A DNA stretch of 62,894 bases, filler included. It is 9 parts of 9 records of this genome, joined end to end, with 100 filler letters (N's around TTAATTAATTAA, not from the genome) between each part and the next. Parts side by side here need not be neighbours in the genome. Positions count along the whole stretch, not along the records: positions 44,637 to 48,141 come from SRR7504441_3037; 8 more parts are not named here. One strand, written 5' to 3'. Below are positions 1-62,894 of the stretch, in pieces; the first letter of the stretch is position 1; the number at the start of each line of letters is the position of its first letter. Made by a program: the position numbers and the translations under genes. A model generated the notes under the pieces. That model had not been told where the DNA came from. It saw only the letters and a list, made by a program, of their open reading frames with translations, and did no database searches.

Positions 1-223
1 ACTAAGTTAGAATCCAATTAAACGACTTGTTCGATAGGTAGTACGCGAGTACGGAGGACTTACAATCATGTTATGGTACCAATCGAGTGATATTCTCATT
101 ATTATGTTAAAAGAGAGCTGCAGAGCACATATTGAGCGCATTACATGTATGATTATATGAGTCGCATGAGTCATGATGACAATCATACGTCGATACGAGT
201 ACCAATGACACGGAAAGAGAGCA

Positions 224-1482
224 TCACCGGTTCCCGGCGAACGCGTCCCTTAGGATCACCTGCATCATTGCACACTCACCAGTCAGACCCGGCCCAAGCG
301 CCTGCACACCTCGTACTGCTCCGGGCCGTACTCGATAGGATTAGTGTACCCTGTCGGATTCCGAGCCGCTTTCTCCGCCAGCTCACCCGCAGTGCTCTCA
401 TCCACCCCAATCTCGCCCAGAGTGGCCGGTATTTCGAGCTCGGCCAGCAGTTTGTCCAGCCAGTCGAGCAGCGCCTCGAACCCAGGCTGCGCCAGCCCGA
501 GCTGCGCGGCCAGTTGGCTCATCTTGGGCTCAATCGCGCTCCGGTTGGCACGGAGCACGTACGGCAGCAGCACGGCGTTGGTGAGCCCGTGCTGCGTGTC
601 GTGCACCGCACCGGTGGGCTCGGACAAGCCGTGTACCGCCCCCAAGCCCTTCTGGAACGCGACTGCTGCCATCGAGGAGGCTGCTAGCATCTCCGTCCTG
701 GCCTGCACGTCGTTCGGGTTGTTGCACGCGCGCACAAGCCACTGGTCGATCATCAGCACGCTCTGTACCGCGATTCCGTCGCACATCGGATGGTACATGT
801 CCACACAGAGCGCCTCAATCGCATGCGTGAGCGCGTCCAGGCCAGTCCAGGCGGTCAGGTGCCGCGGGAGCGACACAGTGAGCAGCGGGTCGCATAGCGC
901 GATTGGCTGGCAGTCCGGGTGCGTGACGCAGTACTTGACCCGCTCGCTGGTGTCGGTATACATCGAGGCCGCGTTCATCTCGGCCCCAGTTCCGGCCGTG
1001 GTCGGAACAGTCACAACCAACGGCATCCGTCCAGCCCCTACACAGGCCGGCTCGCGAGTCCACTCGAGCTCGGTCAGCGAGAGCCCAGTGCCGGCCACCA
1101 TCGCGATCGACTTGCCGGCGTCCAGTCCGGAACCACCCCCCAACGCCACCACCGCGTCCCGGCCGGTCTCCTGCAGCAGCTGGGCCCCGGCGTTGATGTT
1201 CAGGTCGGTCGGGTTGGCTTGGACATCCGAAAAGAGCACCGGGCCCAGCCCGGCTGCCTCCAGCTTGTCCATCAGCCCGGTCACCATCGGAGTCTCCGCC
1301 AGGCCCGCATCGGTCACCAACAGCGGTCGCGTGGCGCCGCCCGCCGAGAGTAGCTCCGGCAGCTCAGCCAGTCGACCAGGCCCAAATACAGTGCGCAGCG
1401 GGAACTCCCAATCGGCCGCGCTGCTGCTCCATCGGACCGAACCCAGCCAGGCCCTTCGCAAACCCCGGCCGGTCATCGCCAT
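224..1482 (-). CDS. Iron-containing (group III) alcohol dehydrogenase, probable mitochondrial transit peptide
   Basis: Motifs GGGSGLDAGK, VPTTAGTGAE, DALTHAIE and VHG...HG. Arg/Ser-rich N-terminus with no acidic residues. GT-AG intron 260-309 gives the true end EQYE|VILRDAFAGNR*. Confidence 0.9.
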
Positions 1483-1787
1483 TGGGCAGTTCAGTAGACT
1501 ACACAGTTACGGTGGATTCATCGCGCCTCGATAATGCCGAATTATCTAACTCAGACGCTGACTCGCAAGTTACTCACAAGTAGACTAGACTACTTCATGA
1601 CTACTTTCGCGACTTTAACTTTTTTTAAATCTTAAGGGGTTTTATTACAAAGATAAATTCCCTAGTAAGCTAACTCTACTCGGGTACTACTCGGGTACTG
1701 TTAGGGTACTGTACAGTTGTTAGCCCTCATACAATCATGTAGGGCGCAATACGAACTATTGATTGATTGAACCCAATCGATCTCATC

Positions 1788-3618
1788 TCATCCACTGGAC
1801 AACACAATTGATCGCCCCGCCATTTGGCTCCAGTTCGACTGTCATCTCTTGCTCCTACCGGTCACATCAGCCCCCTCCCCACCCGCCAACCTCTGCGGCC
1901 AGCTCGCTCCTGGCAATCATGGCCTGCCCAAGGAACTCATGCTGCCCGAACCGGCAGAAGTCCCACGCCTGATCCGGATCACTGAGCCCCTGGCTCAGCC
2001 GGCGCCTGAATCACTACGAGCTCAGCTTCCGGGTTGGCCGGATGGATGAGCGTCTCGTTCCAAGTCTGTCCCGCCTGGGCTCCGGCCGACCAGCCAGGCT
2101 CACTGGGTTGGTGGTCGATTTGCGGTGCGTGGACCGGATTCCATTCTGGCTGGTTTTGCCCCGGGGTCCCATATGGATCTGTTGCTCGCCCGACACCACT
2201 TGCAGCACAACGTATGGATCCTGCCGCCCGTCCGCCCCGCCCCGCCCCCCGCCCGGGCACCAGCCACTGGTCGCGCCACCGATCCTTCCGCTCGTCTGGC
2301 CCGAGGTCCCGTCCTGCCTTCCCTCCCCCCCCCCGCCAACCCTCCCGCCACCGGACACAAGCTCCATCCGGACCAGCTCCGGGCCCGAGGAGGTGGGGCT
2401 GCCCGGCTCGAGCTGTCCGTTGCTCTCGCGCAGCTGCCGCTCGAGTGAGTCAGCCCTCTCCGAGGCCCGCCGCTCGGCCTGCCCTCAAACGTCACTCGCG
2501 CACGCGGCAGCCAGATACGTGCTCTGCAGCAGCCAGTGCCTTGACTGCCGCGGCCAGCTCGGTTGTGGGCCCCTTCTCGTCGCGCCCTGCTGCGAGCCCG
2601 ACCTGCCGCTGATCAGAGGCCGCCCCAGGCTGGCTGTGCCTGCTGCCCCAGCAGCTCGGTTTGGACCAACTCCAGCTTGGCCTCGGCCGCCGCCAGCTCC
2701 AGCTCGAGCCGCCTGGCCTGCTCCTCCACTCGCTCCCGCTCTCTCTGCTCCGCATCCAACAGCTGCTCCAGTTGGGCCACCCTCGCCTCGGCCTCCGCAG
2801 CCTGGGCACGGCTCACCTCATCAGCTAGCAACCCCGGCACCCGCGCTTCGGCGGACTCGGCCCGGGCGGTGCTCGGGTTGGGCTTCCGGTGGAAGGCGAG
2901 CCCCTGGTGCCGGTCCACCTTCTCTGGGCTCTTGGCCTCATACAGTCCAGTGGCCAGCATCTCTTGTTCTACCCGCTCGATGTTGCCATCGTCGCAGAAA
3001 AACTTTTGGTGATTGTATCTGCCCGGCCTCCGCCCCCGGCCCGACACTGACTGACCCGAGGATGGCCCCCACCGCCTCCGCCTGTGCAGCCACCGCGGCT
3101 GATCGCTGGACCAGCGGCACATCCGGACCGACCCAGTCCACCCTGCCCCGGCTAACTGCCGCCCACACCCGTCCGCACCGGGCAATCTGCACGCCCGTGC
3201 TGGCCCGCAGCACCCCGTGCGCCATCTCGGCCGGCCGGGCCGCCAGCGCCGCGCACAGCTCGCTCACGCTTCCCTGGCCGACCTGCCCTGCCCGTTGGCT
3301 GTGGCAGCGGCCGCGGTCACCTCAAGCAACTCGAGCCGGATCGGCGGGTCGGGCGAGTAGCCAACCATCGCCCAGCGGCAAGCGCTGCTCTTGTCCCGAA
3401 CCGCTGGCCTGGCATCGGCCCGGTGGCTGGAGGGGCGCACAGTGCACTGCGTTGGCGATGGCGTCAGCTGGGCCGTCCCCGTCGGGTGGGGCCAGGCCGG
3501 GACCGTAGAGCGAGCGGCTGATGCTCTGTATGTCCTCCAGCAGGTGGGGCTCCAGCTGCACCCCGGCTCAGCACACCACCGGTTGAAGCTTTGCCGGGAC
3601 TGATCTAGCCTGAGCCAT
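1788..3618 (-). CDS. Multi-exon coiled-coil protein with C-terminal C2 domain
   Basis: Spliced C-terminus reads DPYVVLQ...KSTTNP|TWNETL...VVIQ|AWDFCRFGQHEFLGQA, a C2 pattern. E/Q/A heptads at 2650-2830. The 5' exon structure is tentative. Confidence 0.65.
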
Positions 3619-3695
3619 TGCCGTTTTTCTCCTCGTCGGTCACGGGTGCTCGAGGCGCTGGTACCTTGGGTACACCAGCGAGTTCAAGCAGAAGC

Positions 3696-4720
3696 ATGAA
3701 GCGGGCGGTGCCGGCGGACGGCCAGGACAACGAGCAGAAGGCCAAGCGGTCCAAGCAGGCTGGTGACCCGGTGCTGCGCACGGAGGGGGTCGGACGGAAG
3801 GTCTGGCTGGCCAAGGTGGCACTTGCGGGAGCCGGGCTGAGCTGTCGGGCAGCTGCCTGAAGCGGCCTGGAACCAAGTGGAGGCCGCCATGCAGAAGCTG
3901 CCGGCCAATACAGAGCTGGCCTCCCAGGCGGGCCAGGGGGAGATAGGCAAGTTGAAGATATTCGAAACGGCCAATGGGCCGGCGGAGGTGCGGGCGGCAG
4001 GCCGGCAGGGCGGGTGACGGTTGGCGCAGCTCGAGATGACCCTGCCGAGCACCACGGAGGGCGGGGAGCCGGTAAAGTACACGGCGCGTGTAACGGACCG
4101 GTGCCCGCCAATAGTGGCGATAGAGCTGAGTGAAGGTGGGTGGCCATGCTGAGGCCGGTGGGAGCCGGGGCAGGCCCAGGCGGCGAGTTGCTTGCGGCCA
4201 GCCTGGAGGGCAGCATCGACCGTTCGGCTAACTTCAGGCCGATGGTGCGCAGCAAGATGCCCGTCAAGGAGCAGGCACCTGCGCAAGCCTGTCCTGTCAG
4301 GCTGAGCAGCTGGTGCAGAGGCGATGCGTGATGGCTGCAGATGAGAAACCAATCATCCTCCCTCAGAGCTTCAAAATGGCCAAGATGGGAGAGAAGCCAG
4401 CTCGCGAGGAGAAGAATATTCGACTGGACAGACCACAGGTGCCAGGGCGGCCAGCCGCTGCTGGATAAGCCTGGCTGCAGCTGGAGGAGATCTTGTTTGG
4501 GGCTTTCGAGGAGAAGCCCAACTGGAAGCTGGAAGACCTGCGGGTGCACACCAAGCAGCCGATGGTGCGTGGGGACGGTCTAGTGTGGCGCGAGGGGCGG
4601 GGACAGGAATGGCTGCGGCAAGTGGCTAACACGCTGTGTGTTCATATAAAAAAAGGACCAAACAAGCACACGGTGCAGCTCAAGGAGGAACACGGCGGGG
4701 CAAAGCTCGAGGACGATTGA
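3696..4720 (+). CDS. GTF2F2: Transcription initiation factor IIF beta subunit (RAP30/Tfg2)
   Basis: Spliced: KVWLAK|LP at the N-terminus, and a winged helix LEEILFGAFEEKPNWKLEDLRVHTKQPM|EWLRQVANTLCVHIKKGPNKHTVQLKEEH. About six introns of ~37-44 nt. Confidence 0.85.
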
Positions 4721-4982
4721 GCATGGCTAGCTAGCGCTGGATGCTAGGTTGGGCGGTTGGAGTGAAAGACAGGGGAAAGCCCCGGTGAACTCCCAATACA
4801 CTATACACGTACTCGTACTCACAATCATACTCGTACTCGTACAAGACTTGGTATTAATTTTCATTAGCTTATTGACTCGGATAATTATCTAGATCTGGAG
4901 GAGCGAGCTCTATAAAGTCCTTTGCCGACTCTCTATGTAAGTTCTCGCATGTCGATATACGATTATTACCTGCTCTCGCTCC

Positions 4983-7309
4983 TCACGCCCCGCTGCCTTT
5001 CTTGATTTTGTCCATCAGCTCAGAGCACTCCTTCTCGCCTGCCCCGCCAGCCTGAGCCTATCCCGATGATATCAACTGAGTTGCCTTTGAGACGCAGCAG
5101 GTATTTGCACATCTCGTCATCCGCCGCCCCGGGCAGGATGGCAGTGAGCGTCTTGCCTGCCTGCTTCATCATCCCGGCCACTGAGACCGACAGCTTGCAG
5201 TTCAGCCCAGCGCTCTCGCCTTGCTGGCCAAGCACCTGCAGCCGCTCACTCACCTCTGCCCAATTGATTAATCTGTGTGCAGACCTTGAACGGTGCCTGC
5301 GAGTGCTTAACTACCAGTGAACTGTACCCAGCCTCGGTGTTGCTGATCACCCTGACAGCACAGTCAGCTGGCAGTCCCCCTGCGGCCACAAACCGAGCCA
5401 CGTGTATTCCACGCTCGCTCCACTTCTTAGCTTCGGTGTCCCAAACGAAAGCCTGTGCGCTGCTGTCAGCCCAGTCCAGGAGAGGCCAGTGCCTTGCATC
5501 GGCTTTCCAACTCCACTTTCTCATTGTCGTTCAACGCCACCTGGCGCGGAAGTCACGCGCTCTGCAGTCGGCTGGTTGACACCTCCACAGGGCCTGCAGG
5601 CTCCTCCTCGCCCTCATTTACGATCACGGCGTCCTCGTCATTGTCATCTGCACACACAGTCGGCCACTGAGACAAAGCTCAATCCACCGTTCTTTGCTGC
5701 AGGCGCGGGCGCGCCAAACAAACCGCCCGCTGGCTTGGCGCCGAACAGGGGCGCTGCCGGGCCTTCTCCTGCCCCCCAAGCTCCTTCTGGCCACTCCAGG
5801 GCGGCACCAGCACTGGCGACACCAAACAGACCGCCACTGGGCTTGCCGGCACCAAACAGCCCACCAGAGCTCCCAGCCGTCTGGCCGAAGAGTGGCGCAT
5901 CGCTGCTCGCGCCGGCGCCGAACAGCGGTACCTGCCCACTCAGCTGAGTGCAGGAGGGCCAGGCAGCAGCACCGCGGGCGTAGCGTCTTTGTCCTCGTCA
6001 GCAACCTTAGCAGCTGGCGTGCCACCAAACAGGGGCTTGGTAGCCGGGGCGTCTAGCCAACTGGTAAATGGCCAGGCTCGAGGCGGGGTTACCCGCTGCA
6101 GGCTTGCTGCCCCCGAACAGTGGCACTGGAGCCTCTGAGGGCGCTGGAGCTGCACAGGGAGGTCAGTGCGACACGCTGCATTTGTGCCACCAGGAGCAGG
6201 TTTGGCTGTAGGCTGCGAGGCTGCTTGCTGGTCGTCGAGCTTGCCTGCAGAGGGATTGAGAGCAGGCCCTAATTGCCGGGTGCCTGAGGCAATGTCCTGA
6301 GCGTGCCTCAGGTAATTCCGGCAGCTGCCACACTGTCAGGCCGAGCAACCTTCGAGCAGCTACCCCTCGCTGAAGTCGCAGGTGGGCGAACTCTTGATGT
6401 GCCGGGCTAGCCAGGTCTGCCGGCCCAGATCATCCTGCCCGGCTGCGGCTGCAGCACACCTGGAACTGTTCATTCAGTCCAGCCATATGCCCCTGCGGCC
6501 GGCTCAGCCCCACAGCACCGCCCAGGCTTCACCATCCGGGCGGCCATCACGTCGTCGCTGGCACCCGTCGCTGCGTTGGGTGAGACCCCAAACGATAGTT
6601 TGCCGCCCTGTGAGTTGCACCTGTTAGTTGAGATTCGCTGCCGCCGCACCGCTATGTTGTCGATCCGGGATTGAGTGCTTGCAGCGCCACCCGAGCCACT
6701 CTGCCGACCCAGTCAGTGCTGTCGCATCTGCAGCGGTGCGGGCCATCTCAGTCACCGAGATGCCCACAATCCCCGAGAAGGCCGCCTGCCGAAACGTGAG
6801 CACAGGCAGACCCAGCGCGCGCACCGGCGTCTCGGCGACCACGGCCGGCTTGGACTCCGCCAGCGGGGCTGGGGTGGCCGCCGCAGGCTTCTTGTCGAAC
6901 AGCACAGAAGTCTGCATCGGGCTGGCGGCCGGCTTGCTGTTGCCTCCAGTAGCCCCGAATGCGGCGAACGGGCTGGCGGCTGGCTTGGCGGAAGCTGGAG
7001 TCGCCCCGAAGGCTGCGAATGGGCTGGCCGCTGGCAGAGCTGCCGGAGCTGCCGCTGGGGTCTTCCGCCGGGCGCTCAGGATGGTTCGCTTCTTAAGCAC
7101 AGCCTGGTCGGCGACTTGAATCCCGTGACCTGGCTCGGGTTAGCATGCTCAGACTGTGGGCGTACCTGAGGCCACGCGCTTGCCGTAGCGGGACTCGTCG
7201 TCGTCGTCGTCGCCGTCCGACACCTCCTCCTTCCGGTCGGCCCACCCCGAATCCTTGGCCCGCTGCCCCCGCGGTATAAGCCGGCTCTCCTCGGCTCGGG
7301 CACCTTCAT
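4983..7309 (-). CDS. NUP50: Nup50/Nup2-like nucleoporin (importin-alpha-binding N-terminus, FG repeats, Ran-binding domain)
   Basis: Spliced start MK|RAKDSGWADRKEE...IQVADQAVLKKRTILSARRK. SPFAAFG and LFG repeats. C-terminal FVWDTEAKKWSERG...YLLRLK|GEKECSELMDKIK is RanBD-like. Confidence 0.8.
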
Positions 7310-7453
7310 TCTCGAACTGTTGTTGTTGTTGCGCTGTTCATGAGCATGATCAGCTTCGAATTCATTCGCGAGCAGTCGCCGCGAGTCGACGGAGTTCTAC
7401 GATACTGACTGTACAATCATCTGGCAAGCCTGTCTTCTTCATGATGATGACTT

Positions 7454-7553
7454 NNNNNNNNNNNNNNNNNNNNNNNNNNNNNNNNNNNNNNNNNNNNTTA
7501 ATTAATTAANNNNNNNNNNNNNNNNNNNNNNNNNNNNNNNNNNNNNNNNNNNN
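7454..7553. other. Artificial contig linker
   Basis: N-run + TTAATTAATTAA (stops in all six frames) + N-run, 100 nt. Confidence 0.98.
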
Positions 7554-7879
7554 TAGTGGTGGTCAAGCTAGCGTGGGTGCTACTGTTCGCCCCTAGCGCC
7601 CTCGAGTGTAAGTGTGTGCGTGTCATTTGGAGTTTTGTGGCGAATTCGATCGATAGGATCAAACAACTAGTGCGCAGAGCTCCAGGCACGCGCGAGGCAG
7701 ACTATCATGTAATACAGCTTGAGCCTACCTAATCCTAACCTAGTCCCGGACGCGGTATTGATCGATTTATGAGGTGATGAATCGATGAATCAACGAGCTC
7801 ATCAAGTACAGCTCAACTGCTCAACAAGGCGACGGCTGCAGCTCTCATCTCTCATCACTCGCATCTGGGCGGGAAATCG

Positions 7880-9693
7880 ATGGAGGGCGTACCCGAGTCA
7901 TTGCGGGCGGAGGCAGCAGGGCTCTGGCAGCAGCTCGCGGCCGACCCAGCGGCTGGCCTGCTGGACCAGCTGGCCAGCACTACCCCCGGCGGCCCGGTGA
8001 CCTCCAAGCTGAGCTGCAGCCCGCTGTCCGGGGTCTGGCTGGTCCATTGCCTGTGGGCCGGGCCAGCTAACCAGGCCGAAGCCCAGCTCAGCCAACTGCC
8101 CGACCTGATGCCGCTCGGGCTCGAGTCTCCCAGGCAGTTCTGGCTGCATGCTCATCCGGGCGCCCGGCCGGCCGACGGGGACACGCTCTGGTACCTGGTG
8201 CCGCCGGTGGCCCGGTTCAGACACAGCGAGGCCGCCAATATGCAGATGGCGGTCTGCGAGCGGGCTGGGGGGGAGGCGGTGGCGGCATGCTGGCCGATCC
8301 AGCCGATCGAGCCTGGGGAGGAGCTGACGATCGACTGGGTCCAGCCGCGTGGCCCGGACAGCCGGGCTATGCTGCTGGCAGCGAGGGCGGCCGCGCCCGA
8401 GCTCTGGGCTTGCGAGGCCGAGCGGGAGGCCGTGTCGGCGCGCCTGGCTCAATTGCTCGCCGAGCGTAGCGCGCCGCGGGCGGAGCGGTCGCCTGCCAAC
8501 CATAAACAAGTGTTTATGGCCTGGCTTGCACAGCAGGGTTGTGCTGCTGCACCGCCAGCCCCGCCGCCGGAGCTGCTCAGAGTTTTCTGCGACAACCCGC
8601 ATGCGCTGAGGACGCTCTCATCTCCGCGGTTTGTGCTGGTGCGGCTGGGGTTGGCTGGGCTGACGGCGTGCGAGGTGGATGAGCCGGAGCAGGCTGACGT
8701 CTGGTTCCTCGGAGAGCACATACAACAGCTGGCGGCCGGTTTGCCAGATGGGCTGCAAGTGAACCAGATCCCGAATGAAAGTTGCCTGACCAGCAAGGTC
8801 TGCCCCCCGCTGCCACTGGCGAGCCAGGCATAGGCACTCCTGGTCCAGACAGTAGGCCGGCACTGTGGTCAGCCGGACTGGATGCCGCGCTCCTGGTGCC
8901 TGCCTGCGCAGCTCAAGCGGTCACAGCTGCCTCCCGGCTCCCAGTTAGCCAGGGCAGGTGGCTGCAGCACGCCACCAGCTCGGGCGCGGTCTGGATCTCC
9001 AAGCCCGACCTGCTCTCACGTTCGCGAGACATCGTGATTAGCGGCGATATTGGCTGCGTGCTCCGGTCTCTCGAGATGGGCGAGCGGGTGGTCAGCGAGT
9101 ATGTCCTTTCACCGGTGGAGACCGCCTGTGTTGGGTCGACGCTGCTGGGCGGCAGGTGCTCACGCCCCAAGGGCACAAGTTTGACCTGAGGTTTTACGTC
9201 GGGTTCCTCGGGGCGACCCGGGCAATCCGATATGACCGGTTCATCGCTCGGGTGTGGCAGCGGCGACCAGGCGTGAGCTGTCTGGCAGGTGGCCGACCAG
9301 CCTTACGAGCCTCAGGAGCTCGTGCAAGTCACTACCCAGCACCTTACTGTGGGCTGCTACCACGGCTGCGGCTCGGTGGTGGGAGACAGCGAGCTTGAGA
9401 CCATGCTCGAACAAGCCTGTGGCGTGTCGGTTGAGGAGCTGCTGGGACGGGTCGACAGCATGCTAAAAGAGGTCTTCACCGCCGCCACCAAGGAGATCGG
9501 GGGCGGTTGGCCACAATGCCACGCGTTGTACGGGGTCGATGTCATTCTAGCTGGGCGAGGTGAGCCCATGTTGATAGAGGTCAACTACAGCCCAGATGCG
9601 GGCGAGATCATCAAGCACTCGCCGGAGTTTTATAACCACGTGTTCGAGGCTCTGTTTTGTGGGTCAACCGACCATTTCGTAACCATCTTGTGA
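7880..9693 (+). CDS. TTLL12: Tubulin-tyrosine-ligase-like 12 (SET-like + TTL domain)
   Basis: SET-like FRHSEAAN...PIEPGEELTIDW. TTL motifs VNQIPNESCLTSK, WISKP, HKFDLRFYV, LYGVDVIL and LIEVNYSPD across several short introns. Confidence 0.85.
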
Positions 9694-9746
9694 TATTAGA
9701 TTATCGTGACCAACTACATGTGAAAATACTACGACGTAATTACTAC

Positions 9747-11852
9747 GTGCATCGTCGATGCTCGTAATGCCAGGCTTCTGCCTCTGATCCGAACTCGATA
9801 CTATACCTGTAGCGCATGCAACGGACAAATCCGGATGATGGACATCAGTGACGGATACCGCCTCAAGGCTGCACTGGGGTTGATCAGCACATGCTGGGCT
9901 GCGCTTCTGAGCACGAGGAGGGACCGACCGCACCGACACCCGCAGCGGATGAAGGGTGCGCGCCTGCTGAGGCTGCTGCAGCTGACTATTCAGAGCTGAA
10001 GCACCGCAAGTCCCAGCTTCTGGACGAGGCAGAGGCACTGAAAGGCCGGCTTTTGGCCGCTGAGCGGCTGCCGCTGGCCGCTGGCGAGCATGACCCATGG
10101 CTCCTGGAGGAGCCCATGGCGCATCGCCTCGCGGAGATCGAGGACGCGATTAAGGACCTCGACGCGAAGGTTCCTGACGAACGCGAAGGTTCCTGGCCAC
10201 TATCTGACGACCGTCAGGACCAGCCTCCAGGCTGGCTCGGGTCAGTCGAAGGGGTTATAAATGAGTTGAACACGCCAATGGGCTATGGAAGCATCTTGCT
10301 CTCTGAGTCACAGAGGTGCATCCATTTCCGGTACTCAGATGTCAAATTCCCAGGCAGTGGTTCCGACACCCCATCAGTGCCGGTGAAGGCTGTACAATCA
10401 GGGCTTCGCTGCCTCGGCGAAGGCTGTGCCGGTGAAGGCACTGCTATGAGTGTTGGAACCATCGCGAGCATTATGGTTGAACTGTCACTCTCTGCAGAAA
10501 ACACAAGGGATGCATTTGTGGAATCACTAATCACAGATAATCAAATCTATGGAGATAAGAAACAAATGCATCCCGCAATATCAATTGGAGCATGCGTCAG
10601 AGTACATCTCGATAAGCTCATGCCAAACACAGCCACTTGTGTATACCTGACCGGTCACAAAGTTGCTATTTGCAGGCCGATGCTCAGTGGATATGTTCAA
10701 TACGTAAACCCTCATGGGTATTATGGATTCATTGTGTGTGACGACCGTCCATATTCCTTGCACTGCACCGGAAACAACCTTCATCATCCGTACGAGCGTG
10801 AATACGCTTCACCTGTTCGGTTCACACTGGGCATGGGCAGAAAAGGTGAAGAGGCTTTTGAAGTCCATGGAGTTGACCATGAAGACACTTCCACCAACTG
10901 TGGTGTTTTTCGGCACAGGCCGTGCTCTCATGCAGACCGTTATATTATTCTCACCACCCTCAAATTGCACTCCATTGGCAGCCCGATTAAGTTTGGAGAC
11001 CCGCCTCCTGCACTACCCATGCCAGATGACATCGCTATACGTACTATCGCCCAAGCGTGTCCAACTAGCGACTTCACGGCTGTTGTAAGGCAAGTGAGTA
11101 AATCCTGGTTAATGGCCAGCAGTACTGCACTTTTCTGGCAGATCGCCGTAAACAGCTGTTTCAGGACACAGCTGGTTCAGGCAACACGAAATGTCAGGGC
11201 AAAGCTGGGTGTGAAGCTGAGCCCAATGCTGGCCACCAAGGTTAGCTCTGAGTTGGCACCAATGGTTGGCCTGGCTCTCGCCCACATACTCGCAACGTCA
11301 GACTTTGCTGGTTTGACACGGCAGGACAAGATAAACATCCGCGACAAGATAAAGGCTGAACTAGTGTGTAAACTTCTATTTCGGGCTCATCTCTTTGATC
11401 GGGAACACCACGACGAAAAGTTACCATTCTCAGTCATGGCACTTATGACCATTTACCGCCTTCTTCTCTCTTCTCGGTCTCCGGAGAGCATCTTGGATCG
11501 GAGCGCATTAGCAAGCTGCTGGCGAACTTCGCTTTGTGAGTTCACGAGGCTTTGCAGAGATTCATCGAGATGGCGCAACTATTACGATTTTGAGCAGATG
11601 TATCGCAAATACCACGCCAACGTGCGGCAGATGCAGCAGATGTCGAAGCAAGCGAAAAGGAGCTACTAATGGTAAAGAAGTTCATGATCGACGAATGCTG
11701 TTGCAAGATTTCTCATTTATTTCTAAATATTGGATAGAGGTGCATCGTAATTCCGATCGTAATGCCAGGCTTGCTCGTAATGCCGTATGCCTACCTTAGT
11801 AGTACATGTACCGTAGCTACGTACGTAATCACGTGCAACGCATGCCAGGCTT
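9747..11852 (+). repeat. Imperfect direct repeats flanking the 592-aa gene
   Basis: TCGTAATGCCAGGCTT is exact at 9762-9777 and 11757-11772, each preceded by GTGCATCGT. A third partial copy lies at 11823-11852. Confidence 0.8.
9891..11669 (+). CDS. Apparently intronless 592-aa protein with cold-shock (OB) domain and internal F-box-like motif
   Basis: CSD-like SGYVQYVNPHGYYGFIVCDD...VRFTLGMGRKGEEAFEV. F-box-like LPMPDDIAIRTIAQ...VRQVSKSW...LFWQ. Confidence 0.55.
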   Translation: MLGCASEHEEGPTAPTPAADEGCAPAEAAAADYSELKHRKSQLLDEAEALKGRLLAAERLPLAAGEHDPWLLEEPMAHRLAEIEDAIKDLDAKVPDEREGSWPLSDDRQDQPPGWLGSVEGVINELNTPMGYGSILLSESQRCIHFRYSDVKFPGSGSDTPSVPVKAVQSGLRCLGEGCAGEGTAMSVGTIASIMVELSLSAENTRDAFVESLITDNQIYGDKKQMHPAISIGACVRVHLDKLMPNTATCVYLTGHKVAICRPMLSGYVQYVNPHGYYGFIVCDDRPYSLHCTGNNLHHPYEREYASPVRFTLGMGRKGEEAFEVHGVDHEDTSTNCGVFRHRPCSHADRYIILTTLKLHSIGSPIKFGDPPPALPMPDDIAIRTIAQACPTSDFTAVVRQVSKSWLMASSTALFWQIAVNSCFRTQLVQATRNVRAKLGVKLSPMLATKVSSELAPMVGLALAHILATSDFAGLTRQDKINIRDKIKAELVCKLLFRAHLFDREHHDEKLPFSVMALMTIYRLLLSSRSPESILDRSALASCWRTSLCEFTRLCRDSSRWRNYYDFEQMYRKYHANVRQMQQMSKQAKRSY

Positions 11853-11930
11853 GTCAACTCTGCGTTGATTGCGGCAGGGATTGCGGGCGTGTCAACTCTG
11901 TGGGTTTCACAGCGTCTCAGTGGTTTTGAA

Positions 11931-13777
11931 ATGGGGGGCAGCAGGCCGCGCGGAGTAGAGAACCTGGGCCACACGTGCTTCATGGCAGCGTGCCTGCAGC
12001 TGCTCGCCCGCGCCCCAGGGCTGGCCGCTCGATTGCTTGCCCAGAAGCCCCTGGAATGCCCGCTCGTGGCTGCGCTGGCCGCGATTTTCGCCGAGCTGCG
12101 CCGCGAGGGCGGGCCGGTGTGCCCCGCCGAGTTTGTAAGCTCAGCTCGGGCCGAGATGTCCTGGCTCACACCGGAGACTGAACATGACGCACATGCGCTG
12201 CTGAAGGAGCTGCTGGCGCGGTGCCCGTCTGAGAACTTTCAAGGGGAGAGCCAGAGCTGTGTGAGCTGCGAGCGATGCCAGACCACCCGCCAGACCAACG
12301 AACCGTTCGCTGAGCTGCTCGTGTCGCCGCCTCCACCGCCCCGTTCCACCGTGCTCGTGGGGCTGTTCCGCGAGTCTGCAGACCAGCCTGAGTATCATAC
12401 TGTTTCCGTACAGGCCTGGACAGTCTCGGTGGCCACACTTCGCGCGGCGATCGCGCAGGTGGCTCTATAGTGGGCCCGACCGACTGGGTCGCAGGCGGTG
12501 CAGCTGCCGGAGAGTCACATTGGGCTGGCCAGGTCCAGCGACGGCCTGATGGTGCTCCCAGGTGCGCCGACCGGCCGCATGGCTGAGCCGTAGGCAGGGC
12601 TTAAGGACAGCGCCAGGGTCTCGCAGGTGCTCAAGTTCAGCGAGCGGTACGGCGGCACCGAGAAGGCCGGGAACAACTGGCTGACTGCGTATCAGTTGGA
12701 CCCTGAGGTGCTGCGGAGTGCTGCGCCGCCCAGGCTGGAGGACTCGCAGCCACTAGAGGAGGCAGCTCCTGAAGCGCTGGACGCCCCCCCGCCCAAGCAG
12801 CAACCCCGGATCAGCAGCTTCTTCAGCAAGAAGCCGTCGGCAGGCACTAAGCGCCTGCAGAGCAGCCCGGCGGCACAGACGCCTGCAGAGAAGCCACCCA
12901 AGAAGCAAGCTGTGCTCAGCATCCAGCGCGTTGGCCCAACTGAGCTGCCAGAGCCGAGATGCCCGGCAACAGACGCGGAGGCCACGCCTGCGCTGGTATA
13001 CGTGCGCGTAGGGTGGACTGCGAGCACAGGGTCTGATGCAGTAGGAGCGCTGCGGTTGGTTAGAATCGAGCGCGATGCATCGGTTCAGAAGATCCAGAGC
13101 TCGGTGCTGGCGCTGCTGCCCGGCGGCGACCCGGGCAAGATCGTGCACCGAGCCCGGGGCGGGACGGGCCCGCCCCAGCCACTGGGCTCGAGCATGCAGA
13201 CCGGCGACATCATTACTATTGAGAGCGCAGCTGGCAGTCTCGCCCCTGTGTGCCCCCCTGCTGAGCTGGTGCGCAACCCGGCCCGAGCTGGGCTTACTGG
13301 CGAGCAGGGCCAGCCAATTGGGATACAAGAGCGGGTGCTCGGGCTGGCTGACTGCCTGGAGGCGATGCTGGCCGAGGAGAGGCTCGACGATCGATTCTGC
13401 GAGCACTGCGGCTCCAACCAGCCGGCGGTCAAGCGTGTGGCGGTGCCCGGGCGGCTGGCAGTGCAGACGATGGTGGGCAGGTGGCGAGGGCGCCTCAAGT
13501 GCTCGTTGTCAAGATCCAGCGGTTGGCGGCCGACCGTAGTATTGCGATTGAAAGCCCTTTGGTGGGACTAGAGATCCCAACGGCGGAGGGAACAAAGCTG
13601 TTTGATTTGGTGGGGTGCGTTGGATACGGGAGCAGCAAAACCAACGGGCACTACACGGCCACGGTCCTCGAGGACAGTTGTTGGTACAATTGCAACGACG
13701 AGAGAGTGAACAAAGTGCAAGCTTGCCCGGCGGCTGTCACAAGAACGGCGGACATTCTGATGTACGCAGCACGGTGA
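11931..13777 (+). CDS. Ubiquitin-specific protease (peptidase C19)
   Basis: Cys box GVENLGHTCFM, EHDAHALL, zinc-ribbon CxxC pairs (CERC, CEHC), and His box GHYTA...WYNCNDERV. Introns near 12460-12600 and 13440-13480. Confidence 0.85.
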
Positions 13778-13885
13778 TCATGCATGGGCTGAATGGGCAA
13801 TTAAAATACATATACAATTACGAGTACTCGTACTGTACTCGTACTCGTACTGCGCATACAGACTATAATACGGTGTACTCGTAGG

Positions 13886-14383
13886 TCAATGAAGCACCCC
13901 GCACTGCTTGCGGAGTGCGACTAGTGACGAGAGCGATTGTTCGGCATGGATGGCGGCCAGTGGCACATCGATCCCAAACTTCTTGACCATCGCATCCGAG
14001 CGCTCCACGATCCGCACAATCTCGCCCCGCCGCACCGTAAAGCTCGCAAACACTTGGAAGCCACGCACTTTGATACCCGAGATGCTGAGGTCGGTACCGA
14101 ACCACACCGCTCCCTCCCGACAGTCGAACCCTGTCTCCCAATGGGCCAGCACCGTGCCGTCACCGGCCTCGACGATGCTGTGTACTCGCACTGTGCTCTG
14201 GCCGTCGACGATGGAGGCCCAGATGGGGAGCGCGTGGTCGAGCAGCTCCGGCTTGCCGTGCCAGGCCTCCTCCTGCACCAGCTCGAAGTGCTCGGAGAGC
14301 AGCCCGCCAACCGCCGCGTAGTCGATCCCGGGCAGACTCCCGTGCGTCCCCTGGATGTAGGCCCGGACCACCTCGGCTGACAT
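13886..14383 (-). CDS. SnoaL/NTF2-like protein
   Basis: 165 aa with the pattern EVVRAYI...WHGK...IVEAGDGTVLAHW...FTVRRGEIVRI. Confidence 0.65.
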   Translation of the reverse strand: MSAEVVRAYIQGTHGSLPGIDYAAVGGLLSEHFELVQEEAWHGKPELLDHALPIWASIVDGQSTVRVHSIVEAGDGTVLAHWETGFDCREGAVWFGTDLSISGIKVRGFQVFASFTVRRGEIVRIVERSDAMVKKFGIDVPLAAIHAEQSLSSLVALRKQCGVLH

Positions 14384-14532
14384 TAATTGACGTTACGATT
14401 GCCGTTTTAGAGCGGGTTGACCTTGGCCGGGTTGACCAAAGCCATGCTCCACCTCCAGCAGTGACACCACCACCACAGTAGGCTCTAGAGCAGGAGGCGC
14501 CCGAAGGGAGGAGCTGATTGCAGGGTCTGGAG

Positions 14533-15933
14533 ATGCCAGAGGACCTGGCCGCCGGCAGCGAGCGGCTCGCGGAGCTCGGGACCGAAGGGGCCGAGCCAGC
14601 CGTGGAGCGGCCGTGCTTCCACTGGCAACTGCCAGTGGTGCTGGTGGAGTACACGGCTATGGCACTCAACCGGTCAGTGCTCCCGGAGCTGCTCTCCAAC
14701 GCGCTCGGTCGGTCGGTCTATCTGGTGAGTGGGTTGGCCGAGGGCGTCCGGGGGCTGCTGGCCTTTGGCAGCTCCCCGGCCTACGGGGTCTGGAGTGACC
14801 GCCATGGCCGGCGGCTGCCGATGGCGGTGGCCGCGGCCGGATACGGGGCCCCGCACGTGGTGTACGCCATGAGTGGTAGCATCTGGGCGTACATAGTGGC
14901 TAGCGGGCTGTCCGGCCTGTTCAACGCGAGCCTGCCGTTAGGGTTTGCCTACATCGCGGACACGGTGCCTAGGCAAGGGCGGGCGGCCGCGATCGGGCTG
15001 ATGATGGCCACCTTTGGGGTATCGATGGCTGTGGGCCCACTCGGCGGTGGGTTGATTGCGGCTCGATTCGGGACGCATGTGGTGTTCGTAGTCTCTTCGG
15101 TGCTCACTGGGCTGTCAGTGCTCTATATCCTGTACATTCTGCCTGAGTCACTCCAGACGCCCGACGTTCCGCCCCGCCCGCTCGACTGGCGCAAGGCTAG
15201 TCCGGTAGGCTCCATGCGAATGCTGCTGGCCAGCGGTGTGCTCACACGGCTGGCGCTGATTGCATTCTTGTACTATACAGCGCTGTGGACAGTGATATCG
15301 CAGCTCTTGTTGTATGCCAGGCGAAGGTTTGCGTTCAGCGCCACCCAGTCTGGAGCGCTGCTGATGATTGTGGGCTCGGGAATGATGCTGTCCGAGGGCT
15401 TGCTCATCCGGCTGTTGCTGAAGTGTATGAGTGAGCGCATGTTGCTTCAGTCCGGGCTGATGGTCTTCACAGTGTTCATGGTGTTGCTAGGGCTGGCCAG
15501 CTCTGGCTGGCAGTTGTATGCGGCCACCAGCTTGGCCGGCCTGTTTGGACTCGTCCAGCCCTGCCTAGCTGCGCTCGTGAGCCAGGCCGTATCGCCCAGC
15601 CAGCAGGGCCAGGCCCAGGGTTCGATCAACGGGGTCAAGGCAATCGCTGAGGGAATCGCGCCGGTGATCGCGGGCGCGGCTTTCTTTGTTTGTGAGGACT
15701 TCGAGCCTCTGCCCGGACTGCCTTTCATTGCCTCTGGTCTGCTCACAGCAGCCGCAGCGGTCATCGCTGCAGGAATTGAGGAGGTCGGAATCGAAGAGGT
15801 CGGAGCCAATAATGAGGAGGAGAAACAAATAGAGTGGTCGCTAGCGCCGACCTCGAGCTCGTCCGAGACCGAGGATGCCCAGACAGTGAAGCTTGGAGTC
15901 GAAATGTGCTTGATCCCACAATCCCCTGCTTGA
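14533..15933 (+). CDS. MFS transporter (TetA/MFSD14-HIAT-like)
   Basis: Motif A GVWSDRHGRR, FAYIAD, GPLGGG and QGQAQG; about 12 hydrophobic segments. Confidence 0.88.
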   Translation: MPEDLAAGSERLAELGTEGAEPAVERPCFHWQLPVVLVEYTAMALNRSVLPELLSNALGRSVYLVSGLAEGVRGLLAFGSSPAYGVWSDRHGRRLPMAVAAAGYGAPHVVYAMSGSIWAYIVASGLSGLFNASLPLGFAYIADTVPRQGRAAAIGLMMATFGVSMAVGPLGGGLIAARFGTHVVFVVSSVLTGLSVLYILYILPESLQTPDVPPRPLDWRKASPVGSMRMLLASGVLTRLALIAFLYYTALWTVISQLLLYARRRFAFSATQSGALLMIVGSGMMLSEGLLIRLLLKCMSERMLLQSGLMVFTVFMVLLGLASSGWQLYAATSLAGLFGLVQPCLAALVSQAVSPSQQGQAQGSINGVKAIAEGIAPVIAGAAFFVCEDFEPLPGLPFIASGLLTAAAAVIAAGIEEVGIEEVGANNEEEKQIEWSLAPTSSSSETEDAQTVKLGVEMCLIPQSPA

Positions 15934-16093
15934 TCATGAATGGGTATGTCGGCACACATTTAATCATAACCACATTCACTGCTCGTGCACATCAAACTTG
16001 ACATCAATACACAGTCGTACTCGTTTATTATGAATAATGATGGTTACTGCGTGCGTACTACATGTATGAATACTCATATCATACGTACATTTA

Positions 16094-17629
16094 CTACGTG
16101 TCCACTTGTCGAACCATCGGAAACTCATCCTGACGACACAAGGGACAGATCCACTTGTCCATCTTCACAATCGTCTCGACATCGCTCCGGGCGAGCCCAA
16201 TGCAGTCATAGTGATACCAGTCTTGACAAGGCCCATCACAGCCAACCATGTCCCGATCATCCTGTGGCTTGCGGCACAAGCAATACAAATCTTCACCCAT
16301 GATCTCTGCTGCTGGCAGAGCCGCAACCTACGCAACGGTTATTACGCAGTGTGGGCAGCAGCTTGCCTTCTGGCGCTTGGTCTTGGACTTTGGCACAGGC
16401 TGTTTATCGGTACCCGCCGCACCTTTACTGCGTTTAGCCTTGGGCTTTGGTATGGGATCCTTGGCGCCATCCGGCTCCTTGCGGCGCTTGCCTTTTGATT
16501 TCGGCACAGCTTTTCGTCCAGAGCTCGGTCGCATGCCTACAGCGTCCACAAGCATCGCCGCGTTGGTCTCTTCGGTGAGGAGAGTCGATACGAACAAATC
16601 AACCTAGATACACAATCAACAGGCCTCGGCCGTCAGAGGCTGACCAGCTCCCTGTAAACATTCTCGCACACGCCCTCGGGCCGCTTGACCGCCCGCCTTT
16701 GCTGCTCATCAGACCGGGTGCTGTCGGGTGGGACCAGCCCCCGAGCGGAGCTCATCCGGTCTTTCGCGACCAGCATCAGCACCGGTGGCACAGCCCAGGT
16801 CGGATGCCTGGAGGTCCTGGGCGTGCGCTTCTTGGACCTCTTCTTGAGTGGCGCCGGCAGAGGCGCCAATTGCTCCGTTTCAGGCAAAGCCAAAAGCTCC
16901 TCAAAGTCTGCCATCCCGAGCAGCGGACTGCCACAAGGCGTCTGAGTCGAATAACGAATAACGCAGGCGCTGTACCGCTCTTTTGATCGGCGGCCTGTGA
17001 AGTTGGACGCTATCAGCAGCTTCTTCTGTTGGCACCTCTGCTTGTATCGTTCCACCTGCATCCACCTTTGCACCAACCCGAATGTTGCACGCACCACTTC
17101 AGGAGGGGCCAGCTTCTGCCAGCGGCGCCAGCACTGATTGTCCGACCACAGGCCCACGAATTTGGCTACTTGCACCCAGGATATCTCCCCGCTGCCTGAG
17201 GCGATTGCTCGGTCCACCACCTCCAGCAGCCTTCCGTCGTCTCGCTCATTCCAAGGAGTATCGCATTTCTTCATAACATTGGTCCAGCGTTCCCGGCACT
17301 GGCTGGTGGTCAGCCCTAACCCTGCCAGTCGGCACCTGCATGTCGGTCCTCCCTGGCACGTGCTTTGCTACCCGGAACCAGCTCTTATCTCCGTGCGCCT
17401 CCACCTAGCCAGCCCTTTCCCGGCCGCCAGAGGGCCTGCGCACCGCGCATACCAGCATGGTCGTCTCCCGCTCGTCCCAGAAGCCCTTCTTGTGCGGGTT
17501 GAGCACCTTATGCCATCGCTGGAGGCACTGAGACCCGTTCCTCCGCCAGTTCTGCATGCTCCGTGCCACCTGCTGCCAGTCGCTCTCCCCGTGCTGCTTG
17601 ACCGCTTGCCCTGCGCCCCCTCAGCTCTC
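16094..17629 (-). CDS. SNAPC4: SNAPC4/MYB4R1-like multi-Myb protein with C-terminal PHD finger (5' truncated)
   Basis: Myb repeats (QCRERWTN; WNERDD...WVQVA...DNQCWRRW), then SNFTGRRSKER|PLLGMADF, resembling the plant SNAPC4 post-Myb motif. Splices in frame to the PHD LYCLC...MVGCDGPCQDWYHYDC...WICPLC. Confidence 0.7.
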
Positions 17630-17729
17630 NNNNNNNNNNNNNNNNNNNNNNNNNNNNNNNNNNNNNNNNNNNNTTAATTAATTAANNNNNNNNNNNNNNN
17701 NNNNNNNNNNNNNNNNNNNNNNNNNNNNN
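17630..17729. other. Artificial contig linker
   Basis: N-TTAATTAATTAA-N, 100 nt. Confidence 0.98.
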
Positions 17730-20700
17730 CGTCGACTGCCCACCGCCAGCCCGGTCCCACTGCTATCACTCTCTCTATCGATCGACTCGGAGAGCATCAA
17801 ACTTCGACGGCAAAGCTCAGCAGTCTCCACACCTAGCGCATCAAGCATGCCCGAGAAGCTGCTGCTGGGGTCTGCCAGCAGCTCGGCAGGAGCGCCCAAC
17901 TCGAGTAGCTTGCCTTTGCCCATCACGGCCACTGCATCGTAGTCGACAATGCTCTGGATTCGATGTGCGATTGTGATGACTGTCTTGCCGCCAAACTGTT
18001 CCCGCGCCACACTTTGCACAAGCCCGTCTGTCTTTAAATCGATGCTCGAAGTCGGCTCATCCATCACGACTATCTTTGCGTCTGACAGCAGCACTCGAGC
18101 AACTGACAACAACTGCTGCTCGCCTGAGGATAGTAAACTTGCGCCCTGGCCGATCTCTGCTTCAAGTAAGCTGGCCAATAGTCCCATCTTTTCAAGCACT
18201 TGCCGCAGCTCCTCGTCGCTGCGCTGCTCGAATGGATCTAGATTCCTCCGAATTGTGCCGCTCATCAGCAGTGGTTGCTGAGGAATAATTCTCATCACAT
18301 TCCTCAGCGTGTGCAGCCCCAGCTCACATATGTTTGTACCATCAATCCGGACGACGCCATCGAATTCGTTTAGCCGGAACAAGCAGGCCAAAAGGCTCGA
18401 CTTGCCGGCTCCAGTCCGCCCCACGACCCCTGTCTTCTTCCCACCCCGGAAGACGAGGTTCAACGAGTTGAGTGCCGGGGGCAGCGCCACCTGGTATCGC
18501 AGAGTTACGTTCTCGAACACGATTTCGCCGTGTGTAAGCCACTCCGCAACATCTCTTTCACCCTCTAAGTGCCAAGCCGGCTCCTGGGGTATTAGGGCGG
18601 AGTCTCTGTATTGAAGCAGCCGCTCGAGAGATGTCAAATAGCCGAACCACCTGTTGAAAGTGATAGCAAACGTTGAAAGTTGTTGAGGCAGATCTAGCAA
18701 ACACCCCAGCGCCAGGCCTATCATCGCAAGGCTAATGTCACTGTGCTGGTATAACAGCAGGTAACAAGACGGCACAACAATGATGACACCAGCAGACCCG
18801 AGAGTTGCAGCGATCCGTGGCCCACAGAACCCGCTGCAAAGGCCCCCTGGCAGAAAATTTCCAGCTCGATGGCAAACCGATTGGCGAAGAAACTTTCCAT
18901 GCCCATCGCGCGAATCGTTGCCCGGCCTTTCACTGACTCACCGAAGGAGCCAATGAGTTGGGATATCCGATTGTTCGCATGCCGTTTTATCTGGCGGTTG
19001 GTGCGCTCCGTGCACACAAGAAGAAAGCCATGAAAAGGCAGGGCCAGTCCAATCATGGCTGCAAAAAATGGAAGGATGATGCAAATCTGCAGGCACAGCA
19101 CCAATGTCAAACACGATATATAGCAAACTGAATCGGTCATCTCGGCCAGGAATTCGTCTACCAGTGCCTGCTCAAAGCCAGTCAGCTACATATAAACGAT
19201 TCGGCATGACTGACCATGTCTGTAATCACGCGCGAGAGGATTCTGCCACTTGGGTTAGCTTCGAAGAATCGCAGTGGGGCGTGCAGAAGAGTGCTGATGA
19301 TATCGCCATGCATGGCCATGCCCGCACGAATACCTGCGAATACCCAAACGACTCCACTAACCACCGCGAAGACCATGCATCCAAAGTTAGCTCCGCCATA
19401 GACGCCGGCATAGAAGCCAGTGTCGGCATCGGAACCATCTTCTTCCTTGCTCACCCATATGGCAAGCCATCTATAAACGAAGAACGTACAGCCAGTAGAA
19501 AGAAGGCAGAGGCCCACTGCTAGCGCGATAAGGCCAAATGAGGCCTTCTTTGCGTATGTCATCAGCACCTGGATGTTAACATCACCTGTACCAATCCTCA
19601 TCCCACAGCCAAGCCAGAGTGCACTCGCCTTTCTGCACCATTTCTTGCTCAACCAGCAGGACTGAGGCCTTTTCCTCCCTGCTGTGCGCCTCTAGCTTGG
19701 GCTGCACTTCGTCTGCTGGGTCCACCTTGAGTGCCCCGACGTCGAGTTCGTCCAGCAGAGACTCCAAGCTGCCCTTGGCTGCTATCAGAGACTCATAAGT
19801 GCCCTCCTCCACGACACGGCCATCCTCAAGCAACACCACCCGATCAAAATTAGACAGCAGATGCAATTGATTGATTGCCATCACGCAAGTCCCTCCGGCC
19901 CTCACATACTTGATTATTGCATGCTGCAAGATGTGGTTTGCGACCTTGTTGTCCACTGCAGCCAGAGGGTCATCCAGAAGCAGCATACCCGGGTTGATGT
20001 AAAGCGCCCTGGCAATGGCTAGCCGGGCCTGCTGCCCTCCCGAGAGCGTGATGCCTCGCTCGCCGATCTCGGTGTTGAGTCCATCTACCATCTCTGCAAT
20101 ATCCTCAGCCAGACAAGTCGCCTCAGCGACCATGTTAAACCTCACAGGGTCATATTCGTGCTGCATGACCACATTCTCGCGCACAGTGCCATGAATCACG
20201 AACGCTGATTGCGCCGTGTAGCCCATCGAGCTGCTGTTGACTAGACAGGAACCCTTAGTCCGCCCAACCTCTGATAGCATCGCTGCGAGCAGAGTACTCT
20301 TTCCGGAGCCAACAGCACCGATCACCGCTGTGAGCGAGCCCTTTGGGACGATAAGGTTGATCCTGCTGAGCGTCGCTGGCTGTGGCTCTGCTTGCTCCGG
20401 GTCAGCAGCGCTCCAAGAGAAATGTGCGTCTTGAATCACGACCATTTGATTGGGATCATCCGGACACCCGTGGATACTCTGCTCAGGTAGGTTGATGAAG
20501 TCTGTCAGCCGGCCGAATGATGCTCGGACAAAGCCAATCATATTCAGCGCAACCGGCAGCCGTCTGAGAGGTGTACCTAACGCCAGGAACACACCGAGTG
20601 TGGCAAACACATCGGCTGTCTCGAGCTGCTCACCACTAACCCCAATGTAGAGGAACGTGATGCACGCCGCCAGGGACGGGGCTATGCACCCGAATTGCTT

Positions 20701-21847
20701 AATAATGAATATTCTGAGCTGCATAGTCTTTGTGGTGGCCAATTCGTCCTCTCGGAGCTTCCCAATAATGTCAGCGTACTCCTGTTCCCACGCATGCAGC
20801 TTGATCGCCTTCATCCCCTCGACCACGTGCGTTACCATCGCACTCCGAGCGTCTATTTTGGTCAGCTGCGCCTTCCTCGAGACTGTACACTACCAGCTCA
20901 CACTACACATTCCGCACGGAGCGGACCTTGGTTGCGGGCCACCGTCCAATAGAACCCCCCCATGGCAGCAATCAGCACCGACATTCCACTCATACCGGGT
21001 CCCCATCCAACAATCAAGATCACAGTCACCGTCCCTGCGCCGATTTGGTGCGTGCAGGCCCGATGGCGCACCTCCAGCAAGTAAAACCAATGAAAGCGGC
21101 GCCAGGTAGATTTGCCGGGTCATCTGAACGATTTGCACAATGTCTGTGGATATCTGCCCCGAAGAGTCACCCCCCGTGTGATGCAGCCTGCACCATTGCG
21201 GCGTATTGTGCATCGGACGGACTCTTGAGCCGCATCTGCTTGTCCTGGATCAGGGAGCCAGCTATCAGCGCGAACTGGATGACCAGCCGCTCACCCAGGA
21301 TGTGCCGCATGCATCCTTGCAGAATTGTCTCCAGCAGCAGAATCCCACTCAGCACAGCCGCCAGCCAGTAGGCCCGGTCTACCTCATCAGCCTTCACTGC
21401 TCTGACGATGTACATCAAAACCAGGGGGCGGGCCACTGTGTACAGCAGCCCAAGACACAGGGAGAGCAGCAGGCCCACCCCGAGCTCGCACCGCAGCAGC
21501 CGCCAGCACACTCCGTACAGTGAGGCCGTCCCTTGGTTGGCCTGCACTGCCTGCCCGCGCTCCCGGAAGCTGTGGGCTGACCACCCAGGAGGCAGGCCCG
21601 GCAGCCTATCGTCCGTTAACTCCCGCGCCCTGTCCGAGCCCTCCCGGATCAGTTTAAAGACCCACAGCAAGAAAACAGTGCTCAGCAGCCCATCGTCGGC
21701 ACGAGATGGCGTTGGCGCTGGGGCGGGCGATGCCAAAAGCGGCTCCTTCAGCTCCGCAAGGGAAGCAACGGCTGGGGCGACGCTGCTCTTTCGCTGCTCG
21801 CTCGCGCGATCGATCTCAGGGCCGTGAGCGCGATCCGCCGAGGCCAT
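17730..21847 (-). CDS. ABCC/MRP-family ABC transporter (TMD-NBD-TMD-NBD), 3' end at the gap, one apparent frameshift
   Basis: NBD1 GAVGSGKS, LSGGQQAR, LLLDD. NBD2 GRTGAGKS, LSSGEQQL, VMDEPTS, IAHR. Five short introns resolved by eye. An unexplained frame change occurs near 18820. Confidence 0.9.
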
Positions 21848-22541
21848 TCAGCCGGGGCAGCCTCCGGGCACGGCTTTAGAAGATACCGTATTCCTATTGC
21901 CAGCACAGCTGCAGCCTGCAGGGCCTGCCACTGGGTGGCAGTGCTAATGCCACCGATCACCGTTTGTCCTCAACGACATTACAACGACATCTGCGTCGAG
22001 TGATCGATCTCCGCCGTCTCCGCCTTTGAGTCCGGACCGGTTCAGTCCGGAATAGGGAGTCTGAGCCTCTAGTAGAGGGCTCGTGGACAGTGCAGGACTT
22101 AGTTGCAGTCCGTTCCAGCCAAGGGTCGAGGGATAATGAAATGATCGAGTGCTCGCTCGCATCAATTGACGTACAATTGACGAGTATCTCTCACGTCGCG
22201 CTGCTCGATAGCCGCGCACAGCGACGAGTGCTGCCGGACCTGTGGATGGTGCCGCAGCGGTGCAATCCTCTCCAGGCTGCGGCTGTATGGTGCTGCCTGG
22301 GGGTCCCGATACGGTCGGGTCGGGTGGAGCTCATCGTACCGTCGGATAGCTGCCGCGATGAGCCGATCCGCTCCATCGGCCACCCCCCGGACCGTTAGGA
22401 ACCGCCTCAGGTGGCTCGAGGGATAGCTAGAGGCGAGCATCGCCAGCATGGTGCGCTGCAGGCCCTTGGCCTGCTTGCGGCTGGCGCGGGAGCGGCGGCG
22501 GCGGGCCGGCTTGACTATCGGCAAGGCCCAGTCCCGCGGCA

Positions 22542-23390
22542 GTGCATGAGCATGCCTTTGACACAGCTGTTGCGGGTCGCAAGCGGACTCCGCAAGAGCT
22601 AGAGCAGATGCTTGAGGCCGTCTCTGCTGCTTTAGTGAAGCAGCTTGCACGGCATAGAAACATGCCAATTCGAGAGGCATGGAAGCCTATTGATGACATT
22701 ATCAAGACAATCGGGCCAGCTATGCTGGTGATTGAGCCGATTGTGTTAGCTGACCAGAGACGGGTTCCCGAGTTTGCTGAAGGCTATGCAATAACCTTAG
22801 AGCAGGCTGCAGATAAAGCTAAAGACAAGGGGCTCAAACTGTGTGTTGAGATCGTCTGCTGCAATGGCCCCCCGGAGGAGGGCTGCCACGTGCCCCTCAA
22901 CGAATGGGCTAAACTTAGAGAAGCCCAGGGATTTGATGTCTACTACTGGCTTGAGACGGCTTGCATTGACGAACGCGAAACTGAAGCAGGCCTGATGATG
23001 ATGCCGTTATACTGCGGGGCCGCCAGTGGCATGCTCTGCTATCGCACTAGAGGATACGAGCAAGCGGCAAGCACTCGGTTGCACAGGACAGTCTTTGCAG
23101 CCATGCGAGGGCTAGCCTTCGAGGTTTTGGACCAGAACTTCGTGTTCAGTGGTGAGAGGGGTCAGCGGCCAAAGCAAGAGCTAGTTGCGGTGCTACAAGA
23201 CCCAGAGCAAGGCAACTATGTTGCCAGTGCTGACTTACGGCACACTAAAGCACTAGTGACTCTGGCCAAGTCCCGATGGGGAGCTTGTTGGCGAGACGGC
23301 AAAGACACCGAGAAGATGCTAAAGGAACTCAAGCATGTTGACACTTTGTCATTTGGTAAAACTCAACTTAGGAATCGGCGTCATTACTAA
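22542..23390 (+). CDS. Uncharacterised protein with degenerate HET-like region (5' end unresolved)
   Basis: 282-codon open frame containing VYYWLETACIDE...GLMMMPLYC, resembling the HET W(I/L)DxxCIDQ...LPxY motifs. Confidence 0.4.
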   Translation: MHEHAFDTAVAGRKRTPQELEQMLEAVSAALVKQLARHRNMPIREAWKPIDDIIKTIGPAMLVIEPIVLADQRRVPEFAEGYAITLEQAADKAKDKGLKLCVEIVCCNGPPEEGCHVPLNEWAKLREAQGFDVYYWLETACIDERETEAGLMMMPLYCGAASGMLCYRTRGYEQAASTRLHRTVFAAMRGLAFEVLDQNFVFSGERGQRPKQELVAVLQDPEQGNYVASADLRHTKALVTLAKSRWGACWRDGKDTEKMLKELKHVDTLSFGKTQLRNRRHY

Positions 23391-23576
23391 AAATTATGAG
23401 TATTTACTACGACGACTACGAGTACAATAATTATTCATGAATTACACAAGTACATGTACATGTACACGGTAGCGTACTTACGGTACCTAGTACTCGAGCT
23501 CGTACGCTAGGTACGAGGACTCGTACGAGGACTCGTACGAGTATTCTGAGAGTTGCATCCATGGTTGACATTTCAA

Positions 23577-24597
23577 CTACAAAAGAATTTGTCGTGGATA
23601 ATGGCAGAGCTCTATGGAATGGTCCTCACAAGACACCAAAAGCCATGCTGGGAACGCACAGCTGCACAGCCAGCCAACCACCTGTGCCTAGACTCAGTCT
23701 GCATCTAGTCACTGAGCACCGAGAACTGCTTATTCGGCACCAGTCGAGGGTGCAGAGAGACAGTGCAGAACCCTATGTACGTCGTGATAAACCCGATCTG
23801 GCCCCCGATAATGAGCCCAGTCCTGTGCGGTGTGCACCTCGCCGAAGAAGAAATAGGGCCCACCTTCGTTGTAGTAATATACGCAGAACGAGCAGAAGAA
23901 CACGTACGGCACGAGCAGGATCCGGGTGATCTGTCGGTATAGCAGCGCCACCTGCAGCACAGCTACTGCCACGGAGCCGGAGCCCGCACCGAGAACATTA
24001 GAACGGCCCCGCCGCCCATGAAGCACTCCACCATGAACTGATGCGGCGGGAACAGGCAGCGCGGGATCGCCACGAATCCACACATCGAGAGCGCAGTGAC
24101 CGCGGCCACACCGCGCAGCGCCAGCCGGACCACCGTGTGCACTGATGGGCTGAGCTTAAGCAGCCGGGGCTCCTGCCGGGCGGCCAGCTCGAGCAGCTTG
24201 GCTACCGGCCAGGTCGGGCTCAGCTCGGCCTGCTCAGTGAGCATCCAGATCATCCGTACGGTCAGCTCCGACCCGGAGAAGGCCAGCGTCGCGAACAGGA
24301 GGTTGACGTGCCACGGGTTAATCATGTTATACCCGCACACGGACAGGTCCTCCGGCGAGCCTGCCCCCGCTCCGACCGGCCATCGGTCGGGCCGGCACCG
24401 TGCTCCATGTACACCAGCGCGAGGAAGCTCCCCCAGACCGCGTAGTGGCAGGCCGGGGCCCACCGGAGGCACTCGCCCAGCGCCAGACCGGTGGGCAGCA
24501 GCCCGCTCTTTGCGGCCTTGCTACTCGGGTCTGCCTCCTGATTTTCCGGCTCCAGCAACAGCCCAGCTTCCACGTCCAGCTCGGCTCCAGCAGACAT
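23577..24597 (-). CDS. Multi-pass membrane protein of unknown function
   Basis: Several hydrophobic segments (YAVWGSFLALVY, VNLLFATLAF, ILLVPYVFFCSFCVY) joined by short GT-AG introns. Confidence 0.55.
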
Positions 24598-24701
24598 ATC
24601 GGCGGTCGCTTCCTGACTTTCCAACGGATTCCGATCTGCTCTGCGAGCCGTTACGCTGCGCGTGTTGGATGGCTTTGGACGAGTGCTGTGAATCGTAGGC
24701 C

Positions 24702-27700
24702 ATGTCTGCCACACCGCCGTCCAAGCTGGTGGGCAAGACCTGGGCCGCCATGTCCACGCCGTTCGGCTGGGCCACCGCCGCGATCACCTGGGCCGGCCGG
24801 CCGGACTCGGCCTCGCGCTCGCCCACGATCCACCTGCGATACCCCAACGTGTACGTCCGGTTCGACTCCTCCACCTTCGCCCGGGCGCTGGACGAGTGGG
24901 AGGACGCCGCCAAGTGGGAGGCGATCGAGAATGGGGTCGACAGTGATGCCCGGCTCCGCGGGCGGTCAGTGATCGAGTTGGCGATGGCCAAAAAGAGCGC
25001 CGACGTGCTCGCCGCCGTGTTCGAGACTGAGAAGAACCGGTGGGCTGCCCCGCGCTGGCGGCTGGGCTCACTGGGAACTGGCAGGCTGGCCCGGCACGGC
25101 TGGGACCGTTGGAGCGCCGTGGAGCCGTTCGCAGAGCTGTTCGTGGGCCTGTGCATCGGGCGACAGGAGGTGTTTGCGCTAGAGAGCGACCAGGCCCCGA
25201 GCGCCACCCCGATCGAGTTTGCGGCCGCGCTGGCCGACGTGCTGTCGCGCGCGGGAGTGCCGGTGCTGCACGCGCTGATCGAGAGGGCATCAGAGACCGA
25301 CGTGATTCAGCTGCTGCAGACCGCACATGCCTCACCACACAAGCTCAACCTGAGGGCGCTCTCCGAGGACAACACAAAGAGTGCCCCCGCGCGCCGGCAG
25401 CCGGCTCACTGGGGGCAGGCACTGTGCTTCACGCGGCGTGCAGTAAAGGCTATGCTGGTGCTGTGGCCCAGCTTCTGCTGGTGGGGCAAGACCTCGAGTC
25501 ATGTGACGACCCCATCGAGGTGGCCAAGTTGGACGGGCTCGGGCGCAGTCCGCTCGAGTTGGCCGTTGAGAGTGGCTCTGTGGAGACTACCAAAGTGCTG
25601 CTCGAAGCCGGATGCACCGTCAATCAGAAGATGGTCCGTGCGGCTGTGTTGGGCGAATCAGTCGAGCTGGCCGGACTGCTCGTGACCCGGCTCTCCGAGG
25701 GATCGGCCGCCGCTTCCGAGATGCTCAGGGTGCGCGCCGGCTGCGCTCGCTTGCTGATCTGGCCGGTCAGGGCGTGCTCGCCTCGCTGGCGGAGACGCGT
25801 GGCGACCCAGTGGCGGCCGAGCGGCTGGAGCGGGCGGCCGAGCTGCTCGTCTCCGGGGGTGCGCCTGTGGACGAAGCTATGCTCGATGCGGCGCTCGGGA
25901 CCGGGAGCGGGCGGGTGGTGCAAGTGCTGGCTGGCGCGGCGCCGGCGAGTGTGGACCTGTGGGAGTTTGGTCTGCGGTGCACGCGCTCGCTAATCCACGA
26001 CATGAAGGACAACCACGTGCAGCGCGAGGAGATCGACAGGCGGTGTGCCGAGGTGGCCAAGGAGCAGCAGGAGGTCCATGAAACGCTCTGGGGCAAGCGG
26101 GCCGAGCTGGCTCACTCGATGCTCGAGAAGAAGCTCGAGAAGCTCAAGCTCGACCACGCCAAAATCCCGTCCGCCGACGACCTGGCCAGTAGGGAAGTGG
26201 TCTGCGGCGAGCTGCTCAGCAGTGGCCGCCGTCCAGCACCGCGGAAGAGCGAGCAGCCGCGGACCGTCTCACCTGAGCTGGAGCAGGCCGAGAAGAAGCT
26301 GGAGCAGATCCTTGCGGACCAGCCTGCCGGATGGCCGTACGCCAGCCGGCTCGGGGCTGTTGTGAACATTGCCAAGGTGCATGGTGACAAGATCCTGCTC
26401 CAGCTGGCCCAGTCGCGCCAGCAGCTGGCAGTGAGCCAGGGCCCGAGCCACGACGCAGTGAGCGACCCGCTCGACCTCGGACTCGAGATGGCATTCCTGT
26501 CGCACCGGCGCACCGCTCGGCTAGCCGCCGAAGCTCAGCAGATGGCACCTCCGCCAGAGAAGGTGCTCATGTGCATTGTGGCTGGCTCGGGGCCCGGCTC
26601 TGCCGATGTGGCGCTCCGTCGGGCTGTCGAACGGACCTGTGTGTGCACAATGGTCGCAGAGCCGAGCCGGGCGGACGTAGCAGCGTGGTATGACATTCTC
26701 AAGGCGTTGCTGCAGGCAGGGGCCAACCCTACAGCTCCAAATCCGGACACTGGCATCTCAGCGCTGCAACATGCAATCAACAAGAAGGACGAGGCCACAA
26801 TTGTGTTGCTGGTGGAGCACGCGCTTCCAGAGTGCCAGCAGCTGGCGCTGGATGCGCTGGTTGACGTGCTTGCTGCCAATGAGGGTGGAGCTAGCAAGCC
26901 AGTCCCGAGCAAGCCATCGGTCGATGGAGCGCGCGACCAGCTGGCCCGAGCACAGCAGTCTGGTGACACAGCTGCAATCCAGAGAGCTCAGCAGGTGTTG
27001 GCCGAGGTGGAGCAAGCTGTAGACGCCGCCCGGGATGAGCTGGCCCATGCAGAGCAGTCTGGTAACCCCGCTGCAATCGAGAATGCCAGGAGGTCACTTG
27101 CGCTGGCCGAGAGCGGCGGTGTTGGAGGACCCAGCTCGCCTCAGCAGGCCACCAATGCGGCCACGGCAGCCTTCTTTGACATCACTGAGCACCACACGGC
27201 CGACAATGCTCTCGCGCACATGGGAGCACACGGCGGGACTCTGATGCTTCGAGCGTGTGAGAGTGGGGACCTGCAGATGATTCGGAAGCTGCTCCAACAG
27301 GGTGTGCCAGCAGATGCTGGTCCGGGCCTGCTGCAGTGCATCCTCGACCAAATGTACCACTGCCCCATGGAGCAGCAGCTCGAGATTGCTCAGGATCTGA
27401 TCCTGGCCCGGGCTGACTTGAACCAGGCAGACAAGTTCCACAAGTTCCCGATTCAGTCTGCAATTGACCTGGACAACGGCCCTCTGCTGCACCTGATGCT
27501 TGATGAGGGCGCCAACCCATCTGTTGGCAACATGTTGCACTACGTGTTGTCGAAGATGCTGCTCAATACCCGAGGATCCCCCAAGTGGGAGCTGCTGCAG
27601 AGTATGCTGGACATGCTGGTCGAGAACCACGCAGATCCACTTTATCATGGTGGAGAATTCGTCACAGGTAGTGAAAGCGACGGCTACTATCCACTCGACT

Positions 27701-30700
27701 TGGCTCTTGTGTTGGACAACAACCCTGTGGTCTGGCTTCTGAAGCTGTCTGGGGCGGAGGATGGTGAAAGCCACGCGTTGCATGCTCTGCTTTCTGAGCT
27801 TTGCACTGATCAGGAAGTTGAACTGGGTGAGTCGAACATGATCATGGCAAAGGAAACCGATGAGGTATGGACAAGTCACTCAGATCAGCACGGGGCGGTC
27901 TGGGACACTGTGAGGAAGACAAAGAAGTCCTGGGGAGCAGTGCAGAAAGCCTCTACCAGCGTGATGAAGCAAGGCGAGAAAGGCCTCAAGGAAGACGAGA
28001 TGCGGAACATGGAAGTGCCAGTGCATAAGATACAAGTCATTTCAGTCAAGACACAGGGCCATGTGCTGGGGAACCGACCAGCAGTTCCGATTGGAGGATG
28101 CTCACTGGACAAGTGGAAACGGAACAACCATGCGCTGCTCAAGAGCTCACTGCAGGCCAATCCAAAAGGCGTGCTGGTGGAGTTCACTGTGGACATCACA
28201 CCACTTGCGCCTGGCGATCCCACTGATACAATCAAAGTCTTCATGGTAAACAAAGACACTGAGTCACTCCCAGTGCCTCTGTACCGTGGGTACATCAGGA
28301 CCGAGAACGAATGTGGTATGCTCTCGAAGCGGCTAATGGATTGTCGTGTCACATACCTGGAGTCCAAATGTCTGCAGCTTGTGGAATCAGGCCACGGCCT
28401 CAAGGCTCCAAGTGGTGTACAAGTATCGCCACTGATGATGGCTGTTGGAGGCGGCGTGTCTGATGTAGCAAGAGCAATGGTGAAAGCAGATGGTGGTCAC
28501 CTTGGATTCAACGATGTGCAACAGATGCTCGCTGTGCTTCCCAAGGATGGTGATACTAAAGGGATGAGAGGTTCACATGGGTGCAATTCGGATCTTGTGA
28601 GCGAGTTGATTGCTGATGTGGTCGCCAAGTCAGAGATGGAGCCAGAGCAATTGAGCCAGCTGCTTGAGTCGAGTGTTAGGCAGTGCATGGTCGACCCAGT
28701 AAGGCAGTTGCTTTCAAAGGACTCTGGAATGGAGAACAAGCGGGCCCTGAAGGAGAAATCTTACCTGCACATGGCAATCGAGTGCCTTGAGCACTCACCA
28801 GATCTGGCAGCAGACTACAAGACCATCATAGGCTATCTACTCAATGGTGGAGCTGACCCGAACCAGATGCAACGGAGCAAGACGCCACTGGCTCTGGCTC
28901 TGGCACCGCCTTGCGATGACGACCATCTGGCGATTGCGACGCTGTTGATTGAGAGTGGAGCAAAGTTCACGGATAAGGACTTCATAGGCATGCTGGAGCA
29001 GTGGGATGCTTCACAAGATCCAAAACGTTCCGATTTGCTGGAGTACATGATCTCCGGAATGATCGAGAAAGGGGCCAACACGAGCGCAACGCTGCGCCGT
29101 GGTGGTGTCAGCACTACGCTGCTCGATGTCGCTCTCGAGAAGCAATCTGGTGTCATCCTGGCCAAGCTTTTTGAAGCTCATAAGGAAGCTATCATGTCCA
29201 ATAGCCCTGATTCAGAGCGACTGCTCGAACCTTTCTGCCAGCTGTTGGTTTCGCTTTGTCATGGACACGTGGCACTGTCAGGTGATGAAGATGGAAGCCG
29301 CAGCACAGAGCTTAAGGTGGAAATTGCCAGCACCCTTTCAAATGCCGGTGTGCCTGTGCTACACAGGGTCCTGGAGGCTGATCCAACTGGGGGCTCGCTG
29401 ATCAGCTTGCTGGACGAGATTACTATTGAAGAGGCCTCAATTGACTTGACAACGACCAATGAGACTGGCATGACCATCCTGCATCAAACATGTGCAGAGC
29501 ATAATTTGGGTGCTACAGAGAAATTGTTTGAGCTGAATGGGCAGCTTGCTGAGCTGAACCCAGATGGTGCCCTCCCAGTCAATGCCGAGGACAATGCAGG
29601 GCGAACTGCCCTGGGAATTGCTGTCGGGCTTGGCTCGTCTGAACTAGTTGCTATCCTGGCTGCTCCACCCCCAGAGGGCGGCGGCGCGCAAGTGACTGGC
29701 AGCCTGCTTTATCCAGCTGTGCTTGCAGGTCCTCGGTCAATGATTGAGGCATTGATTGCGGATGATGTGGCTGAGGTGCGCAGCGATTTTGGTCGCACTG
29801 TCCTCCATGCTGCAGCGTTGCGAGAGCAGCCTGAAGCCGGTGAAATTGCTCAGATGTTGCTTGATGCCGGTGTGCCACTCGAGGAACGTGATGTTGGTGG
29901 CGCGACTCCTCTCCTCCTTGCAGTACGAAATAAAAACACAGAGGTCATGCAAGTGTTACTTCAGCATGGGGCATCGCCAAGTGCTGCTGACAAGTTGGGC
30001 AACTCACCACTCCAGGAAGAGATGTCAAGCAGCGGAGGTCTTTCAGAGCTCGGAGAAGCCATGCTGTCGAGTGTGGGGCCAGCAACACTCGCCAATAACG
30101 AGCAAGTGATCTTGGAGGCTGTGCGCAACAAGAACTTTGAAGTCCTAGACAGACTAGGTGTAGATGGTGGCAGTGACATCAAACTCTACGGTGCCCCAGG
30201 AAAGCCTCTGGTGTGGTGGGCAGCGTTCTTTGGACATACAGACATGGTGAACAGCTGGGCAGAGAACCTGCCACGAGCGTTGGATTACAAGAGTAGAAAC
30301 AATGGGAGGAGGCTGTGGCATTACATGGCAATCTGGGGCACATCATTAGGCGCAATACCGTCGCTGCTCTCTCTGGAATTGCCACCTCAGGAAGGCCATT
30401 CGAAGTCCTCACAGGCACCGGATGAGATAAACCCGGTGTCAATACCTCTAGAGTTGGCTGCCAAGTATGGCCGTTCAGCAATGGTGGAGGCTCTTCTGCC
30501 TGAAGCGGTGTTGCCCGCGAACAGAAGATGGTCAAGCCTGGCAAACGAGTGCATGGAGAATGGCCTGGTTGGACTTCGGGACAAGTTCAATGCCTTAGCG
30601 GATCCTGAAGCACCTGCAACACAAAACTCGTTGGATGGCCCTCGTGATATTGCTAGTGCAACCGAGTTGGCCACCAGGGAGGGAGCACCATTCAGAGATC

Positions 30701-31724
30701 CAGAATTCCCATGTGGTGTTGCAGCTCTCGGGTCAAATGATTTAATCAAGCTGGCCTACAGTGAGATTGAATGGATACAGTGCTCAAAGCTGTGTGGTGG
30801 AGAAAGCTCAGTTCTATTCGCCAATATGGACAAAACACCCGGCAAGATGAACTTTGGCTCTCCATTTATATGGAACGCTCTTGCGCTGATGGATGGAGGT
30901 CAAATCAAGTCACTCTTCCAGGATGCTAGCAAGATTGCGATGGGAAAATACACCGTGAACGTGGCGTGGGAGGGAGAATTGCAGCCGGTGGTGATAGATG
31001 AGTGGGTGCCCGTGCTCGGTGCTGCAAATGAGCCGGAAGGAGCATTTGGTTCGATGGGGGCAGGCAATGAGATGTGGTCACACCTGTATCTAAAGGCAAT
31101 GGCCAAGCGTGCTGGAGGCTATGCTCAGCTGCTCAACCTGGACACAGACAAGATGTCACCATACACAAGATCCCTGGCCAACGAAGTGATGCCAGGCGCA
31201 GATCCACAGCAGATGGCTTTGTTGCTACCCGCACTTTCTGTGGCGCAGATGGTTCGGGCTACACTGCCAAACCAGGGTGTGAGCGACGTTGAACTGGTCA
31301 ACGCGGTTGTGGCTGACTTCAGTGGCGGCACTGCTGAGGCAATGGCGACTGGCGAGAAGGATCCAGCGGACACAGGATCTGAGCTGCCCACCTACGAGGT
31401 AATGCCCTTGCTTCTGTTCGAATGTGTGCTGACTTGCTTTTGTTTCAGGTGGTGGTGCACGAGGCTGACTACATCCAATTCTTCTTCTCGGGGCTTGTTC
31501 CCCACGATCTTCATGTAGTTTGCCGCTCCGCCTCTGGCAAGGAGCAAATGTATCCGATGGATCCTCAGACGTACGCAACTGCAGAGATCGATCTGGAAGA
31601 GTACGAATCTCCGTATGAGATTTCAGTCTCCTCCGAATTGGCAGCTCCGGCTGATCTCAAGGCGTTCACGACAGAGATCGACGCGGATCCGTCCAAAATG
31701 ACCATCACGCCCATAACCCGCTGA
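24702..31724 (+). CDS. Giant (>2200 aa) ankyrin-repeat protein with C-terminal degenerate calpain (CysPc) half-domain
   Basis: Many ankyrin motifs (GRTVLHAAA, GATPLLLAV, LLQHGASP). Calpain motifs FRDPEFP, GKYTV...VVIDEWVP and EMWSHLYLKAMAKRAGGY. Introns near 25381-25418, 25729-25770 and 31398-31448. Confidence 0.8.
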
Positions 31725-32000
31725 AATAGGAATCATGATCACGGTCAGATCGAAAAGATAGTACAGTAATATAAAGGTTTACATGTTATCTAAGATACCT
31801 AATCCGCATTTCAAGAGGCCAGCTCAGCCTAAAAATCATCCAATTGTCATGCCCTATCATGCTTTTACTACATGTACATACACTGTACATGTACGTCTAG
31901 GTAGGGACCCCTACAGCTGACAGTACCGTACGGTAGACGTTTGACGAAGTGGAGCTCTTTCTATTCTTAGAATGAAGAATTCTCAGAGAAAAATCGACGA

Positions 32001-32188
32001 ATGGTGAGCAGCTCCCGAGCCTCGAGCTGGCCCCTGTCTTTGGTGCCGGACCGACCGAGCCGCGGTGGCAGGGTCTCCTTAGCTTGCTCCGGTCGCTCCG
32101 CAAGAAGGACCAAGAAGCCCGGATTCTTATGCTCGGCCTGGACAACGCCGGCAAGACCACGATCCTGAAGAAGCTCGGCGATGAGGAC
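32001..32188 (+). CDS. ARL3: ARF-like GTPase ARL3 (5' part; missed by the ORF track)
   Basis: ATG|intron 32004-32071|[39 protein letters not shown]. Confidence 0.85.
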
Positions 32189-32288
32189 NNNNNNNNNNNN
32201 NNNNNNNNNNNNNNNNNNNNNNNNNNNNNNNNTTAATTAATTAANNNNNNNNNNNNNNNNNNNNNNNNNNNNNNNNNNNNNNNNNNNN
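32189..32288. other. Artificial contig linker
   Basis: N-TTAATTAATTAA-N, 100 nt. Confidence 0.98.
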
Positions 32289-32432
32289 CACAATCCTCAC
32301 CGTTCCGGTTTGGACAGTCTGACAGTGAGCAGACGTAGAAGAGTCGGGACACGAGGCTGAGAGGTGCAGAGGGCCGGAGTGACGAGTACTGCAGCTGTGA
32401 GAAACGCCAGCGGCGCGGACGAGCACGAGGCG

Positions 32433-32771
32433 ATGCAGAACCCTGAAGACGACCCACCGCCCGGGTACAGCTTCTCATACGAGCCACCGTGTGGGTACAT
32501 GTTTGTGACCCTCAATGGCGGCGCCGGCCAACACACGATCAAGTGTGTACTGAGCAACACTGTGTTGGAGTTCAAATGTTTCATCCAAGACAAGGAGGGC
32601 ACCTGCCCGGACCGGCAGAGGATCTTTCTGAGGGGAAAGGAGCTGGATGACATGACGACGTTCAGCGAGCTGGGTATACCGTACGGCGTCACGTTGAACA
32701 TGTGGCTGCGACCTAGGCTCGAAGATGCTCTGGACGCTGATATCGCTGCTGTGTCTACGGGATATCCTTAG
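32433..32771 (+). CDS. Ubiquitin-like domain protein (no C-terminal diglycine)
   Basis: NTVLEFKCFIQDKEGTCPDRQRIFLRGKELDDMTTFSELGI parallels ubiquitin [31 protein letters not shown]. Gene ends are uncertain. Confidence 0.7.
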   Translation: MQNPEDDPPPGYSFSYEPPCGYMFVTLNGGAGQHTIKCVLSNTVLEFKCFIQDKEGTCPDRQRIFLRGKELDDMTTFSELGIPYGVTLNMWLRPRLEDALDADIAAVSTGYP

Positions 32772-33225
32772 TGAGCCGGATGGATGGACCAACGCCAGCT
32801 CAGCCTCCACTGCCCGTCATGGGGCGCCTCGGGTGGGCAGACAATTTAGAGAGCACCGTCTCCGGCAGCGTGCAGAGATGCGAGGCTGAGTCTGACCAAG
32901 AAGGCGCCCAGAGCGCCCGTCAACGCCTGGTCAACGGGCCTGGAGAATTGACACCCCCCCACTGCGTTACCCTAGGTTTATGGTACTTACACGGTTTCTG
33001 TGAGACGAGTAGTACTCGTACATATACGCAATAAATAATCGCGAGTATTACTAAACTGGGCCTTGATGCGTGACAACTCTTACCAGATTTTTATGTAGTT
33101 AATCGCGAGCGTTTTAGTATTACTCTAGTATTGCTCACTGTAGGCTGGCCATCTTGACTCTAGGTCCTGATTAGGTCCTGATGGCCTAGGCTTATAGTAA
33201 AGCTAGGTAAAAAGCCTCAAGTGCT

Positions 33226-35925
33226 CTAACGGAACCCAGCCCCCGGCATCCACTCCTTGCGAAAGGGGTTGCGTTTTGTCCATTCCGCCCACTCTTTTCG
33301 GTGTGCACTCCACTCCACCCATTCGTTTCTGAAGGTTCTCCACTCGTCAGACCATCCCTTTCTGGCAGCCAAGCGATGTGCCAGCCGACGCCACGCAAAA
33401 GCACGCCAATCCTTGTCTGGAGAGGTTGGTGTCGGAGAGGGTACCAGCATGTTGTGAGATAGCTTTAGCCACGCGGAGGCCCATTGCTCCGCGACTTTTA
33501 TAGCTTGCTCGGCTTTCATCTGTTCACAAGGTCAGAGCAACTACTATGCATGGAGCACCTCCATGGCGCGCGCAGTCTGCGACATTTGCTGCAACTGCGC
33601 CTCCTTTGACTTCAGCACGCCATGCACGCGTTGAAGCTGCTTCTGGAAAGTGTTATTCTGCAGCTGGCTCTCGACACTGCCCTCCTGCTTGGACCGCGTG
33701 GTACCCCTGAACAGGCTCCTCCAGGCCCTCATCACTGCCAGCTGCGCCTCTAGCTCCGCCACCTCCCGTTTCTTCTTGACGCAGCGCCCGTCCAATTCCC
33801 TTAGCTCAAGCTGTTGGCTTGCGACTTCCTTGTCCCTCTGCCTGAGCTTATCGCGGACTTGAGCTAATTCTCTCTTAAACTGCGCCGCGGAGTCTTGCCG
33901 AAGCCTTGGGCTGGTTTTGGGGGTGCGTTGCAGTCTTTCTTGCACATCAGCTAGCTGGGTCTGCATGCTGTGCACCTTATCGTCCTTCTCACTGCATCGA
34001 GTCACTAGGACGTCCATCATTCGCTCCTTCTCGTTCAGCAGCGCATCTCGCTCAGTGAGCTCCTTACGAGCCTGTTCAAGCTCTTCCACAAAGTCCAACA
34101 GTTTCAACTCGAGCTCGGCTGCATCCCGGGTCTTCAAGCTAGCCTTGTCTTCAAGCTTACACATCTCCGACTCCATCTCGACCATGCGCTCTTCTGTCGA
34201 GCTGCACCGCGCCGTCATTTGGTCCAGCTCACGCTCCCTCAAGCGCAGGACACGGTCGCGCTCCTCGAGCTGCTCTACCTGCAGTTGGTGGTCCAGCTGC
34301 GTCTGCTCCACCTCCTGTATTTTGAGCTGAGCTTCAGCGGCCTGCTGCGCCTGCTGTAGCCCAAGCTTGAGCTCCATGCTGCGCATTTGCTCGTCGGCCA
34401 GCCTCTCGGATAGCTGGTCCAACTCAGCCTGACTGGCGCTGTACCGACCAGACATCTGGCCAAGCTCCTGTGTCTTGGCCTCAAGCAGCTCCTCCATTTG
34501 CCGGCTCCGAGAGAGGATCTCCGTCATCTCTTGCTCCTGGCTTCGCAGCAGCGCCTCCCGCTGCTCCAGTTTATCAACCATCATTTCGAGCTCGTCCTGC
34601 CTAGCCAGGTCCATCAGCCCATTAGCCCTTTCAGCCGGCTCGGCTTGAGACTTGCGCCGCGCCCGGTCAAGCCTGGCCCTCATTTCCGCCAGAACCAGGC
34701 CGGTTTGCTCGCCCCAGCCCGCACTCTGCTCCGCCTCTAGCTGCTGCTCGAGTCGTGCGATAGCCTGCTCCATCTCCCCCAGGCTACTGTTATCCGATCG
34801 ATCTGGCTCAAACAGCTCAGCACCTCTCGACTCGCTCAGCTCAAACAGCTCCCCTAGCATGAGCGCCTCCTTCTGCACATCCTCCACGGCCACCCCGAAC
34901 TGCACGCGCAGCTCCTCCACCAAAAAGTCCGAGTTTTTGACTGCGCTCTCCCGCTCACATAGCTTGCTTTCCGCCCAGCCCACGCGTTGCTCTAGTCCCA
35001 GTGTGCGCTCGAGCTGCAGACTGCGCTCGGCTGCCAGCTTCTGGACCTCGCGCTCCATGCCGCCAATCTGCTCCCGCCGGGCTGTCGCCTGGTCCCACGC
35101 GCTGTCCACCTGGGCGCTAAGCTCACGCAAGCTCTGCCCGTCGCTCACAGCGCTCTGAGTGAGCTGGGCCAGTTCGCGCTTTGTCTGCTCTAGCTCTACG
35201 TTCTTGGCGGCGACCATCGAGCGGCTCTGCTCGAAATGCTCGGCCACCTCAGCCAGCGAGTCCCGGGCCGCGGCCTCCACCTCGCTCTGCCCGTGCCTGC
35301 AAGCCTCGGTCCGCTCGTTCAGCTGCCCAAGCTCCCCTCCCATCCTCCCGACCTCTGCACTCCGCTCCTCAAACTCCGCTTTGAGCTCGAGCCATTCTCG
35401 GCTGTACTCCCTGAGCTTGCTCGCCCGGGCCTCGCCGCTCGCCACCGCCGCGGCCAGGCTCGCGCCCATCTCCCCGAGACTGTCTCGCTGTCCCTGTTCG
35501 AGCTCCAGCCCGGCCGCCCTGGCCGCAGCCTCCTCCCGCCGCTGCTCGGTCTCGGCCAGAGCGGCCTCCAGCTCCGCCACCCGCACGGCGGCCGCCTCCC
35601 TGTGCAGCTCAGCCTCACGGGCCAATGCGGCGACTTGGCTGCGAGAGTCGCCCAGCTCGGCGGCCAGTTTGGCGTTGACGGCGCTCAGCGTCAATTCGCG
35701 CATCACGCTGTCCCACAGCTGCTCCAGCTTGGCCACTCCGCCCACCGGCCGGTACGTGGCCGCAAACTGATCGAACCCGAGCCCCCGCTGGATGGCAGAT
35801 TGGATGTCCCGCCGGACGATCCGCTCGGCTTCCTCTTGCACCGGGCTCCGCGGCGGGCTCGGCTCTTCCTTACCGCCAAGCAGCCCCCCCACCAGCCCAG
35901 AGAGCCACCCGGGCTGCTCGCTCAT
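33226..35925 (-). CDS. Long coiled-coil protein with Trp-rich C-terminal exon
   Basis: Likely start MSEQPGW at 35925, followed by long E/Q/L-rich heptad stretches. GT-AG intron 33520-33558 joins the final exon. Confidence 0.7.
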
Positions 35926-36639
35926 CGCTAGCACGCTGCAGGCAGAGCACGCTGCAGATAGGCCGGCCCCTGTTGTTGTTGTCGTTGATCTTTGAGCAAA
36001 GGCATTGCTGTGCATGCGCACACGTGTAACGTGCAGCGCGTCTGCCCATGCTGCCCATGCTTCTGCTACGAAATGCTCTGCCCATGCAGAATTGGGAAAC
36101 AAGCTCATCTGCTGTGCAACCGGCCCTTCCTCACTTGGGTTCTCAGCGTCTGACTCGGGAGCACATTGACAGCCGGGTAGCCTACCAGCTGGAACACAAG
36201 GGCTGGTGGTCTTCATAGCTTTCATTGCTGCCCTGAACAGGCGCTGCCTTAGGACCCAGACAGCCCCCTGGCTCCAGAAACGTTGGATCCTTGCAGTCAA
36301 ACCTCTCCATCAGCCTCAAGTAAAAGGCCGCAGAATCAGCCCTAGAACCTCACACAGTAAGTCATCACAGTACATAATTATACAACTGACTGAATCATCA
36401 CCACCTTATCCACAAACGTCGTCAGTAGATCGCGCCAACCTCTGGTTGAGTTGGGCAATGGCGAGCCTCCTAGCTTGTTGTCCCTTGATTCGGGCTGGTG
36501 TCTGGCGGCCCTTGTTCCCCCCTGGCTTTGATCTTCCATTTTGTTAGCCTGTGAGGGCTCGCGCAGGGAAAAACGCACCGGATCCAGGAAATATCTGCGA
36601 GAATATCTGTAGAAGTACCTCTCCACATGCTCGAGGGGG

Positions 36640-36739
36640 NNNNNNNNNNNNNNNNNNNNNNNNNNNNNNNNNNNNNNNNNNNNTTAATTAATTAANNNNN
36701 NNNNNNNNNNNNNNNNNNNNNNNNNNNNNNNNNNNNNNN
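36640..36739. other. Artificial contig linker
   Basis: N-TTAATTAATTAA-N, 100 nt. Confidence 0.98.
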
Positions 36740-39692
36740 CGTATTCTTCTTCGCGACCTGGACAGTCTTGCGAGGTCTTTTCTTTTGCACTTTCTTTGGC
36801 TTCTGTCCAATAATCAACGGGTTGCTATCCTTAGGTGCTGGGCGAGGAAATAAATCTCTTGAACACTGAGCAATAGGCTGTAAGGCACTGCTGCTGCGAA
36901 GCTCTGGCTCTGGCTCTGGCTCTGGTTGGGCGGCAGGCTGGTTGGCAGCTTGAGCTGTAACATCTAAGCTGCAGTTTCCTTCCTGCAGGCAGCAAAAATC
37001 ATTTTTCAGAGGGCCCCTTGTCCCGAGTACCTCTATGGGCTGGGAACTCGGTACGTCAGCATCTTCAGGCTCGATTTCAAACTCGTCATAGATCTCTTGA
37101 ATCGTGAGTGGTAGGCTGTCTGCAAAAGGCCGTAAAGCTTCAATGATCCAATTGACAAACGCCTCTTGCAGTCCCTGGCAGCATGTTGGGATCACTACAG
37201 TTCAAGCAGTATATGCACCGCACTCTCAAGCTGCTGATCAACATTCAACTTATATTGCGCAAACGAAAGAAGCCTAACTAACATCTGAAGGTCGTCTTCA
37301 GGTAGAGGGTCTTCCCCGACAAGTGCAGCTAGCTGCAGCCGCAGCAAAACCAAAACCTGCACCCCCAAATGTTGACATCTTTAGATAACCAGCTCTACCT
37401 GAAAAGCCCGAAGCTTAAACTCACTGTCAGTGCTTGTATGCGGATGCAACGCATGCTGGACCCTAGCATACAGCTCTGTCTTCAAACTAGCGTGTGGGAC
37501 AGCGCTGCGCTGCAGAGATTCTCCCAAACTAGTAGCGCGCTCCAACACACTGCACGCAGCATCGCAGACAACAGCTTTGAATTCATTTGCTAGCTGCTGC
37601 AATTGCTGTTGCAGGGCATCGCTGTCCTTCTCTGCGCACTGTTCTCCGTGGTCTGAGTCACTTGCTAGATCGTCATCGAAAGGAAGCTCTGCTAAATCGT
37701 CAGCATTTCGGTTCGGGTGTGGCGAGAAGCAGGCTGATAAGCCTTTCTCATCAAGAGCTTCATCCATGACCGCTCGCAGCTGCAACAGCACAGTCAATAT
37801 ACCGACCCTAACATGCTTCCGGCAGCACACCCGGTTGGCTTCTATTTGAGAGGACTCTAACTCCTTCACAAGCTCTGCTCCCGGTGACTTCATGAGCCCC
37901 CAGTTCACCCCATAATCTATATTAGCTTCCAGAGCCGAAGCAAGCACAGCCGCGACACCACTCCCAATTACAGCAGCCTGGCACTGCACCGCAATTTCAC
38001 TCGCGCCCACGAGCTTCCACGTAGTCCACGTAGTCAATACTGCCAGCTGCCCGGTGATGGGTTCGAGTGTCGCGCCTAGAACCCTATCGGCTGGTCCGGA
38101 GCGGGCCCGCTTCCCGTTCTTCCGCGCGACAAACTTGACCTCAGCACAGAGCCGACAGCAGATCATCTTTTGCAGCAGACCACCAAACTGGCAGCCTGCT
38201 GGGTCCACAGCAGTGCATAGCCAGGACCCAGTCTGGCCCGAGTCAGCAGGGAGAGAAGCTCGGGTCCGCAGAGCCACCAGCTCGATCTCGTTTGAGCGAC
38301 TGTCCAGCTGAGGTGAGCCCGGATCGAGCACTGCCAGCTGTATTTCCCCGAAGCTGAACCTCCCAGATGGAGCAGCCGGCGGTGGAGGGTCGGCGGGCAG
38401 GCTGGGTGAGGCCTCTGGCTGCTCAGACACCTGGTGAGTGTTCACTGGGTGGACCATGTCGAGCACGATCGTAGCCAGAGTCTCGGAGTCGGCGCCTCTA
38501 TTGTCTCTGCACACCTGTTGGCCACCACTGGCCTCAATGGCCGCCGGTCGGAGCAGCTCACCTGCATTACAGCCTCCCGTTCGAACCCCATATCGCACAT
38601 GCTGGCGATCACAGCCAGCTCCGCCTTGTTGAACTGCCACCAGCCACAGTCAGTCCAGCGCAGTCCGAGCAGCCCACCTCCGCCACCTTCGCCCCGCTCC
38701 GCAAGCTCTTGCCACCTCGCGGGCTTGCCACATTCACACTGGCTTGCAGGTCCTTCACCCGCTTCCTCTTTGTCGCTTTCCGGCCAGAGGGCCCTCCCGT
38801 GCTGTTGGCCGCACGCCGATGCCTTTGTGTGTCCAGAGGCGTGTCAGTCCGACTCGGCGGCCCGGAGACCGCCCCTGCGGCGGCTGCCAGCACGGCGCCC
38901 CGCCAGCACGTGTCTGGGCTCTCCGGCCGGCCGCTCAGAAGAGCCGACAGCAGCACTCCAAACGGGACCTGACGACCCGTCAGCTGCGGCACGGGCTGGC
39001 GCGCGCACCCTCGAGCGTGGGTCTGCCAGCACTGAGAGCGGGGCCCGGGAGGCGCGCTGCTTGCCGAAAGCGAGCGGCAGCTCGACGGAGCCGACTGGCA
39101 GCTCGGCCGTGTCGACCAGCAGATACTGCACCCTGTGCTGCTGCTTGCAGCACCCGAACAGGTCGCCGGACTGAGCGGTCGGGCCGGTGCCCGGCTGGGC
39201 GCCGAAGCTGCCGATCAGGAAGATGGCCACTAGCCCGGGTGCCTGACTGGACCGTCCGAGCTCGAGGTGCCGCACGCTCCGAGCCAGGTTAGTCAAGCTG
39301 TCCAGCAGCTGGGCCGAGTCCAGCCCGACCGCCCCGCCATCCCCGCCCCCCGCCGGCTGACCGGGGGCGCTCGGTCCGGGCCGGTCCGGCCGGGCCAGCT
39401 GGTGCAGGTCGGATTCAAACTCGCCCAGACTCGCCGCGTTGAGCCAGCGGCTGCGGATCTGGCCCGGAAGCCCCCCAGGGACCAGGAAGCTGTAGCCCCA
39501 CTGCCTGCTGCGCGCGGCGGTCTCGCCCAGTACGAGCGCCACCAGCGCCGTGAGCCGGTCGACCTGCCGCCGCTCCGCCGCCGGCCGCGGGGCGCGCACC
39601 TGAGCTTCCGGCCAGTGGGAGCCCGGGCTCTGGATCAGGAAGAACGGGTAGTCGATCCCAACCGTCCTCCCCCCGGCAGCCGCCCGCGGCAT
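36740..39692 (-). CDS. Treslin/TICRR/Sld3-like replication initiation factor (3' truncated)
   Basis: Spliced FKLRAFQ|VLVLLRLQL...LVRLLSF...|GLQEAFVNWIIEALRPFADSLPLTIQEIYDEF resembles the Sld3/Treslin domain. N-terminal QWGYSFL...LGEFESDL resembles the Treslin N-domain. Confidence 0.55.
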
Positions 39693-39783
39693 CTCGGCCC
39701 CGCAAGCCTCACGACAGACAGCAGCAGTGCTGTCGCTTGGCGCTTCGAACCTGGCGATCAAAAGGCAGCCCGCAGGGACAAAC

Positions 39784-40553
39784 ATGGGGTATGACAAGAT
39801 CGAGACCCGGGTGCTTCTGGCTGGGAACGGGCTGGCGGCAGTGCTCTGCGCGGTGGCCCTCTGCGGGGTGTACGGCACGATGATCGACTGGAGCTACGTC
39901 TCGGCCTCGCCCACCGCTTCGGCGAGCCAGCGGCTGGCGCGGCGACTGACCGCGGTGCACAGGTGGATAGCAAGGTGGTGCATGCTGGAAGTGGGCAGGT
40001 GCGCTTCGGGCTTCTGGAGGTGAAGGCGGCGTTTGAGTTCAACCATGGCTCGCACGGGCCCCAGCTCGATCAGAGCATCGACTGGACTTCGTACAAGGAC
40101 GTGCTGGAGCTGGTCGAGGGCTCGCACCCGCCCGACGGGCTCTTGGCCGACCTCAAGGAGGCCCTGGAGGACTGCGACCACTTCGGCAAAGTCTCGCTGG
40201 CGTTCAGCGCGGCCACGCTGGGCTGCGCAGTGCTAGGGTTGGTTTCGCTGTTCACGTCTTGTGCGCTCGGTGTTTTCAGCACAGGGGCGGCAGCGTTGTG
40301 CAGCATGGCCTCGTGGGCATGCTGGATCAAGCCGCATGCTTCGATCGGCACAGCGGTGGACGACATGGGTTCCCTGACGGATTTTAAGGGTGTGGACTTG
40401 GGATTGCTTACAGTCCCGAGCAGTGGCTTTTGGTGCATGGTGGTCGCTACGATCTCTTTGCTGCTAGCTCTAGCCACAATATACTTGCGGTCGAGAACCA
40501 AGGCCTCTCCAGAGTCGCTGTCCTCGCTTTACGAGCGGATGACCAACGCTTGA
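39784..40553 (+). CDS. Four-TM claudin-like membrane protein
   Basis: TM1, an extracellular loop with W and FGL, three further TMs with GFW before TM4. One intron at about 39898-39962. Confidence 0.5.
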
Positions 40554-40802
40554 TCAACTCATAGATAATCATACATGCGAACTATACCGTACGAGTATGA
40601 CTACGTACGTATGCATTTAATAATGTTACAATCATGTAATGTACATTGGAGAATTACATGATGTTGACCTACATTGGTGTCGATGTACGCAGTGTCGTTG
40701 TCTGTGCTGGCTGACAGTCGCGGGAACACGACCCAGACGGGTCTTGTCGAAGCCGGCGACCTGCCGCCGCTCCGCCGCCGCCACGGGGCGCGCACCTGAG
40801 CT

Positions 40803-41020
40803 TCACTGCTCCCCCGGCATCTTGATGTCGAATCCCGACGGCGGCGGCGGCGCCGGCGGCGGTGGTCCGGGGATGACGGTGCCCCCGCAGGTCACGCCCG
40901 GGCCGGGAATGCAGTTGGCACGGATATCCTGGGCGTTGGGCGCCTGCCACGGCCCGGGTCAGCGGGGGCAATTGAAGGGAGGCGGGGGCGCGCACCGGGT
41001 AGGACACGCACTGGGAGCGG
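40803..41020 (-). CDS. 3' end of an unknown gene (Pro-rich tail)
   Basis: APNAQDIRANCIPGPGVTCGGTVIPGPPPPAPPPPSGFDIKMPGEQ* follows a likely intron; cut by the gap. Confidence 0.35.
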
Positions 41021-41120
41021 NNNNNNNNNNNNNNNNNNNNNNNNNNNNNNNNNNNNNNNNNNNNTTAATTAATTAANNNNNNNNNNNNNNNNNNNNNNNN
41101 NNNNNNNNNNNNNNNNNNNN
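41021..41120. other. Artificial contig linker
   Basis: N-TTAATTAATTAA-N, 100 nt. Confidence 0.98.
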
Positions 41121-41190
41121 CGACTTTCTAATAAATGTACTTATATATATTGTACTAGGGGAGCAATTAATCAAGAGAGCATAATCAGTT

Positions 41191-42505
41191 TTAAAGGGGC
41201 ACTTCTATCAGCACAGGGGCCAACTCCTCTGAATCGACATCAATGTCCTCAGAATTCATGTTATCACCGCTAACCATGAGAGCTTGGTTCGGGCTTAGGG
41301 TGAAGCAAACTGCTCCAGACCGTGCACAAGCTCCCGGCGGGGTAGGCATTTGCCCAAATTTGCGAGTTGTGGTGTCGAGCGTGATTATGCTCTCATAACA
41401 TTCATGCACGTTATTGACGCCGCCCCAAGTAACGATGCTCCGCCCAATTCGCGTGTAGGATGCACATCGAACAGCTGGCAGTGTCACATCATGCCAGAAC
41501 TCTGAGATCCACTCAACACAGGGGCTATCCTTATCCAACCGAAGGACGTCAACAGTTGTCTGGTGGGCATCGCCCATAACAGACCGGGACGCTCCGCTCG
41601 CGAACATAACCAGATCGGGTCCGATCAGCACCGAGCCGTGGCCTGCCCTGCCTCCCACACACCGTGGAACGCCGCTCACTTGCAGCTCCGACCAACGACC
41701 CTGGCTGTGCCCGTTGCAGCTCAATTCAAGCAGCGCCATGTCGTCCCGGCAGCAGCCGGGCCCGAGCCCTCCATACACCAGCAGCCTGCCCGGAGCAAAC
41801 GCCGTGGAGCTATGGAATGCCCGCCCAACCGGGGCCGTCCCTTCGACCGCAGGCAGCTCCCACCGGTACGCGCCACCCTGCGCGGCCGGCGGTACGAGTA
41901 TCCACGGGTCCATACTGACTTCAGCGTCGCCCCACCCGCCTAGCAGAACCCCCACCTCCCCACCGGCCGAGTCGCAATTGGTCAGCGTGTGCCCGCGCCG
42001 GGCCTCCGGCATGCCAGTCAGTGGATCCGTGGCGCTGACGGGTGGGTACCGGGCATTCAGGGCGTCGTGCCCGTCACTCTTCGACAGCTCAAGCTCGATG
42101 AGGTCATCCAGGAACGGCCCGTAATTCCCGGCGAGCGATCCACCGTAGACCAGGCACCGGCCCGCGAGCACGCACCCCGCAGCGCTGCCCCGTAGAAGAT
42201 GACCAGCCGCCGGGCCGCTCGCCTGTATTGACCGCCAGCTCAGTCCCTCGAGGGTGGTCAGCCGACGGCAGATAGCCGGGCCCGGTTTGCGCCCGGTGTA
42301 GCCCAGCTCGCGCAGCGCGGGCTGCCAGATGCGCCCGGAAGACGGACCTGATGCGCCCGTGAGAGCCAGCCAGCCAGCATCTGGCACCGGTGAGGACAAC
42401 CTCTCTGAGCTTCCAGCACGAGCCAGCCAGCCGCCCGAGATCCCGAACTGTCCTGACCGCCAGCAGAACGGCCAGGCGGGCGTCGTCCTCCAACACAGTC
42501 AACAT
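41191..42505 (-). CDS. F-box/kelch-repeat protein
   Basis: F-box LEDDARLAVLL...DLGRLAGSCWKLR, spliced (~42348-42387) to kelch repeats RRGHT...LLGG, RAFHS...VYGG and RAGHG. Confidence 0.8.
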
Positions 42506-42601
42506 GGCTCCGGCGACCTGGCGATACAGGTGTCAACGACTGCCGTTGTTTTCAGTTAGACTCCTACCGGTCTTATTCTGGTGGGCGCCTGGCAGCAGGA
42601 G

Positions 42602-43170
42602 ATGCCCACCTCCAGGTCCGGCAAGCCGCCGGGCGAGCGGGAATCGCGCGAGCAGCGGTCGGTGCGCAGTTCGAGCAAATCTGTCAGATCCAGCCGCAAG
42701 TCGCTCCGCTCCACCCGCCGGTCGCTGAGCTCCAACCAGACCGGCCGTGCCAGCCAGCAGATCGAGGAGGACCCCGAGGTGGTAAAGGCCGAGGCCCTGG
42801 CCAAGCAGCTGTGGAAAGAGGGCGAGACGCGCGGGGCCCGTGTGGCCGAGGAGGCGGCCAAGATGCTCCGGCTGCTCCGCAAGACCGGCAACGTGCTGCC
42901 GAGGCACCTGGTCTGCTCTCTGCCCCCGTGTGTACCTGCAGCCCGACCGAACCAGCCGATGGCGGTGTAGCGTGCTGGCAGCAGTGAGGCGCGTGGCATG
43001 GAAGTCAGGGCTGGCAGTTTACGGCGCGTGTCTGGGTGGGGATGTGTAATGTACAGTGCTGCTGAGGGTGGGTCGGCAATTGATGTGAGGGCAATTGCGG
43101 TCAGGTTGTCAGTTGGCTTTGGGCCTGGCCATTCTGTGCTGCTCTTTTTCCATGGGGGGTGAGTTCTTGT
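42602..43170 (+). CDS. 5' part of an unknown gene that runs into the antisense CobW gene
   Basis: Coding-like MPTSRSGKPP...EEDPEVVKAEALAKQLWKEG, head-to-head with the F-box gene. Possible RCC1-like fragments VSGWG and GPGHSVLL downstream. Confidence 0.4.
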
Positions 43171-43179
43171 GTGTAGTTT

Positions 43180-44536
43180 GGTGTAGGCAGCCAATTCGCT
43201 GTCGGTCACAAGGCACGATTCTAGTGCTGCTTTCATGGCATCATGGTCCATGTCTTGGCCAATGACGACGAGCTCAATGCGACGATCGCCCCATGGCTCC
43301 TCCCAATGTGGTGGCTTTTCGACCTGTGCCTTTGCTGCTGGTTGACTTGCGTCCTTACTCATGCTTGACTTGCGTCTATCTGACTTGTTCTCTGCGTGTC
43401 TTTTTTGCGCGCGCCCAATCATTTTGGCATGCACTTGCTGCTGGAACTGCTTTATCTCAAGCTGCGAAACTGTGCCATCAGTGGCCCACAAAATATTGCT
43501 TTCGGTCACAGTGCATTGGATAGCTCTTGTCTTGCCGATGTAGAATTGCGACCCAATCCTCTCATACTCAAAGCCACACGCCTTCAGTGCCATCTGGAAG
43601 TTGTTGCAGGGCTCCTGAAGTGCAGTAGCAACCTCAAAGTGGACCGATTGCTTCAACAAAGATGCATCCCAGGGATCCCCCCAGGTCACAGCGAACGTAT
43701 GGCCAGCCAGTGACCCATGGCCTTTTACCCAGTGGCTCTGCAGGTCCCAGTGGCTTGCAAACCAGACCAGTCCCTTTGCACGTACGACGCGTAGCGCAGC
43801 TTTGTGACCAGCCTCGGACAGCCATGGCACGGACGGTGCAGCGCACTCCTTCTGCTGCGTATCGAGTTTGGGTTGTTGAACGACAAGCTCTGCATGCGTT
43901 TCCATGATCTGAGCGAGTTTGGTGAAGCGTGCCTGGTGGAAAGGGCGCCGGCTGCGGAAGGTAATGGACGAGATACCATACTCAACCGTCTCGGGGATAT
44001 GCTCTCCAACGCGAGCCTCCTTCAGCCAATCAGGATGCTGCTCTGCTCGGGACAGCTCGAACAAGCCTGTGCCAAGCATCCGCTGTGGTTCTACACAGCC
44101 CCAGGTTGCTTCGATGAGCTCAGCAGTGGGATTGAATTTCTTGATGATAGTTCGGAGCCTCTGGCGCCCTGTGTCGTCCATCAAGTCCATCTTGTTCATG
44201 ACAATAACGTTGGCAAACTCTAGCTGGTCACAGAAGAGTTGCGCCACAGTCCGCTCGTCCTTCTCACTGGTTTGCCAACCACGGCTCTTGAGCACATCCG
44301 CTGCATACAGCTCGTCGAGGAATGAGGAACCGTCAACCACCGTCACTAGTGTATCGAGCCGCACGACATCACCGAGCGAAGTGCCAGTCTTATCCCTGAA
44401 AGTGAAGGTTTCCGCAACAGGCAGCGGCTCAGAGATGCCACTGCTCTCGATCAGAATGTGGTCAATGCCGCCTGGCTGCATCGCAAGCTTGGCGAGCTCG
44501 ACGAACAGGTCCTCGCGCAGGGTGCAGCAGATGCAG
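43180..44536 (-). CDS. COG0523/CobW-family (G3E) metal-chaperone GTPase, 5' truncated
   Basis: CICCTLREDL, ILIESSGISEPLPVAETF, DQLEFANVIVMNKMD, RRPFHQARF, VVRAKG and WGDRRIELVVIG. No proper stop follows the domain, so the 3' coordinate is approximate. Confidence 0.88.
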
Positions 44537-44636
44537 NNNNNNNNNNNNNNNNNNNNNNNNNNNNNNNNNNNNNNNNNNNNTTAATTAATTAANNNNNNNN
44601 NNNNNNNNNNNNNNNNNNNNNNNNNNNNNNNNNNNN
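44537..44636. other. Artificial contig linker
   Basis: N-TTAATTAATTAA-N, 100 nt. Confidence 0.98.
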
Positions 44637-46547
44637 GGCTCTGGCTCCGGCTCTGGCTCCGGCTCCTCCATCACAACAGGCTGCGGCGGGGAGATAGGAA
44701 TCTGTGCACACACAGCTGTCAGGGCGCGGCCTGGCAAGGGAGCGCACGTCGCCCCATCCGGTCAAAATCACACGGTACTCGGTGATCTCCTCCTGGAGAG
44801 AAATCCAGTCGGCGTTGAGCTTCTCCCTCTGGAGCTCCTCCACCTTCTTCTGCAGGTCGTTTATCTTGTCGTCCTTGTTCACCAGGTCGCCCAGCTGCCC
44901 GTCCTCCGAAGTCCGGTAGCCTGCCATCGCTGCCTCGCACGCACGGAGAGCCTTGGCCACGTCTTTCTCGGCCTTGGCGCGCTTCGCCTTGACCGCGTCG
45001 ATGTCCTCGAGGTATCCCTCGAGCACTGGCTTCTCGTTGGCCACCGCCGAGCGCAGTCGTTCGTACTCTATCATCAGCTCGAGCTCCCTGCTCCCTCCCC
45101 CTCACAGGCTGTCGGCCATCACAGGCTCTCACCGGGCGCGCAGAGGGATCAGCTGGTCCTCCAGGTCCTTGAGTTGGGCCTGCAGCTCGGCCACCCGCCG
45201 CATCTTCTCCCCGTGGTCGCCGTCCGCGTTCTTGGCGTCTATCAGCTGCTCTATCACCATCTTGAGCGCCTTGATCTCAGCATCCAGGTCGTCCCTCTCA
45301 GTTGTCACCTGCCCACGATCCAGCCCGCCAACGGCAGCCGGCCACCTCGGCCAGCTCGTCCTTGACGGCCAGCTCCTCCTTGCGCGCGGCGGCCTCGCCT
45401 TGGATCAGCTCTGCCAGCCGGTCGCTCTTGGCATTCCATTCCTCGCTGTTGTCCGCATCGATTTGCGCCTCCCGCTGGGCCAAGGCCTCGGAGAACTCCT
45501 TGCGCAGCAGCGCCCGGAGCGCGGCGATCTGCTCGGCCCCGGCGATGTTCCAGTTGGCGGTCGGGTCCAGTCCGTGCTCCCGCATCCAGAGCTCGTACGC
45601 AGCCTGGTCTTGACTGCAGCGAGCACCAATCAGCCGGCAAGCCCGGCGGGCGGGCGCACCGGAAGTACTCGGTCTCCTCTTCGATCTTGACGTTGAGCCC
45701 CGGCAGCTGGCCGTTCATCATCTCGCATTCCTCGCCCTTCTGAACCGCCTTCCTGTGCATGTCGACAACGCCAGCTTCGAGCGAGCCGATTTCCCGTCTT
45801 AAATCGTCGCCCTGCTTAATCGCTGCCGCCAGAGCCTCGCGCAGGTCCTCCTCCTCCTCCTTCACCCGCCGCCGCTTCTCTACCATGTCAGTCCGCTCGG
45901 CCTCGGCCTGACCGCACGCTCGCCAGAGCCGGGACTGATCGCCGCACCTTGGGCCGCTTGGCTGCCACGTCCTTGGCCTCCTTCTGCAGCATGGCCAGCC
46001 GCTCCTTGAGCTCCTGGACCATCGAGAGGATCCTGGCCCCCAGATCCCGCCCTCCGGCCAAGCACTCTGGCTACCCGGCCTTGTCGGCTGCCACTGCGTC
46101 GATCTTGTCTTGGATGTCGTTGTTCTCGACCTGAGTGGCGGCGGTGCGCTCGTTCACGTCGAGCTCCACCTTGTCTGCCGCCCCCGTCATCTAGCCGCTT
46201 GAATCTAGCCGGCGCTCACCGAGGATCCTCTGCTTCGTCTCCTCGATCTGCTCGGCTAGGAGCCGGAGATCCTGCCAGCCGGGCTCGAGCCGGCCAGGCC
46301 GGGCGGCGGCACCTTGCAGAACTTAATCCGCATCTCGAGCGTGTAGTTGTTGACGTCCATGTCCCGCTTATCCTCGTACCTGACCGCGTCGCTCAGCCCC
46401 GCCCGCCCCGGCTGCCCACCGGGTGATGGTGCGGCTCTTGAGGGCCGGGGACGGGGTGCGCCCACGGCGCGCGCTTCCTGGCAGCCCAGGGGCTCTGCGC
46501 GGCACAGCGGCGAGCCGGGGGGGAGGGGCACCTCCATCTTTGGGCAT
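44637..46547 (-). CDS. Lamin-like intermediate filament protein (nine short introns; tail truncated)
   Basis: Spliced head/coil 1A RTPSPALKSRTITR|YEDKRDMDVNNYTLEMRI. Coil 1B IDAVAADKAGI...KIEEETEYFR. Rod end ISLQEEITEYRVILTGWGD|IPISPP. Confidence 0.7.
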
Positions 46548-46640
46548 GTTCAAAGCGGCACAGCGGAGCGGGGCGGGCTGTTCAAGTGCAGCTCGGCAAC
46601 GGCCAAACCGTCAACGTCAGTTGCAGGGCTGCAGCAAACT

Positions 46641-47785
46641 ATGGCCTTCTCAGCGGCAAAGACGTACGAAGACATTGCGCTGGCCGCCGATCAGGCCGAC
46701 CAGAGCTTCGGGCGCAGCCTGGACGCCTGGAAGTCGCGCTGCCGCCGGCTGGGCGACTTTGACTCGCTGCGGACCGACGCTCGGGCCACCGAGTACCTGG
46801 ACATCTTGAACGAGCTCGCGCTGCAGGAGACCGCCTGGGGCAGCTTCGTGAGCCAGGCCGTCCTCCGACGCGACCCGCAGGAGCTCCATGAGGCAACCTC
46901 CGCTGGCAAGGTGCCGCCAGGCCGCTGGGCCGGTCGACCGCGGGGCAGGAATGGGACGCGCGGGTGGCAAACGCGCTGCGCTGGTGCGGCGAGGTCGGGA
47001 TCACTGCGGAGGATAGCGAGCAGAACAAGATTCTGGTGCGGTCGGCCCGGCGGCCGGCCCGAGCTTCGAGTGCAGGCCCGGACGCTCCCAGCCTGGCGGC
47101 GGGCCTTTCTGGCCGGATCGTACCATGATCGCGAACTGGCCGCAGCCGCCGAGCGGAGCGCGCTGTACGTGGCCGAGTTCCTCTGGGGCCATCGGGAGCG
47201 GGCGGCGCTCCAGGGTTCTCAGAGGTGCCAGGCGCTCCCGGGCTGGCTGAGTGTAGGGCAGCCACAAGCTGGCAGCCGAGGCCAACGCCCGGCGAGAGAA
47301 CAAGCTGCGGGTGCACCGACTGATGGCGGCCGCCCCCCGGCCCGAGGCCCGAGTTCACCTCCGGCGGGGCGAGTTTGATCCATACTGGGGTGACCCTGAC
47401 ACGCTCGGATCTGCTGGGTTTGCCGCGTACGATGTGGGCGAGGGTGCGCCCTCGTACGCCCGATGGGACTTGTGCTGGCGGGCTCGTGTGGACGACCAGC
47501 TGCGGCACGGCGGGTGCAAGACTGCTTTCCCAGACTTCACCACCGAGGTCTGTTGCCCAGCAGCTCGGGCTGAGAGCTGGGCCAGGTGCTGCTCTCGACG
47601 GAGGACCCCAAGCCGCTCACCGCCCGCTCGCGCGGCTGCCGGGGCTGGCTCGACAACGCGATGCTCAACCGGGGCCGGGCAGTCACCGACAAGCAGCTGG
47701 CCAGCCGGTTCCGAGTGGACCCCGAGAGCCCGACGCCGCACATGCGGCGAGGACCGTTCCCGGTGCTGATCTCGCGCTCCACCTA
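46641..47785 (+). CDS. Multi-exon hypothetical protein
   Basis: Coding-like exons (MAFSAAKTYEDIALA..., FDPYWGDPD..., WLDNAMLNRG...) separated by short GT-AG introns. Confidence 0.5.
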
Positions 47786-48141
47786 AAGCGTTGTTAGGCA
47801 AAAGCTGTTAACTCTAGAGTATTTTAAAAATAAATACAGCTGACTCGGAGTGTGAGTAGTCTGAGTACTGGTACTTCTTTGAGTAGTCCTCGGTGCCGGC
47901 CACTCCCACGCTAGTTCGAATGCTATCAAAACATCAAGCGATCCAAGTCGGTCGCAAGGCCTATGAGACCAACAGGGGCGTGACAATGTTGGACTCGTTT
48001 GACCAGACACTGGGCACTCACGGGAGTTCGTCGAGAAGATCAAGTCGACCGACGACAACATCTCGGCGGTGTTCGCGATCAAGAACGACCTGAACGCTCC
48101 GAACGCTCGTACGCGCGTCGGCGTGGCGGGGGTGGACAGGA

Positions 48142-48241
48142 NNNNNNNNNNNNNNNNNNNNNNNNNNNNNNNNNNNNNNNNNNNNTTAATTAATTAANNN
48201 NNNNNNNNNNNNNNNNNNNNNNNNNNNNNNNNNNNNNNNNN
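48142..48241. other. Artificial contig linker
   Basis: N-TTAATTAATTAA-N, 100 nt. Confidence 0.98.
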
Positions 48242-48719
48242 AGGCGAGGTCGAGGCGGGCTATGGCATCGGGAACCGACTGCTGGATGGGACAGTCACAC
48301 ACAAGCGGGGCACCACCCCAACCGCCGACGAGCAGAGGTCTACGCTGCGGCTTGGAGGCGAGGAGAACATGGAGCCAGTCACTCGAGCCGAATACACACA
48401 AAGCGTGGCTCAGCGGTTGGAAAGTCGGCCATTTTGAGTGCACAAAAGGGGGCGCGGAATCACTGTACATTACCTGTGATGTGGAAGCAGCAGGCCTCCG
48501 CGCGGCGACGCTGCAGCCACTACATTCTTCGCGACCATGATTTGCGTCAATCCTACGGCAGACGTTTGTTGTGCTCAATGGTGCTTCCGATTATTAAAAT
48601 AAAACCATGCAACATTTGCTTCTGCATTTTTATACGGTGTTATATGGAAATCCATATCAAGTTTGGTTGTGTTGGTACTGTCAATTATGAGGATCCAGCT
48701 CCTCACGATCAACCTATAA

Positions 48720-50461
48720 TCAATCCTCATCCGGCACATCATGAAGCGACGAGTAGCCCGGGCTGGTAATGCCTCGTGCCGCCGCCTCGGACGCCTCCGC
48801 CTCTAGCATCTTGGCGTGCACCGCCCTAATGGTCGCTTCGGCCGCCCCGGGGCTGAGAGTCTCACTGAGCGCCGCCCGGATCGGATCGGGCGAGTCCCAG
48901 AGCGCCTGAAAGTCTCTGTGCAACGTCTCGAGCAGGAAAGGCGGCGGATCCGGGCTGGAAAGCACGCTCGAGATCAAGACTTCCTCGCCGCGCTCAACGA
49001 CCTCCTCCTGCGGGTGGGGTCAGGCCTGGAGACAGCAGTAGCTCACCCGGTCCAGCAGGCCTTGCTCGCCAAGCAGCTGTATCCGCTTGCCCAGGTAGGA
49101 ATGCCATATGTGGATTGCAATAGAATGCTCCTACGGAATGTCAGCGTGCAGCCCCCCGGCTGGACGCACCCGGAGCTCCTGCCATAGCAGTTCGCATACG
49201 CTAGCGGGACAGATGTGCAATTCTTGCTCGGCTGCAAGGCAGTTGAGGCATGTCATGGTCATCAGAAAGTACTCCCGGTCCGCTGTCTCGCCCAGCGGCT
49301 CGCCCACATAGTCCTCCGCATTCGCCCCGTCCTGCCGTCCGCTCAGACTTCCGCCACTTTCCACCAGACCTCGCCGGCCGGTCGGAGTCGGCCTCCCGTA
49401 GCAGGTGGCTTGGGCGTGGGAGGGGCCGGCTGACCATCAAGTCAGCAGCCAGCCCTGCGGCCGGCCACCAGGTGCGGTGTGGGCATGGGCGTCTGCGAGT
49501 TGGCCATGTGGTTGGACTGGCAGAACCCGAGTGGACCAGGGGTCTGCGGCTTTGGCGTGTAAGCCATAGGGGTAGACGGCACACTCCGGCCGCCGGCCGC
49601 GCCTTGCATGTCGTCGAACAGATTCCCGGCCCGGCCGGACGGGGTTCTGCCGCAGCTGACCGACGTGCTCACCTGCCGCGGCTTGCACGCCCCCAGAGCG
49701 CAGTTACCTCGTATTCACCCCGGAGTTGCTTCCTGAGCTCCTCCAGCTCCTCCCGCAGCAGCTGGACTGTCTCCTCTAGCTGAGACTTCTCCCGGGTCAG
49801 GCTGGCCAGCACCTGCCCGAGCTCGGGCTGCGCGACCCGGGGCGGCCACCTTGGCGACGCCCGGAGAGGCCATCAGGTCCTGCAGGGACTGCTCCTTGCC
49901 AGTCTCGTCGCACATCTGCTTGAGCTGGAGCTTGGAATCGGCCAGCTGCTCCTTCAAGCTCTCACTCCGCCGCTCCAGCACTGAGCACTTTCTCTCGAGG
50001 AAGTCCCTCCGCTCTATCACCGGCTGCGCGCACCGGTCGCTCTCTTGCAGCCTGTCCATCGCCGAATGCACTTTGGCCTCCAACGCCCGCTCCCGCTCGG
50101 CTGCCTTGGCCAGCTCGGCGCACAGCCGGTCGTTCTCCTCGATCAGCCGGGACTTGTCGTTCCCGCGCTCGGCCAGCTCGGCCTTGGCGGCCTTGAACTT
50201 CTGGTTCAGCTCGCCTCTGTCCTCGCCCGCTTTGGCCCGCGACTCCTCCAACCCGCGCAGCTCAGCTTCCAGCGACTCGCACCGCCGCTCCACCAGCCGC
50301 TGACGCTCCTCGGCCCGGGTGGCCCGGGTCTCGGTGGCCTGCAGCTCGGATGCCCCGTCGGCGGCCGCCTTTTTGAGCTCCGCGTTCTGGGCGAGGAGCA
50401 TCTGGCCGACCTCGGCGGCCATGCGGAGCTGCTGGTCTTGCATGGTCTCGTCGTCCTCCAT
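48720..50461 (-). CDS. Coiled-coil protein with CC1 box and Spindly-like motif (candidate dynein-dynactin adaptor)
   Basis: LRMAAEVGQMLLAQNAEL at residues 12-29, ~220 aa of coiled coil, then GNLFDDM at residues 255-261 after splicing. Globular C-terminal region. Confidence 0.55.
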
Positions 50462-50661
50462 CGACCCTGCTCGGCCGCCCCCCTGATGCACCCAGCTCAG
50501 GTCTGGCGTCGGCTTAACCATGCAAGTGCGTCGCCCTCGCCACGCAAGGCGCCTGGGTGCAAATCGAAGCAAAAAATGTCGTTGGGTTGAAGCAAGAAAC
50601 GGCACGGTCGCACCCTTGGTGCTCCTTGCGTGCTCTTGGCCCCTTGTGGGTGCGCGCCTGG

Positions 50662-52935
50662 ATGGAAGGGCTGTTCGCGGAGATCCTGGCGGGCCGGCCG
50701 GTGGGGGACTGGCTGCCCAAGCAGGCCGAGCAGCTTCTCGAGCGGCTGGCCGAGCACAAGACCCTGGCCCCACCCGGGCTGCACGGGCTGCCGCTCGACG
50801 TCCAGACCTCGCTCTTCGCCCACCTCTCGCTCATCCTCCGGCACCCGTCGGCGCTCGCGCTCTCCCCGGGGCGGCGCACTGACCTCGGGCTCCCCTGGTT
50901 CCGCGCGGTCGTCGCGGCGCTCGACACACGGAGCAACAGCCTGACCCGGGCGGCCAGCGTGTGCTGCCTGGTGCTGATGCAGCACTACAACGGATTCTGC
51001 CAGTACTTTTACGACGACTACCTGCAGGCGCTCGCCGGGGCGCTCGGAGTGGTCCGGGTGGAAGTGGAGGCTTCTTCGAGCAAGCTGTCTGCCCAGCAGA
51101 GGGTGGCGCACCAGCACGCCGAGGCCTCGCCCGGCTGCGCCCAAAAGTTCTCCCAAGTGGTGCTCCGGGCGCTCGAAAACCCGGACCAGCGGGAGGTGGC
51201 GCTCAAGCTGCTGCTGGTGCTGCTCTCGGCCCGGCCGCAGCTGGCCCACATGGAGCACTTGCTGCTCATCAGCCCGGGCGAGGATCACCTCGGGCTGTTC
51301 GATGCCATCTTGGCCATACTTAAAGGCTCCTCGGGCGAGTACTCGGAGCGGATGGTCGCGGCTGCCCAGTGGTGCGCGGCGGTGGCGGTGCCACTGCTCG
51401 GGTACGAGCAGTGCTCAGCCCGGCTGCCGGACTTGCTGTGCTGCCTTAAAGTCTGCCTCTGCGACGGGGACTGGGTGCCAGAGCGGTCACCGGACCGGGC
51501 TGCCGGGCTGCAGGTGCCGGCCGGCTGCCGCACTTGTCTGAGCGCGCACACAGGCGCTGCTGGGCAACTTGTTTGCGCTGCTGCCTGCTAGTATCTTCCA
51601 GTTTCTGTGCTTTGAGTCCCTCGCTGACAGCTGCGGGCTGGATTTTCGGGCCCGGCTGCGGCCGTACTTGCGCGGCCTGCCGCTTCACCCGGTGGGCCGG
51701 CTGGCTGGGCCGTCTGAGCTCGAGGCAGGTGCTGCTCTCTCAGCCGCTCGCTGATGTGATGGAATTGCTCACCGAGCAGGAGAGCCACAGGCAGGGCCAG
51801 CCCGATTGTGAGTGGGTGGAGTGGTCAGCTCGCGAGCTGCACCACCAGGCCGCCGCGGCCAGCTTCATCGCGCCGTCCAGCTTCGCCCAGATGCGGTCTG
51901 CCGACAGAGTGCAGCATGAACAGCAGTTGGAGCACCACAAGCGTCGGTGGTGCTCTGTTCTTGCCAGGCGGGAGCAGAGAGCCGACGCAGCCAGTGCGGA
52001 GATGGCGGCTGTCCAGGAGCAGTGCGAGGCGCTCGAGAAGGAGGTAGCAGGCTATTGGTGCTCCAGCTAACGGGTGGGTAGTTGGAGCAGACGCGGGGGC
52101 AACTGAGCCAGCAGCACGAGCTCGCAGAGAGCACCGCCATGGCCCGGCGGGCGGGCGAGGCTGCGCTGAGCGGCCAGCTGCTCTCGGCCGAGCAGCGGAT
52201 AGATGGGCTGCAGATAGAGCTAGAAGAGCTCAACCAGCGGGAGGCCGAGCGGGTGCAGTGGCAGCAGCAGCAGCAGACTCGCCAGACCCGGTGCGCCCGA
52301 GCCTGGCCCTGTCGAGCCATTGGCAGCGAGGGGGCGCTGTCGGTGCTGGTGCACGCGCACGAGGCCAAGATAGACCAGCTGCAGCGCGAGAGCGATAAGT
52401 GGCGCGCCGAGGCGACCAGCCTGAGGATGATTGGGCATGCTGCTCGGGACGAGGCAGCTCAGCTCCGGCACGAGGAGCTCCATGCCCAGCTGGGTGGCTG
52501 CCTGAGGCCGCAGCACGGGGGCGACGCGCTGGTCCGGCTGCACGAGAGCGCGAGGGCCCAGCTGCGGCAGGCTGAGCAGACGGCCGCAGAGCAGTTGGTG
52601 CAGGCCCAGGAGCTGGACCAAGGGAAGGCTCGAGTGGCACACTTGGAGAGCCAGCTGCAGGAGAGGGACACTGAGCTCGAAACCGTCCGTCAGGCGGCGG
52701 CGGCCGAGTTGGCAGCGGCCAAGCGGCAGACTGCGGACGCGGAGGAGGGATATGCGGAGCTGATGCAAAGGTGCGCACGTTGGGGCTGGGGGTTGCTGGA
52801 CGCGGGGGTAGGTTTGCACGGCTGGAGGCTGAGCATCAGGGTCTTCATGCTAAGATGGAGGGCTATTTCCAAGACGGGGCTTATGAACGTGTCGGGCTTC
52901 GTGCTGATTCACGCTCAGTCTCTAGTCATAATTAA
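50662..52935 (+). CDS. TSC1/hamartin-like protein
   Basis: Helical N-domain with ALLGNLFALLPASIFQFL...FRARLRPYLRGLPLHP|VLL, then a long C-terminal coiled coil. Last exon ends at 52935. Confidence 0.6.
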
Positions 52936-53052
52936 GTATCACGTATTATCACGTATTGATTTCAATCAATACATGTATTGTATAGTACTCGTAATATCGA
53001 TCATGATCATGAGCTTCTCATAAGCTCCTCACGCTTGGATCGTGTGTTTGGG

Positions 53053-55092
53053 TTATGTTTTGGTTATTTTGAGGTGTCTGGAAACACACGCTTTAAGTGC
53101 ATCTTGCGCTTCGATTGGAGTGACCGCGAACATATTCGGTTGATTTGGCCCTCCCGCCCTAGCCCAATCGTGGGCAACTTGCGAGACAGCTTTGAGTCCA
53201 GTGATTTTGCACTTGAATGTGGTCTCTACATACACCGTGTCCCTTTCTTCAGGGCCATCTTCCTGCCTATTCCATCGTCTGCAACTGAGCGCCCAGTCAT
53301 GGGCGCCGCATGCCGCGCGTTCTAGATCTGCAATATCAAATGTCATGACACCGCTTGCATCTTCCATCAAGATCAAGCTGCCATCCGGTCTGCGACCCAG
53401 GACAGGGCAACCATTGAAGCTTTGGGGGCAAGCTCCGAAAATCAGATCCAAATCCTTCGGCACATCAACCGACACAAGTCTCGATAGATGGACTCGTCCG
53501 ACTGACTGCTCATCAGAGTCCCTGCGTACCACCACGTCGCCTTTTCGATTGGCACTGCTAATCACCACACCAGTGTCGCCCAGTGCCATCTTTCCCTCAA
53601 GATCTGCCATAGCCTGGACGTGCGAGCCGCTTTGTATATTGCGGAACCAGATGTCGCTTGGTCGCACTGCTCCATGTTGCGCAAAGAGATGTTCGTCCAG
53701 TTCACAAGAGTACCAGTTAGTGCCAAGTCGATCGTTGCTTTCGCGCCAGCCTGGAAGTAAAGGTAAATCCTGAGGACGATGTTTGGCTAGAGGTGCAGCC
53801 AGTAGCCCGAGGAAGTACAGCCAACTGGCCTTGGCGCTGGGCTGCCCTTCAAACCCCATTTCCTGACAAGTAATAGCAGCTGCCGCCTCGCTGTGTGCCC
53901 GCCACTTCAACTGCACGCAAGCACAGGTCGATATGAACTTCGGGCTTTGCAGCCTGAGCAGCAGGTTGGTGAACAGGTGTGGATCCTCCTGAAACTTTGT
54001 GAACGGAGATGCTGCTTTCGCTGTCGTCAGCAAAAGCGGCTCGATGCATTCCCAGCAGACCTTTAGTGGCGATTGCTCTTCAAACTTGCCGATGTCGAGT
54101 TGAGCAAACAGTGAGGCCACGCGAGTCCCAGCCTCCTCCTTGCACTGCCGTAAAAACTCACCGAGCTCACTTGGCCCTTCCAGCCTCGGAATGGCCTCCA
54201 GCTCGCCCGCAAAGTTTTCAGCCTGGAACTGCCCGGCGTCCTCCCAGCCCTGAGCTACAAATCCTGCTGGGATGCGCAGCACGATGCAGTCTATCAGCAT
54301 CGAGCTAGTGTGACTCAGAACGCAATCAGCCACCTGAAGCAGCTCAAAGTTGTCCAGTCCTGCACCGCTCGGCTCCAGCCGAGCCGGCACACCCGCCTGG
54401 CCGCACCACTGGGCCATCGAATCAAGCAGAGCAGGCGAGCTACGTGGATGCGCTCTGACAAGCACTGTCACCGCATCCTGGGCTCCGGCTGCAAACCTGG
54501 CCACGCCATCCAGAACGGCCTTGAGCATCTGTATGGCCGTTTCAGCCGTCACCCGGAGCCCAGGCTCCTCTGGACAGGCCAAGTAGCACACGAGCAGCTG
54601 GCCGGGATCACAGCAGCTGAGACGGGCAGACGCCGCCGCGTCGGGAGTGAGCCGCGGCCGGAGCGCGAGCTGTTCGAGATGTGGGCTGCCGGCCACCACC
54701 ACCCTGGGGTGCAGCCCCCCGGCCACGAACAGCTGGGTCACCCGCCGGGCGCACTGCGCGTCGGGCACCAGGTACAGGTTGGCCGTGTGCTCGGGCTCCA
54801 CCGGGGTCAGTTTCTGCTGGGCCACAAGGCCGGCCGGCAGGTCGAGAACCTGTATGGTCGGCAGCCCGAGCCGGTTGGCCTCGGCCAGCCAAGGCCGCTC
54901 GGCCTGGTTGGTGCTGCTCCCGGCCACCAGGCAGCCGCACCCACAAAGGTCGACCGGCCCTGGGGCCGCCCGGAGGTCGACCAGACGGCAGGCCCGGCCC
55001 GCGGCCCGCACACGGGCCACCACTGGGGCCAGCGCGTTACGCGCGCCCGGGTCGTGGGCCACGCAGACGCAGCCGCAGCCGTCCGGGTCCAT
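53053..55092 (-). CDS. GT-B-fold glycosyltransferase-like domain fused to an F-box-like motif and an unknown C-terminal domain
   Basis: AHDPGARN, GLPTIQVLD, VVAGSPHLE, VRAHPR and LLQVADCVLSHTSSMLID, then DPHLFTNLLLRL...CACVQLKWR. Likely start at 55092. Confidence 0.6.
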   Translation of the reverse strand: MDPDGCGCVCVAHDPGARNALAPVVARVRAAGRACRLVDLRAAPGPVDLCGCGCLVAGSSTNQAERPWLAEANRLGLPTIQVLDLPAGLVAQQKLTPVEPEHTANLYLVPDAQCARRVTQLFVAGGLHPRVVVAGSPHLEQLALRPRLTPDAAASARLSCCDPGQLLVCYLACPEEPGLRVTAETAIQMLKAVLDGVARFAAGAQDAVTVLVRAHPRSSPALLDSMAQWCGQAGVPARLEPSGAGLDNFELLQVADCVLSHTSSMLIDCIVLRIPAGFVAQGWEDAGQFQAENFAGELEAIPRLEGPSELGEFLRQCKEEAGTRVASLFAQLDIGKFEEQSPLKVCWECIEPLLLTTAKAASPFTKFQEDPHLFTNLLLRLQSPKFISTCACVQLKWRAHSEAAAAITCQEMGFEGQPSAKASWLYFLGLLAAPLAKHRPQDLPLLPGWRESNDRLGTNWYSCELDEHLFAQHGAVRPSDIWFRNIQSGSHVQAMADLEGKMALGDTGVVISSANRKGDVVVRRDSDEQSVGRVHLSRLVSVDVPKDLDLIFGACPQSFNGCPVLGRRPDGSLILMEDASGVMTFDIADLERAACGAHDWALSCRRWNRQEDGPEERDTVYVETTFKCKITGLKAVSQVAHDWARAGGPNQPNMFAVTPIEAQDALKACVSRHLKITKT

Positions 55093-55160
55093 CGGGGTCC
55101 CCGACTCTGAATAACGGACGCGAGAGCTGTTCTCAACCCACAACTGAACTCCACAGACAG

Positions 55161-58100
55161 ATGGTTTCTCGACTGACTCGAGTGCTTGGGCGTGCTGTCG
55201 CCCTTCTGGTCGGGGCCTCAGCGCTTCCATTCGACGCAGACTGGCGGTTCCAGCGCGGGGACAACTCCGGCTGGTCACAGCCGGGGCTCGACGACTCCGG
55301 CTGGCGACGGCTGGACGTGCCGCACGACTGGGGGATCGAGGATCTGCCACCCCGCGACCAAGACCCGGTGGCCCCAGTGCTCTCGGTCCGCTACGGCCGG
55401 TGGCGGTTCCACAAGGGGGACAACTCAAGCTGGGCCCAGCCCGGAGCCGACGATGCTGACTGGGAGCAGATCGAGGGCGGGCAAGACTGGCGGGTGGCCG
55501 CTAAGTATTCGGACAAGGCGGCCGTCGGCTGGTACCGCCGGACCGTGGACGCCAACGAGCTGCTGCGCGGCTCGAATGCCACCCGGCTCGGGCTCGGGGT
55601 GGTGTCGGGCACAGATGAGACGTATGTCAACGGACAGCAGGTCGGGAGCACCGGCAGGTGGGGCCAACCCGGCTGCGCCGATTACGAGACCTGGCGCAAC
55701 TACCTGATCCCCCAGGGCTTGCTCAAGCCGACCGGGAACGTGGTCGCGGTCCGGGCATTCACCCAGGGCGGTGCCGGCACGGATGCGGACGGCACCTACC
55801 CCGGTGGCCTGTATGACGATCCAAAGCTCAAGGATGCGGATGTGCGCTCCGGGCCGTTTGACGCCTCGTCCTCGCTCAATGGCCGTTCGTACGGATATAC
55901 TGTGGGTGGCACATCGTGGTACAGGAAGCATTTCAAGCTCGAGTGCGGTCAGTGCGCAGGATCGGTGGTTCGGCTGCAATTCGACGGAGTATACATGAAC
56001 TCAGACATGTGGATCAACGGACATTTTCTGGGCAACCACCCGTATGGCTACACCTCGTTTGCCTACCAGCTACCCGCGGAGGCGCTGGCTGCGGCTGGGC
56101 AGGAGAATGTTCTGGCTGTTCGTGTGAACAATGCGGGTCGGAACTCACGGTGGTATTCGGGCTCGGGCATCTTCAGGCACACCTTTCTCAGTGTGCTGCC
56201 CGGGCTGCACTTCGGACTGTGGGGACTGCACGTTGCCACCCCAGCCATCAGCCCATCTGCAGGTCAGGTCGCGCTTGCTGTCACGCTCGAGAGCTCTAGC
56301 ACCAACGCGGCTGGCACCGTCAAACTCACTCTGCTCACATCGGATGGCAGCACCGCAGCTTCCGGCTCGATGGCGGTGCAAGGCGCGGGCACCAGCCGGA
56401 TGAACCTGACTGTGGCCAAGCCAGCCCTCTGGTCCCCCGACTCGCCCACTCTATACACTGCGGTTGCTGAGTTGGAGACCACTCAACAGGATTACGAAGA
56501 GCCTGCTGTGCTGCGGAGCACATTCGGCTTCCGGACAATTTCGTTCGACACGAGTGATGGGTTCAAAATTAATGGGGTAACCACCAAGCTTTACGGCGGC
56601 TGCTTGCATCATGACAACGGGCCTCTGGGGTCCAAGGCAATTGATCGTGCCGAAGAACGACGAGTGCAGCTCCTAAAGGCCAATGGATACAACGCTATCC
56701 GCACCAGCCACAACCCAGTGAGCCCGGCGTTCCTCGACGCGTGTGACCGGGAAGGCGTGATGGTGATGGACGAAGCATTCGACTGCTGGGCTGAAGGGAA
56801 GAACACGGATGATTACCATGTCTGGTTCAATCAGTGGTGGCAGCGCGACATTGCGAGCATGGTGCTGCGTGACAGGAATCACCCGAGCGTGATAATGTGG
56901 TCAATCGGCAACGAAATTCCAATGCGCGCCACCCAGGCCGGGTACAATCTGTCGCACGTACTGTCAGATTATGTGCGGAGCCTAGACAGTGGCTCTGGCA
57001 GAGCAGTCACCTCTGCCTATCCTGGTGTCTCTGACGCTGCTGATCAATTCTTCGCGCCACTGGAGGTAGCCGGGTACAACTACTCGCCTCAAAGGTACGT
57101 CTCAGACCACAAGCGGGTGCCTTCTCGGGTGATGGTTGGGACCGAGTCGTTCCCGAAGGACTCGTTCCAGATGTGGGATCTGGCCTGGCAGAACAGCTGG
57201 GTGCTGGGAGACTTCATCTGGACCAGCTTCGACTATATTGGCGAGTCCGACATTGGGTTCGAGTCGGAGTCTGGCGACGTGGACCAGTGCAGCCAGGAAC
57301 CTTTCCCGTGGCATATCAGCTTCTGCGGCGACATCGACAACGCTGGCCAGCAGAAGCCACAAGCGTACTACCGGCGGGTGCTGTGGGGTGTGAGTACTAT
57401 TGAGATGGCGGTTCACCAGCCGCTCCTACCTGGACACACGGAGGCAGTCGGTGGCTGGGGCTGGCCGGAGGAGCGGCAGAGCTGGAGCTGGCCCGGGTCT
57501 GAAGGCCAGAACCTGACGGTCAATGTTTATGCTAAAGGCGGTCCGAAGCACTCCCCCAACAGCAGCTGCACCCAGGTTGAGCTGTACCTCAACGACAAGC
57601 TTGTCAACCGGATGCCTGTTGGGTACAGCCAGCAGTTTACTGCTTCGAGCCAAGTCACCTACACCCCAGGAAGCATCAAGGCCGTCTGTCTTGGCGGTGC
57701 CTCCAATGCAGCCCTTGGCGTAACGGAGTACAAGACTGCTGGGCCTCCTGCCCGGATCGAGCTAGTAGCCGATCGCTCGTCCATTCAGCATTCAAGGGAC
57801 GATTTGTCCTATGTCACCGCCAAGGTGCTCGATGCCAACGGCGTGCTTGTGCCCGACGCGGCTCTCAAGTTGGAGTTCTCCCTTGGAAGTGGCTCAGCCG
57901 GAGAGATCGCGGCCGTCGGCAATGGCGACCCTCAAGATATTTCGAGCCATCAGGCCAACTTTCGCACCACGTGGCGAGGCAAGGCTCTCGTCGTTCTTCG
58001 GCCCGTCGGAGATAAGCCAGGCTCGATTAGACTGAGCGCCGCCTACTCGGGGGGGCACTCGGGGCTGCCGACAGCCACCATTGAGGTGACTACGAGTACC

Positions 58101-58283
58101 AAAGAGGCCACTGCCGATCCCGCATGTTGCTTCTGCTCCGCCGGCGGCGAAGGAGATGGCGCGTGCCTCACGGTCGACGCCTGCAGGGCGCGTGCGCTGG
58201 ACGGGTACAAGTGCAGCCCAGGCGACGGTGGGTGCAAGTGGGGGCCCGGCGGCGCTATCGACCCGCAGCCGGCCTGCCATTAG
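55161..58283 (+). CDS. Secreted GH2 beta-galactosidase-like glycoside hydrolase
   Basis: Signal peptide MVSRLTRVLGRAVALLVGASA. Motifs FDGVYMN, SRWYSGSGIFR, NAIRTSHNP, WSIGNE (acid/base) and GTES (nucleophile). Cys-rich tail; intronless. Confidence 0.93.
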   Translation: MVSRLTRVLGRAVALLVGASALPFDADWRFQRGDNSGWSQPGLDDSGWRRLDVPHDWGIEDLPPRDQDPVAPVLSVRYGRWRFHKGDNSSWAQPGADDADWEQIEGGQDWRVAAKYSDKAAVGWYRRTVDANELLRGSNATRLGLGVVSGTDETYVNGQQVGSTGRWGQPGCADYETWRNYLIPQGLLKPTGNVVAVRAFTQGGAGTDADGTYPGGLYDDPKLKDADVRSGPFDASSSLNGRSYGYTVGGTSWYRKHFKLECGQCAGSVVRLQFDGVYMNSDMWINGHFLGNHPYGYTSFAYQLPAEALAAAGQENVLAVRVNNAGRNSRWYSGSGIFRHTFLSVLPGLHFGLWGLHVATPAISPSAGQVALAVTLESSSTNAAGTVKLTLLTSDGSTAASGSMAVQGAGTSRMNLTVAKPALWSPDSPTLYTAVAELETTQQDYEEPAVLRSTFGFRTISFDTSDGFKINGVTTKLYGGCLHHDNGPLGSKAIDRAEERRVQLLKANGYNAIRTSHNPVSPAFLDACDREGVMVMDEAFDCWAEGKNTDDYHVWFNQWWQRDIASMVLRDRNHPSVIMWSIGNEIPMRATQAGYNLSHVLSDYVRSLDSGSGRAVTSAYPGVSDAADQFFAPLEVAGYNYSPQRYVSDHKRVPSRVMVGTESFPKDSFQMWDLAWQNSWVLGDFIWTSFDYIGESDIGFESESGDVDQCSQEPFPWHISFCGDIDNAGQQKPQAYYRRVLWGVSTIEMAVHQPLLPGHTEAVGGWGWPEERQSWSWPGSEGQNLTVNVYAKGGPKHSPNSSCTQVELYLNDKLVNRMPVGYSQQFTASSQVTYTPGSIKAVCLGGASNAALGVTEYKTAGPPARIELVADRSSIQHSRDDLSYVTAKVLDANGVLVPDAALKLEFSLGSGSAGEIAAVGNGDPQDISSHQANFRTTWRGKALVVLRPVGDKPGSIRLSAAYSGGHSGLPTATIEVTTSTKEATADPACCFCSAGGEGDGACLTVDACRARALDGYKCSPGDGGCKWGPGGAIDPQPACH

Positions 58284-58439
58284 TAGACCCAACGGCAAAG
58301 TCTTGACTTGAGTTCAACCCTCACAAGACCAGATAGACCGGTTGGTGGCAAAGGGTTTTCAAACGTAGGAGGTCAGTATTGCTATTCTTATCTAAAGACA
58401 TGCAGCTGATGCGTCGATCTCTCAGATCGGGGATGCCGA

Positions 58440-58539
58440 NNNNNNNNNNNNNNNNNNNNNNNNNNNNNNNNNNNNNNNNNNNNTTAATTAATTAANNNNN
58501 NNNNNNNNNNNNNNNNNNNNNNNNNNNNNNNNNNNNNNN
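58440..58539. other. Artificial contig linker
   Basis: N-TTAATTAATTAA-N, 100 nt. Confidence 0.98.
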
Positions 58540-58627
58540 CTCAGGAATCTCTCTAGTCCAGAGCCCATGGGCTCTCAAGGGAAAATAAAATTCGTGCGCA
58601 AATCGTACTGGAGTCGTTAATCTAAAG

Positions 58628-59135
58628 ATGCCAAAGCATGGGCTGCCGTCTGTCCCGCGGCCGCAGGCGGCCAAGCGCAAGCAAAAGAGGAAGCAGCTGG
58701 CAGCAGAGTTCCAGCCGGTGCCCGATGCTGAGGCGCGCACGGCGGTCCAATGGTTTCACCGCTGCGGTGCCCCGAACGCCGAGATCGAGGAGCGGACCAA
58801 GCTCAGCCACGACTTCGTCTGGAGGTGGGCTCGCCGGCCCCACACCCGCACACGGACCGGCCGAGGCCCGGGAAAGCTCATTGACCTCACCAAAGCCCGA
58901 GAGCTTGCGGGAGCAGTCGTCAAAGTAAGGTTCGCCAACGCATGCAGAGAAGCTTCGCCCAGAGGTGGTCAATCCGGACACGAACAGGAAGGTCTGTGCG
59001 AACACCATCACGGATGCTCTGAAGCGGGTCGGGGCGGCCAATGTCAAGGTGCTGAAGGGGCAGATCCTCACGGCCAACCAGAAGGCCAAGAGGCTCGCGT
59101 GTATGGTGGGAATTAGAGCAGCAGACAATCCGTAA
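58628..59135 (+). mobile_element. Degenerate Tc1/mariner (IS630 superfamily) transposase N-terminal fragment
   Basis: HTH-like NAEIEERTKLSHDFVWRW and a GRGPGK linker. After a frameshift near 58941: VCANTITDALKRVG...KGQILTANQKAKRL. No DDE domain. Confidence 0.6.
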
Positions 59136-59713
59136 CTTGTACGACAGTATGCAGACTAGACTAGAAAAATGCATACACGCTGAGGGCGGGCGCTTTCGGA
59201 TATGACGGGGAACATCTTTTGAGTTTATTGATAGAGTTTGAAGTAAAAATTATAAGTATTTGACTGTTTAATTGAGAAAAATCTACGTCAGGATATACCC
59301 TGCAGGAGGCTTATATAGCTGCGTTTAACCAAACGAGCTATTTATTTTTGCATGTTTAAAATCAGTTTGATTAATTTCTAAATTTCGAGTCTCACTCAAT
59401 CATAGCTTTTATAGTTTAAGCTTAGAAAAGCCACCAAGGTATTAATTGACTCAGGCTGGTTGAGGACGACGTGCTCAAGAAGGCGGGTGACCACTGAGCC
59501 TGAGAAGGGCCAATTTGGCAGCGATCACTGACACTACGAGACTACCAACTCGGGCCGCTTTACAGCCGCGATCGACACAGGCTGGGGTTAAGGTGAGGGC
59601 TCGCAAGGAGACTACAGGGAGACACTGGCTCTCGTCGAGTGACAGAGTCATCGCAAACGCAATCTTAAATCCGTTAATTATCGCACCGGCCGGAGCAGCA
59701 TTGGGGCAAGCGC

Positions 59714-61089
59714 ATGTTGCGGAGGGGTGCGCTGCAGCTGAACGGAGGCCGCCTGCGCTCAGGGCTGGCCGCCTGGCTCGCGCTGCTGACGGTGGTGTGT
59801 GGCGACCCGAGCTGTTCCGCGGTGCCGATCCCGCGCCAGTCGGCCCCGATCTCGGAGGCCGGGCTGGCCCACTGGCTGGCCGACCGGGCCGAGACTCCCG
59901 CGGTGCTCCCCGGCGGCCGGGCGCTGCTGGAGCTGCTCAGCCCTGGCCGGGCCTGGTGGCAGCCCACCCAGCTGGCCGCACTCAGCCCAGTGCTGACCGA
60001 GGTGTACCGCTCGCCCGATCCGGAGTTCCACTACAGCCGGTCGGGCCACCTGCCGGAGCATCAGCTGCTCAACATGAGCACGGAAGCCTTCCTGGAGCGG
60101 ACGGCCGGCGGGGCTGGCGACTACTACTACTACTACTCGGGCCCGCTCGGGCTGGTTGAACTTGGGCTCGATCGGCGGTACCGACGGCTGCTCTGTCCAG
60201 GCCGAGCGTGCGAGGCTGTGGACACCAACTTGTGGATGGGAGGCCGGGCTGTGCGGACGGCCGCGCACTATGACGCGGTGCACAACGGTAGCCACGCCGC
60301 TCTAGTCCGCGGCTGACTGGCCACGGGGCAGCCTACCTGCTGGTGTCGGGAGCCAAGGCCTTCACTCTGCACGCTCCAGGGGTATTGCGCTCTCAGCAGT
60401 GGTTCTCCCAGCGTTCAAGAGAGGCCCGTGAGCCGCACACCCGGACCAGCCAGGCCTGGACCGCCCGACTGGTCCCGGGCGACTTGCTTTACATCCCTCC
60501 GTACTGGTGGCACGAAGCAGAGAGTCTGGCAGGGCCTAGCATGGCGGTGTCGGTGTGGCACGACAGCCCCGAGGCCGCCATCAGTCGGAGGATCGGCGAG
60601 CGGCCGTTGCCGTTCGAAGCCGACTGGAGTGGAGAGGAGATGGTCACAGCGGCTGGGCTGTTCCTGGCGGGGGTGCTGGCCCGAGTGTCTGCGGGCCGTG
60701 ACTGGTTTGAAACATTGGTGCAAGAGCGATATGCAGCGACGGGTGCCGAGGTTGGAGCATGTGAGGCGTGCAGGGGGCTGGTTTACACTGAGGGCCTGCC
60801 GGGCCATGTAATTGAAAAGCTGGAGCGCCGGAGTGCGGGGCACGCAGCCGAGTTTGGCAAGCTAGGCCCTGAGACGCGAGGATTGCACCTGGGCAACTGG
60901 GTGGAGCAGGTGGCGCACTGGGTGATGCTAGACTGGGGCGACAACGGCCAGTACAGGCCCGTCGGGTTGTCTACGTCGAGCTATCGTGAGCATGGCGCCG
61001 AGGCGTGCGCTGTAGCTGCTCTGCTGTGCTTTTGTCAACAGCTTTCGAGTCGCGAATTGTCCATCTCTAATAAAGACTCTAGCTATTAG
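59714..61089 (+). CDS. JmjC (cupin-8-like) 2-oxoglutarate/Fe(II) oxygenase with hydrophobic N-terminus
   Basis: NLWMG...TAAHYDAVHN|AYLLVSGAK...LVPGDLLYIPPYWWHEAES gives an intact HxD...H triad. Intron at about 60288-60330. Confidence 0.85.
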
Positions 61090-61237
61090 ACGAGGCTATC
61101 TAATTCTTATATACTTCAAAATCTTATATAACACTCATATCAAGAGGGAAGCCAAGATTGCCAAGCAATTGATGTCTCGTAAATTTCCATGATCGACAAT
61201 TTACTTTGTATTAAAAAGAACTGCCCGACATGCTCGA

Positions 61238-62344
61238 TTAGGTCTGGATGCGCTGGGCCAGCGTGAAGGTGTGCTTGGAGCCGCCGGACTGGGTCTGGAC
61301 TCCAGTGTACAGCACTGCCGGCTTGCCGTCGACCATGAGCACCTGCGGCCGCTCCCGCCTCGCGAGTTGCTCAGAGCTCCCGTCGGTGTACTCAATAGAC
61401 GAGCCATACGCCTGCCCTGCAAACTGCCATTGCCGGCCATCCGCCGAATAGCTATGCCCGCCTGGCCCGTTTGGGCCAAACAAATGGCCCAAAATGTGGA
61501 AGTTGCCTCTCGCGTCCCGGAAGATACCAGGGTCTTCTGTCTGATTGGGCCAGGCCGGGGCCGTCCCGATCCGTTGAAACTGGGCGTCCCATCTCGGGGC
61601 AAACGCCATCGCCACCCGGTGCGCATCGCACGAGTTGGGCTTAGGGTCGAGGCAAGGACCGCCTCTATACGCCATCAGTGCAGAGCCGTTCTCAAAAAAG
61701 TACAGGCTGGGATTGGTCACAAACGAGTCCCAGGCGCCGGGCGGTCCGGGCGCCAGCACAGGGCCGGGCCGTTGGCGCCAGGGCCCGTGCACCGTGTCGC
61801 TGAATAGCATTGTGATCAGCCCAGCAGCCGGAGGGTCTCCGAGCAGAGAGCCGTTCCCGATGCTGGTGATCACAAACGGCCCGCCCGGCACCTTGTTGAT
61901 GGTCGGGTTGTGGCGGAACGGCGGGGCCACCACCTGCTGCTTCCGGAACGGCCCGGTGGGGGCCTCGGCCACGGCCCGTGCCACCTGCGAGTTGGTGCCC
62001 CAGCAGCCCAGCCCGCACCCCCGGTCAAAGTCGGCGAAAAAGAGGTGGTATACCCCGTCCACGTGCACGGCCTGTCCGCCCCAGCTGGCCGTGCTGCTGT
62101 TAATCGCGTCCCCGCGGTACCCCTCCGACGCCCGGTCGACCGGCAGTAGGCTGAGCTCGGCGCAGCTCGGCCCGCGCCACGTAGGGTCGCACTGGCAGCT
62201 GCCGTCGGCCCTGCACACGCCGCCCAGGCTGCAGTCCAGGGCGGTCTGGCAGCGGGCGGCGGCCAGCACTGGCAGAAGCAGCAGTGGCAGGACGGCGGCC
62301 GACTGTTTGCGAGCCTCGTTCCTTGCTAAGACATAGCCCAGCAT
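61238..62344 (-). CDS. Secreted five-bladed beta-propeller glycoside hydrolase (GH43-like) with N-terminal EGF-like module
   Basis: Signal-like leader, then CSLGGVC...CQCDPTWRGPSC, SWGG, HNP, TNP, EDP and RRERP. Confidence 0.75.
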   Translation of the reverse strand: MLGYVLARNEARKQSAAVLPLLLLPVLAAARCQTALDCSLGGVCRADGSCQCDPTWRGPSCAELSLLPVDRASEGYRGDAINSSTASWGGQAVHVDGVYHLFFADFDRGCGLGCWGTNSQVARAVAEAPTGPFRKQQVVAPPFRHNPTINKVPGGPFVITSIGNGSLLGDPPAAGLITMLFSDTVHGPWRQRPGPVLAPGPPGAWDSFVTNPSLYFFENGSALMAYRGGPCLDPKPNSCDAHRVAMAFAPRWDAQFQRIGTAPAWPNQTEDPGIFRDARGNFHILGHLFGPNGPGGHSYSADGRQWQFAGQAYGSSIEYTDGSSEQLARRERPQVLMVDGKPAVLYTGVQTQSGGSKHTFTLAQRIQT

Positions 62345-62429
62345 GGCGATTTCGTCAGTTTGTCAGTAGAGTAACGGATGGCGTTGTGAAATCTTGACCA
62401 GTACGCGGTGCACAGAGTGGACGGTGGCA

Positions 62430-62894
62430 ATGCGTTCGTCTTCTGACAAGATGGATGCGAGCCTGCAGCAGCTTGCCCAGTTGCGGCGGCAGCGGCAGCA
62501 GCTGAACGATTCGCTGACCGATACTCGGAGACTGCTGATCGATACTCGGAGACATATGCTCGAGACGACGGACGACGAGAAGCGTGCGCGGCTGGGACTC
62601 AGGCTATCGGAGGCTGGTGGTCCGCCCGCCCGGTCCCAGGACGATCCAGCGGGCTCGCCGCGGGCTCGGCGTGCCAAGATCCTCCCTCTGATCCAGCAGC
62701 TGATGCGCGCACTCGGTGGGCCGCAGCACGAATTGCCGGCCCAGCTGGGGGGGCAGACGCGGATGGCGACGGGTTTATCTCAAAGAAGGAGTTTGACCTG
62801 CTGCCTGGCAGTAACGGCTTCCGTGGCTCCTCGTTGAGCGACGAGGCTTGGGCCATGATGGTGTTGCAGTCCGATCTGAACAAGGATGGCAAGG
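62430..62894 (+). CDS. EF-hand protein (3' truncated by the window end)
   Basis: After a short intron: DADGDGFISKKEF and DLNKDGK calcium-binding loops. Confidence 0.7.

Follow-up and report, generated by a model that had tools for sequence, protein, structure and literature searches.

Our findings point toward a lineage-restricted nucleoskeleton protein, presumably farnesylated, in which the layout of B-type lamins and of Dictyostelium NE81 would be kept, with the exception of the Ig-like tail domain, a reading that we place somewhat on the probable side. The gene lies on the minus strand of a 62,894-nucleotide stretch of DNA (hereafter the window, that is, the whole of the sequence analysed); it is transcribed and spliced, and it is truncated at its contig end at 44637. 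Judged by motifs in the gene and its relatives, the architecture is lamin-like and appears to run, from N to C terminus, through a short, basic head that bears an S/T-P site, a helical rod, a second S/T-P site a few residues on, a disordered acidic tail, a KRKR-type cluster, 14 residues and a C-x-x-M end. We thus put the protein forward as a candidate nuclear lining of a type not yet described; its ancestry may be either that of an extremely diverged lamin or convergent.

Gene model, transcript support and the missing 3' end

A first-pass annotation had proposed nine introns of about 40 nt. Splicing them out (37-46 nt each, all GT..AG) leaves a single open frame of 509 aa that reaches the N-gap at 44636, and every peptide which that annotation quoted from the gene is found in the translation. 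All nine introns are bridged at their predicted borders by contigs from four marine metatranscriptome runs of two studies, searched at a likeness setting of 93%, with one contig as the source of the joints across the two 5'-most introns and a short side of just 27 letters at the 3'-most one. In line with this, an alignment of the spliced product with six transcript-derived relatives (48-77% identity) is free of indels at each of the nine junctions. The nine introns are therefore borne out, and a tenth one, of 54 nt and in frame, had been missed within the proposed first exon; it is removed in one RNA contig (run X1). Without it the head is 18 aa shorter and becomes like the heads of the relatives, giving a model of 491 aa up to the gap with a total of ten GT-AG introns, each spanned by RNA contigs (Table 1).

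Table 1. Features of the gene and of the adjoining linker, in positions of the window
Feature	Position	Strand	Evidence
Exon 1a with start codon (46545-46547)	46532..46547	-	First ATG of the open frame; X1 RNA contig joins 46532 to 46477
Additional intron, 54 nt, GT..AG, in frame, missed in the first-pass annotation	46478..46531	-	Joint skipping 54 nt in one X1 contig; removal matches head to relatives
Exon 1b, basic head with T-P-S-P site (46446-46457)	46420..46477	-	Translation; head motif kept in P0002, P0003, P0049, P0061 and L003 ORF
Intron 1, 40 nt, GT..AG	46380..46419	-	Splice borders; RNA X1
Exon 2, invariant rod start (YEDKRDMDVNNY... block)	46313..46379	-	Translation; family alignment
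Intron 2, 41 nt, GT..AG	46272..46312	-	Splice borders; RNA X1
Exon 3, rod	46220..46271	-	Translation; alignment to relatives
Intron 3, 45 nt, GT..AG	46175..46219	-	RNA X3; exon fragments P0030 and P0032 of relatives stop at this site too
Exon 4, rod	46075..46174	-	Translation; alignment to relatives
Intron 4, 42 nt, GT..AG	46033..46074	-	Splice borders; RNA X1, X2
Exon 5, rod, ends at conserved RPK helix break	45948..46032	-	Alignment; helix break at residues 133-138 of P0002
Intron 5, 40 nt, GT..AG	45908..45947	-	Splice borders; RNA X1, X2, X3
Exon 6, rod, strong heptads	45660..45907	-	Translation; heptad scan
Intron 6, 46 nt, GT..AG	45614..45659	-	Splice borders; RNA X1, X2, X5
Exon 7, nearly invariant non-heptad module W-M-R-E-H-G-L-D-P-T-A-N-W (45538-45588) and weak-heptad helix	45346..45613	-	Alignment columns W227 to W239; heptad scan; P0002 non-helical at 231-243
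Intron 7, 37 nt, GT..AG	45309..45345	-	RNA X1, X2, X3, X5; border shared with fragment P0025
Exon 8, rod, third helix break at D-G-D-H loop	45133..45308	-	Translation; AlphaFold2 model
Intron 8, 45 nt, GT..AG	45088..45132	-	Splice borders; RNA X2
Exon 9, final helix, closed by the invariant rod-end motif E-I-T-E-Y-R-V-I-L-T-G-W (44754-44789)	44748..45087	-	Invariant columns; shuffle test
Intron 9, 46 nt, GT..AG	44702..44747	-	RNA X3, X5; 27 letters on the short side
Exon 10, partial: S-P site after rod (44687-44692), start of P/E-rich tail, cut by contig end	44637..44701	-	Translation; tail as in the closest relatives (P0049, P0001)
Artificial linker between two contigs, N44 + TTAATTAATTAA + N44; missing tail not behind linker	44537..44636	.	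Sequence; tail search of the window

The window consists of nine short contigs joined through such linkers, and the one that carries the gene ends inside a GAGCC-type repeat. The missing tail exon is absent from every other contig of the window, so that the tail is indeed lost at the gap, as had been claimed. A tblastn search of the window with the relatives' tails gave no second copy or exon (best match outside the gene, E 0.07), and no RNA contig reaches beyond 44637, since this GAGCC-type repeat truncates the reads. P0049 and P0001 are the closest relatives; both have a tail that continues to a basic cluster, and that of P0001 also reaches C-N-I-M. The lost tail of the window gene itself, NLS and CaaX box included, is presumed to resemble those of relatives at 48-77% identity, which is a weak point of the favoured reading.

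A marine-protist family and its short signals

A search with exon 9 returned 11 proteins at E<=0.001 (592 candidates), and a family profile matched 37 proteins at the same threshold in 1.84 billion representatives. Thirty-two of these were judged to be family pieces; three of the five non-family proteins are bacterial-type coiled coils, and no lamin is among the 37 matches. Complete members, with complete ORFs in P0002, P0008, P0010 and L003, measure about 520-566 aa. Searches with P0015 and P0019 for distant or complete members of one subgroup, group C, recovered the known family plus P0061 and P0062 alone, while a metagenome scan gave just four short loci, none of them from the window's organism. 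In the ESM Atlas the best score was 0.76, to unnamed clusters alone and with recognition below the mark. The literature search yielded no paper on such a family (most matches were judged from listings or abstracts) and none tying Telonema or Telonemia to a lamin homologue. By these searches the family is small, lineage-restricted and made up of coiled-coil proteins from marine protists.

The short signals recur across the family with considerable regularity. A C-x-x-M end is present in 9 of 51 family sequences, which are all nine that continue to a tail with a natural end, in the variants C-N-I-M, C-V-V-M, C-T-I-M, C-A-I-M, C-R-L-M and C-S-I-M; a putative NLS of the form K[KR]x[KR] lies within the last 45 residues of every one of these complete tails (9/9). 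The tails are 55-98 aa long with a net charge of -5 to -38, and 14 residues separate the basic cluster from the Cys in 7/7 measured, the intervening stretch being acidic (A-G-D-Q-D-x-D). At the other end of the protein, the head site is T-P-S-P in the window gene and is the minimal consensus alone; both the head site and C-V-V-M are present in the complete L003 ORF of 566 aa. An S/T-P site follows within 15 residues past the rod in 12 of the 14 sequences that reach far enough, taking the full S-P-I-[RK] form in group B. The proposal that S/T-P sites flank the rod, as they do in lamins, thus agrees with the sequences of both the window gene and its relatives.

The first-pass annotation had also asked for an NLS, an Ig-like lamin tail domain (LTD) as well as a CaaX box at the 3' end. 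When the relatives are taken as a guide, the first and the last are found (9/9 each, the CaaX box as C-x-x-M), but not the second, since none of nine relatives gives a Pfam LTD match at E<=10. In addition, a subclade of nine sequences with support 100/100 ends four residues past the rod, without NLS or CaaX box, so that part of the family is devoid of the tail signals.

These features allow us to propose how such a protein might work. The rod would form coiled-coil dimers and assemble further, the basic cluster would mediate nuclear import, and farnesylation of the C-x-x-M end would anchor the protein at the inner nuclear membrane, where it may form or join a lamina. Phosphorylation of the rod-flanking S/T-P sites by a mitotic CDK would then loosen the assembly.

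Several observations run against this reading. The basic cluster adjoins the CaaX box, not the rod as in lamins, and could instead be part of a membrane-targeting signal; the head S/T-P site is of the minimal form, and the tail-less subclade has neither tail signal. In addition, the sequence searches link the family to no nuclear protein.

The rod and its alternative interpretations

In the AlphaFold2 model of P0002 the rod is predicted to be all-helical, about 430 aa long, and to comprise four helices (residues 48-132, 139-230, 244-331 and 339-475; 85, 92, 88 and 137 aa) together with the conserved non-heptad module. Breaks fall at 133-138, 231-243 and 332-338, and no short first coil is seen; head and tail have a pLDDT below 50, and the tail is without strands. 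The lengths read off earlier from the window gene are matched closely by this model: the first two helices (48-230) span 183 aa against about 184 aa claimed for coil 1, and the last two (244-475) span 232 aa, in agreement with a coil 2 some 80-85 aa longer than that of lamin A. A Foldseek search of the P0002 monomer model against the PDB gave 0 matches at E<=0.001, a blank that is uninformative and no surprise, given that the model is a lone long helix with a pTM of 0.30; its best rows are generic helical hairpins, for instance HP0958, Rad50, SMC and axonemal proteins.

The same annotation had called the gene an intermediate filament (IF) gene by homology, and this is not supported. The Pfam Filament profile (PF00038) matches none of the eight exons searched, two of nine relatives (17.0 and 6.8 bits) and one of seven further pieces (13.7 bits), so that 3 of the 24 sequences or pieces scanned score at all, every one below the gathering score of 40 bits. 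Three unrelated long bacterial-type coiled coils, taken as a control, score 46.5, 48.4 and 57.4 bits on the same profile. PDB sequence searches at E<=10 brought up no lamin, vimentin or keratin chain among 10 matches of the family profile, three of P0002 and three of exon 9, and the sequence searches tied the family to no nuclear protein. Measured against the refuting conditions named in the first-pass annotation, the strict lamin or IF claim fails on the profile tests and on the missing LTD; what survives of it is the rod-end motif, which remains suggestive.

This motif is invariant in the family and is where the resemblance to the IF consensus seems to be confined. It shares Y, R, L and G (4/9 positions) with YRKLLEGEE, the consensus as printed in PMC3258179. 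When the E-I-A-x-Y extension is included, 6 of 12 positions match, right at the helix end. The score is reached in eight end offsets by 623 of 200,000 plain and 318 of 200,000 pattern-preserving shuffles (p ~0.002-0.003), in a test devised after the match had been seen. The group C version, Y-R-E-I-L-D-G-W-K-E, is nearer still to the IF consensus.

Such a match would be in keeping with a true, extremely diverged member of the lamin/IF family, one without its former Ig-like domain, with a relocated NLS and with a mid-rod gain of about 80 residues, an origin that we consider possible but unlikely. On its side, the three sub-threshold Filament matches are mutually collinear, and their offset grows from about 55 in the first half to about 130 at the rod end, pointing to some 75 extra residues mid-rod; a crude heptad scan places a +4 register shift of stutter type about 65 residues before the rod end. 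Precedents may be found in the Ig-less lamins of, for example, ascidians and some insects described in PMC4448529, and in the lamins of Rhizaria, stramenopiles and dinoflagellates covered by PMC5630835. On the other hand, the Filament scores (6.8-17 bits in 3/24) are well exceeded by those of unrelated bacterial-type coiled coils (46-57 bits), and neither the PDB sequence searches nor the 37 profile matches contain an IF or lamin chain. The predicted helices of 85/92/88/137 aa are unlike a 1A/1B/2 layout, and the 6/12 match, evaluated post hoc, recurs elsewhere in the rod (764 of 5,000 shuffles reach it when it may lie anywhere in the rod). Furthermore, the published protist lamins as surveyed in PMC5630835 were all found through their LTD and return lamins on reverse search, neither of which holds for the present family. 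This alternative concerns ancestry, and it is compatible with a nucleoskeleton function.

A cortical or membrane-skeleton protein appears improbable to us. In this view a coiled-coil meshwork beneath the plasma membrane or peripheral vacuoles would be held in place by the farnesyl group, as for instance in the multilayered subcortical lamina of telonemids. A basic cluster near a CaaX box also directs some proteins to the plasma membrane (K-Ras4B type signals), and the cluster close to the CaaX box in this family is a possible signal of that sort; the tail-less subclade also shows that the rod can dispense with nuclear signals. For Telonema itself, a complex cytoskeleton and a subcortical lamina that is multilayered and unique are described (PMC6844682). 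Against this, a K-R-K-R cluster with acidic residues after it has the form of a classical monopartite NLS, and K-R-K-R is the NLS given for NE81 and lamins in PMC3258179. The acidic 14-residue spacer and the tail net charge of -5 to -38 are likewise unlike a polybasic membrane signal.

Finally, a farnesylated mitotic or motor-adaptor coiled coil of the Spindly, CENP-E or CENP-F kind, recruited through its farnesyl group to kinetochores or the spindle, is very improbable in our view. In its favour, the family combines a coiled coil of about 550 aa with a disordered C-terminus that closes on a CaaX box, as Spindly does; the S/T-P sites are suggestive of mitotic regulation, and exon 6 has a weak HAP1_N match (E 0.0084, 15.8 bits, cut-off 33.9). 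Yet this match is one among many generic coiled-coil matches, no Spindly, HOOK or BICD occurs among the Pfam matches of full-length relatives to E=10, no conserved N-terminal adaptor motif was noticed by eye in the family alignment, and a terminal M plus adjacent NLS is the lamin pattern.

Significance and relation to known lamina proteins

Lamins are regarded as an ancestral trait of eukaryotes, and many lineages nevertheless appear to be without them; whether in these lineages the lamina was lost or replaced, or lamins diverged past recognition, is presented as an open question in PMC5630835 and PMC7889174. The probably farnesylated nucleoskeleton protein that we favour could bear on this question, in that every short lamin signal seems to be kept in the relatives, while IF profiles are blind to the family. 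It also lacks the LTD, and it was through this one domain that every published protist lamin came to light. In this regard, Koreny and Field remark that lamin homologues with a divergent or absent LTD would be hard to find (PMC5630835). A further and quite tentative idea, which we rate as unlikely, is that of a fourth, independently evolved lamina system beside lamins, NMCP/CRWN and NUP-1/2, in which a protist coiled coil would have converged on the complete lamin control kit with no Ig domain, and whose tail-less sister clade may have left the nucleus. The cytoplasmic IFs of animals suggest themselves as a parallel for such a departure. Heterologous localisation has already been applied to lamins from Symbiodinium, Phytophthora and Dictyostelium, and complete ORFs of the present family are available.

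With B-type lamins (type V IF) the family would share the order of S/T-P site, long helical rod, S/T-P site, K-R-K-R type NLS and a CaaX box ending in Met, the farnesyl type (as described in PMC5630835 and PMC4448529), and its invariant rod end partly matches the IF consensus. It differs from them by having no Ig-like LTD and by the position of its NLS, which lies 14 residues from the Cys, whereas that of lamins is directly behind the rod. The predicted rod also differs, with about 430 aa, four helices and a conserved non-heptad module; it is not recognised by the Filament profile, and reverse searches yield no lamins.

Comparable in kind is Dictyostelium discoideum NE81, also a protist protein first recognised through its architecture. 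As reported in PMC3258179, NE81 has an S/T-P-x-R/K (CDK1) site before a long rod, a KRKR NLS and a C-L-I-M end, and resembles the IF rod-end consensus only very faintly; it is located at the inner nuclear membrane, anchored there in a CaaX-dependent manner, and disassembled in mitosis. Its rod is 370 aa long, however, and its localisation and assembly are experimentally established, whereas those of the present family are predicted.

The absence of an Ig fold is shared with the Ig-less lamins, namely the ascidian (Ciona) lamins, one Glossina lamin and one Acyrthosiphon lamin (PMC4448529; PMC6406624), which combine a rod with a CaaX box and indicate that a working lamin can do without the LTD. 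Their rods are plainly IF and, in the analysis of PMC4448529, group with other lamins, in contrast to the rod of this family, which is not recognisable as IF. Drosophila Kugelkern, a non-IF protein that an NLS and farnesylation bring to the inner nuclear membrane, illustrates that targeting of the lamin kind does not require descent from IF proteins. It is fly-specific and has a short coiled coil.

Plant NMCP/CRWN and trypanosome NUP-1/NUP-2 are much larger proteins and, to our knowledge, carry no CaaX box. Like the present family, they are lineage-restricted coiled-coil lamina proteins with no detectable lamin homology according to PMC5630835, where it is treated as an open question whether they are diverged lamins or convergent. 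Unlike them, the family described here is lamin-sized and appears to retain the CDK, NLS and CaaX signals.

Gene structure, transcription and genomic setting

The nine introns that the first-pass annotation had removed from the lamin-like gene are real on two independent grounds, alignment to relatives and RNA contigs. After removal of these GT..AG introns (37–46 nt) the minus-strand frame is open from its ATG up to the contig end, and all the peptides quoted in that annotation are present in the translation. The resulting 509-aa model shares 76.8–48.3% identity with six relatives (P0049, P0002, P0003, P0006, P0008 and P0010), and the alignment is free of indels at all nine junctions. In addition, near-identical sequence is present in public marine metatranscriptome runs (15 of the 20 rows with the stretch are recorded as RNA, the best row covering 0.43 of the sampled words from the stretch). 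Contigs of four of these runs, X1–X3 from one study and X5 from another, were aligned to the gene at 93% likeness and skip exactly the nine predicted introns, six in a row being removed by one 1078-nt contig of X2. The joint over the intron nearest the contig end has a short side of only 27 letters, and a single X1 contig provides the joints for both of the 5'-most introns.

That same X1 contig also splices out a tenth, in-frame GT..AG intron of 54 nt, which contradicts the earlier reading of this segment as coding. Without it the head is 18 residues shorter, in line with the heads of relatives, and the corrected model has 491 aa up to the gap. One X1 RNA contig has a 2-nt deletion in the 5' untranslated region, perhaps reflecting strain variation or an error.

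Single-exon fragments of relatives on genomic contigs break where introns 1, 3, 7 and 8 of the gene sit. Some, not all, intron positions are common to the gene and fragments P0030, P0032, P0025, P0027 and P0033; the second intron is missing from the exon-sized fragments, and those of tree group B point to an additional intron within the conserved N-W-D-V / P-T-A-E module.

The window is made up of nine short contigs, of which a 3.5-kb one carries the gene. The linkers between them (N44 + TTAATTAATTAA + N44) are eight identical artificial copies; the window is thus nine unordered contigs, and adjacency across a linker is meaningless. Upstream, 93 bp separate the ATG from that of a divergent gene, a spacing that suggests a compact bidirectional promoter. 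The first 245 codons of this neighbor, unspliced, match no Pfam family at E<=1e-5. The three long open reading frames on other contigs are all uninterrupted.

Coordinates and positions of the features discussed
Feature	Position	Strand	Remarks
Linkers	7454-7553, 17630-17729, 32189-32288, 36640-36739, 41021-41120, 44537-44636, 48142-48241, 58440-58539		artificial
Host contig	44637-48141		
ATG of gene	46547	minus	
Intron with 27-letter RNA joint	44702-44747	minus	
Tenth intron	46478-46531	minus	
2-nt difference	46562		5' untranslated region
Spacing between ATGs	46548-46640		
ATG of divergent gene	46641	plus	
Long ORF	25570-31518	plus	1982 aa, ankyrin repeats then calpain protease domain
Long ORF	54651-58283	plus	1210 aa, family-2 glycoside hydrolase with all accessory domains
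Long ORF	42556-44535	minus	CobW/COG0523-type GTPase, cut by linker
Shared intron positions	after T-I-T-R; after Q-R-I-L; both sides of T-T-E-R-D-D exon		exon-sized fragments of relatives
Tail-less subclade	L001 1380-1535; P0004, P0005, P0006, P0051-53, P0057, P0059, P0060		ends C-G-P-Q or V-G-T-E
P0002 helices	residues 48-132, 139-230, 244-331, 339-475		AlphaFold2 model

A narrow family and its termini

A search with exon 9 matched 11 of 592 longer candidate proteins at E<=0.001, and the profile A1, built on ten relatives, matched only 37 of 1.84 billion representative proteins at the same threshold. By inspection of the sequences, 32 of the 37 belong to the family, for the most part as fragments; the other five are three long bacterial-type surface coiled coils (Big_2, BspA-LRR, cohesin), one ZZ-finger protein and one uncharacterised 126-aa piece. 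Apart from one EukProt transcriptome (P0003), every source is a marine or environmental metatranscriptome or metagenome. Both ends of P0003 carry peptides that we take to be translated sequencing adapter, so that neither true terminus of this protein is preserved. One member is labelled 'chromosome segregation ATPase' in its source, a generic coiled-coil label.

The tree resolves three groups: A (support 100/100), which holds the gene and its nearest relatives P0049 and P0001; B (P0007–P0010 and P0018); and C (P0015 and P0011). P0011 joins a family piece to a CHAT domain, and P0020, by sequence reading, to Sel1-like repeats and a MYND-type zinc finger; both are probably gene calls through introns or into neighboring genes on genomic contigs, rather than true fusions.

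Among 51 family sequences, nine reach the tail with a natural C-terminus, and all nine end in C-x-x-M and carry K[KR]x[KR] in their last 45 residues. In the seven measured, exactly 14 residues separate basic cluster and cysteine, and the tails are of 55–98 aa with a net charge of -5 to -38. The segment between cluster and cysteine, A-G-D-Q-D-x-D-x-x, is kept across groups A and B, and the metagenome locus L003 encodes a complete 566-aa frame with the head site and C-V-V-M. The tail of the gene itself starts as do those of P0049, which reaches the basic cluster and is cut 8 residues short of the expected end, and P0001, which ends in C-N-I-M. Of the signals that the first-pass annotation proposed to seek in the lost 3' end, a putative nuclear localisation signal (NLS) and a CaaX box are found in relatives, and the lamin tail domain (LTD) has no match.

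The rod is flanked by S/T-P sites, with T-P-S-P about 23 residues ahead of the first helix and an S/T-P within 15 residues past the rod end in 12 of the 14 sequences long enough, in group B in the full form S-P-I-[RK]. The two lacking it are P0021 and P0014, the latter with a divergence that resembles read-through into an intron. A subclade of nine sequences within group A, with 100/100 support, terminates four residues beyond the rod-end G-W, without acidic tail, NLS or CaaX. In the metagenome locus L001, what follows the stop appears to be untranslated, and the remaining 118 nt contain no tail exon. This subclade may represent a real tail-less paralogue or isoform, or its short ends may be artefacts of truncation.

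The rod and possible kinship to intermediate filaments

AlphaFold2 on A1 (mean pLDDT 70, pTM 0.30) predicts four helices, which break at a conserved R-P-K, a nearly invariant H-G-L-D-P-T-A-N-W module and a D-G-D-H loop; head and entire tail fall below pLDDT 50, without strands. Helices 1 and 2 of P0002 (183 aa) agree with the 'coil 1' of about 184 aa proposed earlier, and helices 3 and 4 (232 aa) with a 'coil 2' 80–85 aa longer than that of lamin. A crude heptad scan gives strong heptads over most of the rod, and weak ones at its start and in a stretch of some 80 residues that surrounds the conserved module.

The proposed intermediate filament (IF) identity is not detectable by the tests run. 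Pfam Filament matched none of eight exons, two of nine relatives (17.0 and 6.8 bits; cut-off 40) and one of seven further pieces (13.7 bits, in fifth place among 27 coiled-coil families). Scored on Filament as a control, the three unrelated bacterial-type coiled coils from the profile search reach 46.5, 48.4 and 57.4 bits, and each also matches 74–128 other coiled-coil families; weak Filament matches therefore carry no weight. No LTD was matched in the nine relatives scanned by Pfam. Sequence searches of PDB, which contains lamin, vimentin and keratin fragments, returned no IF chain at E<=10 with the profile (10 matches), P0002 (3) or exon 9 (3).

In favour of kinship, the three weak Filament matches are mutually collinear and imply about 75 extra mid-rod residues, and the rod end, invariant in the family, matches the IF consensus YRKLLEGEE given in PMC3258179 at 4 of 9 positions. 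With a five-position extension the match is 6/12, exactly at the helix end; in a test framed post hoc, over eight end offsets, this score was reached by only 623 of 200,000 plain and 318 of 200,000 pattern-preserving shuffles. A 6/12 match is, however, not confined to the rod end: the rod has another, and 764 of 5,000 shuffles contain at least one at some position.

Candidate role and comparison with lamins

In lamins and in Dictyostelium NE81, the combination of S/T-P, rod, S/T-P, K-R-K-R and C-x-x-M goes with nuclear import, farnesyl anchoring at the inner nuclear membrane and mitotic loosening by CDK1 (PMC3258179, PMC5630835). As the family carries this combination of signals, we lean slightly towards reading it as a farnesylated nucleoskeleton protein: the K-R-K-R cluster would direct nuclear import, a farnesylated C-x-x-M would anchor the protein at the inner nuclear membrane, and CDK1 acting on the S/T-P sites would permit mitotic loosening. 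A role in a cortical membrane skeleton, which would suit the multilayered subcortical lamina of telonemids (PMC6844682), appears improbable; the residues around the basic cluster are acidic, which is not what a polybasic membrane signal would lead one to expect. Highly improbable, too, is a farnesylated mitotic protein of the Spindly or CENP type, no supporting family being among the Pfam matches of relatives.

As to the origin of such a nucleoskeleton protein, descent from a lamin by divergence seems less likely than not, and independent invention with a lamina role slightly less likely still. Among the papers found that mention Telonema or Telonemia together with 'lamin', none describes a lamin homologue in these organisms, the matches examined being the term 'lamina' or trypanosome proteins given as context; the lamin tables of PMC5630835 and PMC4448529 predate telonemid data. 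A literature search for 'lamin homologs' with EukProt returned nothing.

According to PMC5630835, the protist lamins of Koreny and Field were verified by reverse search and all found via the LTD; for the present family, reverse searches return no lamin and no LTD is matched. IF proteins have a short coil 1A, to which the family's break after 85 residues does not correspond. What the family has in common with lamins and NE81 is the order of elements: S/T-P, rod, S/T-P, K-R-K-R and C-x-x-M.
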